Made by a program: the position numbers and the translations under genes. DNA of 45,163 bases from the NCBI GenBank assembly GCA_043814985.1, contig JBDRJK010000015.1, positions 1-45,163 on the forward strand, read 5' to 3'. Positions 1 through 45,163 of this stretch are shown in pieces; within the stretch, counting starts at the first letter, position 1; each line of letters begins with the position of its first letter. The notes beneath the pieces were generated by a model. The model made no database searches. It was not told the origin of the DNA and worked only from the letters and a program-made list of their open reading frames with translations. This stretch comes from Candidatus Aenigmatarchaeota archaeon. GTDB lineage: Archaea; Aenigmatarchaeota; Aenigmatarchaeia; Aenigmatarchaeales; Aenigmatarchaeaceae.

Positions 1-623
1 CATTCTTCTATTCTTATATTATCTGAATTAAAGACATTTGGAAAATATTTGAATTTATTACAAGCCGCTATACTAAATTGAGAATATTTGAAAAGCTCAG
101 GTATTACTTCTTCATAATGTTTTATGTCGTTATAAGCATTAAGCCAGGTTTTCTCTAGATTTAACGGGTTTTTACATTCTACGGTAACGACAGGTATGCC
201 GTTAACAAAAAGAACTACGTCAGGTATTTTTATAGTTCTTGCACCTTCGATTTCAAACTGATTAGAAACAATAAATTCGTTGTTTTCAGGGTCTTCATAA
301 TCTATTAATTTAACATATCTTAATTCTCTTGTTTTATCTAGCTTCATGGCAATTCCATTTTTTAAGAATCTTAGAATTTGTTTAACTCCCTGCATATCAG
401 AAGTTTTTCCCTTCAATTCCGATATTATTCTGTTAATATCTGTTTGATTTAGGTCTAACTCTTTATTTATTCGCTTTATTGAATTGCCTAAGTTTTTAAT
501 AAGTAAAGGTTCAGACAGATCTTCTCTTATCAATTCTTTAGGTTTTATGTAAGTCCAACCGACTTTTTCTAATTTATCTATCATTGGTTCTTCAACCAAT
601 TTTTCTTCGTTACTTTCAGACAT
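1..623 (-). CDS. hsdR: Type I restriction endonuclease subunit R, N-terminal part (runs off the window)
   Basis: Not in ORF track; hand translation MSESNEEKLVEEPMIDKLEKVGW...IPDVVLFVNGIPVVTVECK shows the HsdR PD-(D/E)xK motif. GAGGT at 631-635; alternative ATG at 629; overlaps the hsdM stop. Confidence 0.92.
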   Translation of the reverse strand, partial: MSESNEEKLVEEPMIDKLEKVGWTYIKPKELIREDLSEPLLIKNLGNSIKRINKELDLNQTDINRIISELKGKTSDMQGVKQILRFLKNGIAMKLDKTRELRYVKLIDYEDPENNEFIVSNQFEIEGARTIKIPDVVLFVNGIPVVTVECKNPLNLEKTWLNAYNDIKHYEEVIPELFKYSQFSIAACNKFKYFPNVFNSDNIRIEE

Positions 624-2997
624 TTTCATTACCTCTATATTTAAATCTTTTTTTACCAGTTAGCAAATCGTCCATCAAACTCCTTTTAATTCTTTCAAGA
701 TTTTCAGTTCTTTTTCTTTCAAGTTCAAGTTTTTTATCAATTATTAATAGAATTTCAGCAATATTTTTTTGTTCGGTAATATTTTTAGGTAATAAAAGTT
801 TAAGCCTTTCTAACTCATTTTTTTTAATTCCTTTTATTATGGAACCAGCCGATATTCTTTTAATATAGTCAAATTTATTAATCAAAGCATATTTCAAGAA
901 AGATTTATCAACCATTGTTTCATAATTTTTTATTCCTGCTACACCTCTACCCAAACAATATTTTTGATCTGCTTCGTTTATGTTGCCAATTGTAGCTCTT
1001 ATACAAAATAATAAATCTCCTTTATTTGCTATTTTTGTTGGTTCCGATGTAAACTGATTAATCAATATACCGTTTTCAGTCAAGTCAGCTGCACCGTTTA
1101 ATAAAGGTACTCCTATACCCTTTTTATTGTATGTATCACCTTGAGGTGATTGACCCATTTGTACCTTTGAAATTTTGTCCAGTCTTGTTTTCTTCCAACT
1201 ATCCGGAATTTCATTAATCTTTTCTGATGTTTTTATTAACTTCAATAAATTTTGCATCTTAGTATCAGTCTTTTTAATTTCCTTTTCTGATTTATCCATT
1301 TCTTCCAACTCTTTTTTAATATCTATTTCTTCAAGTTCTTTTTTAGGAAAAACATAAAGCGGTACAAGCAAATTATAATCATTTTCTTCATTCCTGATTT
1401 CATCAATAGAAACAACCCGAGAAAAACCTTCAATATTTTTAAAACCTTTATATGCTCTAGATATTTTTTCAATATTATTTTCTGTTAAAATATTTAGTCT
1501 TCTAACATCAGGATTTCTTTCATATTCTTTAACAGCATTAATAAAAAGAACTTTATTTTTTCTTTCTTTTGGTTTGTTTTTGTTAAAAATAATTATTGCA
1601 CCAGAAGAAGGTGTATTATAAAATAGTTTTTCCGGTAAAAGAATAACACATTCAATTAAATCTCCCTTTAAATTCTCTGTACCATCTAAGATTCTTTTTT
1701 TTATACTTTTTTCTTTAGCACCTCTAGAAAGACACCCACTATCGATAACAATTCCTACTTTACCGTTTTCGTTTGTTGAAGACAACATATGTTGAATCCA
1801 GACCCAGTCTGCTGACTGTTTTGGTGCAAATCCGTATACATATCTTTCTCTCCAAAAATCTGATCTTTTAAGTCTATTTTCGTCATAACCGTCTTGGTTC
1901 CAAGGCGGGTTAGCTATTACTAAATCAAATTTCTGAAGGCTTCCTTTATATAAAAATTTAGGATAGTCTAATGTATCTCCGTAATCTATTTTTGCATCTC
2001 TTATGTTGTGTATAAACATGTTCATTTTACACAACGCGTATATTGAAGTACTAGCTTCTTGCCCATAGAGAAACAGTTTTTCCGCTTCTTTTATTCCTAA
2101 TTTTTCTTTAATATTTTGATAAGCACCCAATAATATACCACCAGAACCAACTGCAGGATCATAAATATGTTGGTTTGGTTTAGGTTCCAATATTTCGACT
2201 AATAGTTGGATAACCTCTTTAGGTGTATAAACCTCACCCTCCTTTGCTTTTGTAGGAGCAAAATATCTTATGATCCATTCATAAGCATCTCCTATTATAT
2301 CAGGAGAAACGTCATGAAGACTTTTGGAACTAAAAAGTTCCATTAACTGTCTTAAAATTTCAAAGTTTTCCGTACTCTGAGTAAACTGAATAAATTCTAT
2401 TCTATCAACAACTCCCTTTAATTCTTGATTTTTAACAGCAAGAGCTTTGAACGAATTTGAAAGATTTTCTGGTAATTTATTAACGTCTTTTCTTATACTA
2501 TCCCACATGAATTTTTCAGGTAAATCAAATTCATGATAAACGCCTTGTTTAGCTTCCTGTTCTGCTTCTTTTTCTGACAAACCAGCTTTTATAGCATTTT
2601 TGTAAGCTTGATCATATTCTGTTTTCCATCTATCACTTACCCTTTTTAAGAAAAGCAGATTAAGTATGAATCTGTAATCCACTCTAGTTCTTATGAGATC
2701 GGCTGCTTTTTTTAGAAGAGTCTCTATGTCTTTTCTTGTTAATTTACCATTTTGAACTTGTAATTCTTCAGTCAGGTCTTTTAATTTATAAATACTTTTT
2801 CTAGCATCTTTTTTGTTCTGTTTACTTGTAAGCCATTCCTCTTTTCTCAATTTAGACAAAATAACATTAATTGTGTCATTATCATCACCAAAATTTTTAA
2901 GAACTAAAACAGCTTGGTCTCTAGTAAACGATTTATCTTTAAAAGAATCCCAAAGTTTATTGTACCTTTCTTTTACCCATTTCTTTCTTCTAGCCAT
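616..2997 (-). CDS. hsdM: Type I RM methyltransferase fused to an N-terminal wHTH-like domain and a C-terminal single-TRD HsdS half
   Basis: Motif I YDPAVGSGG, motif IV IANPPW, GEVYTP. C-terminal IPDSWKKTRL...EQKNIAEIL...LMDDLLTGK matches one HsdS TRD plus conserved helix. Confidence 0.9.
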   Translation of the reverse strand: MARRKKWVKERYNKLWDSFKDKSFTRDQAVLVLKNFGDDNDTINVILSKLRKEEWLTSKQNKKDARKSIYKLKDLTEELQVQNGKLTRKDIETLLKKAADLIRTRVDYRFILNLLFLKRVSDRWKTEYDQAYKNAIKAGLSEKEAEQEAKQGVYHEFDLPEKFMWDSIRKDVNKLPENLSNSFKALAVKNQELKGVVDRIEFIQFTQSTENFEILRQLMELFSSKSLHDVSPDIIGDAYEWIIRYFAPTKAKEGEVYTPKEVIQLLVEILEPKPNQHIYDPAVGSGGILLGAYQNIKEKLGIKEAEKLFLYGQEASTSIYALCKMNMFIHNIRDAKIDYGDTLDYPKFLYKGSLQKFDLVIANPPWNQDGYDENRLKRSDFWRERYVYGFAPKQSADWVWIQHMLSSTNENGKVGIVIDSGCLSRGAKEKSIKKRILDGTENLKGDLIECVILLPEKLFYNTPSSGAIIIFNKNKPKERKNKVLFINAVKEYERNPDVRRLNILTENNIEKISRAYKGFKNIEGFSRVVSIDEIRNEENDYNLLVPLYVFPKKELEEIDIKKELEEMDKSEKEIKKTDTKMQNLLKLIKTSEKINEIPDSWKKTRLDKISKVQMGQSPQGDTYNKKGIGVPLLNGAADLTENGILINQFTSEPTKIANKGDLLFCIRATIGNINEADQKYCLGRGVAGIKNYETMVDKSFLKYALINKFDYIKRISAGSIIKGIKKNELERLKLLLPKNITEQKNIAEILLIIDKKLELERKRTENLERIKRSLMDDLLTGKKRFKYRGNENV

Positions 2998-3070
2998 ACC
3001 ATTATTGTGTAAGATAACTATTTAAAGCTTATATTTTTAAGGTTATTTAATTTTCTTATACTTATTTGAC

Positions 3071-3385
3071 TTAAAACCTCAAAGGAAGGCCCGCTGCTTT
3101 TGCTCTTCTTATAATCTCTTCATGTGACATTCTTGGACCTTCTTTTAATGCTCTTTCTATTTCCTTTTTGCTCTTACCACAATTTGGACATTTTTCTGAT
3201 AAAACTGTGTGTTTTTCGGGTGTGAAATATGCTTTTCTTTTTGTTCCCGCCGAAGCTGAACTCGAACTTGAGAATCTACGCATTGAAGGTCTATAATGAA
3301 CACTTATCTCGCCTTTTTTGCAAAAAGGACACTCTATCTTTTTAATAATTTTTGTACTATATTCTGGATAACTGTCTGAAACCAT
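3071..3385 (-). CDS. Small zinc-finger protein
   Basis: CPFC...CPNC pairs; GTGATAG SD-like sequence upstream; co-oriented with element genes. Confidence 0.7.
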   Translation of the reverse strand: MVSDSYPEYSTKIIKKIECPFCKKGEISVHYRPSMRRFSSSSSASAGTKRKAYFTPEKHTVLSEKCPNCGKSKKEIERALKEGPRMSHEEIIRRAKAAGLPLRF

Positions 3386-3397
3386 ACTATCACTAAA

Positions 3398-3694
3398 CTA
3401 TTTTTCTTTTTGAACTTTAAAATCGTTCCTAACAGTCCATTTGTAGACAAGCTCTGCTATTACACGATCTGACTCTCGACCGTTTTTCTTGCATTTTTCA
3501 ACAAATTTTGTCCAAATCTCAGGTTTCAATATATCCAAAAATATAGTCTGTCTAGAAGAATCGTCATGTTTGTTCAAATATGATAGAATGCACAATTTGG
3601 CAAGATTATATGAAGAAATACCCATCTCCTCTCTCTTAGCTTCGAATTTATCAAATAACTCCGAGTTCAAATCAGTGCTCACTCTTTGGAACAT
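3398..3694 (-). CDS. Putative tandem ribbon-helix-helix DNA-binding protein
   Basis: Two strand-helix-helix-like repeats (RVSTDLNSELFDKF...GISSYNLAKLCILSYL; IFLDILKPEIWTKF...GRESDRVIAELVYKW). ATG at 3694 preferred over the track start at 3736. Confidence 0.55.
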   Translation of the reverse strand: MFQRVSTDLNSELFDKFEAKREEMGISSYNLAKLCILSYLNKHDDSSRQTIFLDILKPEIWTKFVEKCKKNGRESDRVIAELVYKWTVRNDFKVQKEK

Positions 3695-3809
3695 ATGCCA
3701 AAATATCGCCGAAACTAACATAAAAATGTGGTGCATTGGAGTGTAGTGTAGCCTGTATGTTATAGACCGAAGAGATAAAATTTACGATTTCACGTCATTT
3801 GGATGTAGA

Positions 3810-3912
3810 AAAACATTGTTAAAACATGGTTTAACAATTTTAATGATATTAACGATGTTTTCACTCATCTCGCTATAAGGGTAATGAGTACTATCCTAGT
3901 TAATATCATTAA
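3810..3912. repeat. Nested AT-rich inverted repeats (candidate origin or operator)
   Basis: TTAATGATATTAAC 3840-3853 / GTTAATATCATTAA 3899-3912 (perfect 14 bp); ATTGTTAAA 3815-3823 / TTTAACAAT 3830-3838; AAAACATTGTTAA 3810-3822 / TTAACGATGTTTT 3849-3861 (1 mismatch). Confidence 0.7.
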
Positions 3913-3917
3913 TATGG

Positions 3918-6089
3918 TTATTTTTCTAACATTGACTGCACGTCGTTTTCCGCAGACCATTTGTTTTTGATACCGAGTATGAAATACTTTGTTGTCTTAG
4001 TTCCATCTCGCAGTTTAACGTTAATTCTCCTTTTCTCAAACCCTTCTCTTGCAACAGTGCTGCCTATTTCTTTACTGCTCATAGACCTGAACTTGTTCTT
4101 CTTCAGATAAATAAGAAAACTATCCCTAAAATCGGAAAACGGCACCTTTCCGTCAGGATCTTTATCATATTTCTCGTTTATGAATTTAGTTATCGGATTC
4201 GAAAGTTCCTCGTATTTTCTCTCCCTCTCATCCAAAGTCCCTTCGTTTGTGAATTCTCTTCCGCTTAGCAACTCTTTCAGTATTCTCATTGACTTTCTAG
4301 CCAAATTCCTGTACTCCTCGTCCGGTATGGTTGACAGAATATCCACCTTCTCTGAGAACTGGTTAGGAAAGTCAATACATAGCCACCTTCTATAGAATCC
4401 CTTGGTCCTATCAGTCGTCATCGGCAGTGAATTAGTCGCTAATAGTATTTTTGCATAGTTGAAGTCCTGAAACGGATCTCGGTTCTTGAACTCAAAACCT
4501 ATCAAGTCCTGCCCGGTAAGTCTCTTGATAATGTCGGTTTTAGATAGAATTGTAAAGTTAGTCTCGCCCATAAGACATATAAGCTTCTTGTACAGTCTCG
4601 CGCTCTCAAACCTTGATTTCAGTAACAAATCTAGATTAGCCGAAGCACAGTTGTCTTTTCCCACCGCTTTGGCAAGCAAGTTAAGGAACGTTGTTTTGCC
4701 GTTCATCCCATAGCCAATGAAACAGAATATCCTATGAATAGGATAGTTTGGTAGGAAGCAGTAGGCGACTATTTCATATAACGTCCGCGCATATTTCTCT
4801 CCTACCCAATCTCTGAAAAGCTTGTCTATAGTCGGGGTATCCTCGCTTTCGCCAAGCTCCCACGGTATTGGATTGGTAGCAAAGAAGTCAGGTGTGGCGT
4901 CCATGATCTCTCCAGTAGATACATCTACTATGGTCTTATCGAATTGCACCCACGTCTTACCTAATGGCTTTGGTTGGCGTCGTCTTCCTACCCTTCTCAT
5001 GGCTTCGAGTATCTCGTTTTTAATGTCGCTTTTGGTGGTTCTCTCTTTAATATCAAGCGCGTCATCAATGCAAATCATAAGGTCTGTTTCGTCAACCATT
5101 TCGAAACATTTTCTTTTATGGTTCCATATCCACCAAATCTTGGCCTTGTCGTATGAGAACGGCTCTTTTGCATAGAACTGCTCGGCCATTTCAATTTTAT
5201 TCTCAATAGAAGTTATGAAAGACTTTAACTCCATCAATGGAACAGATTCAGATGATTCTGTCTCCAATATTTTCTTTTCCATCAGATTTTCAATAGTATC
5301 CGATTCGAGTTTCTCGGAAAGGTAAGAAGTCGGACGTCTCAAAAGATATTTAACATGCATGGCTACCTCATTGGCATCACGCGGCGGTTTACATCTGGAA
5401 TTGAAGTCCAAAGCCATTTTTTCTATTATAGTCGGGTCGTAACCAAGTTTATACAGTTCCTTGACAACAATCCAAGTGTTCATATTCCTGAATCCTTCTT
5501 CGCATCCATTCTCTATTAACTGCTTCACATTGTTTGGAAGTGTTTTAACAGCAGATGTCATAGTTACTGGTACAAATATTTTTTTGTCGTACCTTGAACG
5601 CAACCCCTTTAAAGCGTCTTTCAGTTCTTTCCATGTTATTGTCGCTATGGGTTTGTCATGCAACACGGTATATGGTTTTTTGTTCGGATGTATAGAACCT
5701 GGTCCAACAATTTGTGAACCAATACCCTGAATCTCTCCATAGTGAGTACCATTTCTAGCTACAACAATTTTTCTATCGCAGTCCGGACAGATGAAGTAGA
5801 AATGCTTTCTATTTGGATCTTTGTTGCCGGTCTTAACCACAAATGTTTCTGGAAGAGCTTCCATGAGCTTTCCAAGTTCTTCTCTGTCAACGTCTACTAC
5901 AACCAGCCCGCCGACACCACAAACTATTCCGTAATTCCCGCCTTTGGCAAGGTGTTCTGATAATTCTTGTGAATCGAATGTATAGTTGTTGCTGCTTTGC
6001 CAATTAACCTCAAATGGAGCCTTCTCTTTGGCTTTAATCTTCACAAACCTGAATCTATTATCTCTGAGATGAACAGGAATTTCAGTCAT
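3918..6089 (-). CDS. Bifunctional primase-polymerase fused to PriCT and D5/P4-type SF3 helicase (replication protein)
   Basis: Prim-Pol motifs GNYGIVCG..VVVDVD, VKTG, HFYF, GPGSIH; PriCT-like EGFRN; Walker A GYGMNGKTT; SF3 motif C LLATNSLP and arginine finger YRRW. Confidence 0.92.
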   Translation of the reverse strand: MTEIPVHLRDNRFRFVKIKAKEKAPFEVNWQSSNNYTFDSQELSEHLAKGGNYGIVCGVGGLVVVDVDREELGKLMEALPETFVVKTGNKDPNRKHFYFICPDCDRKIVVARNGTHYGEIQGIGSQIVGPGSIHPNKKPYTVLHDKPIATITWKELKDALKGLRSRYDKKIFVPVTMTSAVKTLPNNVKQLIENGCEEGFRNMNTWIVVKELYKLGYDPTIIEKMALDFNSRCKPPRDANEVAMHVKYLLRRPTSYLSEKLESDTIENLMEKKILETESSESVPLMELKSFITSIENKIEMAEQFYAKEPFSYDKAKIWWIWNHKRKCFEMVDETDLMICIDDALDIKERTTKSDIKNEILEAMRRVGRRRQPKPLGKTWVQFDKTIVDVSTGEIMDATPDFFATNPIPWELGESEDTPTIDKLFRDWVGEKYARTLYEIVAYCFLPNYPIHRIFCFIGYGMNGKTTFLNLLAKAVGKDNCASANLDLLLKSRFESARLYKKLICLMGETNFTILSKTDIIKRLTGQDLIGFEFKNRDPFQDFNYAKILLATNSLPMTTDRTKGFYRRWLCIDFPNQFSEKVDILSTIPDEEYRNLARKSMRILKELLSGREFTNEGTLDERERKYEELSNPITKFINEKYDKDPDGKVPFSDFRDSFLIYLKKNKFRSMSSKEIGSTVAREGFEKRRINVKLRDGTKTTKYFILGIKNKWSAENDVQSMLEK

Positions 6090-6492
6090 AAATTGTCCTC
6101 CTTAACTTCTTACACCGAGGACAACTTTCGTCATGAACAAGTCTACAACCGCTAATTAGTGCAAAAAGTGCCGGTAATTGCCATGTTTTCAGCTTTGGTA
6201 TCATCATAGTTTTCATGCTCGGCATCTTTTTCATAAACAATAAACCACGTCGGATTTCGACGAAATCATGAATAACTAAAACATGAAGAATAAAATCCAA
6301 AGTCTCACTATCGTTATTAGAAAAAATCTTGTTGAATCTCTTGCGGCTTATACCCTTACCGAACATTGTCTCTTCTGGGAACTTTCTTCGTATCAAATCA
6401 TAGAAATATTTCTCTAAACAAGCATCTCTTTTATATTTTAAAGAAAGGTTATCCTTCATAGCGAATCTCCTGGAGTGGTTTTTCGTTGCCAT
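6082..6492 (-). CDS. Hypothetical element protein
   Basis: ORF overlapping the primase start; C-terminal CxxC; start uncertain. Confidence 0.55.
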   Translation of the reverse strand: MATKNHSRRFAMKDNLSLKYKRDACLEKYFYDLIRRKFPEETMFGKGISRKRFNKIFSNNDSETLDFILHVLVIHDFVEIRRGLLFMKKMPSMKTMMIPKLKTWQLPALFALISGCRLVHDESCPRCKKLRRTIYD

Positions 6493-6634
6493 TTGCCGGA
6501 ATTGCTCTCCTCCGGCTCTTTAAAATTTTTTCAATGCGTCCGTTAGCTTCTGTTTCTATGTAGGATAAAATATCGTCTAAAGAATCACAACTACCGATAA
6601 ATTGTTCATGTTTTAATAAACATTTTTCATTCAC
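6449..6634 (-). CDS. Small hypothetical element protein
   Basis: 61-aa ORF co-oriented with the replication operon. Confidence 0.4.
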   Translation of the reverse strand: MNEKCLLKHEQFIGSCDSLDDILSYIETEANGRIEKILKSRRRAIPANGNEKPLQEIRYEG

Positions 6635-6914
6635 TCTATCACGCTCTCTTTTAGAAACTTCAAAAAGCGTGATAGGATCGCATTCTCCAGTAGTACCTAA
6701 TCACAGGACGAATGCCGTTCCAGCATCGGCCTAAAGTTTTTACTTTGATAATAGTAGCAAACAGTTATTATTTAAAGATTGATGGAATATTGTACCCGTC
6801 ATGACAGCGTAATGCGACAGTTTAAGTAAATTACGTAAAATTCTGATTCGGTAAGAGGGGTGCAATATTGTATGAAGGCTGCACGCTAAGAAAACCGTGT
6901 AAGAGTTAGAAAAT

Positions 6915-7205
6915 TTATTCATACCTTTCTTTGGCAATATCTAAGAATATACCCAACTGTTCATCCCATTTGTCAAGTTCTTCCAGTATAGGATGTCTGG
7001 GCGGCAGTTCCATATTGAGAACATACTTGTCATAGAGCTTCTTATACTTCTTATTGAATGTATTGAAGATTCTCTTGAACTTCTCGGGGTTGTTATCCTT
7101 GATAGTCCTAAGTTCTACTTTCTTGTATTTTCTGAATCGCAGTTCGTTAGGAATCTTCTCCATAATGCCCGCGAAGGTATTGGAAGAATTAACATTTAAA
7201 ATCAT
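6915..7205 (-). CDS. Hypothetical protein downstream of the integrase
   Basis: 96-aa ORF starting 7 nt after the integrase stop; start uncertain. Confidence 0.55.
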   Translation of the reverse strand: MILNVNSSNTFAGIMEKIPNELRFRKYKKVELRTIKDNNPEKFKRIFNTFNKKYKKLYDKYVLNMELPPRHPILEELDKWDEQLGIFLDIAKERYE

Positions 7206-7212
7206 AGCTGGT

Positions 7213-8454
7213 TTACTCTATTGTTTTCTCAACCGATAACATAGATTGAAGCTTCTTCTCTATGGTATTCTGTATCATCTGCTCAAGAGAACTTGGAGTC
7301 ATCATCTGTATCAGCTGCTTCTCTTTCATTCTCGCAGCTTCATCCAATGTCTTGGCATCCAAAGGAAACTTGCATTTAACACAGTAAGAGTTATCGAACG
7401 GGTTTCTCTCACCGCAGTTTGCACAAACCTTAGGAACCAGTATGTCAACATTCTTCTGAATCTTGTCTGTTATGCCATACAAATCTCTCAGAAACATTTC
7501 GTCTACATCCTTGCCTGTCATGTGTATGTATATGCTCGGCATGGTAGAATCTTTTGTCCAACCAAAATTCTTTCTCAAACCTTCTTCAGGTATCTTCTTA
7601 GCAACCTGTGAAATTCTGCTATGACGGAATAGATGGGCGTATACTCTTTTGTTGATATTACACCTTTCCGCGGCTTTTCTCAGCAGTTTATTGAAACTGT
7701 TCCTATCCAACTTTTTCTTACTGTTTCTGACAGTAGGAAAAAGCCAAGCTTCTTCATTATCCTTGTCGGGATGATACTTCAACCATTGCTTAAGGTAAGG
7801 AATGCTGTTCACTACCCTTACCGAACGCACGCCTGTTTTTCCATCAACACACAACATGAACCCCCATTCATCTCTTTTCACTCCCTTTATTTTGATGTTT
7901 CTGAACTCAGATGAACGGAAGCCAGTCTCGTACAAAGTGCTGATAATCGCTTTGTTTCTTGGGTCTTTGGTAGATTCTATCATCCTTTTGATTTCTTCTT
8001 CCGTAAGGATATCCTCGGGTTTTACAGTCACTTGTTTCATCGAAACTTTCATATTAGCCAGAAAATCCGGCAGATTGTCCTTGGTCATCCATCTGTAGAA
8101 CTTCCTGATTCTAGCTTTGGTAGTGTTCATCGTAGTTTTCTTCCAGTTGTTTTTCTTCATTTCGATGATGTATTGCATGAAGGTGTCCTCATCTACACCA
8201 TCAAAATCGGTTTCTCCGACAAATTCTGCGAAATGATGAAGGGTCCCTACATACCCTACCTTAGAAACGTCTGATTCCAAGTCTCCTATGATATCCTGTT
8301 GGATTATGAACTTCTGTATAGTCTCCAAGTTTCTCCTAGAACCCTTGCTATCCCTGAGTTTGGGCTCATTTTTCTTGGTTCTGCCCTTTCTTGGGAACTT
8401 CAGATTGCTCATAGCTGACATATACTTCTGAAGCTTCTCTTCACTAGTCATCAT
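7213..8454 (-). CDS. Tyrosine recombinase/integrase with C-terminal zinc ribbon
   Basis: Catalytic set R (TGFRSSE), K (GKTG), HxxR (HLFRHS), W (FGW), Y (SIYIH); C-terminal CANC...CVKC. Confidence 0.95.
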   Translation of the reverse strand: MMTSEEKLQKYMSAMSNLKFPRKGRTKKNEPKLRDSKGSRRNLETIQKFIIQQDIIGDLESDVSKVGYVGTLHHFAEFVGETDFDGVDEDTFMQYIIEMKKNNWKKTTMNTTKARIRKFYRWMTKDNLPDFLANMKVSMKQVTVKPEDILTEEEIKRMIESTKDPRNKAIISTLYETGFRSSEFRNIKIKGVKRDEWGFMLCVDGKTGVRSVRVVNSIPYLKQWLKYHPDKDNEEAWLFPTVRNSKKKLDRNSFNKLLRKAAERCNINKRVYAHLFRHSRISQVAKKIPEEGLRKNFGWTKDSTMPSIYIHMTGKDVDEMFLRDLYGITDKIQKNVDILVPKVCANCGERNPFDNSYCVKCKFPLDAKTLDEAARMKEKQLIQMMTPSSLEQMIQNTIEKKLQSMLSVEKTIE

Positions 8455-8550
8455 TTCGATTCGCCGAGAAAGGGATTCTTTTACTATAATTTAAATACGG
8501 TGCGCTATTGAATATGAAGCTTATTTTATATACGCAATCTATATAAATTT

Positions 8551-9228
8551 ATGTCAATGCTAAAAGACCTGGCAGTTTTTTTGCTGTCATCCCTATTCGC
8601 GGGTTTACTGTTTACTACTCTTATCTCTTATACCCTGGGTGACTCCATAAAAAAGGATGGTCTTAAGGATTTTGCAAGTTCTGTATTGGACCCTACTCTT
8701 ATGGAACAACAATGTGAAGATCAGTGTCTCAATTTTGAAAACATAACCGAGGAAGGCTTGAAAATGTGCACAGAACAGTGTGTGATTGATGTTGAAAAAA
8801 GGAAAGTTGAGATGTTTGAGTCTATTGATAGTCTGTATGAAGAGGAGATTCTGTGGCTTTCTATGAGCCAGTGGCTAATGATTATGGATTATACTATAAT
8901 ACTCTTTATTCTAACTGTCTTGTTGGGCGTACTTATTCTAATTACAACAAAGGAGCCTTTGTCTGATTTAGGCAAAAACATGATATCTGTAGCTGTATTG
9001 ACTTATTTTGTGGCATCTGTTTTCCCGAACCTCATAACAATGTTCTCCAATGTCTCTGCTGAAGAAATGGTCTATAACTTCCTAGGGAATGGTCTAGAGC
9101 AACTCAGTTTTATTTCTTCTATAATCATTGTTGCAGGAGTTATCCTTGTGATAATTGGTTATATAATCAAATGGAGAAAGGGTAAAAAGAAACAAAGGAA
9201 AACAAAAGTTAAAAAATCGAAGAAATAA
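8551..9228 (+). CDS. Multi-pass membrane protein
   Basis: About four hydrophobic segments, a Cys-containing loop and a Lys-rich tail. Confidence 0.75.
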   Translation: MSMLKDLAVFLLSSLFAGLLFTTLISYTLGDSIKKDGLKDFASSVLDPTLMEQQCEDQCLNFENITEEGLKMCTEQCVIDVEKRKVEMFESIDSLYEEEILWLSMSQWLMIMDYTIILFILTVLLGVLILITTKEPLSDLGKNMISVAVLTYFVASVFPNLITMFSNVSAEEMVYNFLGNGLEQLSFISSIIIVAGVILVIIGYIIKWRKGKKKQRKTKVKKSKK

Positions 9229-9411
9229 TTACTTTACTCTTACTGCATACTTTCCAGGGGCTGTTATGCCAGCCTCCCTTGAAATCTCAGAATCAGCGTT
9301 TATCACGACAAGGATGCCTCTCCAGCTCTTTGTAATATCGCTAGTCTTGCAGATAGGGCAGATGTTACCCTTAAGCAATCTTCTGCATTTTCTACAAGCT
9401 TTGTCAGGCAT
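9229..9411 (-). CDS. spt4: Transcription elongation factor Spt4 (RpoE'')
   Basis: KACRKC...CPIC...SWRG...PGKYAVRV; directly downstream of rpoE'. Confidence 0.95.
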   Translation of the reverse strand: MPDKACRKCRRLLKGNICPICKTSDITKSWRGILVVINADSEISREAGITAPGKYAVRVK

Positions 9412-9991
9412 TTTTCTTACCCTTCTTTTTCTTTTCCTTTTTCTTCTCGACCTTGTACTTCTTGGGCTCTTCAGTCAACCATTTTATGTTCCCTAACAAC
9501 GGTTGCCTCATTGTCAAGCCTAATTTGCTTTGTTCCCTGAAGCTGATAGATATTATCTTTGCCCTGACTTGGTCGCCTTCCTTCAATATCTTTCTTGACT
9601 GCTTGCCAGCAAGCTGCGCGTTCTTCTCGTCGTAGCTGACAAAGTCGTCCATTACCTGCGAAACGTGAACTAGTCCATCCAAAGCGCCGCACCTGATGAA
9701 GGCCCCGAACTCGGTTATGTCAACAACCTCTCCTTCAACTACCTCATGCTCTCTGGGCATCCATGTAAGCAGCTTGAATCTTACGGGATACTGGACAGAG
9801 GGATCTCCTGGAAGTACCATGCCTTCCTTTACCTCGTCTATCTCCTTGACAGCCAGGACAACGCCTATTTCGTTGTCAATCTTGCCCTCGAACTTCTCTT
9901 CTATTGACTCCTTGACAGAATTCTTAATGTTAAGGCCCAGCTTGGTCGGCGGGACTGCTATCTCGTCCTCCACTGTTATTATTTGGTACAT
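9404..9991 (-). CDS. rpoE1: RNA polymerase subunit E' (Rpo7)
   Basis: EVVEGEVVDITEFGAF...DGLVHVSQVMDD...LGLTMRQPLLG. Confidence 0.97.
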   Translation of the reverse strand: MYQIITVEDEIAVPPTKLGLNIKNSVKESIEEKFEGKIDNEIGVVLAVKEIDEVKEGMVLPGDPSVQYPVRFKLLTWMPREHEVVEGEVVDITEFGAFIRCGALDGLVHVSQVMDDFVSYDEKNAQLAGKQSRKILKEGDQVRAKIISISFREQSKLGLTMRQPLLGNIKWLTEEPKKYKVEKKKEKKKKGKKNA

Positions 9992-10283
9992 TTTTCTTCC
10001 TCCCTATTTTGAATATTAGTGATATCAGGCACAAGACCAGATAAAAAACCATTATGTCAATTACAAAAACTATTGTATTAAAGTCCATAAAGCTTTCGGT
10101 CCCGGTGCCAAAGGTATAAATAAGGAAATTCAGCGGCCATCCAATCTCTATGGAGCAGTTGGTACTACAAATAACAGAGCTTGTCAGTATTGGCACAAAG
10201 CTGTAAGTCGCGATTAGGGCGAATATTATTATGATTCCCAGTATTTTCCCATTGCTCGGCATGAATGCACTTAACAGGCTCAT
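9930..10283 (-). CDS. Small membrane protein
   Basis: Two hydrophobic segments and a GWP motif; start coupled to the ppa-like stop; tail overlaps rpoE' by 62 nt. Confidence 0.6.
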   Translation of the reverse strand: MSLLSAFMPSNGKILGIIIIFALIATYSFVPILTSSVICSTNCSIEIGWPLNFLIYTFGTGTESFMDFNTIVFVIDIMVFYLVLCLISLIFKIGRKKNVPNNNSGGRDSSPADQAGP

Positions 10284-10777
10284 CTAATCAAACTCCTTTT
10301 GTAAAGTTCTATTGCACGTCGGACAGCTTTCTTTGCACGTTCTGAATCGTAAATGTTCTCCACTTTCAACTGTTTAAATTGCTCTAGAAACATTTTAAAA
10401 TTATCTAATGTCTCTTTATTTATAGTTGACAGGTCGGTTACGTTATCAAATTCTTTGTCCGCCAATGGGACAGCAACCAGTATGTCGTCTGGTATTTCAG
10501 CCCTAAGTCTTATTAGTCCTATGGGCTTTGATGGAACAACAGTGCCTTTCTGTATTTGGCCTGATGTCAATAGTAAAACATCCAATGGTTTGGCATCAAT
10601 ATGATGTGTCCTTGGGATGAAACCATAGCAACCTGGAAAGGGTGACTCTAAAATCTTGTTCAAGGTGAACAGCCCCATTTTCTTATTGTACTTGTAGTAA
10701 TTGGTTGAGCCTTTTGTAGACTCCACAAAAACATTTACCATGTACTTGTCACCAGGTTCTACTTTCGATATATCCAT
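10280..10777 (-). CDS. ppa: Family I soluble inorganic pyrophosphatase homolog with degenerate active site
   Basis: Fold motifs VFVE..KGS, YGFIPRT, PLDVLL and PIGLI retained, but DGDPLD reads DAKPLD and other catalytic residues are substituted. Confidence 0.85.
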   Translation of the reverse strand: MDISKVEPGDKYMVNVFVESTKGSTNYYKYNKKMGLFTLNKILESPFPGCYGFIPRTHHIDAKPLDVLLLTSGQIQKGTVVPSKPIGLIRLRAEIPDDILVAVPLADKEFDNVTDLSTINKETLDNFKMFLEQFKQLKVENIYDSERAKKAVRRAIELYKRSLIR

Positions 10778-10831
10778 AAAATCACAATTAAAAAAGAGGA
10801 TATTTATACTTTATTAGATGCCTTTAAATTT

Positions 10832-12799
10832 CTAGATTAAGGCGTACATTGCTATTAGCGGCGCGAACATTGAAGCTGTCAGTGACATTACAACCAACAG
10901 GGTGTTTATGGAAGGTCCTGCAGTGTCCTTGAACGGATCGCCTACTGTATCTCCAATAACAGCTGCCTTGTGAGCGGCGGAACCCTTGCCGCCGAACTTG
11001 CCGTCCTCTATGTACTTCTTGGCATTGTCCCACAGTCCGCCAGCGTTAGACATCAATAAAGCAAATACTAAACCTGATAAGATGCTTCCTATTAAGAAGC
11101 CTCCCAGTGCGCTCTTACCCAGTATGAACCCGACTGCTAATGGAGCAACTATTGCCAGGACACTCGGAAGAATTAATTCTCTCAAGGCTCCTCTTGTGGC
11201 AATGTCAACGCACCTCGCATAGTCTGGTCTGGCCTTTCCTTTTACCAAACCAGGTATTTCCTTGAACTGCCTTCTTATCTCCTCTATCATTCTGAATGCG
11301 TTCTTGCCAACGCCCAGAATCAAGAGAGCTGAAAACACTGGAGGCATTGCAATTCCAATCAAGGCCCCTGTCAAAATAATGGGATTCATCAAATCAATAG
11401 TGGTGATGCCAACAATTTCCCCATATGCCGCTAACAAAGCAATGACAGTCAAACCAGCTGCGCCAATTGCAAAGCCCTTTGTTATGGCTTTTGCAGTGTT
11501 GCCAGCTGCATCAAGCTTGTCAGCGATTCTTATGACCTTTTTACTCAGACCAGACTGCTCTGCTATTCCTTTTGCATTGTCAACTATTGGACCGTATGCA
11601 TCAGAGGAAACAATCATGCCGGTTATTGAAAGCATGCCAACTGCAGCCATGGCAATTCCGAACAAGCCAGCAAAGTAATATGCAATCATAGTTGCAATCC
11701 CTATTCCGATTAAAGGAGGCAAAATACTAATTGAGCCGTATGAGAAGCCTGTTAAAATGTTTATTGCTGCTCCTGTCTTTGATGCTTCCGCGGTTCTTAG
11801 AGCAGGTCCTCTGTCTATTGAAGTGTAATAGTCTGATGTTACTCCAATCACAACGCCTGCTACCAGTCCAGCAATTATGGCATAGAATATTCCAAAATCA
11901 ATTCCCAAGTAGTAAATAGTTATGAATGCGAATACTGCGAAAATCACGCATGTCATGTAGGTTCCACTGTTAAGTGTCTTTCCAGGATTCCCCCCCTTCC
12001 TCATTTTTACAAGGTATGTTCCAATGATAGAGGCGAAAATTCCTGCTGCTGAAATTATTAGAGGTAATATAGCTCCTGTCTCGTTCATTACAACTGCCCC
12101 AAGTATCATGGCAGCCACAACACTGGCAACATAGGAGTCGAATATGTCTGCTCCCATGCCAGCAACATCACCTACATTGTCTCCCACATTGTCAGCTATC
12201 ACGGCCGGGTTCCTTGGATCGTCCTCAGGAAAGTCCATCTCGACCTTTCCAACCAAGTCAGCTCCGATGTCGGCTGTCTTTGTGTAGATTCCACCGCCAG
12301 CCTTGGCAAACAAGGCAATCGAACTTGCGCCGAAGCTAAAACCTAGAACAACTCCAGGGTCAGGGAAAAAATAATATATAGCGCTTATTCCCATAAGAGC
12401 CAGACCAACAACAGCCAGACCCATGACAGCTCCTCCGCAGAATCCAACGGAAAAGGCCTTGTTCAAGCCCCTTTTTGCAGCGTTGGCAGTCCTGACATTC
12501 GCCTTTAGGGCAATGTCCATTCCCAACAAACCAGCCAAAGCAGAAGCAACAGAACCCACAACATAGGCTATTGATGTCTCAGCGTTGATGAAAAAGTATA
12601 ATATCACGGACAAGATGATGACAAAAACAGAAAGGGTCATGTACTCCCTTTTCAGGTAGGCCATTGCTCCCTCCCTTATTGCGTCAGATATCTCCTTCAT
12701 CTTGGGAGTTCCGACACTCTGTTTGTTAACATAGAAGTAGAAATACAATGCAGCTATTATTGAGACGATGCCTGATGCAAATGATATTTCAAGTAACAC
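10832..12799 (-). CDS. hppA: Membrane-integral H+-translocating pyrophosphatase, predicted K+-independent
   Basis: [46 protein letters not shown]; Lys in GNTAKA indicates the K+-independent type. Confidence 0.97.
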
Positions 12800-12800
12800 T

Positions 12801-13163
12801 TTAACCCTCTTTTACCACGTATTTCCTTTGTCTTATATAAACAATTTTTGCCCCGATTTTTTTCAGCTTCTTCTTGAGCTCCAAGTCCTGGGTTGCGACA
12901 GCGTATCCAGCTTTCGCGTGTTCCAAAAGGGACAAATCTGCTTCCTTTTCTTTGGATTTTAAAACTTTTAAGCCTTTTGTTCTGAGCATTACAAGGGATA
13001 ATTTGGCTGAAACTGAGTCTTTGTCATTTTTTCTGGATATTCTTTTCAATTCTTTTACAACAGCCTCATCTAAGAACAGCTCGTCTCCCTTCAGCTCTGA
13101 GAACAGGTCTATCTTGAACCTGATTACATCGACCAAAAAATTGGTGTCAAGCAGTATTTTCAT
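12801..13163 (-). CDS. PIN-domain protein (Fcf1/Utp24-like)
   Basis: ILLDTNFL...EL...AD...VATQD; usual position upstream of rpoE'. Confidence 0.9.
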   Translation of the reverse strand: MKILLDTNFLVDVIRFKIDLFSELKGDELFLDEAVVKELKRISRKNDKDSVSAKLSLVMLRTKGLKVLKSKEKEADLSLLEHAKAGYAVATQDLELKKKLKKIGAKIVYIRQRKYVVKEG

Positions 13164-13234
13164 ATTTTATAGATAATTTTCAAAATATAAATGTAGGTTA
13201 TTTTCATATAACACACATAATATCAACAGCTGGC

Positions 13235-14002
13235 TTATCTGTCAGAGCTTTTTTCGCAGGTCATATACATATAACTTAGCAGAAATACAAATTCCTTGAA
13301 ATTCTTCCTTCTTTTCCATCTTAATTCTAATTCTTTGGAAAGTATTTTTTTAAACCTAGTTTTCCAATAATTCATTTGCTTACTCATTATTCGAGACATG
13401 GGTGACCAGTATTGAATAATAGGAATTAGCAATTCGCTAATTTCATCCTCCCAACAATCATAACTTATCTTCTTTTCTTTGAAGAATTTCTCATGCTTTA
13501 TATAAAACTGATGCAAGAACTTATGCAAGAGTTCATGTGATACTAAATCAATGTAAGTTTTTTCTCTTTTATTTGGCAGGAGTTTATCCGGTATAAAAAT
13601 TGTTGTTTTACCTGTAGACCTAGCCCATGGTTGAAAATGACTGACATACACATAATATTTTTTATATTTTAGTTCATAACCAAAAATAATGTTCGCATAT
13701 TTTAAAAAATCATTTTCAACCAGTTTCCATCTTTCTTCTATTTTAACGGTTCTTTCTTCTATGACTTTTTTATTATACTTGTGTTTCAGGTAATTTTCAA
13801 TTAGGTTTATGCCTTTCTTTTTACTTGCTCTCACTACTTTGTCTTTCAGATTTTCAGGAAAAGTCCAGTCTAAGTATACGCCTTTTAGTTCTTTCTTATT
13901 CTTAAGCCAGGTTACTGTGTCATCAAGCATATTTTCTTTTATTATATTTTGTACAATTTTGCATTCTTTTTTGAAATCTATACAAAATATTAATTTTACC
14001 AT
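13235..14002 (-). CDS. Hypothetical protein with HExxH motif
   Basis: SHELLH; AT-rich and Lys-rich, unlike its neighbours. Confidence 0.65.
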   Translation of the reverse strand: MVKLIFCIDFKKECKIVQNIIKENMLDDTVTWLKNKKELKGVYLDWTFPENLKDKVVRASKKKGINLIENYLKHKYNKKVIEERTVKIEERWKLVENDFLKYANIIFGYELKYKKYYVYVSHFQPWARSTGKTTIFIPDKLLPNKREKTYIDLVSHELLHKFLHQFYIKHEKFFKEKKISYDCWEDEISELLIPIIQYWSPMSRIMSKQMNYWKTRFKKILSKELELRWKRRKNFKEFVFLLSYMYMTCEKSSDR

Positions 14003-14049
14003 ACATAGAATTTAGAATCTTATCATAAAAACATATCAAGATAAAAAAA

Positions 14050-14952
14050 TTAGACAGGTTTCTTGCTGTGTTCGTAAACAATGGCTGAGGAACTGGCCAG
14101 AATTATGATTGCTCCAACAAGCTGAATAGTTGTCAGCATTTCTCCGAAAAGCAGGAACGCTAGAGGCGCACCAGCAAGCGGGCCTATTGCTCTTAGAGAA
14201 GAAACAATCCATGGTCTGACTGTCTTCAAAGAGAAATACCATAATGTAAGCCCTATCACATTGAACAAGAGAACATAAGCCACAAGATACGTCCAACCTG
14301 TTTCAGAGATTAACTGCGCCTGTGGTGTTATAATTAGCATCAACGGCAGTAAAACCAGACCACCCACAAACTGTGCAATGCCGTTGGTGGTCATTGCCCC
14401 CACTTTCTTGGACAACCTCTTGGCATAGAAGTAGGAGCCTGCGAAGAATCCCATGGCTATTACTATGAGGATGTCTCCTATCTGCGATGCGCCGAACATG
14501 GAGAAGTTGCCCGATGTGGAAAGGAGAAGTGCTCCCAGAATGTTGGCTGTTAGCAGGATTACGTGTACTGGTTTTATTTTCTCTTTCTTGACGAACCAGC
14601 TGAAGAACAGGACAAAGTAGGGCTCCACTTTGGTAAGGAATATGGATTTTATGGCCGTGGTCATGCTGAGCCCGAAAACAAAGAACAGTTCACCTACTGT
14701 TGACCTTAAAAATAACAACTTGAGAAAGTCTGACCTGTTCTCGGAAATCTTTGCCAGTGTCGGCCTTTTCTTCCTCAGAATCAGAAGAATTATAATCAAT
14801 GTCCCACCTATTATGCTGCCAATACTGGCTGCAGCTATTGGAGACAATGCCTTTGTTGCACCACTCTTGAATATAGTGGCCATGCTTGAGAGTACTGGGG
14901 ATATTATTGCAGATAGAATGCCATAGTCCATAGACATTATTATAATTAACAT
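14050..14952 (-). CDS. EamA/DMT family transporter
   Basis: About 10 TM segments in two repeats; KEKI and LFGE motifs. Confidence 0.9.
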   Translation of the reverse strand: MLIIIMSMDYGILSAIISPVLSSMATIFKSGATKALSPIAAASIGSIIGGTLIIILLILRKKRPTLAKISENRSDFLKLLFLRSTVGELFFVFGLSMTTAIKSIFLTKVEPYFVLFFSWFVKKEKIKPVHVILLTANILGALLLSTSGNFSMFGASQIGDILIVIAMGFFAGSYFYAKRLSKKVGAMTTNGIAQFVGGLVLLPLMLIITPQAQLISETGWTYLVAYVLLFNVIGLTLWYFSLKTVRPWIVSSLRAIGPLAGAPLAFLLFGEMLTTIQLVGAIIILASSSAIVYEHSKKPV

Positions 14953-15072
14953 GTCAAATTAAAAATAGTTGACACAGTTCTAGACAATTCCTAATTAAAC
15001 TCCAAAGAAAGAGCTTTTTTATCCCTATTTAAAATTTTGTGTCATATACATTCTATACTTTCAAGTGGTGAC

Positions 15073-17955
15073 ATGATAACTAAAGATAAACTGATGATGG
15101 TAAGCTTTGTCTTGCTACTGAACTTTGTAACATTGGCTTCAGCAACGCCTACCTACTCTTTAAATTCGATAAATACTGTGACATCGGTCGAAGGCAACTA
15201 TACAACCCTTAGCGTTTTTTGGAACAGCATAGAACCGCTGTCAACCGCTATATTGTCTACGAATGAGACAGTTGTTTGGACCGAATACATAAAGCCCATC
15301 GAGTATACAGAGGAGCTGGTGCCCATACTCTACTACCACAGGATAATCGAAACGCCTGATGGCGAATATACGACAACATTGGAAAACTTCGTTGCCCATA
15401 TGGACTTTCTTTACAAGAACAATTACAACACAATAACTTTCGCTGAACTCGTCGAGCACATGAGCACTAGCACAAAACTGCCAGAGAAGTCGGTTGTCCT
15501 GACGTTTGACGACGGCTGGAAGGAGTTTTCTACAGTGGTTCTCCCAATTCTAAAGAGCCGCGGTTTTGTGGCAACATTCTTCATAATAACTAACGCCACA
15601 ATCTACTCTGATAGTGACTATCCGGGCTACATGAACATTGCTGATGTCCAGACTCTCTACAATGCTGGAATGGAGATAGCAGGACACGCTAAAACTCATC
15701 CTTTAGGTGGATTGCTAAACTCAAGCGTCGACCTCAATATCGAGATCAACCAAAGCACACAGGACATATGCGGATGGATAGGCGAGTGCCCCAAGTCCTT
15801 TGCCTATCCTGAAGGTGTTTACAATCAGACAATCATTGACTGGGTGCAGCAGAACGGTTATATCGGCGCTAGGGCAATCGAAAAGGACGGTGTTGAAGAG
15901 GGATGGACTGAGCCCAGGTTCGCGTGGCTACGTGCAGCAGGGAACGAGACCAACAAGTTCACAATAGGCTCGAACATAATAAACAACGAAACCAGTGGGG
16001 GATCAGGTATAAGCTTTGAGAGGCTTGTCAACTACACCAAGAGGAACGAGTTCGAGGACATGTATAGTGTTGATATTGATGCAGGCCTGAATGGCGGAAT
16101 CGTCATAGAGGATCAGTTTGAAATGGACAGCTATTCCAGTATAGCATTGCCGGATACTGGAGACAAGGTGTCTGTCGGTGTGCTGATACCTTCTGACGAT
16201 GACTATAACATAACGTTCAGAGTGCTCACAGGGGGATGGGACAACAATCCCAACAGCTATCAAGCGGAATCCAACGCATACAGCTACTACATAGACGGAG
16301 CTATGATTTCACATACTATTATGAAAGGGTATGTAAATGATACATACACCATATCTGGAGAGAACAGTACTTTTTGGGGGTATACATGGGGAACCCATCA
16401 AATATGGAACAGACACATTTCTGCAGGCTTCCATAACATAACTGTCGTTGCTTCAACTGACTGGAACATGTTGGACTATTTTACAATAGACTATTCAAAC
16501 AAGGTAATCAATGCTTCCAATTATTATAATTCTCCAAGGTTCCCCAGAACATACGAAGCATGGACCAACTTCACATGGAGGAACGATTCGGTTCCCATGG
16601 GAAATGTCGTAGGTTGGAAGGTCTATGCTAATGACACAACCGGCAGCGGTAACACTACTGATATATTCAGCTTTAATTTTATTCCTGTTAACAAGTCGTT
16701 CTCATGGAGCAACAACCAAACGCAGCTGGTCAATAACTATACGCCAGCAGGCTACAGCAACTTTAGCATCACATGGGGTGACAACTCAAGCTCGCTTAGC
16801 GGAGCCTACCTGGAAAACAACTTCACCGGTTCATCGGTAAACACAACGATGAACGGTACTTACCCGAACTATTACTATAACACAACACCTCTGGCAACCG
16901 GTACATACATGTACAGGTTCGTTGCCAATGACTTACAAGGCAATGAGAATGCAACCGATATCCAGTACTTCACCATCGGTATGGCGTCCAATCCTGTAAA
17001 TATTTACTTAAACGGGACACTGAACTCAAACAATAGTAATTATACTTATCCGGAAGCTGTGAACGCAACAGCAACATCATTAATCGGCGATGTTTACCTT
17101 TACAGAAACGGAACGCTTGTAGCAAACGGTACAATGCCTTCAGAAGAAGTATTGCTAGGCAACGGCACATATGAATACAAAGTCAATGCAACAGGCAATC
17201 AGAACTATTCTGACAACACATCAGGATCAACATACTATGCAATGGTTAACAAGGGAACATTGGACTTGTCTATTGACTTTAGCCCATCAAACACAATCAT
17301 AGTGGGGAACCAGATAACAATAACAGGCATAAGGAACAATATCGGGGATGATGATGTTAATTATTCACTGTGGCAAGGCAACAACTTATTGGCCAACGAA
17401 GAACCCTACCAGAAAGTTGAGCCATCACTTGGCCTTGGCACATACAATTACATTTTCAATGCTTCAGGAGGAGAAAACTGGACAGCCAACATAGCAGGAG
17501 TCTCTGGCATACTTACTGTTCAAGTTCCTGGTACAACAACAATCTATGGTGGTAGTGGTGGAGGGGGTGGATATACTCCCACATATACAAACGATGATGA
17601 GGACAACACAACCACAGAATCAACATCCACGACTGGTGACAGTGGTTCTGAAACTGTGACATCAGAAGATGATTGCGCAGAGGACTGGATATGCTCAAGC
17701 TGGTCTGACTGTATTAACGGAACGCAGATAAGAACATGTTATGATACAAACGATTGCGGCACTGTCTTCAATATAGACGAGGAAACACAGGAATGCGAAG
17801 AGCAACCTTCTATAATTACAGGAATGTTCACATTCCTTACAACGCCGACAGGCATTGGATTAATGGGATTCATGGCCTTAGTCGTTATATTTTTGATTTC
17901 TAGAACAAATGGAAAGTTGAAGCTTAACTTTCTCAAAAAACTTATTAAAAAATAG
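15073..17955 (+). CDS. Large surface-anchored polysaccharide deacetylase (NodB/CE4) protein
   Basis: Signal peptide; PILYYH, LTFDDG, HAKTH, FAYPEG; beta-rich stalk with many N-x-S/T sequons; Gly and Thr/Ser linkers; Cys module; C-terminal TM. ATG at 15073 follows GGTGA. Confidence 0.88.
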   Translation: MITKDKLMMVSFVLLLNFVTLASATPTYSLNSINTVTSVEGNYTTLSVFWNSIEPLSTAILSTNETVVWTEYIKPIEYTEELVPILYYHRIIETPDGEYTTTLENFVAHMDFLYKNNYNTITFAELVEHMSTSTKLPEKSVVLTFDDGWKEFSTVVLPILKSRGFVATFFIITNATIYSDSDYPGYMNIADVQTLYNAGMEIAGHAKTHPLGGLLNSSVDLNIEINQSTQDICGWIGECPKSFAYPEGVYNQTIIDWVQQNGYIGARAIEKDGVEEGWTEPRFAWLRAAGNETNKFTIGSNIINNETSGGSGISFERLVNYTKRNEFEDMYSVDIDAGLNGGIVIEDQFEMDSYSSIALPDTGDKVSVGVLIPSDDDYNITFRVLTGGWDNNPNSYQAESNAYSYYIDGAMISHTIMKGYVNDTYTISGENSTFWGYTWGTHQIWNRHISAGFHNITVVASTDWNMLDYFTIDYSNKVINASNYYNSPRFPRTYEAWTNFTWRNDSVPMGNVVGWKVYANDTTGSGNTTDIFSFNFIPVNKSFSWSNNQTQLVNNYTPAGYSNFSITWGDNSSSLSGAYLENNFTGSSVNTTMNGTYPNYYYNTTPLATGTYMYRFVANDLQGNENATDIQYFTIGMASNPVNIYLNGTLNSNNSNYTYPEAVNATATSLIGDVYLYRNGTLVANGTMPSEEVLLGNGTYEYKVNATGNQNYSDNTSGSTYYAMVNKGTLDLSIDFSPSNTIIVGNQITITGIRNNIGDDDVNYSLWQGNNLLANEEPYQKVEPSLGLGTYNYIFNASGGENWTANIAGVSGILTVQVPGTTTIYGGSGGGGGYTPTYTNDDEDNTTTESTSTTGDSGSETVTSEDDCAEDWICSSWSDCINGTQIRTCYDTNDCGTVFNIDEETQECEEQPSIITGMFTFLTTPTGIGLMGFMALVVIFLISRTNGKLKLNFLKKLIKK

Positions 17956-17964
17956 GGATAGGAA

Positions 17965-18846
17965 ATGAGAAAACTGATAATTGTCATTACAGTGCTAATT
18001 ATAATGGCAGTTATTTTTCTCTATCTTAGCCAAAGCAGCTCTGAAAGTAAATCAGTTAGTCTGGCTGGTTGGAGGTCTTCTGAATACGGATACCAGCAGG
18101 AGCAGGGACCAAATTACTGGATAGGTGTTGCGGACCAGATGTCCTCCAAGTTTACTAACTACAATCCCGCGGGCATATGGATATTGGGGGTTGAGGAAAA
18201 TGGTTCTTGCTATCTACAGTTCCCGAATGATGATGATTTTGACTACATCATTTTTTCAGAAGAGGACATCAATGAGAATTATCTTGACGCCTTTGATGAT
18301 GCCAACTTGAGCATCTGGCTGCAGGTCGAGCCTGCCAGTGCCAATGTGGAAACTCTAATAGATTTGGTGCTAAGCAGGTACAAGCATCATCCTTCTGTCA
18401 TAGGTTTTGGAGTGGATGTTGAGTGGCTGGAGAATGAAGAATTTTCCAAGGGCAGGCCTGTGACAAGCATGGAAGCTGAATCATGGCTTGACAAAATAAA
18501 ATCATATGATCCAGAATACAAGCTCTTCCTGAAGCACTGGGACATTGACAAGATGCCAAAGTCTTATCCTGATGACATTGTTTTCATATCAGACAGTCAA
18601 GAGTTTGACAGCTATGATGAAATGATGGAGGAATTCAAAGATTGGGGAGAGCATTTCTCAGATAATGAGGTCGGGTTCCAATACGGCTATGAGAGCGACA
18701 GAAAATTATGGGAGTCTTTTGACGATCCTGCATACCAAATAGGGAACGACTTGACAGATAATGTCCCGAACTGCAGAGGGCTTTACTGGGTTGATTTCAC
18801 TATAACTGATGTATTCCATATACCTAATGTTTCAAGAATTATATGA
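17965..18846 (+). CDS. Membrane-anchored acidic extracellular protein, possibly glycoside-hydrolase-like
   Basis: N-terminal TM; IGFGVDVEW resembles a DxE motif; function not established. Confidence 0.6.
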   Translation: MRKLIIVITVLIIMAVIFLYLSQSSSESKSVSLAGWRSSEYGYQQEQGPNYWIGVADQMSSKFTNYNPAGIWILGVEENGSCYLQFPNDDDFDYIIFSEEDINENYLDAFDDANLSIWLQVEPASANVETLIDLVLSRYKHHPSVIGFGVDVEWLENEEFSKGRPVTSMEAESWLDKIKSYDPEYKLFLKHWDIDKMPKSYPDDIVFISDSQEFDSYDEMMEEFKDWGEHFSDNEVGFQYGYESDRKLWESFDDPAYQIGNDLTDNVPNCRGLYWVDFTITDVFHIPNVSRII

Positions 18847-18887
18847 AGAGTTTAATAATTAAGAACTCTAAATTGTATTGTGATTAA

Positions 18888-19118
18888 ATGAATATTAGAA
18901 ATCACAAATTCAATGAACATCGAACTAGGTCATTGGTCAAATCATTTACTTATAGATTTTCTGTTGTTGTTTTAGATTTTACTTTTATATATTTGCTTAC
19001 TGAGAGATTAGATTTTGCAACTGGTTTTGTGATTATAAGTAATGTATATTCAACTATAGCATACTATTTTCATGAAAGAATTTGGGATAGGATAAGATGG
19101 GGAAAGAAAAGGAACTAA
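18888..19118 (+). CDS. DUF2061-like small membrane protein
   Basis: RSLVKSFTYR...YYFHERIWDRIRWG. Confidence 0.8.
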   Translation: MNIRNHKFNEHRTRSLVKSFTYRFSVVVLDFTFIYLLTERLDFATGFVIISNVYSTIAYYFHERIWDRIRWGKKRN

Positions 19119-19209
19119 TCAATTCATGAATACCATTTGATCTAAACATTCAGACTATCCGGATGTTTCACTAGGTTATTTTCATATATTATGACTGTAA
19201 ATAATTCTT

Positions 19210-19986
19210 ATGATTGATGTTCATTGCCACCTTGAGCAGAAGGATTATGACAATGATAGGAAAGAGCTAATAGACAAGTGTAGAAAGGAATTAAAGGCTG
19301 TTATAACTTCTTGCGCTCATCCAAGGGATTTTGAGCTTACAATGAGGTTGGTTGAGAACAACAAGAACTTTGTGTTCGCTTCATGTGGCATACATCCAGA
19401 ATATGTTAAAGAAATCACTGAGAAGCAAAAGGACGACTTTTTAGACCTTATAGTAAAAAACAAGGAGAAATTAGTCGCCATCGGAGAAACCGGGCTTGAT
19501 CACTGCTATATCAAAGAGGATGATTGGAGGGAAAAACAGAAGCAACTGTTCATCCAACTGATTGACCTGGCCAAAGAATTAAACAAGCCTTTAGTTATTC
19601 ACTCAAGGGATGTTTGGGAAGATACTCTGAAAGTTCTGGAAGACCAGGACGCTAAGAAAGTTATGATGCACATGTGGGGAAACAACCAGTTATTAGATAG
19701 AATAATAGAGAATGGCTGGTCCGTGTCAATGAACGCTATTGTCCTAAAAAGCAAGAAGCACAGGAAGATAGCAAGGGATATTCCTCTGGACAGGCTAATG
19801 CTGGAAACAGACGCTCCCTGGTTGGCTCCAAAGAGGCTTATGGAAGGCGTGGAAACAAGGAACGACCCATTAACCATCAAAACAGTTGCTGAAAAGATTG
19901 CTGAGATAAGGAAGGTCCCTTTTGAAGAAGTCTGGTCAAAATGCGGGGAGAATGCAATAAGGTTCTTTAGCCTGGACATAGGTTAA
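19210..19986 (+). CDS. tatD: TatD family hydrolase
   Basis: IDVHCHL, GIHP, AIGETGLD, VIHSR, LETDAP. Confidence 0.96.
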   Translation: MIDVHCHLEQKDYDNDRKELIDKCRKELKAVITSCAHPRDFELTMRLVENNKNFVFASCGIHPEYVKEITEKQKDDFLDLIVKNKEKLVAIGETGLDHCYIKEDDWREKQKQLFIQLIDLAKELNKPLVIHSRDVWEDTLKVLEDQDAKKVMMHMWGNNQLLDRIIENGWSVSMNAIVLKSKKHRKIARDIPLDRLMLETDAPWLAPKRLMEGVETRNDPLTIKTVAEKIAEIRKVPFEEVWSKCGENAIRFFSLDIG

Positions 19987-20024
19987 TTTTATTAAATCAA
20001 CCCTATAATATTTCTTTAGGTGTT

Positions 20025-20345
20025 TTGATGGTCTTGGTATTAGGTTTTGAACTGCCTGTAGCAGAATTTTTGCTGTTTTTGAACATTGCTATGTTGTTTT
20101 ATATCATTTTTTCAATGATTGAGCTTAGAGATTTAAGAAATTTGAGAAGAGACCTGACCTTGCAATTGGAAGAGGTTAGGTTTCTCCTGAAAAGCATAAG
20201 ATTTTCTCCTGTTATCAAGGGTTCGATTGAGCAGGAGGCTTCTTCTAAGAGGGACAGCTACAGCCAGCAAATGACACCTACTACTAAAATGCCAACTGTA
20301 TCGAAAAACCCTCCAACACCTAAATTGCCTGAAACTGAGGGTTAG
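20025..20345 (+). CDS. Hypothetical membrane protein
   Basis: N-terminal TM followed by a coiled region and a Pro/Thr tail. Confidence 0.55.
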   Translation: MMVLVLGFELPVAEFLLFLNIAMLFYIIFSMIELRDLRNLRRDLTLQLEEVRFLLKSIRFSPVIKGSIEQEASSKRDSYSQQMTPTTKMPTVSKNPPTPKLPETEG

Positions 20346-20393
20346 AAACTAATCGTATAAAAAGATTAGAAAAGTATAAGGGTAGGTGAGAAT

Positions 20394-20876
20394 ATGGTTT
20401 TCGAAGGAGTTAAGACTGGCCTGAATAGGATAAGAAAGAATATAATAGACAAGCCTAAAGTTGCCTTTTTCTTAGATGGACCTAACATGATAAGGAAGGA
20501 GTTCAATTTGAACCTCAAGGACATCAAGAAAAGGGTCGAAAAATATGGGAGGATCACCATTGGCAAGGTTTTCCTTAACCAGTTCGCCTCTGAGAAGCTC
20601 ATAGAGGCTGTTGCCAACGAGGGGTTCGAAACTATCATTGCTTTGGGAGACCCTGAGCAGAAGACAGACGTTGACGTCTCAATAGCTGTCCATGCAATGG
20701 AGGCTATTTACAATCCAGAAATAGATGTGATTGCTTTGTCGTCAAGGGACGCAGACTTCCTACCTCTAGTTCAGATGGCTAAAGAAAGAGGCAAGGTAAC
20801 AGTATTGATAGCCGCAGAACCTGGATTGGCTATTTCACTAAGGCATGCTTCTGACCACGTGGAAATACTGAAGTAA
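20394..20876 (+). CDS. NYN-domain protein (LabA/DUF88-like)
   Basis: FLDGPNM, TDVDV, SRDADFLP. Confidence 0.92.
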   Translation: MVFEGVKTGLNRIRKNIIDKPKVAFFLDGPNMIRKEFNLNLKDIKKRVEKYGRITIGKVFLNQFASEKLIEAVANEGFETIIALGDPEQKTDVDVSIAVHAMEAIYNPEIDVIALSSRDADFLPLVQMAKERGKVTVLIAAEPGLAISLRHASDHVEILK

Positions 20877-21956
20877 TCAGACTTTCCATCTCAGGATAGC
20901 AGCCATTCCACCCAGTTCAAAGAGCTGCTCCCCTTCTCTTGTTTCCTTTGACATTATCTCAACGACTGTCCCAAATTCTTTTGCCTTTTCTGTTATCTCT
21001 TCAAAATCCAAACCTTCAGAAATCAGGATAATTTCCACAGCTCCCATTTCCAAGATTTTCATAATCTTCTCCTTTCCATAAATAGACAAGCCGTTGTTTT
21101 TTCTCAGCTCCTCGAAGAACTTCTTAAGCAGTGCCTTTTCCTTTGCAACAGCTGCCTCAGCCAGTATGTCTTGAGACCTTTGGACCATCTCCTCCAGTCC
21201 CTGCTCGTCTGTATATCCTGTATTTTTGATACCCAAAACCTTTTTCTTAATATCAGTCAACAGATAGTCCCCGTCAAAGAAGTCGTTCTTGGCAGGTCCA
21301 GGCCCACCGATAATTATTCCCTTGATGTTTTTGGTCTTGTCGAAATATTCCCTTGCAATACGAGCAATCTTCTTGTACCAATCGTTTATCAGTCCCTCTC
21401 TCACGCGCTGGAACCTCTGCGCGGATTGTCCGCCCTTCCTGAACTTACCAGGAACAATTGAGCTTATCTCTTTCAGCATTTCTATTTTCTTTCCCTTGAG
21501 CAAGCCTATTGCAGCTTCCTTGTTGTCTAGAACAATCAAACCGTAGACCTCCTTTTCCTCTATCATCTCCTTCAGGGGTTCCAGTTCGAATTTCTTGTCG
21601 CACCAGTATTTCTTAATCCCTAAAGGCTCTGGAGGCTCGAATGACCAAAGACCTATGTCACTCTGTCCCTCGTTTTCTGAGATGTTTCCCGCAAAAAGTA
21701 CCAGACCGTTCTTAGGGGTCTTCTTGAACAATTTTAATTCCGAGAGAATCTTGTCAATGGCCCCAAGCACATTGTTCCTCACAGTCTTGTTCTTGACATT
21801 CTCCGTTAACGTATACTCCTGCCTGAGCATGTTGACAATCTCCTGCAGGTTGAAACCAGCAGGAACATAAACACTAACCATTTCAGTATGCCTTCCCTTG
21901 ATATTGTCCAGCTCCTTCAGAAGCTTCCTTAGTTTGTAAACATGTTCTTCTACCAT
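20877..21956 (-). CDS. prf1: Peptide chain release factor aRF1
   Basis: GRHTEMVSVY, NVKN (NIKS-like), YWCD, KGGQSAQRF. Confidence 0.97.
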   Translation of the reverse strand: MVEEHVYKLRKLLKELDNIKGRHTEMVSVYVPAGFNLQEIVNMLRQEYTLTENVKNKTVRNNVLGAIDKILSELKLFKKTPKNGLVLFAGNISENEGQSDIGLWSFEPPEPLGIKKYWCDKKFELEPLKEMIEEKEVYGLIVLDNKEAAIGLLKGKKIEMLKEISSIVPGKFRKGGQSAQRFQRVREGLINDWYKKIARIAREYFDKTKNIKGIIIGGPGPAKNDFFDGDYLLTDIKKKVLGIKNTGYTDEQGLEEMVQRSQDILAEAAVAKEKALLKKFFEELRKNNGLSIYGKEKIMKILEMGAVEIILISEGLDFEEITEKAKEFGTVVEIMSKETREGEQLFELGGMAAILRWKV

Positions 21957-21961
21957 TCAAA

Positions 21962-24346
21962 TCACATAACGCCAATTTTTATTTCGTATCCTTCAACTTC
22001 TATTTCCCCTTTCCCGAACTCTATGTCCTTTACCTTCATTGTTCCTTTTATATCTTCCAGTGTATTTTCAAGTTTTTTCTTGGCGTCTTCATCGCACTCT
22101 ATTGTAAGTTTTTCAACCTCAGAATTAAGTGCCAATCCCTTGCTGCTCTTGTATTGTCTCAAGGATGAGATTACTGCTACTGTCATGTCTCCTATCTCTT
22201 CTATTTCCTTGTCTATGAATTCCTTTTCAACTTCTGGCCATGAAGAGATGTGAATAGAAATGTCTTTTTCATTTTCCTTGAACATGTTCTGGTAAATCTC
22301 CTCAGTTATGAAGGGGATTATTGGAGAGAAAAGTTTCAGTATTGTTAAAAGATTCTTGTAAAGGGTCCATTTCGCAGAATCATCATCAGCATATGCTCTG
22401 TACTTGACAATTTCCAGGTAGTTGTCAGCAAAGGTGTGCCAGAAGAACATCTCTGTCTCCCTTCTGGCATCAGCGTACTCATATTCCTCAAAGCTTTTCG
22501 TGGCTTTTTCTATGAGCTTCATCAGCTTATTCAACAACCACTTGTCCATTATTTTCAATTCTGGCTTTTCTGTTTTGGAAATAAATTGTTTAACAAATTT
22601 AGAAGCATTCCACATCTTTGTCAGTAGTTTTTGACCAGTCACAACATCCTTCTCAGCATAAGGAAGGTCATTGCCTAGCCTTGCTGAAGCAGACCAGTAC
22701 CTGACCGCATCTGCTGAATACTTCTCTATGACTCCCAACGGTTCAACAACATTGCCCTTTGACTTGCTCATCTTCTTTCCCTTGGGATCCAAACCATGAC
22801 CGGATATCATCACATCCCTGAAAGGAACCTTGCCTTCATGCATCAAAGACTTGACAACAGTGTTGAAAAGCCAGAAAGTGATTATGTCATGCGCCTGAGG
22901 CCTGAGGGTCATTGGGAATATCTTGTCCATTATGCTGTTTTCCTCAGACCAACCAGCATTGATCAAGGGTGTCAGTGAACTGGTATTCCAAGTATCAAAC
23001 ACGTCCTTCTCAGGCTCGCCATCTCCACCACACTCACACTTCTTCTTAACATTGTCAAACAGGGGATCAATTGGTATTTCCTTTTCATCGGCAACTATCT
23101 CCTTTCCGCACTTCTTGCAATACCAAACAGGGATGGGAACACCAAAGTATCTCTGCCTTGAGATGCACCAGTCCCACTGCAGGCCATTAACCCAGTTATC
23201 ATACCTGACTTTCATGAACTCAGGATACCAGTTCATCTTGTTTCCAGCTTCCAGGAGCTCCTTTTTCATGTCAAGATACCTGATGAACCATTGCTTTGAA
23301 ACTATGAACTCAAGTGCTGTCCCACATCTCTCATGGACATTAACAGGATGAGTAACAGGTTCTTCCTTTTCTATTAATCCTTCTTTCTTGAGGTCCTCGA
23401 TTACTTTCTCCCTTGCCTGCTTTATTTTGAGACCCTCATATTTGCCAGCCTGCTTTGTCATTATTCCCTTCTCGTTTATTGACATCTTAATAGGAAGCTT
23501 GTGAGCTTTGTACCATTCGATGTCAGTTTGGTCACCGAATGTACAGCACATGACAACACCAGTTCCCTTTTCAGGGTCAGCTCTGTAGTCTTCCAATATA
23601 GGAACCTTATGACCGAACAAAGGAACTGTTGCCTTCTTGCCAATCAGTTGACTATGCTTCTTATCTTCTTTGTTCACAAAAATGGCAACACATGAACCTA
23701 GCAATTCTGGTCTTGTTGTTGCAATAAGAAGCTTGCCTCCATCCTCAAGCCCGAAGCTCAGGTAAACGAACTTTGAATCTATTTCCTTGTCCTCCAGCTC
23801 TGTCTGGGCCAAGGCCATGTGGCATTTCGGGCACCAGAGTGTAGGGCATTCCATCCTGTAAACTCTACCCTTCTTGTACAAATCTAGGAATGATAATTGT
23901 GATATCCTTTGGATTCTTTTGTCAATTGTCCTGTATAACAGGGACCAATCACAAGACAAACCGATTTTTGTCCATATGCTCCTGTAGTAGTCTTCCATCT
24001 CCTTGGAGACCTCCTCGACAGCCTGCCTGAACTCCTTTCTTGTCATGTCCTCTGCCCTTATCTTTCTCTTCTTTTCTGTCAGCAATTCAGTAGCCAGACC
24101 ATTGTCATCAAAGCCAAAGGGAAAGAACACATTGAAACCTCTCATCCTTCTGTATCTGGCCACAAACTCGAATTGGGAAAAGTGCATTATGTGGCCTATG
24201 TGGAGCTTGCCTGAGGTTGTTGGTGGTGGCGTGTCAATGGAGAATATTGGCTTCTTGCTCTTTCTGTCAAAAGCGAATACTTTCTGATCTTCCCAGAAAT
24301 CAAGTATCCTTGCCTCAACCTCTTTCGGCTCATATCTCTTTTCCAT
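21962..24346 (-). CDS. valS: Valyl-tRNA synthetase
   Basis: DTPPPT..G.LHIGH, WDWCISRQR, RPQAHDII, KMSKS. Confidence 0.97.
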   Translation of the reverse strand: MEKRYEPKEVEARILDFWEDQKVFAFDRKSKKPIFSIDTPPPTTSGKLHIGHIMHFSQFEFVARYRRMRGFNVFFPFGFDDNGLATELLTEKKRKIRAEDMTRKEFRQAVEEVSKEMEDYYRSIWTKIGLSCDWSLLYRTIDKRIQRISQLSFLDLYKKGRVYRMECPTLWCPKCHMALAQTELEDKEIDSKFVYLSFGLEDGGKLLIATTRPELLGSCVAIFVNKEDKKHSQLIGKKATVPLFGHKVPILEDYRADPEKGTGVVMCCTFGDQTDIEWYKAHKLPIKMSINEKGIMTKQAGKYEGLKIKQAREKVIEDLKKEGLIEKEEPVTHPVNVHERCGTALEFIVSKQWFIRYLDMKKELLEAGNKMNWYPEFMKVRYDNWVNGLQWDWCISRQRYFGVPIPVWYCKKCGKEIVADEKEIPIDPLFDNVKKKCECGGDGEPEKDVFDTWNTSSLTPLINAGWSEENSIMDKIFPMTLRPQAHDIITFWLFNTVVKSLMHEGKVPFRDVMISGHGLDPKGKKMSKSKGNVVEPLGVIEKYSADAVRYWSASARLGNDLPYAEKDVVTGQKLLTKMWNASKFVKQFISKTEKPELKIMDKWLLNKLMKLIEKATKSFEEYEYADARRETEMFFWHTFADNYLEIVKYRAYADDDSAKWTLYKNLLTILKLFSPIIPFITEEIYQNMFKENEKDISIHISSWPEVEKEFIDKEIEEIGDMTVAVISSLRQYKSSKGLALNSEVEKLTIECDEDAKKKLENTLEDIKGTMKVKDIEFGKGEIEVEGYEIKIGVM

Positions 24347-24394
24347 AGAAGGAGTTTTATGATTGTAAATACATAAATGTTTTTGCTTTGAGAA

Positions 24395-25111
24395 TTAGGC
24401 AAACTTTTTCAGCCCAGTCTTGGGCATATTATCCATGTCTATTTCCACGAGCTTCTTGTTTGCAGTAAAGCACACATTGAAAACAGGCACGCCCTCAACA
24501 AAGGCCAAAGGTATGCCGTTGTGTGCATGGCCGTGTACAGCAAAATCGGGCCTGGTCTTAATCAAAACCTTTTCAAGTTTGTTGGAGCCTAGATATGGAT
24601 ATATGTTCTGGCTCTCGCCCTTAAGGGTTTTGTAGGTGGGTGAGTAGTGAGTCAGAAGTATTTTTATATCGGTCTTCAAAAGAGCCAACATTTCCTTGAT
24701 TTTTTCTGTCCTCTCTTTGTAAGTGTCGCCTATACCTGAAACATGATGGAACTGCCACCATGTTGGCACGTCTATAGAACCTCTTGACCCAACAATGCCA
24801 ACACTCTTGCCCTTTATTTTCAACTCAGTGCTCTCATCAACAAGGAATTTTATCTTGTTCCTGCTTGCCTTTCTGATGTCATCAATGTCCTCATCGAATT
24901 CATGATTGCCGAAAACAGCAACTATAGGGCAGTCCCACTTTATCATCTTGATGAAATCAAGGATAAGACCATATGCTTCTGGATTCCCAAAATCATACAT
25001 GTCTCCCGCAAACAGCAGCAGATCAGGCTTTCTGGCTTTCTTCAAGATGTCCCAGAAGGGCTCCAAGTCCAGACCCAAAACATCCAGGTCTGATATAGCA
25101 GAGATAATCAT
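24395..25111 (-). CDS. Calcineurin-like metallophosphoesterase
   Basis: AGD, FGNHE, LTH, HGHAH; start moved to ATG 25111 (MIISAISDL) because the track start runs antisense through tRNA-Ala. Confidence 0.9.
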   Translation of the reverse strand: MIISAISDLDVLGLDLEPFWDILKKARKPDLLLFAGDMYDFGNPEAYGLILDFIKMIKWDCPIVAVFGNHEFDEDIDDIRKASRNKIKFLVDESTELKIKGKSVGIVGSRGSIDVPTWWQFHHVSGIGDTYKERTEKIKEMLALLKTDIKILLTHYSPTYKTLKGESQNIYPYLGSNKLEKVLIKTRPDFAVHGHAHNGIPLAFVEGVPVFNVCFTANKKLVEIDMDNMPKTGLKKFA

Positions 25112-25143
25112 AAAATATCTTTGAGCAGTATAATTTAAATAGC

Positions 25144-25215
25144 GGGCTCGTAGTCGAACGGTAAGACGCTGCTCTCGCACAGCAGAGACTCTGGGTTCAA
25201 TTCCCAGCGAGTCCA
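25144..25215 (+). tRNA. tRNA-Ala(CGC), no intron
   Basis: Acceptor GGGCTCG/CGAGTCC with G3:U70; anticodon arm CTGCT-CT CGC AC-AGCAG; T arm CTGGG-TTCAATT-CCCAG; CCA not encoded. Confidence 0.96.
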
Positions 25216-25367
25216 TTCATTTATATTGTTTTTTATCCTGAAGCAATAGAATGCTTAAGAATTGTTCTTACTAATAAAATAATCCGGTGATTTTTTTGAT
25301 AGCAAAAATTTCTAATTCAATAAAAGAGTCCTCCAAGAAGGCTACTTGGAAAACACATAGAAGAAAT

Positions 25368-25610
25368 ATGATCATAAACAACGAATTTAATGACCTTACC
25401 AAGAGGATTAGGGAGAACTTCATCACCCTGATAGTCTCTGCATTCGGTCTTGTGTCCGCCCTAAGCTGGAATGACGCCATAAAGTCAGCAATAGCCACGC
25501 TCTTCCCGAACAGCAGCGATCTTGTCTACAAGTTCTATGTCGCAGTGGCAGTTACCATTATAGCTGTCTTAATGACCTACTTCTTGTCCAGAGTCAAGCA
25601 AAAGCGCTAA
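25368..25610 (+). CDS. DUF5654-like small membrane protein
   Basis: SAFGLVSALSWNDAIK motif and two TM segments; start uncertain. Confidence 0.75.
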   Translation: MIINNEFNDLTKRIRENFITLIVSAFGLVSALSWNDAIKSAIATLFPNSSDLVYKFYVAVAVTIIAVLMTYFLSRVKQKR

Positions 25611-26227
25611 AAAGCACATTTAAAGGTGTTATGTTTAGAAACATGCTTAGGGTTGATAAAACCTATCAATTCTATGAATTTTTCCAAGTTATTCTTGCCT
25701 GGAAACTCTAGGCGATAAATCAATCCATTCTTCCTATTATTTCTATATACGTTCCCTTTCATTTTATTCTCCATCAAGAAATTCTTAATTTGGTTCAGAA
25801 ACCTAAGACATTTACTAGTTATCTCTAGCCTCGGATATGGTATGCCATTGTTATTAGTTATAACCAGAGAACCGTCTGTAGCGAATACCCCGGAAATAAC
25901 AAATTTGACTAGTCCTTTTTCATAGAAAATCTTTGGTATAAAAATTCTGTCTAGCTTCCTTCCTACAGGAAATCCTAGAGATTTTAAATAAAGAAACATT
26001 TTTTTATCAGATATATTTATTTCTATCTTTCCTTGTTTAGGCCTTTTTCTGTATTTTGTCTGTTTTCCTCTGATTTTACTAAAAATCGGTATAACTACCT
26101 TATTAAAGAAGGGCTCATCGTCATAAAAACTACCTGAAATAGAAATGAAGTATTTATTACAAGAATTAGACAAGCATCCATCACCAAGCATTATGCCATA
26201 AAGGGTAGCCAATTTGCTATCAACCAT
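25607..26227 (-). CDS. Free-standing double-motif LAGLIDADG (intein/DOD-type) endonuclease
   Basis: Motifs LYGIMLGDG and ISGVFATDG with both acidic residues intact; block-H-like LEKFIELIGF; no Hint domain. Confidence 0.9.
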   Translation of the reverse strand: MVDSKLATLYGIMLGDGCLSNSCNKYFISISGSFYDDEPFFNKVVIPIFSKIRGKQTKYRKRPKQGKIEINISDKKMFLYLKSLGFPVGRKLDRIFIPKIFYEKGLVKFVISGVFATDGSLVITNNNGIPYPRLEITSKCLRFLNQIKNFLMENKMKGNVYRNNRKNGLIYRLEFPGKNNLEKFIELIGFINPKHVSKHNTFKCAF

Positions 26228-26250
26228 TAATTTAAATTAGGCTCAATAAT

Positions 26251-26263
26251 AAGTTTATTATAT
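26251..26263 (+). promoter_or_regulatory. Probable BRE/TATA box for tRNA-Ile in a 61-bp divergent spacer
   Basis: AAGTTTATTATAT ending about 25 nt before the tRNA 5' end. Confidence 0.55.
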
Positions 26264-26288
26264 TTTACTACTGATAGTAGTAATGAAA

Positions 26289-26386
26289 GGGCGGGTAGCT
26301 TAGCCTGGTAGAGCGCCACATAATCAACTTCTGATTAGGCGATGCTGATAACGTGGAGGCCGGGAGTTCGAATCTCTCCTCGCCCA
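26289..26386 (+). tRNA. tRNA-Ile(GAU) with a 24-nt BHB intron at 30/31 (26320-26343)
   Basis: BHB: AG-CGCC-AC^A-TAATCA..TGATTA-GGCG-AT^G-CT. Splicing gives CCACG-CT GAT AA-CGTGG; acceptor GGGCGGG/CTCGCCC. Confidence 0.95.
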
Positions 26387-26398
26387 CTCTGTGGTTTT

Positions 26399-26752
26399 AT
26401 GAAGATTAACAAAGCGGAAGAAGGTAAGTGGTTAAAGGGAGACAGCTATTTCAAAAAAATATTATTGTCTGAAAGCGATCTAAAATCTCCCGGAAACGTG
26501 TTTCAAGTTGTTAAAGCCGAGAAAGGTGAAACCATAAAGTCACACTACCATAAGGAGACTTCTGAGGTTTTTTACATCTTAAAGGGCAACGGGATATTTT
26601 TTATCGGTGACAACAAGCAAAGATACAAAGAAGGAGACGTCTTGTTCTGCGAGGCAGGAGAAAGGCACGGAGTGATAAACGATACAGACGAGGAGTTTGT
26701 CTGGCTAGTCTTTAAAATCAATTTCACTGAAGACGATACTGTTTGGGATTAG
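26399..26752 (+). CDS. Cupin-domain protein
   Basis: HYHKETSEVFYILKG...GDVLFCEAGERHG; ATG 26399 lies just after tRNA-Ile. Confidence 0.88.
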   Translation: MKINKAEEGKWLKGDSYFKKILLSESDLKSPGNVFQVVKAEKGETIKSHYHKETSEVFYILKGNGIFFIGDNKQRYKEGDVLFCEAGERHGVINDTDEEFVWLVFKINFTEDDTVWD

Positions 26753-26753
26753 C

Positions 26754-27380
26754 ATGGAAATAATCAAACGCGGTGCAGAAGCCATTCTTTACCTAGAAAA
26801 TGGGAGCCTTGTCAAGGAAAGAGTCAAAAAAAGCTATCGACTGCCGCAAATAGACACGGAATTGAGAGTAGGCAGGACCAGAAGGGAGGCAAAGCTCCTT
26901 TCAGATGCAAGAAGATGCGGCGTCAACACCCCAATAATAGTCTCTGTTGACGAGAAGGACAGCAAGATAGTCATGGAATACATTGAGGGGGAGAGACTGA
27001 AGGAGTTCCTCAACAAGACAGATGATAAGAGCAGGGAGAAAACAGCAGAGGATGTGGGAAAGGCTGTTGGCATATTGCACAAGCAGGGAATCATACACGG
27101 CGACCTGACAACAAGCAACATGATCCTAAAGGATGGGAAGATATACCTTATTGACTTCGGACTGGGTGAGTTCACCAAGAGGATAGAGAGCCTGGCAGTT
27201 GACCTGTCAGTCATGAAGGAGGCCTTCAAATCGACCCATTTTAAACATTTAAATCTTTTATGGAACAGTTTTATAAAAGGTTATAAGCAGACGAATAATA
27301 ATTTTAATAAAGTTTTAGAAGCTTTAGATGATATAGAAAAAAGAGGAAGATACGTGAAAAGAGATGGAAGAAAAAATTGA
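26754..27380 (+). CDS. bud32: KEOPS complex kinase/ATPase Bud32
   Basis: RGAEA, KERVKKSYR, HGDLTTSN, IDFGL, C-terminal KRGRY. Confidence 0.95.
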   Translation: MEIIKRGAEAILYLENGSLVKERVKKSYRLPQIDTELRVGRTRREAKLLSDARRCGVNTPIIVSVDEKDSKIVMEYIEGERLKEFLNKTDDKSREKTAEDVGKAVGILHKQGIIHGDLTTSNMILKDGKIYLIDFGLGEFTKRIESLAVDLSVMKEAFKSTHFKHLNLLWNSFIKGYKQTNNNFNKVLEALDDIEKRGRYVKRDGRKN

Positions 27381-27630
27381 ACAGCATGTAGAGACAAAGC
27401 CTGCAGCTAGCAGGAGGTTTGACTTCAGGAAGTGGCTGGAAGGCAACAACAAGAAAGAATATGTGGAGAACATAAGCTTTGCTATAATAGTCATTTCAGG
27501 TGTCTTGGTTGCCATGGGAATCGGGATTGGCAGCTTTGTTCAAGGAACAATACTGTTAGGCGTGCTGGGCGCTTTTTTCGTGATGGTCGGCATAGTGATT
27601 TATATAATATCGCAGTTCATAGAGGTTTAA
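27364..27630 (+). CDS. Small membrane protein
   Basis: Two TM segments; tightly packed between bud32 and rps15. Confidence 0.7.
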
Positions 27631-27631
27631 T

Positions 27632-28090
27632 ATGGCAAGAATGCATTCAAGGAAAAAAGGCAAGGCCGGGAGCAGAAGGCCAGCAGCCAAGGCAAACTGG
27701 GTCACTTACACTGACAAGGAAGTGGAGAGGCTGGTCTTGAAGATGAGAAAGGATGGCATGGAAGTAGCCAAGATAGGTTTGGTTCTGAGAGACCAGTACG
27801 GCATACCTTCTGTCAAGCAGATTACCAACAAGACCATAACAAAGATTCTTGAGGAAAACAACCTGTTGTCAAAAATACCCGAGGAGCTTCTGGGTTTGTT
27901 GAAGAATGCAGTGAACCTTAGGGACCACTTGGTAAAGAACAAGAAGGACTATATTTCTAAGCATGGTTTGGAGCTTCAGGAAAGCAAGATAAGAAGACTG
28001 ATAAAGTATTACGTGAAAAACAAGAAATTGCCTGTTGGCTTTAAGTATGAGCCTGAGAGGGCAAAGTTGCTAGTTGAGACAGCAAAATAA
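27632..28090 (+). CDS. rps15: 30S ribosomal protein uS15 (S15/S13e)
   Basis: [14 protein letters not shown]...LRDQYGIP...[11 protein letters not shown]. Confidence 0.98.
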
Positions 28091-28118
28091 TAAATTAGTT
28101 ACAGACGATATAATTCTG

Positions 28119-29405
28119 ATGAAGGAACTTACTATTCTTCTTAACAGGGCTGTTGAAAAAATAAAAACAACAGACAGCATTATACAGGTTGTCTCCCACA
28201 TGGACGCTGACGGCCTGAGCGCCGCTGCAATAATAGCGGTTGTTCTCATCAAGCTCAAGAAGAAATTCCAAATAACTATCGTGAAAATGATCAAGCCTGA
28301 GATTGTGGAGATGTTGGATAGCAGGGAGCCCGAGCTTGTCATATTCACTGACATAGGCTCTGGTTATCTGGACATCCTGAAAAAAATAAAGGCTGACATG
28401 ATAGTTCTGGACCACCATGAGATTGAGGGAACACCTTCTGACAACATGATCCACATCAATCCACTGGATTTTGAGATCAGTCTGTCAGGCGCAGGCACAA
28501 CCTATCTGCTGGCAAAGGAGATTATGGATGACAATTCCTTGGCGCCTCTGGCGATTGTGGGAACAATAGGCGATGTGAACTACTCACCTGATTCAAAGCT
28601 CTTTGAAACGCCATTAATAAAAGCTGAGATGGGTCTGAATCTCTTTGGAAGGTTCACTAGACCTTTGTACAAGTCATTATCATATTCGGGCATACCCAGC
28701 ATAGACAACTCATCAAAATCAATCCAGTTCCTCTCGGAGATAGGCATTGATTCCCAGAAGAACGGTGAATGGGTAACGCCGAGCGACCTGAACGAAGAGG
28801 AGAGGAAGAAGCTTGCAGACGCCATTGTAAAAGAGAGTTTAAAGTACGGCAAGTTCAAGTCCAAGAAAATATTCAACAACAACCTTACTCTTAAGAATTT
28901 CCCAGAGGAGTTGAGAGATCCAAAAGAGTTTGCCATGACCCTCAACGCATGCGCCAACATGAACGAATCAGCAACCGGGATAGCCCTTTGTTTAGGAAGT
29001 GAAAAGGCCCTGAAAGCTGCAAGGGGTGTTGTGAGAGGATACAGAAGGCTAATAGGCAATTACATGAAATGGGTCGAGAACAACAAGGAAAGCATCAGGC
29101 AGACCGAGCATGCAACCTACCTAATGGCAGGGGACAACATCAACGACAACCTTATTGGAACAATTGTCTCCATGCTGTTCAGACCCTCGGGAAAGACCAT
29201 GTTCGGCTTTGCGAATGCAGAGGACGGGATAAAAATATCTGGAAGGTCGAAAAATGTTGACATAAGAAGAATAATCACTGAGGCTGCAAGCATTTGTGAA
29301 GGAAGAGGTGGGGGACACGAATTCGCAGCAGGCGCAACAATACCATCCAACACCCAGGAAAAGTTCATTGAAAAGTGCGAGGACCTTTTAAAAGAGATTA
29401 AGTAG
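28119..29405 (+). CDS. DHH phosphoesterase (archaeal RecJ/GAN/Cdc45-like)
   Basis: SHMDADG, TDIGSG, LDHH, GGGHEFAAG; conserved position after rps15; ATG 28119 preferred. Confidence 0.92.
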   Translation: MKELTILLNRAVEKIKTTDSIIQVVSHMDADGLSAAAIIAVVLIKLKKKFQITIVKMIKPEIVEMLDSREPELVIFTDIGSGYLDILKKIKADMIVLDHHEIEGTPSDNMIHINPLDFEISLSGAGTTYLLAKEIMDDNSLAPLAIVGTIGDVNYSPDSKLFETPLIKAEMGLNLFGRFTRPLYKSLSYSGIPSIDNSSKSIQFLSEIGIDSQKNGEWVTPSDLNEEERKKLADAIVKESLKYGKFKSKKIFNNNLTLKNFPEELRDPKEFAMTLNACANMNESATGIALCLGSEKALKAARGVVRGYRRLIGNYMKWVENNKESIRQTEHATYLMAGDNINDNLIGTIVSMLFRPSGKTMFGFANAEDGIKISGRSKNVDIRRIITEAASICEGRGGGHEFAAGATIPSNTQEKFIEKCEDLLKEIK

Positions 29406-29415
29406 AATTACTATT

Positions 29416-29802
29416 ATGAAGGCTATATCATCCCTAATATCCGTTATACTTATTTTAATGATAGGCATTTCTCTGGTCTCATCAATGTACATATTCTTCA
29501 CAGAAGTAATAGCGACAAGCACTGACGCTGGCACGGAAACAGCAGAACACATCTCTTCTTCTTTAATGGCTGAGATGAAAATAGACTCGTTGACAACTGC
29601 TGGCATTGTTACTATCAAGAACACGGGAAAGGTCCAGCTGACGAACTTCAATGTCTTTGTGAATGGTGCCATGGAGGCCACCTCCTCCATCACAATAATG
29701 CCGGGAGACTCTGATGACATTGATGTGGGCCCTCTCTTGACTGGGGATATAGTCAAGGTTACAAGTTCTGAGGGAGCAGCCGCAATAAGCAGCGTGCCCT
29801 AA
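29416..29802 (+). CDS. Archaeal type IV pilin-like protein
   Basis: Class III signal peptide MKA^ISSLISVILILMI; IKNTG motif. Confidence 0.85.
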   Translation: MKAISSLISVILILMIGISLVSSMYIFFTEVIATSTDAGTETAEHISSSLMAEMKIDSLTTAGIVTIKNTGKVQLTNFNVFVNGAMEATSSITIMPGDSDDIDVGPLLTGDIVKVTSSEGAAAISSVP

Positions 29803-29850
29803 ACGTCCTTTTGTTAAGATTTATAAAGTTATAAACTGTATTTAATCTCT

Positions 29851-30399
29851 ATGGCTTCGAAATTAAAGGGTAAAGACTGGTATCAGATAACTGCTCCGAA
29901 GTTTTTCGGGGACTTTGTTATTGGTGAGACCATTGCCTTTGACCCAGAGCAGATTAAAGGAAGGGTTGTGGAAACAAGCCTGACAGACATAACAGGTGAC
30001 CCCAACAAGTACTACCTGAAGTTCTATTTCAAGATAGACAGTGTGGACAACAGCAAGGCACTAACCAAGTTCGTAGGCCATGACTGTACCAGGGATTATC
30101 TGGCAAGGATAGTCAGGAGAAGGAAGACAAGGATAGACACGAACGACATAATAGAACTAAAGGACAACAAGATAAGGGTCAAGTCAATAGCCATTTCTAA
30201 CAGAAGGGTCAGCCACCCAATAGAGATCAAGGTAAGAAGGATAGTAAGGGAAATGATAATACAGGAAGTCACGAAGCTTAAGACTGAGGAGTTCATCAGG
30301 GAGATAATAGACGGCAAGCTCCAGGCAAATATAAGGAAGAGCGTTAGCAAAGTCTATCCTCTGAGGTTCTTCGAGTTCAGGAAGACGGAAGTATTATAA
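29851..30399 (+). CDS. rps3Ae: 30S ribosomal protein eS1 (S3Ae)
   Basis: KDWYQITAPKFF...GRVVETSLTDITGD...TRDYLARIVRRR...YPLR. Confidence 0.96.
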   Translation: MASKLKGKDWYQITAPKFFGDFVIGETIAFDPEQIKGRVVETSLTDITGDPNKYYLKFYFKIDSVDNSKALTKFVGHDCTRDYLARIVRRRKTRIDTNDIIELKDNKIRVKSIAISNRRVSHPIEIKVRRIVREMIIQEVTKLKTEEFIREIIDGKLQANIRKSVSKVYPLRFFEFRKTEVL

Positions 30400-30424
30400 T
30401 TTGTGAGTTCCATATATTTTTCTT

Positions 30425-30814
30425 ATGAATAAAAGGGATTATGCGTTCTTAATATTGTTCTTAGTAATACTGGCAACCAGCTTTATCTTCATCTATCAGA
30501 ACAGAGATTCATTTGACTGCTCCATAGAATATTCCTACGGCGACATCATGGGGGACATAGAGTACGAGTTCGAGCCAGAGGGTTCTGCATACGGGAAAAC
30601 AAAGATTTTCAGGTTTATCATATCCTCCCACAGGAACAGGATCGAGTATTTCGGCATGGAAGTAACAGATGTGTATGGAAATGTTCTGTTCTTTGAGAAC
30701 CTGACCAACCCGGACGGAGGTTCAATATCAATTTCTCTAGAATCAGACGAGAACGAAACGCTCACTGTGAGAAGGTTCTTCAAGAAAACATGCTACCCTG
30801 AAATGCAATTATGA
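30425..30814 (+). CDS. Hypothetical membrane-anchored protein
   Basis: N-terminal TM and a beta-rich external domain. Confidence 0.65.
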   Translation: MNKRDYAFLILFLVILATSFIFIYQNRDSFDCSIEYSYGDIMGDIEYEFEPEGSAYGKTKIFRFIISSHRNRIEYFGMEVTDVYGNVLFFENLTNPDGGSISISLESDENETLTVRRFFKKTCYPEMQL

Positions 30815-31015
30815 TTCTTCAACCTGAATGATTGCTGTTGATATCCAGAACATACCGCCAAGAAGTATCAATACAAATGATATTATATAGGCCATTGCGA
30901 CCGAGGTTGTTGTTGCACCTAGAACAGTAGTCTCTACACTACCAGCTATTAGAGCACCTATGAAAATGCATATTGCCCCTATTATCCAGAACGCTATTGA
31001 CCTTGAGTCTGCCAT
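30809..31015 (-). CDS. Small membrane protein
   Basis: Two TM segments. Confidence 0.65.
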   Translation of the reverse strand: MADSRSIAFWIIGAICIFIGALIAGSVETTVLGATTTSVAMAYIISFVLILLGGMFWISTAIIQVEES

Positions 31016-31056
31016 GAATATGAGTTTTTCTTTTAGATATTTATATTTGATGGTAT

Positions 31057-32208
31057 TCAGTTGAAAAATGCTTCAATTTCCATATCAATAATCTTAGAAA
31101 GTTCGTATCTTGTCTCAACTCTTTTCCTTTCACGCTGTCCCCATTTGGAATAATCAGTTTGACCATTGAAAAAACTAGCTATTTTTTCAGCTAACTCATG
31201 ATGATTACCAGGAGTAAATTTCTGGTCTTCCCAACCTTCTAACTGGTCCTTCAAGCCACCAACATCACTTACTATAACAGGAGTTTCACAGCTCATACCC
31301 TCAGTGCATGACATCCCAAAACTCTCAAAATAAGAGGGTACAATCAAAAGTTTAGCTCCTGAATAGATTGAAGACATTTTCTCATGTGGAACAAAACCCC
31401 TATATTTTATAGATTTTTCCAAACCCAATTCTTTTATCATACTTTCATATTGTTTGAATGGGTCCTCATTACCAAAAACATCAACCTCAAGTTGCATGCC
31501 TTTCTCTTTTGTAAGAATATTAAGAGCTTTTGATATTACATCAAAACCTTTAACAGGATTTTTACATCTTGCCGCAAATAGAATATCTGTATTCTTTTCT
31601 TTTGAATTTTTTTTGAATTTAGATGTATCAACCGGTTCAGGAATAATATGTATTTTAGAGTTATCGATTTTATACTCTGTTTCCAACCATTTAGCACTTG
31701 TTGTCGATGTTGTTTTTATATCATCACAGTTTTCTATTGTTGTCTTTTCTATTTTTATCAAATCATCAGTTCCATTGCTCCCATAAGGAAGTTTTATGCC
31801 ATATTTACCAGCAATCTCTAGCATGTATTTTTTTAAAGCTGAATCCCTGTAAACACGTCTAGTTCCTGGGAATTTTTTAAATAAATCTGAACCATGATAA
31901 GTATGAGATATCATGACATCCGGCTTCAATCTTTTAACAGTAGAAACTGATTTTTTACAAAGCTCCTTTATTCTCTCGAATCTGCCAGAATAATCCATAG
32001 GATTTTGCCCTGCAGCCAACGATTCAAGCCTGATCGGTATTGAATTAGGCAAACAACTACCAACTCCAGGAACATAAGGGCAGATAGCCCTGACATCCAA
32101 TCCCCTTTTCTCATATTCTTGCAAAGATTGCTTTATTGCTTCATGGCCTCCTCCATGAGGGACAGATTCCAATGTTACATATACACCGTCTATAGGCACC
32201 TTTATCAC
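31057..32208 (-). CDS. GT4 (GT-B) glycosyltransferase
   Basis: GGG near the N-terminus, KGFD, PSYFESFGMSCTEGMSC (ExxxxxxxE), SDVGG. Confidence 0.92.
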   Translation of the reverse strand: MIKVPIDGVYVTLESVPHGGGHEAIKQSLQEYEKRGLDVRAICPYVPGVGSCLPNSIPIRLESLAAGQNPMDYSGRFERIKELCKKSVSTVKRLKPDVMISHTYHGSDLFKKFPGTRRVYRDSALKKYMLEIAGKYGIKLPYGSNGTDDLIKIEKTTIENCDDIKTTSTTSAKWLETEYKIDNSKIHIIPEPVDTSKFKKNSKEKNTDILFAARCKNPVKGFDVISKALNILTKEKGMQLEVDVFGNEDPFKQYESMIKELGLEKSIKYRGFVPHEKMSSIYSGAKLLIVPSYFESFGMSCTEGMSCETPVIVSDVGGLKDQLEGWEDQKFTPGNHHELAEKIASFFNGQTDYSKWGQRERKRVETRYELSKIIDMEIEAFFN

Positions 32209-32218
32209 TACCTAGAAT

Positions 32219-32266
32219 GGTACTATTATTGGTACCAATACATGTACTTATAATTGTACCTTAACT
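32219..32266. repeat. Four GTAC-centred units at exact 12-bp spacing, including a 14-bp palindrome
   Basis: GTAC at 32220, 32232, 32244 and 32256; TATTGGTACCAATA at 32227-32240. Confidence 0.8.
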
Positions 32267-32305
32267 ATTTAAAGAGTGGTGCCAAAATAAAATTGGTGAT
32301 AAAGT

Positions 32306-32575
32306 ATGAAAGCCCCAAATATAATCAAAAATTTGGTTAAGGACAACTCTATAAAATCGATATTCAGGACTCTCTTCAAAGAAAGTCATGAAGGAAAGCT
32401 AGGGGTATCTATAACAATGCTGTCAGAGAAGACGGGAATAGAGAGACACAAGCTTGTTGGCATTCTAGAAGTTTTAGTTGTCTTAGGAATTCTAGTTGTC
32501 TTTGACATAGGTATGGCCAAAGCATTTGCCCCATCGCCAATGCTGTTAAAAGTGAAAAATCTCATCAGACTATAG
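32306..32575 (+). CDS. Small winged-helix protein, probable regulator
   Basis: GVSITMLSEKTGIERHKLVGILEVLVVLGIL...IGMAKAF; divergent from the GT4 gene. Confidence 0.7.
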   Translation: MKAPNIIKNLVKDNSIKSIFRTLFKESHEGKLGVSITMLSEKTGIERHKLVGILEVLVVLGILVVFDIGMAKAFAPSPMLLKVKNLIRL

Positions 32576-32637
32576 AAGAGTTGTTCTGTTTTCTTTTTTA
32601 TTCAAGATTTAAATAGACTTGAAATCAAACTATTTTT

Positions 32638-32910
32638 GCAGGGGATAGATTGGGGAGCTACCGGTTCTCTGTTAGCGCAAATCCGGTTCATGGCGCGATC
32701 GAAGCCCGAGGGCGATGTTAAGAATCTATGAGGCCCTATCGGCTGACTGAGAAGCTTCGTCCTGTAGAGTTGCTGTTATAGCGAACCGTAGGAGGCGGGG
32801 AACCGAGCACTACTAAGTTATGGTAGTGACGTTTATAGGGTCGCGAAGTGGAGAAGGTTGACAGGATTAACTTCATAAATTCTTCTCACCCACCAAAGGC
32901 GTTCTCCTGC
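32638..32910 (+). ncRNA. ffs: Signal recognition particle (7S) RNA
   Basis: Termini pair (GCAGGGGAT / GTTCTCCTGC); helix 8 GTAG-GAGG-CGG-GGAA-CCG-AGCA-CTAC at 32788-32813; TTTAAATA box upstream and T-run downstream; GC-richer ORF-free gap. Confidence 0.9.
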
Positions 32911-32954
32911 ATCTTTTTGAGAAGTTTTTTATCCTTTAGGGAAGAGATATATTT

Positions 32955-33710
32955 ATGGCCCGCTACAAGTACCAGAAAACCAATTACACTTCCTACATTG
33001 TTATTCTGTTGGTAGGATTATTGATTGGGTTTGCGTTGACATCATTATTTTTTTCCGTGGAGCCTGAAAAGGAAGTCGCTGTTGTTCCTGAGGAACCCCT
33101 GAAGAAGATGTATGCTGAGATAAATCTTGTTGCTGTTGACCAGGAGGGAAACGGCGTCTCAACGCCTTTGACAGTTGAGGCAATCCCAGGCGACGGCAAG
33201 GTTTTGACAGACATAGAGAAGCTTTTGTTCTGGGTTGACACGCAGTACTCGATACAGACTGCGAGAAATGTTGCAATAAACATAACCAAGAAGAACATGA
33301 ACGACTATGATCTGATATACAGCATAAAAACCGAGGCAACACTGGTAGGCGGCCCCTCTGCAGGTGCAGCCTTAACGCTTGCGACAATAGCTGCCTTGCA
33401 AAACAAGACCCTGAAGAATGACATAATAATAACAGGGACAGTGGATCCTGACGGCTCAATAGGCCAGGTCGGCGGTGTTCTGGAAAAGGCACAGGCAGCA
33501 AGCGATGTCGGCATCAAGGTTTTCCTAGTCCCACCAGGCCAGGGAGAAGAAGTCTACTTGAGACCAAATGAAACCTGTGAAAGAAAGGCTGGCTTCATTT
33601 TCTGCGAGACAATCTATGAACAGGTTACAATCAACATAGGAGACAGCGTGGGCATTTCTGTAATAGAAGTTGAGAACATAAAAGAGGCAATGGCATATTT
33701 CGGCTTATGA
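32955..33710 (+). CDS. Membrane-anchored Lon-like (S16) protease domain protein without ATPase
   Basis: GGPSAG (catalytic Ser), ITGTVDPDGSIGQVGGVLEK (catalytic Lys); N-terminal TM. Confidence 0.9.
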   Translation: MARYKYQKTNYTSYIVILLVGLLIGFALTSLFFSVEPEKEVAVVPEEPLKKMYAEINLVAVDQEGNGVSTPLTVEAIPGDGKVLTDIEKLLFWVDTQYSIQTARNVAINITKKNMNDYDLIYSIKTEATLVGGPSAGAALTLATIAALQNKTLKNDIIITGTVDPDGSIGQVGGVLEKAQAASDVGIKVFLVPPGQGEEVYLRPNETCERKAGFIFCETIYEQVTINIGDSVGISVIEVENIKEAMAYFGL

Positions 33711-35174
33711 TCTTAGCTTCTCAAGAGTTTTTTCAGGGTCAGCCCTGTAGTCAGAAAAAATAGCAACAACATCCTTGAAATTGTTCAACTGTTTCTTGTG
33801 TATTATATCAAGCAGTTCCGTTCTCCTCTTTATTTCCTTCAGCAAATCGCTTGTCTCAACGCCCTTCTGAACTGCTATTTGTTGCAGTAACCATGAAACT
33901 CCCTTGTAGTTGAACTTGTCCTCCTTGGGAGACCAACGGTAGACATTGTTGGTCCTTGCCTTGCCTGTCTCAGCTGAAACAGATTCTATCTCGACAATCT
34001 CCTTGACCCTTCTTGCAGACTCGTTCTTTTCCCTTGCATGAATCATGACAATTATCAGATCAAGAGTGTCAACTAATGAAGGTGATAGGTTGATGGGAGG
34101 GGTTTCCAACCTGTAGATAACATCCTCAACCCTGCCGGCATGCATTGTTCCCATTGCTGGTATGCCGGAAGCCATGCCCTGGAACATGACATAGGCTTCT
34201 TTTCCTCTGACCTCACCCACAACAACATAATCAGGTGTCTGCCTGAATGACTCCTTCAGCAAGTCGAACATTGTTACCTCGCCGTAGCCCTTTGCAAAAC
34301 CAACCCTTGTGACTGCGGGTATCCAGTTCTCGTGAGGAATGTTCAACTCTCTTGTATCCTCTATTGATATTATCTTTAACTGCGTTGGTATGAACATCAG
34401 AAGAACATTTAACAGGGTTGTCTTCCCAGTGCCTGCCCCTCCTGATATTAGAACAGAAGAACCGTTCTCGACTGCCAGCCAAAGGTATGCAAGCATCTCA
34501 GTGTTGATTGTTTTCTTGTTTAACAAATCTACTGGCGAGTATGGTTCAGGGACAAACTTCCTTATTGTGAAGCTCGGTCCTTTGGTTGTGACATCAGTAG
34601 CGAATGTCGCCTGAACTCTTGAACCATCTGGAAGAGTCCCGTCCAACAATGGTTCAGCATATGAGACGAATCTCCCACACCTCTCGGCTAGCTTCACTAC
34701 AAAGTCCTTTAATCTTTTTTCTTCATTGTAGACAATGTTGGATTTTATTGAGCCGTACTTCCTGTGGACAATGAATATTGGGATTTTCATGCCGTCGCAG
34801 GAAATGTCCTCTATCTCAGGGTCCTGCATGAAAGGCTCTATCTCGTTCAAACCGACAAAGTCCCTCTGGATATAATAAATTATTTTGTTGAGGCTCGTCT
34901 CTGAAAGCTTGATTTCATACTCGTCAAGAATCTTGTTGATTTGCTCCTTCAGATAGTTCAGTGCCTCTCCCCTCTTCTTGATTGAGGAAAGCTCGACATC
35001 AAGTAATTCCAGAAGTCCATTGACTATCTTCTCCTGTGTGGCTTTTTCATCATTGGTGAGCTGAGGCTCAAGAACTTTGTAAAGAAATTCCTTTTTCTTT
35101 TCATCCCACTTTATTTCCACAGACGTGAGTGGTGAGGATAAATTGTACTTAGAATCTTTTTCTCTCTCAGGCAT
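33705..35174 (-). CDS. Type II/IV secretion (pilus assembly) ATPase
   Basis: EDISCDG, Walker A GGAGTGKTT, IEDTRE, VVGEVRG, His-box TMHA. Confidence 0.95.
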   Translation of the reverse strand: MPEREKDSKYNLSSPLTSVEIKWDEKKKEFLYKVLEPQLTNDEKATQEKIVNGLLELLDVELSSIKKRGEALNYLKEQINKILDEYEIKLSETSLNKIIYYIQRDFVGLNEIEPFMQDPEIEDISCDGMKIPIFIVHRKYGSIKSNIVYNEEKRLKDFVVKLAERCGRFVSYAEPLLDGTLPDGSRVQATFATDVTTKGPSFTIRKFVPEPYSPVDLLNKKTINTEMLAYLWLAVENGSSVLISGGAGTGKTTLLNVLLMFIPTQLKIISIEDTRELNIPHENWIPAVTRVGFAKGYGEVTMFDLLKESFRQTPDYVVVGEVRGKEAYVMFQGMASGIPAMGTMHAGRVEDVIYRLETPPINLSPSLVDTLDLIIVMIHAREKNESARRVKEIVEIESVSAETGKARTNNVYRWSPKEDKFNYKGVSWLLQQIAVQKGVETSDLLKEIKRRTELLDIIHKKQLNNFKDVVAIFSDYRADPEKTLEKLRS

Positions 35175-35261
35175 AAGGATTTATTGGTTGAGATGTTTAT
35201 TAAAGTTTGTGCTATAAAGGCGTACTTAATAAGGATTTAAGGATTATTTTTCAGAGATAAT

Positions 35262-35996
35262 TTAAGAAACTGTAACAGCTGTTTTATTAGTATGTGAAGG
35301 CCCTAATAGTAATATTACTGGTTCTTTTTCAGTTGGAGAAAGTTCATCTATTGAATCTATAAGAAGAGAATTGAAACATCTTGTGTATTTCTCTGGGTAG
35401 AAAGTCAAACATGTACTGCCATCATTAAGTTCAAAGGTTTCTACATCTGTACCCAAAAGATTTCTGTATATTATAGTTAATTTATTTACTATCTCAAAGG
35501 TGTCGGCAAGGAAGAATGGGTTCTCTGTTTCATTATGGAAATAGGCAATGTTTATTTTGTAAACCTCAGGGTTTAGTAAAACATCTTTGATAGCACCTTC
35601 ATCAGGATAGACGTGGGTTAAATTTGCTTCGTTTAAATCTGCACGAAAGTGCCTTCTATCGCCAGCGTAATCTAATACATAGAAAATTTCTTCTGTTACG
35701 TTATGTCTTTCACCTTCTGATTCATCATATTGAGTTATTTTTAATTCATAAAATGTACCAGTATCGGCATCTTCCAACATCAAAACAAGCAACATTTTAT
35801 CAACAGCCAAGTCAAGGTCTGTGTATAATCTATCTATCTCTGAGAAATCCTTACCTTCCAAAGTAATCATACTATAGTTTACAACTGGTGTTGTGTTGTT
35901 TTGTTGCATATTAGTTTCAGTATTTTGTATGCATCCAGCTACCAAAACCACTGCTAAAATCAGTATATCTATTAGGATTTTCATTTGTAAAACCAA
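35262..35996 (-). CDS. Putative lipoprotein
   Basis: Lipobox-like VLVAGC; true start probably MKILID. Confidence 0.7.
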   Translation of the reverse strand: MVLQMKILIDILILAVVLVAGCIQNTETNMQQNNTTPVVNYSMITLEGKDFSEIDRLYTDLDLAVDKMLLVLMLEDADTGTFYELKITQYDESEGERHNVTEEIFYVLDYAGDRRHFRADLNEANLTHVYPDEGAIKDVLLNPEVYKINIAYFHNETENPFFLADTFEIVNKLTIIYRNLLGTDVETFELNDGSTCLTFYPEKYTRCFNSLLIDSIDELSPTEKEPVILLLGPSHTNKTAVTVS

Positions 35997-36193
35997 TCTT
36001 TATTTGAAAGAGCCAGAGATAATAAAATTCCTATTCCTAACATAAAAAGATATATACCAAATAAAATTTGCTCAATAGCAGCAATCTCATTAGAACTGCT
36101 TTGGGGGGTCATAAAGGAGCTGATTGAACCTATTATACCCAAACCTATTAAAATATTAGCTAAAATTTTTAAACCACCTTTTAGTTTTCCCAT
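35981..36193 (-). CDS. Small membrane protein
   Basis: Two TM segments; AT-rich. Confidence 0.6.
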   Translation of the reverse strand: MGKLKGGLKILANILIGLGIIGSISSFMTPQSSSNEIAAIEQILFGIYLFMLGIGILLSLALSNKDWFYK

Positions 36194-36194
36194 A

Positions 36195-36509
36195 CTATCT
36201 ACTTCTTTTTCTTAAGGTTTCCCATGTTACCTTCTTTTTTTCTTTTGATTCATTTTCTGCTTTTTTGTTAGTTTCTTTACCTTTTTTTATTTTAATCAAA
36301 CTTTTCAATCCAAAATAAGCAATTATTAAACCACCAATCATTAAAAGATAAACTTTTCCACCCTCTGACATGGCATTGGTTTGGGTTCGCCAATCATCTG
36401 AATTCATAGCATCATTTAAAGCATCACCTAGAGTTCCATAGCGAATGAACAGAGTAACAGCAACAATAATACAGACAATAACCACAACATCTATTATCCA
36501 TTCATTCAT
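36195..36509 (-). CDS. Small membrane protein
   Basis: Two TM segments and a Lys-rich tail; AT-rich. Confidence 0.6.
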   Translation of the reverse strand: MNEWIIDVVVIVCIIVAVTLFIRYGTLGDALNDAMNSDDWRTQTNAMSEGGKVYLLMIGGLIIAYFGLKSLIKIKKGKETNKKAENESKEKKKVTWETLRKRSR

Positions 36510-36583
36510 ACTAGAAATATAGAAAAATAGGCTTTTAATCTTTTGTAAATCTTATTATTTATACGGTAAAAGTTTGTGATTAA

Positions 36584-37504
36584 ATGATTCCGGAAAACGT
36601 TCAAGCTGTTCTGAAAAGGCAGAGGTACAAGATTGTCGGCAACCATTCAGCTGCCAAGCTGTGCTTGTGGACAAAAAGGTCAATAAAGACAGGCGGCAAA
36701 GAACATTGCTACAAGGAGCAGTTCTACAAGGATATTGGAATAAAGTCCCATGGTTGTCTGCAGTGCACTCCTGCTGTTATGTGGTGTTCAATGGGATGCA
36801 GGTTCTGCTGGAGAGCAACAGAGATGACACTGGGTCAGAAAATAAAAAATGAGGAAGAACCTGAGAAACTTGTGGAGGGTTTCATAGAAGCGCAGAGAAA
36901 ACTTCTGACTGGGTTGGGTGGAGTTCCACATGATGAGAAGTATCTTAAGGAAGCGCAGAATCCTTCCAATGCTGCAATATCATTGAGCGGTGATCCTTGC
37001 TGCTATAGCCAACTTTCTGACTTAATCAAAGAGTTCCACAGGAGAAAAATGAAAACCTTTGTTGTCACCAACGGAACTTTTCCAGAAGCCCTTGAATCCT
37101 TGGAGACTTTACCAACCCAACTTTATGTTTCAATGTCCTTTTTTAATAAAAAAATGATGGACAATGTCAATGTTCCTTTGGTGAAAAACGCTTGGGAGAG
37201 ATATCAAAGAACTTTAAAGTTATTGCCTTCACTCAAGACAAGAAAGGCAATAAGATTGACAATGGTGAAAGGGCTGAACATGATGAATCCTGAAAATTAT
37301 GCGGAGATGATTAAGATTGCCTCGCCTAATTTTGTTGAAGTTAAGAGTTTCATGGCTGTAGGCTTCTCTAGGAAAAGATTGCCTTATTCTGCAATGCCAA
37401 CACACGAAGAAATAAAAGAATTTTCTCAGAAGATTGCTGATAATATTGATTATAAAATTGCTGACGAGAAAAAGGAAAGCAGGGTCGTTCTATTGACAAA
37501 ATGA
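36584..37504 (+). CDS. taw1: 4-demethylwyosine synthase Taw1/TYW1 (radical SAM)
   Basis: GNHSAAKLCLW, CYKEQFY, CSMGCRFCWR, AISLSG, EVKSFMAVGFSRKRL. Confidence 0.95.
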   Translation: MIPENVQAVLKRQRYKIVGNHSAAKLCLWTKRSIKTGGKEHCYKEQFYKDIGIKSHGCLQCTPAVMWCSMGCRFCWRATEMTLGQKIKNEEEPEKLVEGFIEAQRKLLTGLGGVPHDEKYLKEAQNPSNAAISLSGDPCCYSQLSDLIKEFHRRKMKTFVVTNGTFPEALESLETLPTQLYVSMSFFNKKMMDNVNVPLVKNAWERYQRTLKLLPSLKTRKAIRLTMVKGLNMMNPENYAEMIKIASPNFVEVKSFMAVGFSRKRLPYSAMPTHEEIKEFSQKIADNIDYKIADEKKESRVVLLTK

Positions 37505-37536
37505 AGATTTAAATAAAAAACTATTCAATTTTAATT

Positions 37537-37848
37537 ATGGCTGTAAGTGAACTTTTTTTAGATTTATTACCTCAGTTATCTCCTTATGCAACATTAGCAG
37601 CGTTATCATTAACATCTGCAGCGTTTACTAGTGGGTTGTTCAGAAATCGTGGTAAATATCCTATTTTTAATAAGGTATCAAATGATTTTCTCGTAGCATT
37701 TTTTAGCTTTACTATTGGAATATTATTTACATCCGCTAATAGTCTTTTTCCTAATAATGATATTATAGGAGCAGGTATGATATTCTCATTGTTTATAGGC
37801 ATTTTATTTCTCTCATTTTCAGCTTGGAATCTTCTTAAAGTATATTAA
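37537..37848 (+). CDS. Small membrane protein
   Basis: Three hydrophobic segments; AT-rich. Confidence 0.6.
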   Translation: MAVSELFLDLLPQLSPYATLAALSLTSAAFTSGLFRNRGKYPIFNKVSNDFLVAFFSFTIGILFTSANSLFPNNDIIGAGMIFSLFIGILFLSFSAWNLLKVY

Positions 37849-37915
37849 TTAGATTGTAAATTACCACCAAAAGTAGTACTTTAATTTTATATTCTAAGAC
37901 TGATGTTAATATGCC

Positions 37916-38677
37916 GTGAGAAGATTTTCTAGCAAAGAAAAAGATAGTATAATAAAGCTGAGAAAAAGAGGAAAGTCCTTGAATCAAATCTGCAATATTC
38001 TTAAGGTAAATGTCAAAAACAAATCCAGCATCTACTTCCATCTTAGGAAGAATTTTGGCAGAAGCTATAAACTAGTAAAGCTGAATCTTTCCAACCAAAA
38101 TCTAATCGGAGAGGTGATGGGATTGTTTGCTGCTGATGGAAGTGCAGTACCACAGACCGACTACCAAATAAGATTTCACTTATCTTTAGATGAAAAGAAA
38201 TACGCCAAAGATTTCAAATCTGTCTTGAAAGAAGTATTCAACAAAATACCTTCAATTTACGAAACCGAGAGAAACTCAATATCAATAAGATATAGGTCAA
38301 AGGTGATTTACGAGTTTATAAAAAATTATTTGTTTTGGGAAGGAAAGAAAACCTATACAATCAAATTAAAGTCCTTGAACCATACAAATAAATTCTTAAT
38401 CGGTTTTCTAAGAGGCTATTTTGACGGCGATGGCTATTCAAGAAAAGAATCAAAAACAGCCGAAATAGTCACAACATCGAAAAACATGCATAATCAACTA
38501 AAGGATATCTTGTCTTTGCTAAATCTCAGCTTCAGCACAAGAATTTATAATGATAAAAGAAGAAAAAGGCATACAGCGTACTACATATATTTAAGAAAAC
38601 TAGATGCTGTAAAATTTATCAGACTGATAGGACCGAGAAATCCTAAAAGAATGAGAAATTGGGGGCCCGTCGTATAG
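37916..38677 (+). CDS. Free-standing double-motif LAGLIDADG endonuclease with N-terminal HTH; stop codon inside tRNA-Pro
   Basis: Motifs VMGLFAADG and LRGYFDGDG; N-terminal IIKLRKRGKSLNQICNIL..KSSIYFHL; TAG at 38675-38677. Confidence 0.9.
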   Translation: MRRFSSKEKDSIIKLRKRGKSLNQICNILKVNVKNKSSIYFHLRKNFGRSYKLVKLNLSNQNLIGEVMGLFAADGSAVPQTDYQIRFHLSLDEKKYAKDFKSVLKEVFNKIPSIYETERNSISIRYRSKVIYEFIKNYLFWEGKKTYTIKLKSLNHTNKFLIGFLRGYFDGDGYSRKESKTAEIVTTSKNMHNQLKDILSLLNLSFSTRIYNDKRRKRHTAYYIYLRKLDAVKFIRLIGPRNPKRMRNWGPVV

Positions 38678-38752
38678 CTTGGTCTAGTATATACGCTTGG
38701 GGAAGTAAAATCCAAATTGTGTATGACCCCGGTTCAAATCCGGGCGGGCCCA
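38663..38752 (+). tRNA. tRNA-Pro(GGG) with a 15-nt intron at 37/38 (38703-38717)
   Basis: Acceptor GGGCCCG/CGGGCCC; central helix TTGG/CCAA with GG^A and AT^T; splicing gives TACGC-TT GGG GT-GTGTA; T arm CCCGG-TTCAAAT-CCGGG. Confidence 0.93.
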
Positions 38753-38753
38753 C

Positions 38754-38764
38754 TTTATTTTTTT
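38754..38764 (+). terminator. Oligo-T tract after tRNA-Pro
   Basis: TTTATTTTTTT just downstream of the discriminator base. Confidence 0.5.
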
Positions 38765-38803
38765 AATTATATATTTATTTAGAAATTTCAAACGGTGTAA
38801 AAC

Positions 38804-39103
38804 ATGATAAAAACTAGCATGAGATATTGTAAAAAGTGTAAGAAAGTGACATCATGGATGCTAAACCCAAAAATTAAACATAGTAGATGTTTACAATGTA
38901 ATGGTAGGTGGGCTCAAAGACCAAATGGAATGAAGTTCCCTGAAGAAATCGTAAAGGAAGAAGTAAAATTACTCGAAAAAAAGGCTGGAGAAAGAAAAAG
39001 AAAAATTGACGAAGGGGAGAAAGTAAAAAAGTTGAAGAATAAATATAAGAGGATTATGAAAAGGGCCAAGAAAAGGATGCAAACACTAGCCAAATTATTT
39101 TAA
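38804..39103 (+). CDS. Basic zinc-ribbon hypothetical protein
   Basis: CKKC...CLQC followed by a Lys-rich helix. Confidence 0.65.
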   Translation: MIKTSMRYCKKCKKVTSWMLNPKIKHSRCLQCNGRWAQRPNGMKFPEEIVKEEVKLLEKKAGERKRKIDEGEKVKKLKNKYKRIMKRAKKRMQTLAKLF

Positions 39104-39117
39104 GTTTGCATTCCTGT

Positions 39118-39336
39118 TCAACCAACCCTGATAACCTTCTTCTTGCTCTTGAAGCCTCTTACTATGGAAATGAAAGACCTGGGGACTTCGAAGTGCTCTG
39201 CCAATATTTCTATCAAACGATTGTTTGCCTCATTATCTTTGGTGGGAGCGTCAACGCTTACCTTGTAATCATATTTTGTTAGTTTTATTACTTGAGAATA
39301 TTTCGCGTTGGGTTTTACAAGTACGTTTATCTCCAT
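39118..39336 (-). CDS. DUF167/YggU family protein
   Basis: VKPNAK...VDAPTKDNEAN...ISIVRGFKSKKK. Confidence 0.88.
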   Translation of the reverse strand: MEINVLVKPNAKYSQVIKLTKYDYKVSVDAPTKDNEANNRLIEILAEHFEVPRSFISIVRGFKSKKKVIRVG

Positions 39337-39340
39337 AAAA

Positions 39341-40081
39341 TCACTCCAATAGAAGAACCAAAAACATTACTCCTATGCCGGCAATCATCATTATCAACTG
39401 TATTAACGACTTTTTAGATTCTGTTTCCTTGTGAAGCTCTGGAATTAAATCCGAGGAAGCAATATACACAAAGCTGCCAATAGTGAAAGGCAAGAGAAAT
39501 GATGTCAAGCCAGAGACAAAGGATCCTAAGACTAGGGCCGTCACTGTACCTAAGACGGCAGTCAAGGCTGTGAGGAAATTCATCAGCAATGCCCTCTTTC
39601 TCTTGAACCCGCCGTGCATCAGAACCCCGAAGTCGCCGATCTCCTGTGGTATCTCGTGCAAAGCAACTGCCATCGTGGTTGCAATGCCCACATTGATTGA
39701 TGTCAGAAAGCTAGAGCCTATTATCATGCCGTCTATGAAGTTGTGAACACCATCACCCACCAGGTTCATCAAAGCGAACGGGTGCGGATGGTCCCTTGAA
39801 GTCGGCACGTGGCAGTGCCTCCAGTGGATGAACTTTTCAATAATGAACGAAACAATTATGCCGAGCATGATAAAGATTGACAAAGACAAACTAGTGTTCA
39901 GTTCTATTGCGATTGGCAATATGTGTATGAAGGCATCACCTAACAAACCGCCGACTGAAAAGCTGACAAGATAGAGAAGAACCTGCTTCAGCCTCTTTTC
40001 CTTTAAAGATATTGTAAACAAACCAATGAAAGAAATAGAGCTTACCAGAAGAACGCTCAGCAAGCTGTAAAGCCAGACCAT
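39341..40081 (-). CDS. ZIP family metal transporter
   Basis: GDAFIHILP, HNFIDG, HEIPQEIGDF, DLIPELH. Confidence 0.95.
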   Translation of the reverse strand: MVWLYSLLSVLLVSSISFIGLFTISLKEKRLKQVLLYLVSFSVGGLLGDAFIHILPIAIELNTSLSLSIFIMLGIIVSFIIEKFIHWRHCHVPTSRDHPHPFALMNLVGDGVHNFIDGMIIGSSFLTSINVGIATTMAVALHEIPQEIGDFGVLMHGGFKRKRALLMNFLTALTAVLGTVTALVLGSFVSGLTSFLLPFTIGSFVYIASSDLIPELHKETESKKSLIQLIMMIAGIGVMFLVLLLE

Positions 40082-40083
40082 GT

Positions 40084-40278
40084 TTATCTTTTGTACTTTG
40101 CTATCTGCTTGTAAGAGTCAACGTGTGTCATAAATAGAGACCTGCAACAGTATCTCTTCAATCCCAATTCATCAAGAACTATTTTTGGATCTTCACCCTG
40201 TTGTATTCTCTTCTGGAATGTTTCCCACAACTGGGCAACAACTTTCCCGCAACTCATGCAACGAACAGGTATGATCAT
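40084..40278 (-). CDS. rpoN: RNA polymerase subunit N (Rpo10)
   Basis: MIIPVRCMSCG...LGLKRYCCR; start at ATG 40278. Confidence 0.97.
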   Translation of the reverse strand: MIIPVRCMSCGKVVAQLWETFQKRIQQGEDPKIVLDELGLKRYCCRSLFMTHVDSYKQIAKYKR

Positions 40279-40282
40279 TTTT

Positions 40283-40699
40283 TCATCTCTTTGACCTTTG
40301 CTTGTGCCTTCTTGGTCCCGCACTGCTCCTAGAAGGCTTGTGAGGCTCGGTTCTCCTCACATCAGCTATCAATAATGACTTATCGTAACTTAAAAACTTT
40401 TCCTTTAATTTTTTGTCATGGCTGACAAGGACCTTTGCTATTGCCTGCCTTACAGCAGCTGCCTGGCCGAATACACCCCCGCCCCTGACATTGATGTTTA
40501 TGTCCAAACTCTTTGCAGCATCCTCACCTATTATGAGGGGCTCCCTTATCATGAGCCTTATTGCCTCTGGCTCGTAGATATCCAAAGACTTTTTGTTTAT
40601 GAAAATGTTTCCAGTGCCCTTCTTGGCAAATGCCCTGGCAACTGCCCTTTTTCTCTTTCCTGTTGCACTGATTTGTTTTTTCTTAACCAAGTTTAGCAC
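40283..40699 (-). CDS. rps9: 30S ribosomal protein uS9
   Basis: GKRKRAVARA, VRGGGVFGQA, C-terminal QRSKR; start uncertain. Confidence 0.96.
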   Translation of the reverse strand: MLNLVKKKQISATGKRKRAVARAFAKKGTGNIFINKKSLDIYEPEAIRLMIREPLIIGEDAAKSLDININVRGGGVFGQAAAVRQAIAKVLVSHDKKLKEKFLSYDKSLLIADVRRTEPHKPSRSSAGPRRHKQRSKR

Positions 40700-41090
40700 C
40701 CATTTTCTTGCATACCTTTTCTAAAGTTATGAACTTGCATGTCAGGTCATCTAGTGTCTTCCCGAATTTCTGTCCTTTCAAGCTATCGGGATTTCCAATA
40801 AAGACTTTGAGCCTTTTTAATGATTTGCTCCCTCTTTCCCTCTTGTAGGGAAGCATTCCCCTAACAGTCCTTCTGAATATCCTGTCAGGATACCTTGGAT
40901 AGAAAGGCCCCTTGTGCGGGTCTCCCTTCTCCCTTTTCTCCTTGAACCTGCTTATCACGGCCTTTGGATTTCCGGAAACAATAATCTTCTCAGAGTTTAT
41001 AACAACTATCTGCTGCCCTTTCAAGAGCTCCTTGGCAACCTTGGCTGCCAGCCTTCCTAGAATTGCGTTCTCTGCATTTACAATCATCAT
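40683..41090 (-). CDS. rpl13: 50S ribosomal protein uL13
   Basis: ILGRLAA, GPFYPRYPDRIFRRTVRGMLP. Confidence 0.97.
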   Translation of the reverse strand: MMIVNAENAILGRLAAKVAKELLKGQQIVVINSEKIIVSGNPKAVISRFKEKREKGDPHKGPFYPRYPDRIFRRTVRGMLPYKRERGSKSLKRLKVFIGNPDSLKGQKFGKTLDDLTCKFITLEKVCKKMGAKLG

Positions 41091-41452
41091 ATCACTATCC
41101 TAACGTCTTTTCCTTTCGGATTAATCTTTATTAGCTCGCTAATTGATAAGGTTTTCCCGCCAGCATTCTGTATTTTCTCGACTGCTGTCATGGAAAAGCT
41201 TGCCGCAGCCACTGTCAAGGACTTCTTCAGTATTCCCGATGACAGGACCTTCCCAGGAACAATGGCTGTCTCCTTGTCCTTACACACCCTGTTCAGTTTT
41301 GATAAACTGACCTCTGGCTTCTGTCTCTTTGATTTCTCCAGTTTATTAGCCAACTCAATCAGGAAGGGTATCTTTTCCTTATAGCCCTGATTGCGGATGT
41401 CTTCTATTAGCTTCTTCATTATGGGATTTGTAGGTCCCGTTCTTTTAGGCAT
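41087..41452 (-). CDS. rpl18e: 50S ribosomal protein eL18
   Basis: TNP, VPGKVLSSG, NPKGKDVRI. Confidence 0.96.
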   Translation of the reverse strand: MPKRTGPTNPIMKKLIEDIRNQGYKEKIPFLIELANKLEKSKRQKPEVSLSKLNRVCKDKETAIVPGKVLSSGILKKSLTVAAASFSMTAVEKIQNAGGKTLSISELIKINPKGKDVRIVI

Positions 41453-41515
41453 GTTAATCTGTTTTATTTCTTAAATTTTTAAAGCTTTCTTATGACAAGC
41501 TTTTGAATAAAAAGG

Positions 41516-41690
41516 TGCGGAGGGCCGGATTTGAACCGACGAACCCACTAAGAGACAGGATATCTCATCTCCAGCAAGTTGCCTTGCCTCAAAACTTAAG
41601 CGTCTGATCTTAAGTATCGCACAGCAATTGTCCTGCGCCTTTGGTCATGTCCGCTCTACGAACATTTTGACCAGACTTGGCTACCTCCGC
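41516..41690 (-). tRNA. tRNA-Leu(UAA) with three introns: 21/22 (41641-41666), 30/31 (41616-41631), 37/38 (41562-41608)
   Basis: Acceptor GCGGAGG/CCTCCGC-A and long variable arm. Three BHBs (central helices GGTC/GACC, CGCA/TGCG, CTTA/TGAG) splice to CAGGA-CT TAA GA-TCCTG. TTTATAAG box upstream. Confidence 0.92.
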
Positions 41691-41758
41691 GTGATTAAAA
41701 AATATGAGAAGAAGCTTATAAATTTGTTATAATCTCTAGAAAATTTAATATTTTTTAA

Positions 41759-42058
41759 TTATTGGGGGAATAATTCAAACGCCTTTCTCGTTAAACAATA
41801 TCTTTTTTCATCGAATTTTTTTAAATATCCTGCTTTTTCCAGTTTCTCAGCAATCTTAGGATCGTTTAGCCTTATAGTACTTCCAGCATAAGTACTAGAA
41901 TGAATAACTGATTCTAAATTGTCTTGTTCTACCAGTTCTTTTAGTGTTTCAAATTCTTCACTACCTATACTAGAAGCCCTAAATTGATAAGCGGTATTTA
42001 ATTTTTCTTCTCCATGTTGTTTTTCTAATTTTTCTAATTCTTTAAGAACATCTTCCAT
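41759..42058 (-). CDS. AT-rich hypothetical protein with a wHTH-like C-terminus
   Basis: EKLEKAGYLKKFDEKRYCLTRKAFELF; lies between rpoD and tRNA-Leu. Confidence 0.65.
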   Translation of the reverse strand: MEDVLKELEKLEKQHGEEKLNTAYQFRASSIGSEEFETLKELVEQDNLESVIHSSTYAGSTIRLNDPKIAEKLEKAGYLKKFDEKRYCLTRKAFELFPQ

Positions 42059-42089
42059 GTTATTATTGTGTAAGAAAAGGGATTTAAGC

Positions 42090-42872
42090 TTATTTTATCT
42101 TCTTGACTTCCTTGCCGAAGTCCTTGATTTTCTTCTTGAGGATGTCCACAGCTTGGTAGATTATGTCTTCAGGCTTCAAACCAGAAACAGATTCTACATC
42201 GAATATGAAGCTTGTCGAGTCGCCCTCGATTTCCAGACTTCCTTTTGGATTGGCGATGTTAACACATTCCTTGCACAAGTCACAATCATTATTAACAGAT
42301 GCTTTGCTGCCACTTATTTTCAAGGCGTTCTTGGAACATACCTTAACACATTCCTCAGGATTAGAAAGCTTGTCAATTATCTTGACTTTAGGGAAATACC
42401 TGTAGGACGCTACAGATGACTGGTACCTTGCATGATCCTTCCCAGTTCCCAAGGATGATGATGCTTCCAGCTTCAGCTTCTGGTCATCAAATAATTCAAC
42501 AATTGGAATGTTGTCATACATGGGCTTCACATCAGGATTGCTTGATTTCATGTCCTTTGTGTAGACAACGCACGGACCCTTCTTGTTTATTGCAAATACC
42601 ACCTCGCACATGGAGCATGTCTTGTCATTGTCATGCTTGTCCCTGAAGTGGAACTTCTTGCTGTCAAAAACCAGCGGTACCAACCCGAGCCTGTGGGCAA
42701 TCAGCTCGTTGTAGAGAACAGAATTGTTTATCATGAAGTCCACATACTCGATTGTTAGTATTGGTATCTCAGACATCATTATCCTTCTAAGAGCGTTCGC
42801 GAACTGAGGGTTGGACTCCTCTAACAAGAATTTTATTTCCGTATCGTTTTTGCTTAATATTTTTACTTTCAA
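42090..42872 (-). CDS. rpoD: RNA polymerase subunit D (Rpo3) with a Cys-rich Fe-S-type insertion
   Basis: FANALRRIMMSEIP, AHRLGLVPL, GKDHARY, CVKVC...CDLCKEC. Confidence 0.97.
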   Translation of the reverse strand: MKVKILSKNDTEIKFLLEESNPQFANALRRIMMSEIPILTIEYVDFMINNSVLYNELIAHRLGLVPLVFDSKKFHFRDKHDNDKTCSMCEVVFAINKKGPCVVYTKDMKSSNPDVKPMYDNIPIVELFDDQKLKLEASSSLGTGKDHARYQSSVASYRYFPKVKIIDKLSNPEECVKVCSKNALKISGSKASVNNDCDLCKECVNIANPKGSLEIEGDSTSFIFDVESVSGLKPEDIIYQAVDILKKKIKDFGKEVKKIK

Positions 42873-42920
42873 GTTATCACTTAGTAAAGATTGTTACCAT
42901 TACTTATTAATTTTCTCTTT

Positions 42921-43331
42921 TTAAATCCTTCTTCCTCTTCTGCCGCCCTTAGATTTCATAAAACCATGTCCCAACGGTGTCACGTCCTCTATTCTTCCTA
43001 TTCTCATGCCAGCCCTTGCTAAAGCCCTTATGGCTGGCTGCGCGCCTGCACCTGGGTTTTTGGACTTTATGCCACCAGGAGCCCTGACCTTGATGTGAAC
43101 TGCATTAATTCCCTTCTCCAAAGAAGTTTCTGCAGCCTTTAATGCTGCACGCAGGGCAGGATAAGGTGATCCTCCTTCCCTGTCCTTGTCAGTCATCATT
43201 CCTGCTGAGAACCTTGCTACTATCTCAGCCCCGGTTATGTCAGTTATAGTTATAATCGTATTATTAGATGAACTAAATATGTGGGCCACGCCCCACTTCA
43301 GGTTTTCGCTAGGACTTCTCAATTTTAACAC
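42921..43331 (-). CDS. rps11: 30S ribosomal protein uS11
   Basis: [34 protein letters not shown]. Confidence 0.97.
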
Positions 43332-43797
43332 CTTTCACCTTACTTTTTTCATAAAAGCTTATCGTGTTCTCTTCTGCTAACGGAACAATCATGCTTGGCC
43401 ACCTTATCTTCCTGCCGTCAACAGATATGTGGCCGTGAACAATGAACTGCCTTGCCTGCTTCGGGGTTGTTGCCAGACCTTTCCTTAACACCAAAGTCTG
43501 CAACCTTCTCTCAAGAAGTTTTTCAGTTGTCAAAGCCAAAACATCATCCAAGTCATCGCCATTATTGACCAAGCCCATCTTGAAGAGCTTGTCTAAAAGT
43601 ATCTTTTCATTTTCCTTGTTAGCGGTAGCTGCAAGGTTTCTTGCTATTCTTCTGTAATTCCTAAGTATTGACTCCATTTTCCATATCTCCTTTTTCCTTC
43701 TCAAACCATAATCCTGGGATATTTTCCTTTCTTCTTCTAACCTTGTCTTGTCCCAAGGTTTTAATGGATTTTCAAATTTTTTCCTTGATTTTTTCAT
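43309..43797 (-). CDS. rps4: 30S ribosomal protein uS4
   Basis: [30 protein letters not shown]. Confidence 0.97.
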
Positions 43798-43801
43798 TCA
43801 A

Positions 43802-43951
43802 TCACACAAAATCATCAGTTATACTCTCATAACATGATTTACATAAATGCCATTTTTTTGTCATGTCATCATCATCTGGCGGAGAGAATAATATTCCCCC
43901 GAATTCTTTCAATTCGTTATCACATTTACTACATACTGGTTTTATTGCCAT
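43802..43951 (-). CDS. 49-aa zinc-finger protein (below the ORF-track cutoff)
   Basis: Hand translation MAIKPVCSKCDNELKEFGGILFSPPDDDDMTKKWHLCKSCYESITDDFV*; fills the rps13-rps4 gap with 4-nt spacers on both sides. Confidence 0.8.
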   Translation of the reverse strand: MAIKPVCSKCDNELKEFGGILFSPPDDDDMTKKWHLCKSCYESITDDFV

Positions 43952-43955
43952 TCAA

Positions 43956-44618
43956 TCACTTTTTACCTTTACCGCCCTTTGCTGCCGGAACTGCTTTTGC
44001 TGGAGCTGCCTTTGCAGGTGCCTTTGTTCCTGTTGCCTTGGGCGCCTCTTTCCTAGCCAACTTTCTATCTTCCTTCTTCTTTGCAACGCCAACAGCTCTT
44101 CCGCCCCTGAAGCTTGTTCTTGTCCTCTGCCCTCTTACAGGCAATCCCAACTCATGTCTGGTTCCCTTGTAGCAACGCATCTTCCTCATTGCATCAATAT
44201 CAGATTTGACAGTTAATTTTAATTGTGAACTGACTAGGTGCATGTCCTCCCCTGTAACAGGGTCCATTCTCCTGTTAATCATGTGCCTTGGTATGCCGTA
44301 GTTCAAAGGGTTCCTCATGATGTCATCCAGTTTCTTAATTTGTTCTTCGTTCAGGCTCCCCAGATATGCATCAGGATCCAGACCAGAAGAAATAACAACA
44401 GCAGATGCCAGAGTCTTTCCAATGCCCTTGACTCTTATCAGGGAGTTTTTCAGCTTCTTGTTTCCATCAATATCAACTTCCGCAATCCTAACAATACCCC
44501 TGACGCCCTCTATAATCTTTTTGACCTTCTTCTCTTTAACAACTTCCTTCTTCTTCAAAAAGCCCTTCTTGGCATCTTTCTTGTCCCCTTTCGGGTCTTT
44601 TACTTTAGTTACTCCCAT
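43956..44618 (-). CDS. rps13: 30S ribosomal protein uS13 with Lys-rich terminal extensions
   Basis: VKGIG, YKGTRHELGLPVRGQRTRT. Confidence 0.97.
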   Translation of the reverse strand: MGVTKVKDPKGDKKDAKKGFLKKKEVVKEKKVKKIIEGVRGIVRIAEVDIDGNKKLKNSLIRVKGIGKTLASAVVISSGLDPDAYLGSLNEEQIKKLDDIMRNPLNYGIPRHMINRRMDPVTGEDMHLVSSQLKLTVKSDIDAMRKMRCYKGTRHELGLPVRGQRTRTSFRGGRAVGVAKKKEDRKLARKEAPKATGTKAPAKAAPAKAVPAAKGGKGKK

Positions 44619-44763
44619 TAAACCACTTTTTTGATTATGAGAACCAATGTTTATAAATCTTATTTCTGGGAAGACTTTTGGTAAAATAAGCTAAACCAAC
44701 AGCTTTATCATTCGGATAGATATGACTATTCAACGAATACCACTAAAAAATTGAGGTGAAAAA

Positions 44764-45163
44764 ATGAGAATTGACAAAAAAATTGGAAGGATTAGGGCAA
44801 TGGAAAACTCAGAGCCACTGGTGAGATTCTACGAAGAAAGGAAGACCAATGGCTGTGGCAAGAATACCTTATGGAATTATTTGAATGTCTTGGGTAAGCT
44901 ATTGGAAGAAGCTAACAAGCCATTTGAATCAATGACAAAAGAGGACATTATCAAGTTCTTGGATAGGGACATAAAGGAATCTTCGAAGAACACGTGGAAG
45001 GTACAAATAAAGTCCTTCTTCAAGTGGCTGGGACAAGAGGAAAAGACCAAGTGGATTGAGAAAACCAGAGTGAAAAACAGGCTGACAAGGGAAGACCTCT
45101 TGAGTCCGAAGGAAATAAACCAGACGCTCAAGCAGACCAAGAACTCTAGGAGCAGGGCAATGG
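44764..45163 (+). CDS. Second tyrosine recombinase/integrase, N-terminal part (runs off the window)
   Basis: Not in ORF track; GAGGTGA upstream. Translation MRIDKKIGR...KPFESMTKEDIIKFL...IKSFFKWL...LTREDLLSPKEINQTLKQTKNSRSRAM parallels IRKFYRWM...KPEDILTEEEIKRMIESTKDPRNKAI of 7213-8454. Catalytic residues lie beyond the window. Confidence 0.8.
   Translation, partial: MRIDKKIGRIRAMENSEPLVRFYEERKTNGCGKNTLWNYLNVLGKLLEEANKPFESMTKEDIIKFLDRDIKESSKNTWKVQIKSFFKWLGQEEKTKWIEKTRVKNRLTREDLLSPKEINQTLKQTKNSRSRAM

Follow-up and report, generated by a model that had tools for sequence, protein, structure and literature searches.

Two small LAGLIDADG endonuclease genes in a DPANN archaeal genome, each adjoining an intron-containing tRNA gene, very probably represent a type of homing gene that cuts tRNA genes. 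Sequence comparisons make it fairly likely that such genes travel as homing cassettes, which would cleave tRNA genes of their own type and supply a copy that resists the cut, with the intron as the usual, though not the only, shield. The observations behind this reading are the anatomy of the genes, the fidelity of clades to tRNA types, empty alleles, the joint variation of gene and intron, and old tRNA ends found out of place. The window, meaning the whole analysed stretch of 45,163 nucleotides from a Candidatus Aenigmatarchaeota archaeon (contig JBDRJK010000015.1), contains ORF1 (25607..26227, minus strand, 206 aa), a free-standing monomeric LAGLIDADG endonuclease of the Ile-GAT/CAT clade, and ORF2 (37916..38677, plus strand, 253 aa), a free-standing LAGLIDADG endonuclease of the tRNA-Pro clade. 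Both reading frames are open and uninterrupted, and a contig of run X3 is identical over 25565-26318, with limited independence because it comes from the same study as the best-matching data, while run X2 leaves 37775-38325 without coverage and has no contig bridging that gap. No RNA run was listed among those containing the sequence.

Both proteins match Pfam LAGLIDADG_3 (PF14528) above the profile cut-off (E 1.9e-9 for ORF1, 2e-18 for ORF2), with no Pfam match to intein families or to the zinc finger plus intein-like domain of WHO elements, and an NCBIfam search returned just intein-host names, all far under cut-off. Two intact motifs are present in each, GIMLGDG and GVFATDG in ORF1 and GLFAADG and RGYFDGDG in ORF2, and in both proteins the two LAGLIDADG helices end in an acidic residue; D16 and D118 of ORF1 are invariant in 8/8 aligned sequences. 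The predicted structures (pLDDT 92 for ORF1, 89 for ORF2) contain two alpha-beta-beta-alpha-beta-beta-alpha domains, as in monomeric LAGLIDADG enzymes. The top Foldseek match of ORF1 is I-Tsp061I (2dch, E 3e-10), while ORF2 (E 2e-10), whose model adds an N-terminal three-helix extension (helices 6-17, 22-28 and 33-47), matches intein endonucleases, I-Tsp061I and I-DmoI. The two proteins share 21% identity, and their GC contents of 0.32 (ORF1) and 0.33 (ORF2) lie below the 0.39-0.47 of housekeeping genes in the vicinity; comparable AT-richness is seen in several other accessory ORFs. An earlier sequence-only reading had described two free-standing genes beside intron-containing tRNAs, with intact motifs, no intein domain, AT-rich composition and no close likeness to each other, and on all of these points it was right.

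The start of ORF1 faces tRNA-Ile(GAT) (26289..26386, plus strand, Rfam RF00005 48.1 bits) head-to-head across an AT-rich 61-nt spacer (26228..26288), which is absent from the sister genomes G001, G002 and G003, appears to have been brought by the cassette, and would have to hold the promoters of both genes. The tRNA is interrupted at 30/31 by a 24-nt BHB intron (26320..26343, plus strand; central helix 4/4, inner helix 6 bp), which is predicted to interrupt the ORF1 target. ORF2 runs into tRNA-Pro(GGG) (38663..38752, plus strand; ARAGORN, Rfam 43.3 bits) with a 15-nt overlap, so that tRNA positions 1-15 are its last five codons including the stop, and this tRNA carries a canonical 15-nt BHB intron at 37/38 (38703..38717, plus strand; central helix 4/4). 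By direct pairing both introns form a full 4-bp central helix, set between 3-nt bulges at the splice sites, and are predicted to be spliced; this scoring was used instead of minimum-energy folding, which did not recover the pre-tRNA-Ile cloverleaf (z -0.16). At both loci the intron of the adjoining conserved gene lacks an ORF and the endonuclease gene lies outside it, so neither gene is intron-encoded in the manner of I-DmoI. A promoter scan with a bacterial model, unsuited to archaea, gave fewer sites than shuffled sequence.

The genes are optional among close relatives, and empty alleles exist, which together with their position outside any intron or intein is what defines a free-standing homing gene. 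The closest sister, G002, lacks both ORF1 and its tRNA-Ile intron; empty ORF1 alleles were found in G002 and G003, neither of which has the intron, and G001 has the intron without ORF1. Homology to the G002 empty allele stops at 25624, at the left edge of the insertion, which is marked by a stranded AT-rich box (25613..25624, plus strand); the corresponding box in G002 lies 26 nt ahead of the tRNA, and the stranded box is probably a TATA box left over from the promoter that tRNA-Ile had originally. ORF2 was not found in G001-G003, and BLAST of the sister loci shows the orientation of tRNA-Pro flipped relative to its flanks in comparison with all three. Neither window locus retains a tRNA remnant; the probable promoter box and the inversion are the only traces. 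Between the window's genome, G000, and G002, the carrier has introns missing from the empty allele at 6/7 loci that differ in the presence of the gene, as against a difference at 1/21 other loci (p 1e-4; this p value, like the others given here, overstates the significance because kin are not independent). Searching the G000 genome for intronless copies of five junctions returned none within 3 mismatches, and sister loci hold them at 0-3.

These sister comparisons bear on a defensive role, which the sequence-only reading had offered as an alternative, in which the enzymes would attack incoming elements whose attP is an intronless tRNA piece and the intron would guard the host copy. Protection of attB by introns is already proposed in portions of two papers (PMC3293823, PMC4090602), the window holds an integrase element, and such defence would arise as a side effect of the same chemistry; yet sisters whose flanks are 86% identical differ in having or lacking the genes, the genes are AT-rich inserts with displaced tRNA ends, and no integrase or defence genes were found near the two loci. 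Sporadic occurrence, the fidelity of each clade to one tRNA type, and displaced ends that mark inserted cassettes thus leave this role very improbable. Viral relatives of ORF1 were not found, and candidate viral carriers of ORF2 (query A2) were set aside as distant matches, 22-43% over short stretches.

The relatives of ORF1 form a clade of 26 loci at 40-55% identity in which both acidic motifs are retained in 26/26 proteins. Twenty-five of the 26 lie beside Ile-GAT (5) or CAT (20) tRNA genes, and the remaining one is at a contig end. Their placement varies: of the genes lying 5' of the tRNA, 5 share its strand and 1 is head-to-head, and of those lying 3', 8 share its strand and 11 are convergent. 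Four layouts around one tRNA type indicate a tie to the tRNA body rather than to a single insertion spot. Old tRNA ends, displaced beyond the gene, persist at 5 or more of the 11 convergent loci. The 30/31 intron is present in 17/25 of these neighbours (5/5 Ile-GAT and 12/20 CAT), compared with a background of 14/105 CAT genes (about 13%) and 4/71 Ile-GAT matches, the window's own counted. Starting from the tRNA genes, an ORF1-clade gene was found beside 3/10 CAT genes with the intron and 0/35 without (p 0.008), while for Ile-GAT there was no association (1/10 with an insertion vs 2/34 without, p 0.55). Gene and intron co-vary, though not strictly: 7/10 CAT genes with a 30/31 intron have no enzyme gene alongside, at 6/15 Ile-GAT loci of the family the intron stands without the gene, three of the 25 neighbours are intronless (L313, L315, L317), and five further neighbours have introns elsewhere only (37/38, D-loop). 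The earlier idea of an intron that protects its carrier and spreads with the nuclease is partly supported, gaining for ORF1 from this co-variation and being qualified by the intronless neighbours and enzyme-free introns; since intronless neighbours exist, the intron is not the only possible shield.

Two other explanations meet the same data. The pairs might be leftovers, genes that were once inside tRNA introns or came to old introns and are no longer co-mobile, with tRNA flanks as safe landing places; the nearest solved folds are indeed BHB-intron and intein enzymes, 30/31 introns mostly stand without an adjoining enzyme gene, and turnover of homing endonuclease genes is given as another origin of such pairs in the portion of Barth et al. 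consulted (10.1101/2023.03.23.533998). This is improbable in view of the four layouts and the retained acidic motifs, and in a tree of 217 proteins (170 labelled) the tRNA type changes 39 times compared with at least 96 in 200 shuffles, which landing place alone would not give. A maturase role, in which the proteins would bind pre-tRNA and aid the splicing of awkward introns, can scarcely be credited: the LAGLIDADG maturases bI3 and I-AniI are among the Foldseek matches and such a gene would sit with its substrate, but the same introns occur without the gene (Ile in G001, Pro in G002, and the three introns of a tRNA-Leu in the window), intronless tRNAs too can adjoin the gene, and the G000 genome encodes EndA. 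HARP (PF08745) was not found in this 91%-complete genome.

For ORF2, whose relatives adjoin tRNA-Pro and form a tRNA-Pro clade in the tree, the link between gene and intron is looser. The 37/38 intron is present in 6/10 Pro-clade neighbours against a background of 21/61 (p 0.16), and any intron in 8/10 against 23/61 (p 0.017); two of the ten (L367, L142) are intronless, and intron positions differ within the clade (37/38, about 43-46, 53/54 and 59/60). The Pro intron occurs without ORF2 in G002, G008, G029 and G030, and that of G002 is identical to the window's at 14/15 positions. Displaced old tRNA ends lie on the far side of the gene at the Pro-clade loci L363 and L364. The expectation that introns exceed background was thus confirmed for the ORF1 clade and weak for the ORF2 clade, and the comparison with relatives lacking the gene likewise divided, G002 lacking both partners at the Ile locus and having the Pro intron without ORF2. 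From these comparisons the case for ORF1 as a homing cassette is well supported and that for ORF2 is weak; the 30/31 intron is likely to shield its carrier from ORF1, and the 37/38 intron may shield from ORF2, which we propose tentatively.

Allele-replacement homing is unlikely but accounts for several of these features. Here the enzyme would cut the tRNA gene, protection would lie in substitutions within the tRNA half that travels with it (the arrangement of WHO elements), and the introns would either be carried along passively when the tract is converted or be a sign of lineages rich in introns. Intronless carriers exist, Pro-clade intron positions vary, and the intron of ORF2 is present in the gene-less sister G002. 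At the ORF1-clade locus L313 the displaced 3' half and its replacement are unlike in the variable region and the T arm. Against allele replacement, intron positions are clade-specific, and the Ile-GAT exons around 30/31 in G000 are identical to or one change apart from those of the empty alleles in G003 and G002, so that around 30/31 the intron alone distinguishes carrier from empty allele. Base-change immunity was considered for the three intronless CAT neighbours, which have an odd 31:39 pair, and is not claimed, since two may be the other CAT isotype. Horizontal movement of the Ile intron from G000 into G001 looked likely (flanks 73% alike) but is not claimed either: the intron is alike at 21/24 positions, no more than other shared introns (32/34, 49/49, 35/38), and transfer is therefore indistinguishable from two losses.

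Association with tRNA genes extends beyond these two clades. In G000, 5/8 LAGLIDADG genes adjoin a tRNA compared with 34/758 ORFs overall (binomial p 9e-6), introns are present in 5/5 of the adjoining tRNAs against 17/37 tRNAs found (p 0.014; the tRNA list is incomplete, as for a tRNA-Gln fragment on contig C12), and a LAGLIDADG gene lies beside 4/5 tRNAs with a 30/31 intron. Order-wide, 31/70 non-intein frames adjoin a tRNA, or 31/55 outside rRNA loci, bearing out the enrichment that had been anticipated; 3/31 of the adjoining tRNAs are intronless, and an intronless Thr-CGT neighbour is seen in G003. Other clades have intron positions of their own, mostly 29/30 for iMet and mostly 53/54 for Gly-TCC, by automatic calls that are partly wrong. 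The Arg-CCT locus of G000 holds a replacement tRNA part and a displaced old end, and carried replacement parts with displaced ends also occur at relatives' loci. ARAGORN under relaxed settings gave mostly false tRNA genes, the initial tRNA finder overlooked genes with T-arm or acceptor introns, and the template aligner mislabelled multi-intron genes; for this reason the ORF1 clade and the Pro clade were inspected manually, and 20 loci were classed by script only.

From this material we infer cleavage, target position, immunity and direction of transfer as follows. ORF1 would target Ile-GAT and CAT tRNAs at their anticodon arm, and ORF2 a site within tRNA-Pro. When carrier DNA meets an empty allele, the enzyme would cut the empty tRNA gene, and repair would copy the carrier's tRNA part, with the neighbouring enzyme gene copied less often. 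The carrier itself would be safe, since the target in its own copy of the tRNA would have been changed, in most cases by a short BHB intron, which the host's splicing endonuclease excises without cost, and sometimes probably by base changes. The intron could thereby spread alongside or ahead of the gene and persist once the gene is lost.

Several known systems are comparable in part. In the portions of the sources consulted, F-CphI adjoins intron-containing psbA in cyanophage S-PM2 and is a case of collaborative homing (PMC6083498), and T3/T7-like cases are described (10.1101/2023.03.23.533998); the likeness is a free-standing, optional endonuclease gene by a conserved gene, with an ORF-less intron in the predicted target. 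Unlike F-CphI, an Endo VII-type enzyme, the present genes lie in a cellular archaeal chromosome, are LAGLIDADG and have a tRNA as predicted target, the intron is a protein-spliced BHB intron of 13-35 nt rather than a group I ribozyme, and the enzymes, whose cleavage is predicted from sequence, make up an entire family in which each tRNA type has its own clade. Phage T4 SegB, according to the part consulted of its source, is free-standing among tRNA genes, cuts inside them and spreads the region (PMC2330249), which resembles the tRNA-gene cutting predicted here; it is a GIY-YIG enzyme of a phage, with relaxed recognition of a T-arm motif found in many tRNAs, and no intron takes part. WHO elements at FBA1 of Torulaspora and Lachancea, as far as the consulted text describes (PMC7282813), likewise place a homing gene beside its target, carry a replacement target part and leave old ends, but they are intein-like zinc-finger proteins with a protein-coding target and allele-specific cleavage without an intron.

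I-Tsp061I, I-DmoI and PI-PfuI share the monomeric two-motif fold (best Foldseek matches, TM 0.6-0.7), and the first two, as enzymes of archaeal rRNA BHB introns, also share the tie to such introns; all three are encoded inside an intron or intein, whereas ORF1 and ORF2 lie outside, at 17-20% identity. For Caldiarchaeum tRNA-Thr(GGU), part of one paper sets out a mobile-element model of intron gain (PMC3293823), in which a tRNA piece with an intron arrives on an element and a fragment of a tRNA is left behind; that model relies on an integrase and att recombination, with neither 'homing' nor 'LAGLIDADG' in the paper's text, while here the endonuclease is the only gene. In the literature searched, no prior description of such tRNA-type-specific homing cassettes was found.

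The ORF1 locus offers a testable route for the spread of archaeal tRNA introns, and the question can be reduced to a simple assay that takes a named enzyme and two natural alleles, the empty one of a sister and an intron-bearing one whose exons are the same. Near-identical introns are seen in the paralogues tRNA-Ser-GGA and tRNA-Ser-GCT. On a wider and still tentative view, site-specific LAGLIDADG drives of DPANN archaea, forming a family in which every tRNA type and site has its own clade, may select for and spread non-canonical BHB micro-introns and so provide a DNA-level mechanism of archaeal tRNA intron gain or 'transposition'; the Ser paralogue introns might then stem from repair of cuts from a paralogue, and 5'-overlapping genes such as ORF2 might ride in the pre-tRNA leader, with RNase P clipping the stop codon and limiting expression. 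If true, this would widen collaborative homing beyond the group I introns of phages to BHB introns of cells; it would also imply that DPANN cells exchange DNA, and many small meganucleases with predictable targets would become available.

Both loci described in the sequence-only reading, with their ORFs, tRNAs and introns, were found in full. ORF1 (25607-26227, minus strand) and ORF2 (37916-38677, plus strand) are open frames matching PF14528 above cut-off, with a GC content of 0.32-0.33 and 21% identity to each other, and a domain search of both proteins found no intein domain. Their predicted structures (pLDDT 92 and 89, respectively) resemble I-Tsp061I, intein endonuclease domains and I-DmoI in fold, with three extra N-terminal helices in the ORF2 model. 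The intron of the adjoining tRNA-Ile(GAT) lies at 30/31 and is 24 nt long; that of tRNA-Pro(GGG), at 37/38, measures 15 nt. Both have a bulge-helix-bulge (BHB) central helix of 4/4. The host assembly (G000; 808 kb, 91% complete), whose contig C15 is the window, encodes both EndA and RNase P RNA.

Five of the eight LAGLIDADG ORFs in G000 lie directly 5' of a tRNA gene (Ile-GAT, Pro-GGG, Ser-GGA, Ser-GCT and Arg-CCT); a tRNA within 150 nt was found for 34 of the 758 ORFs of the genome. Introns are present in all five of these tRNAs, compared with 17 of the 37 tRNAs found, and four of the five are interrupted at 30/31. Beyond these, an intron at 30/31 was found only in tRNA-Leu(TAA) of the window (41516-41690, minus strand), a gene with BHB introns at three places, in the D-loop (26 nt), at 30/31 (16 nt) and at 37/38 (47 nt). 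It had no match in the Rfam scan, and no LAGLIDADG gene lies beside it, just an unnamed 99-aa ORF (41759-42058). The three remaining LAGLIDADG genes, on other contigs (C11:36449-37708, C14:83803-84930 and C12:21256-21936), adjoin protein genes, presumably an NreA-like gene, a topoisomerase I-like gene and the gene for ribosomal protein L1. Elsewhere, the 5' part of a tRNA-Gln(CTG) at C12:10008-10080 breaks off in the T loop, and an integrated element (window 616-8454) with a fused type I M/S methylase, a Prim-Pol/D5-like helicase and a tyrosine integrase has no adjoining tRNA in the window. A survey of G000 and 25 relatives drew on 150 listed matches out of 201 and took in frames no longer than about 420 aa. 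Among its 70 frames of 100-450 aa, 31 adjoin a tRNA (26 of 63 with G000 left out) and 15 lie at rRNA loci (14 by motif, one by Rfam), while 28 of the 31 adjoined tRNAs carry an insertion and three do not, all among the matches listed. The association of LAGLIDADG genes with tRNAs is real and far beyond chance.

A FastTree phylogeny covered 217 proteins, of which 170 had tRNA labels (24 assigned by eye). On this tree the amino-acid label changes 39 times, and none of 200 shuffles gave fewer than 96 changes; since kin share labels, this demonstrates fidelity rather than co-evolution. The ORF2 clade (11 rows, support 90) lies beside tRNA-Pro. The ORF1 clade comprises 25 rows (support 93). Among 26 loci of ORF1 relatives at 40-55% identity, 25 lie no more than about 310 nt from tRNA-Ile(GAT) (5) or a tRNA with anticodon CAT (20), and the remaining one ends at a contig edge. 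ORF1 relatives also occur in records named as Aenigmatarchaeota, Woesearchaeota, Pacearchaeota and other Nanoarchaeota-type MAGs, a number of them bearing just the label 'archaeon' or 'Methanosarcinales', which suggests a DPANN host, probably of the Aenigmatarchaeota. Genes of this clade lie 5' on the same strand (5), 5' head-to-head (1, the window), 3' on the same strand (8) or 3' convergent (11). An anticodon-arm sequence is common to Ile-GAT and these CAT genes, as would be expected if the DNA target lay within the tRNA.

The 30/31 intron was identified in 17 of the 25 ORF1-clade neighbours (5/5 Ile-GAT, 12/20 CAT); five others have introns elsewhere only, and three are intronless. Background frequencies were 14 of 105 CAT matches (201 genomes, another order; six of the 14 are carriers), or 13/100 without five unpublished genomes (one with the intron), and, for Ile-GAT, 4 of the 71 matches across the class, where the search pattern misses introns longer than about 27 nt; of the family's 15 gene-less Ile-GAT loci, 6 have it. 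Starting from the tRNAs, 50 of the 105 CAT loci were read (30 listed, 7 further with the intron and 13 further without) and five with short flanks were excluded. Of the 10 loci with the 30/31 intron, three (two new, one already in the clade set) have an ORF1-clade gene next to them; none of the 35 without it does, one of these 35 having a gene of another clade. Most 37/38 introns of the CAT tRNAs (L522-L571) also contain TGATGA-like and CTGA-like boxes, like C/D guides. The corresponding Ile-GAT test (50 loci, 44 assessable) found upstream insertion and LAGLIDADG gene unlinked (1/10 versus 2/34); the two among the 34 involve other clades, and their introns lie at 37/38 or within the T arm.

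Sister genomes G002, G001 and G003 share 86%, 73% and 74% flank identity with the window, respectively. At the Ile-GAT locus, G002, the closest, has neither ORF1 nor the 30/31 intron, G003 lacks both, and G001 has the intron without ORF1. The earlier proposal of a candidate collaborative homing system of endonuclease gene and tRNA intron is well supported for the Ile pair. Homology to G002 ends at 25624, just past an AT-rich box located 26 nt before the tRNA in G002, so 25625-26288 is an insert that displaced a putative old promoter. Gene presence differs at seven compared loci, and at six (Ile, Ser-GCT, Ser-GGA, Arg-CCT, Thr-GGT and iMet) the carrier has introns that are missing from the empty allele; an intron difference occurs at 1 of 21 other compared loci, four G002 matches being left out. 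Low-depth contigs of sequencing runs X2 and X3 contain the G001-type allele alongside the window's organism, so the two Ile allele types meet in nature.

For ORF2 the intron link is weak, and the Pro half of the proposal stayed unproven. G002 has a Pro intron like the window's (14/15 identical) without ORF2. The relatives G008, G029 and G030 likewise have the intron alone; in G001 and G003 both are missing. With respect to its flanks, tRNA-Pro in the window has the opposite orientation to that in all three sisters, so the G002 allele is not a simple ORF2 deletion, and the Pro intron may well predate ORF2. In ORF2's two closest relatives the Pro gene is decayed (L362) or truncated (L363); L363 has a window-like layout after a wyosine gene, with the old tRNA 3' end on the opposite strand. 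We infer insertion at the tRNA-Pro 3' end, after which the tRNA would have flipped, its acceptor strands being self-complementary. Complete tRNAs of the Pro clade have any intron in 8/10 cases versus 23/61, and a 37/38 intron in 6/10 versus 21/61, the background of 61 being 67 matches minus five non-tRNAs and the window's own gene. Two AT-rich ORFs without family flank the ORF2-tRNA-Pro pair (37537-37848 and 38804-39103). The spot is a turnover site, as the sisters hold other genes or none there.

Known homing biology and the present data suggest a cycle in which the enzyme would cut an uninterrupted tRNA gene, repair from a carrier would almost always transfer the intron and, less frequently, the neighbouring gene, and the carrier would be immune to its own enzyme. 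Such a cycle would leave lone introns, which any other origin would also produce; the intron is not obligatory, since intronless carriers exist. The five G000 spliced junctions were found at sister loci within 3 mismatches, and no copy was found within 3 mismatches in their own genome. Displaced tRNA ends in relatives and behind the G000 Arg-CCT gene indicate that cassettes carry a tRNA part of their own. An old tRNA-Arg(CCT) 3' end, which matches the G002 allele, lies at C13:10105-10152 behind the replaced, intron-bearing gene. At C13:26800-26819, the end of the Ser-GGA enzyme gene is a second tRNA 5'-end copy just before the real tRNA. In the G002 initiator tRNA-Met (L012:1438-1998), a 10-nt duplicate of the tRNA 5' end precedes the inserted gene, and a complete tRNA copy, interrupted at 4/5 and 59/60 by introns, comes after it. 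The 30/31 introns of tRNA-Ser(GGA) (C13:26820-26924) and tRNA-Ser(GCT) (C5:7214-7328), 21 and 19 nt, are near-identical; the LAGLIDADG genes before them are unrelated, and the G002 counterparts lack intron and gene. At loci L036 and L038, free-standing LAGLIDADG genes directly precede a gene, which we take to be Alba-like, whose start seems to be interrupted by a short insertion; this may be a BHB intron within a protein-coding gene.

The ORF-tRNA pairs would work like collaborative homing (PMC6083498; 10.1101/2023.03.23.533998), and have traits in common with SegB (PMC2330249) and WHO elements (PMC7282813); PMC6125680 concerns group I introns in rRNA. A search of mainly open-access literature on LAGLIDADG genes or homing endonucleases and tRNA introns in archaea (DPANN, Woesearchaeota, Aenigmarchaeota) did not find the tRNA-adjoining family. 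Cleavage of the tRNA gene, a target within it and carrier immunity are predicted properties of this family.
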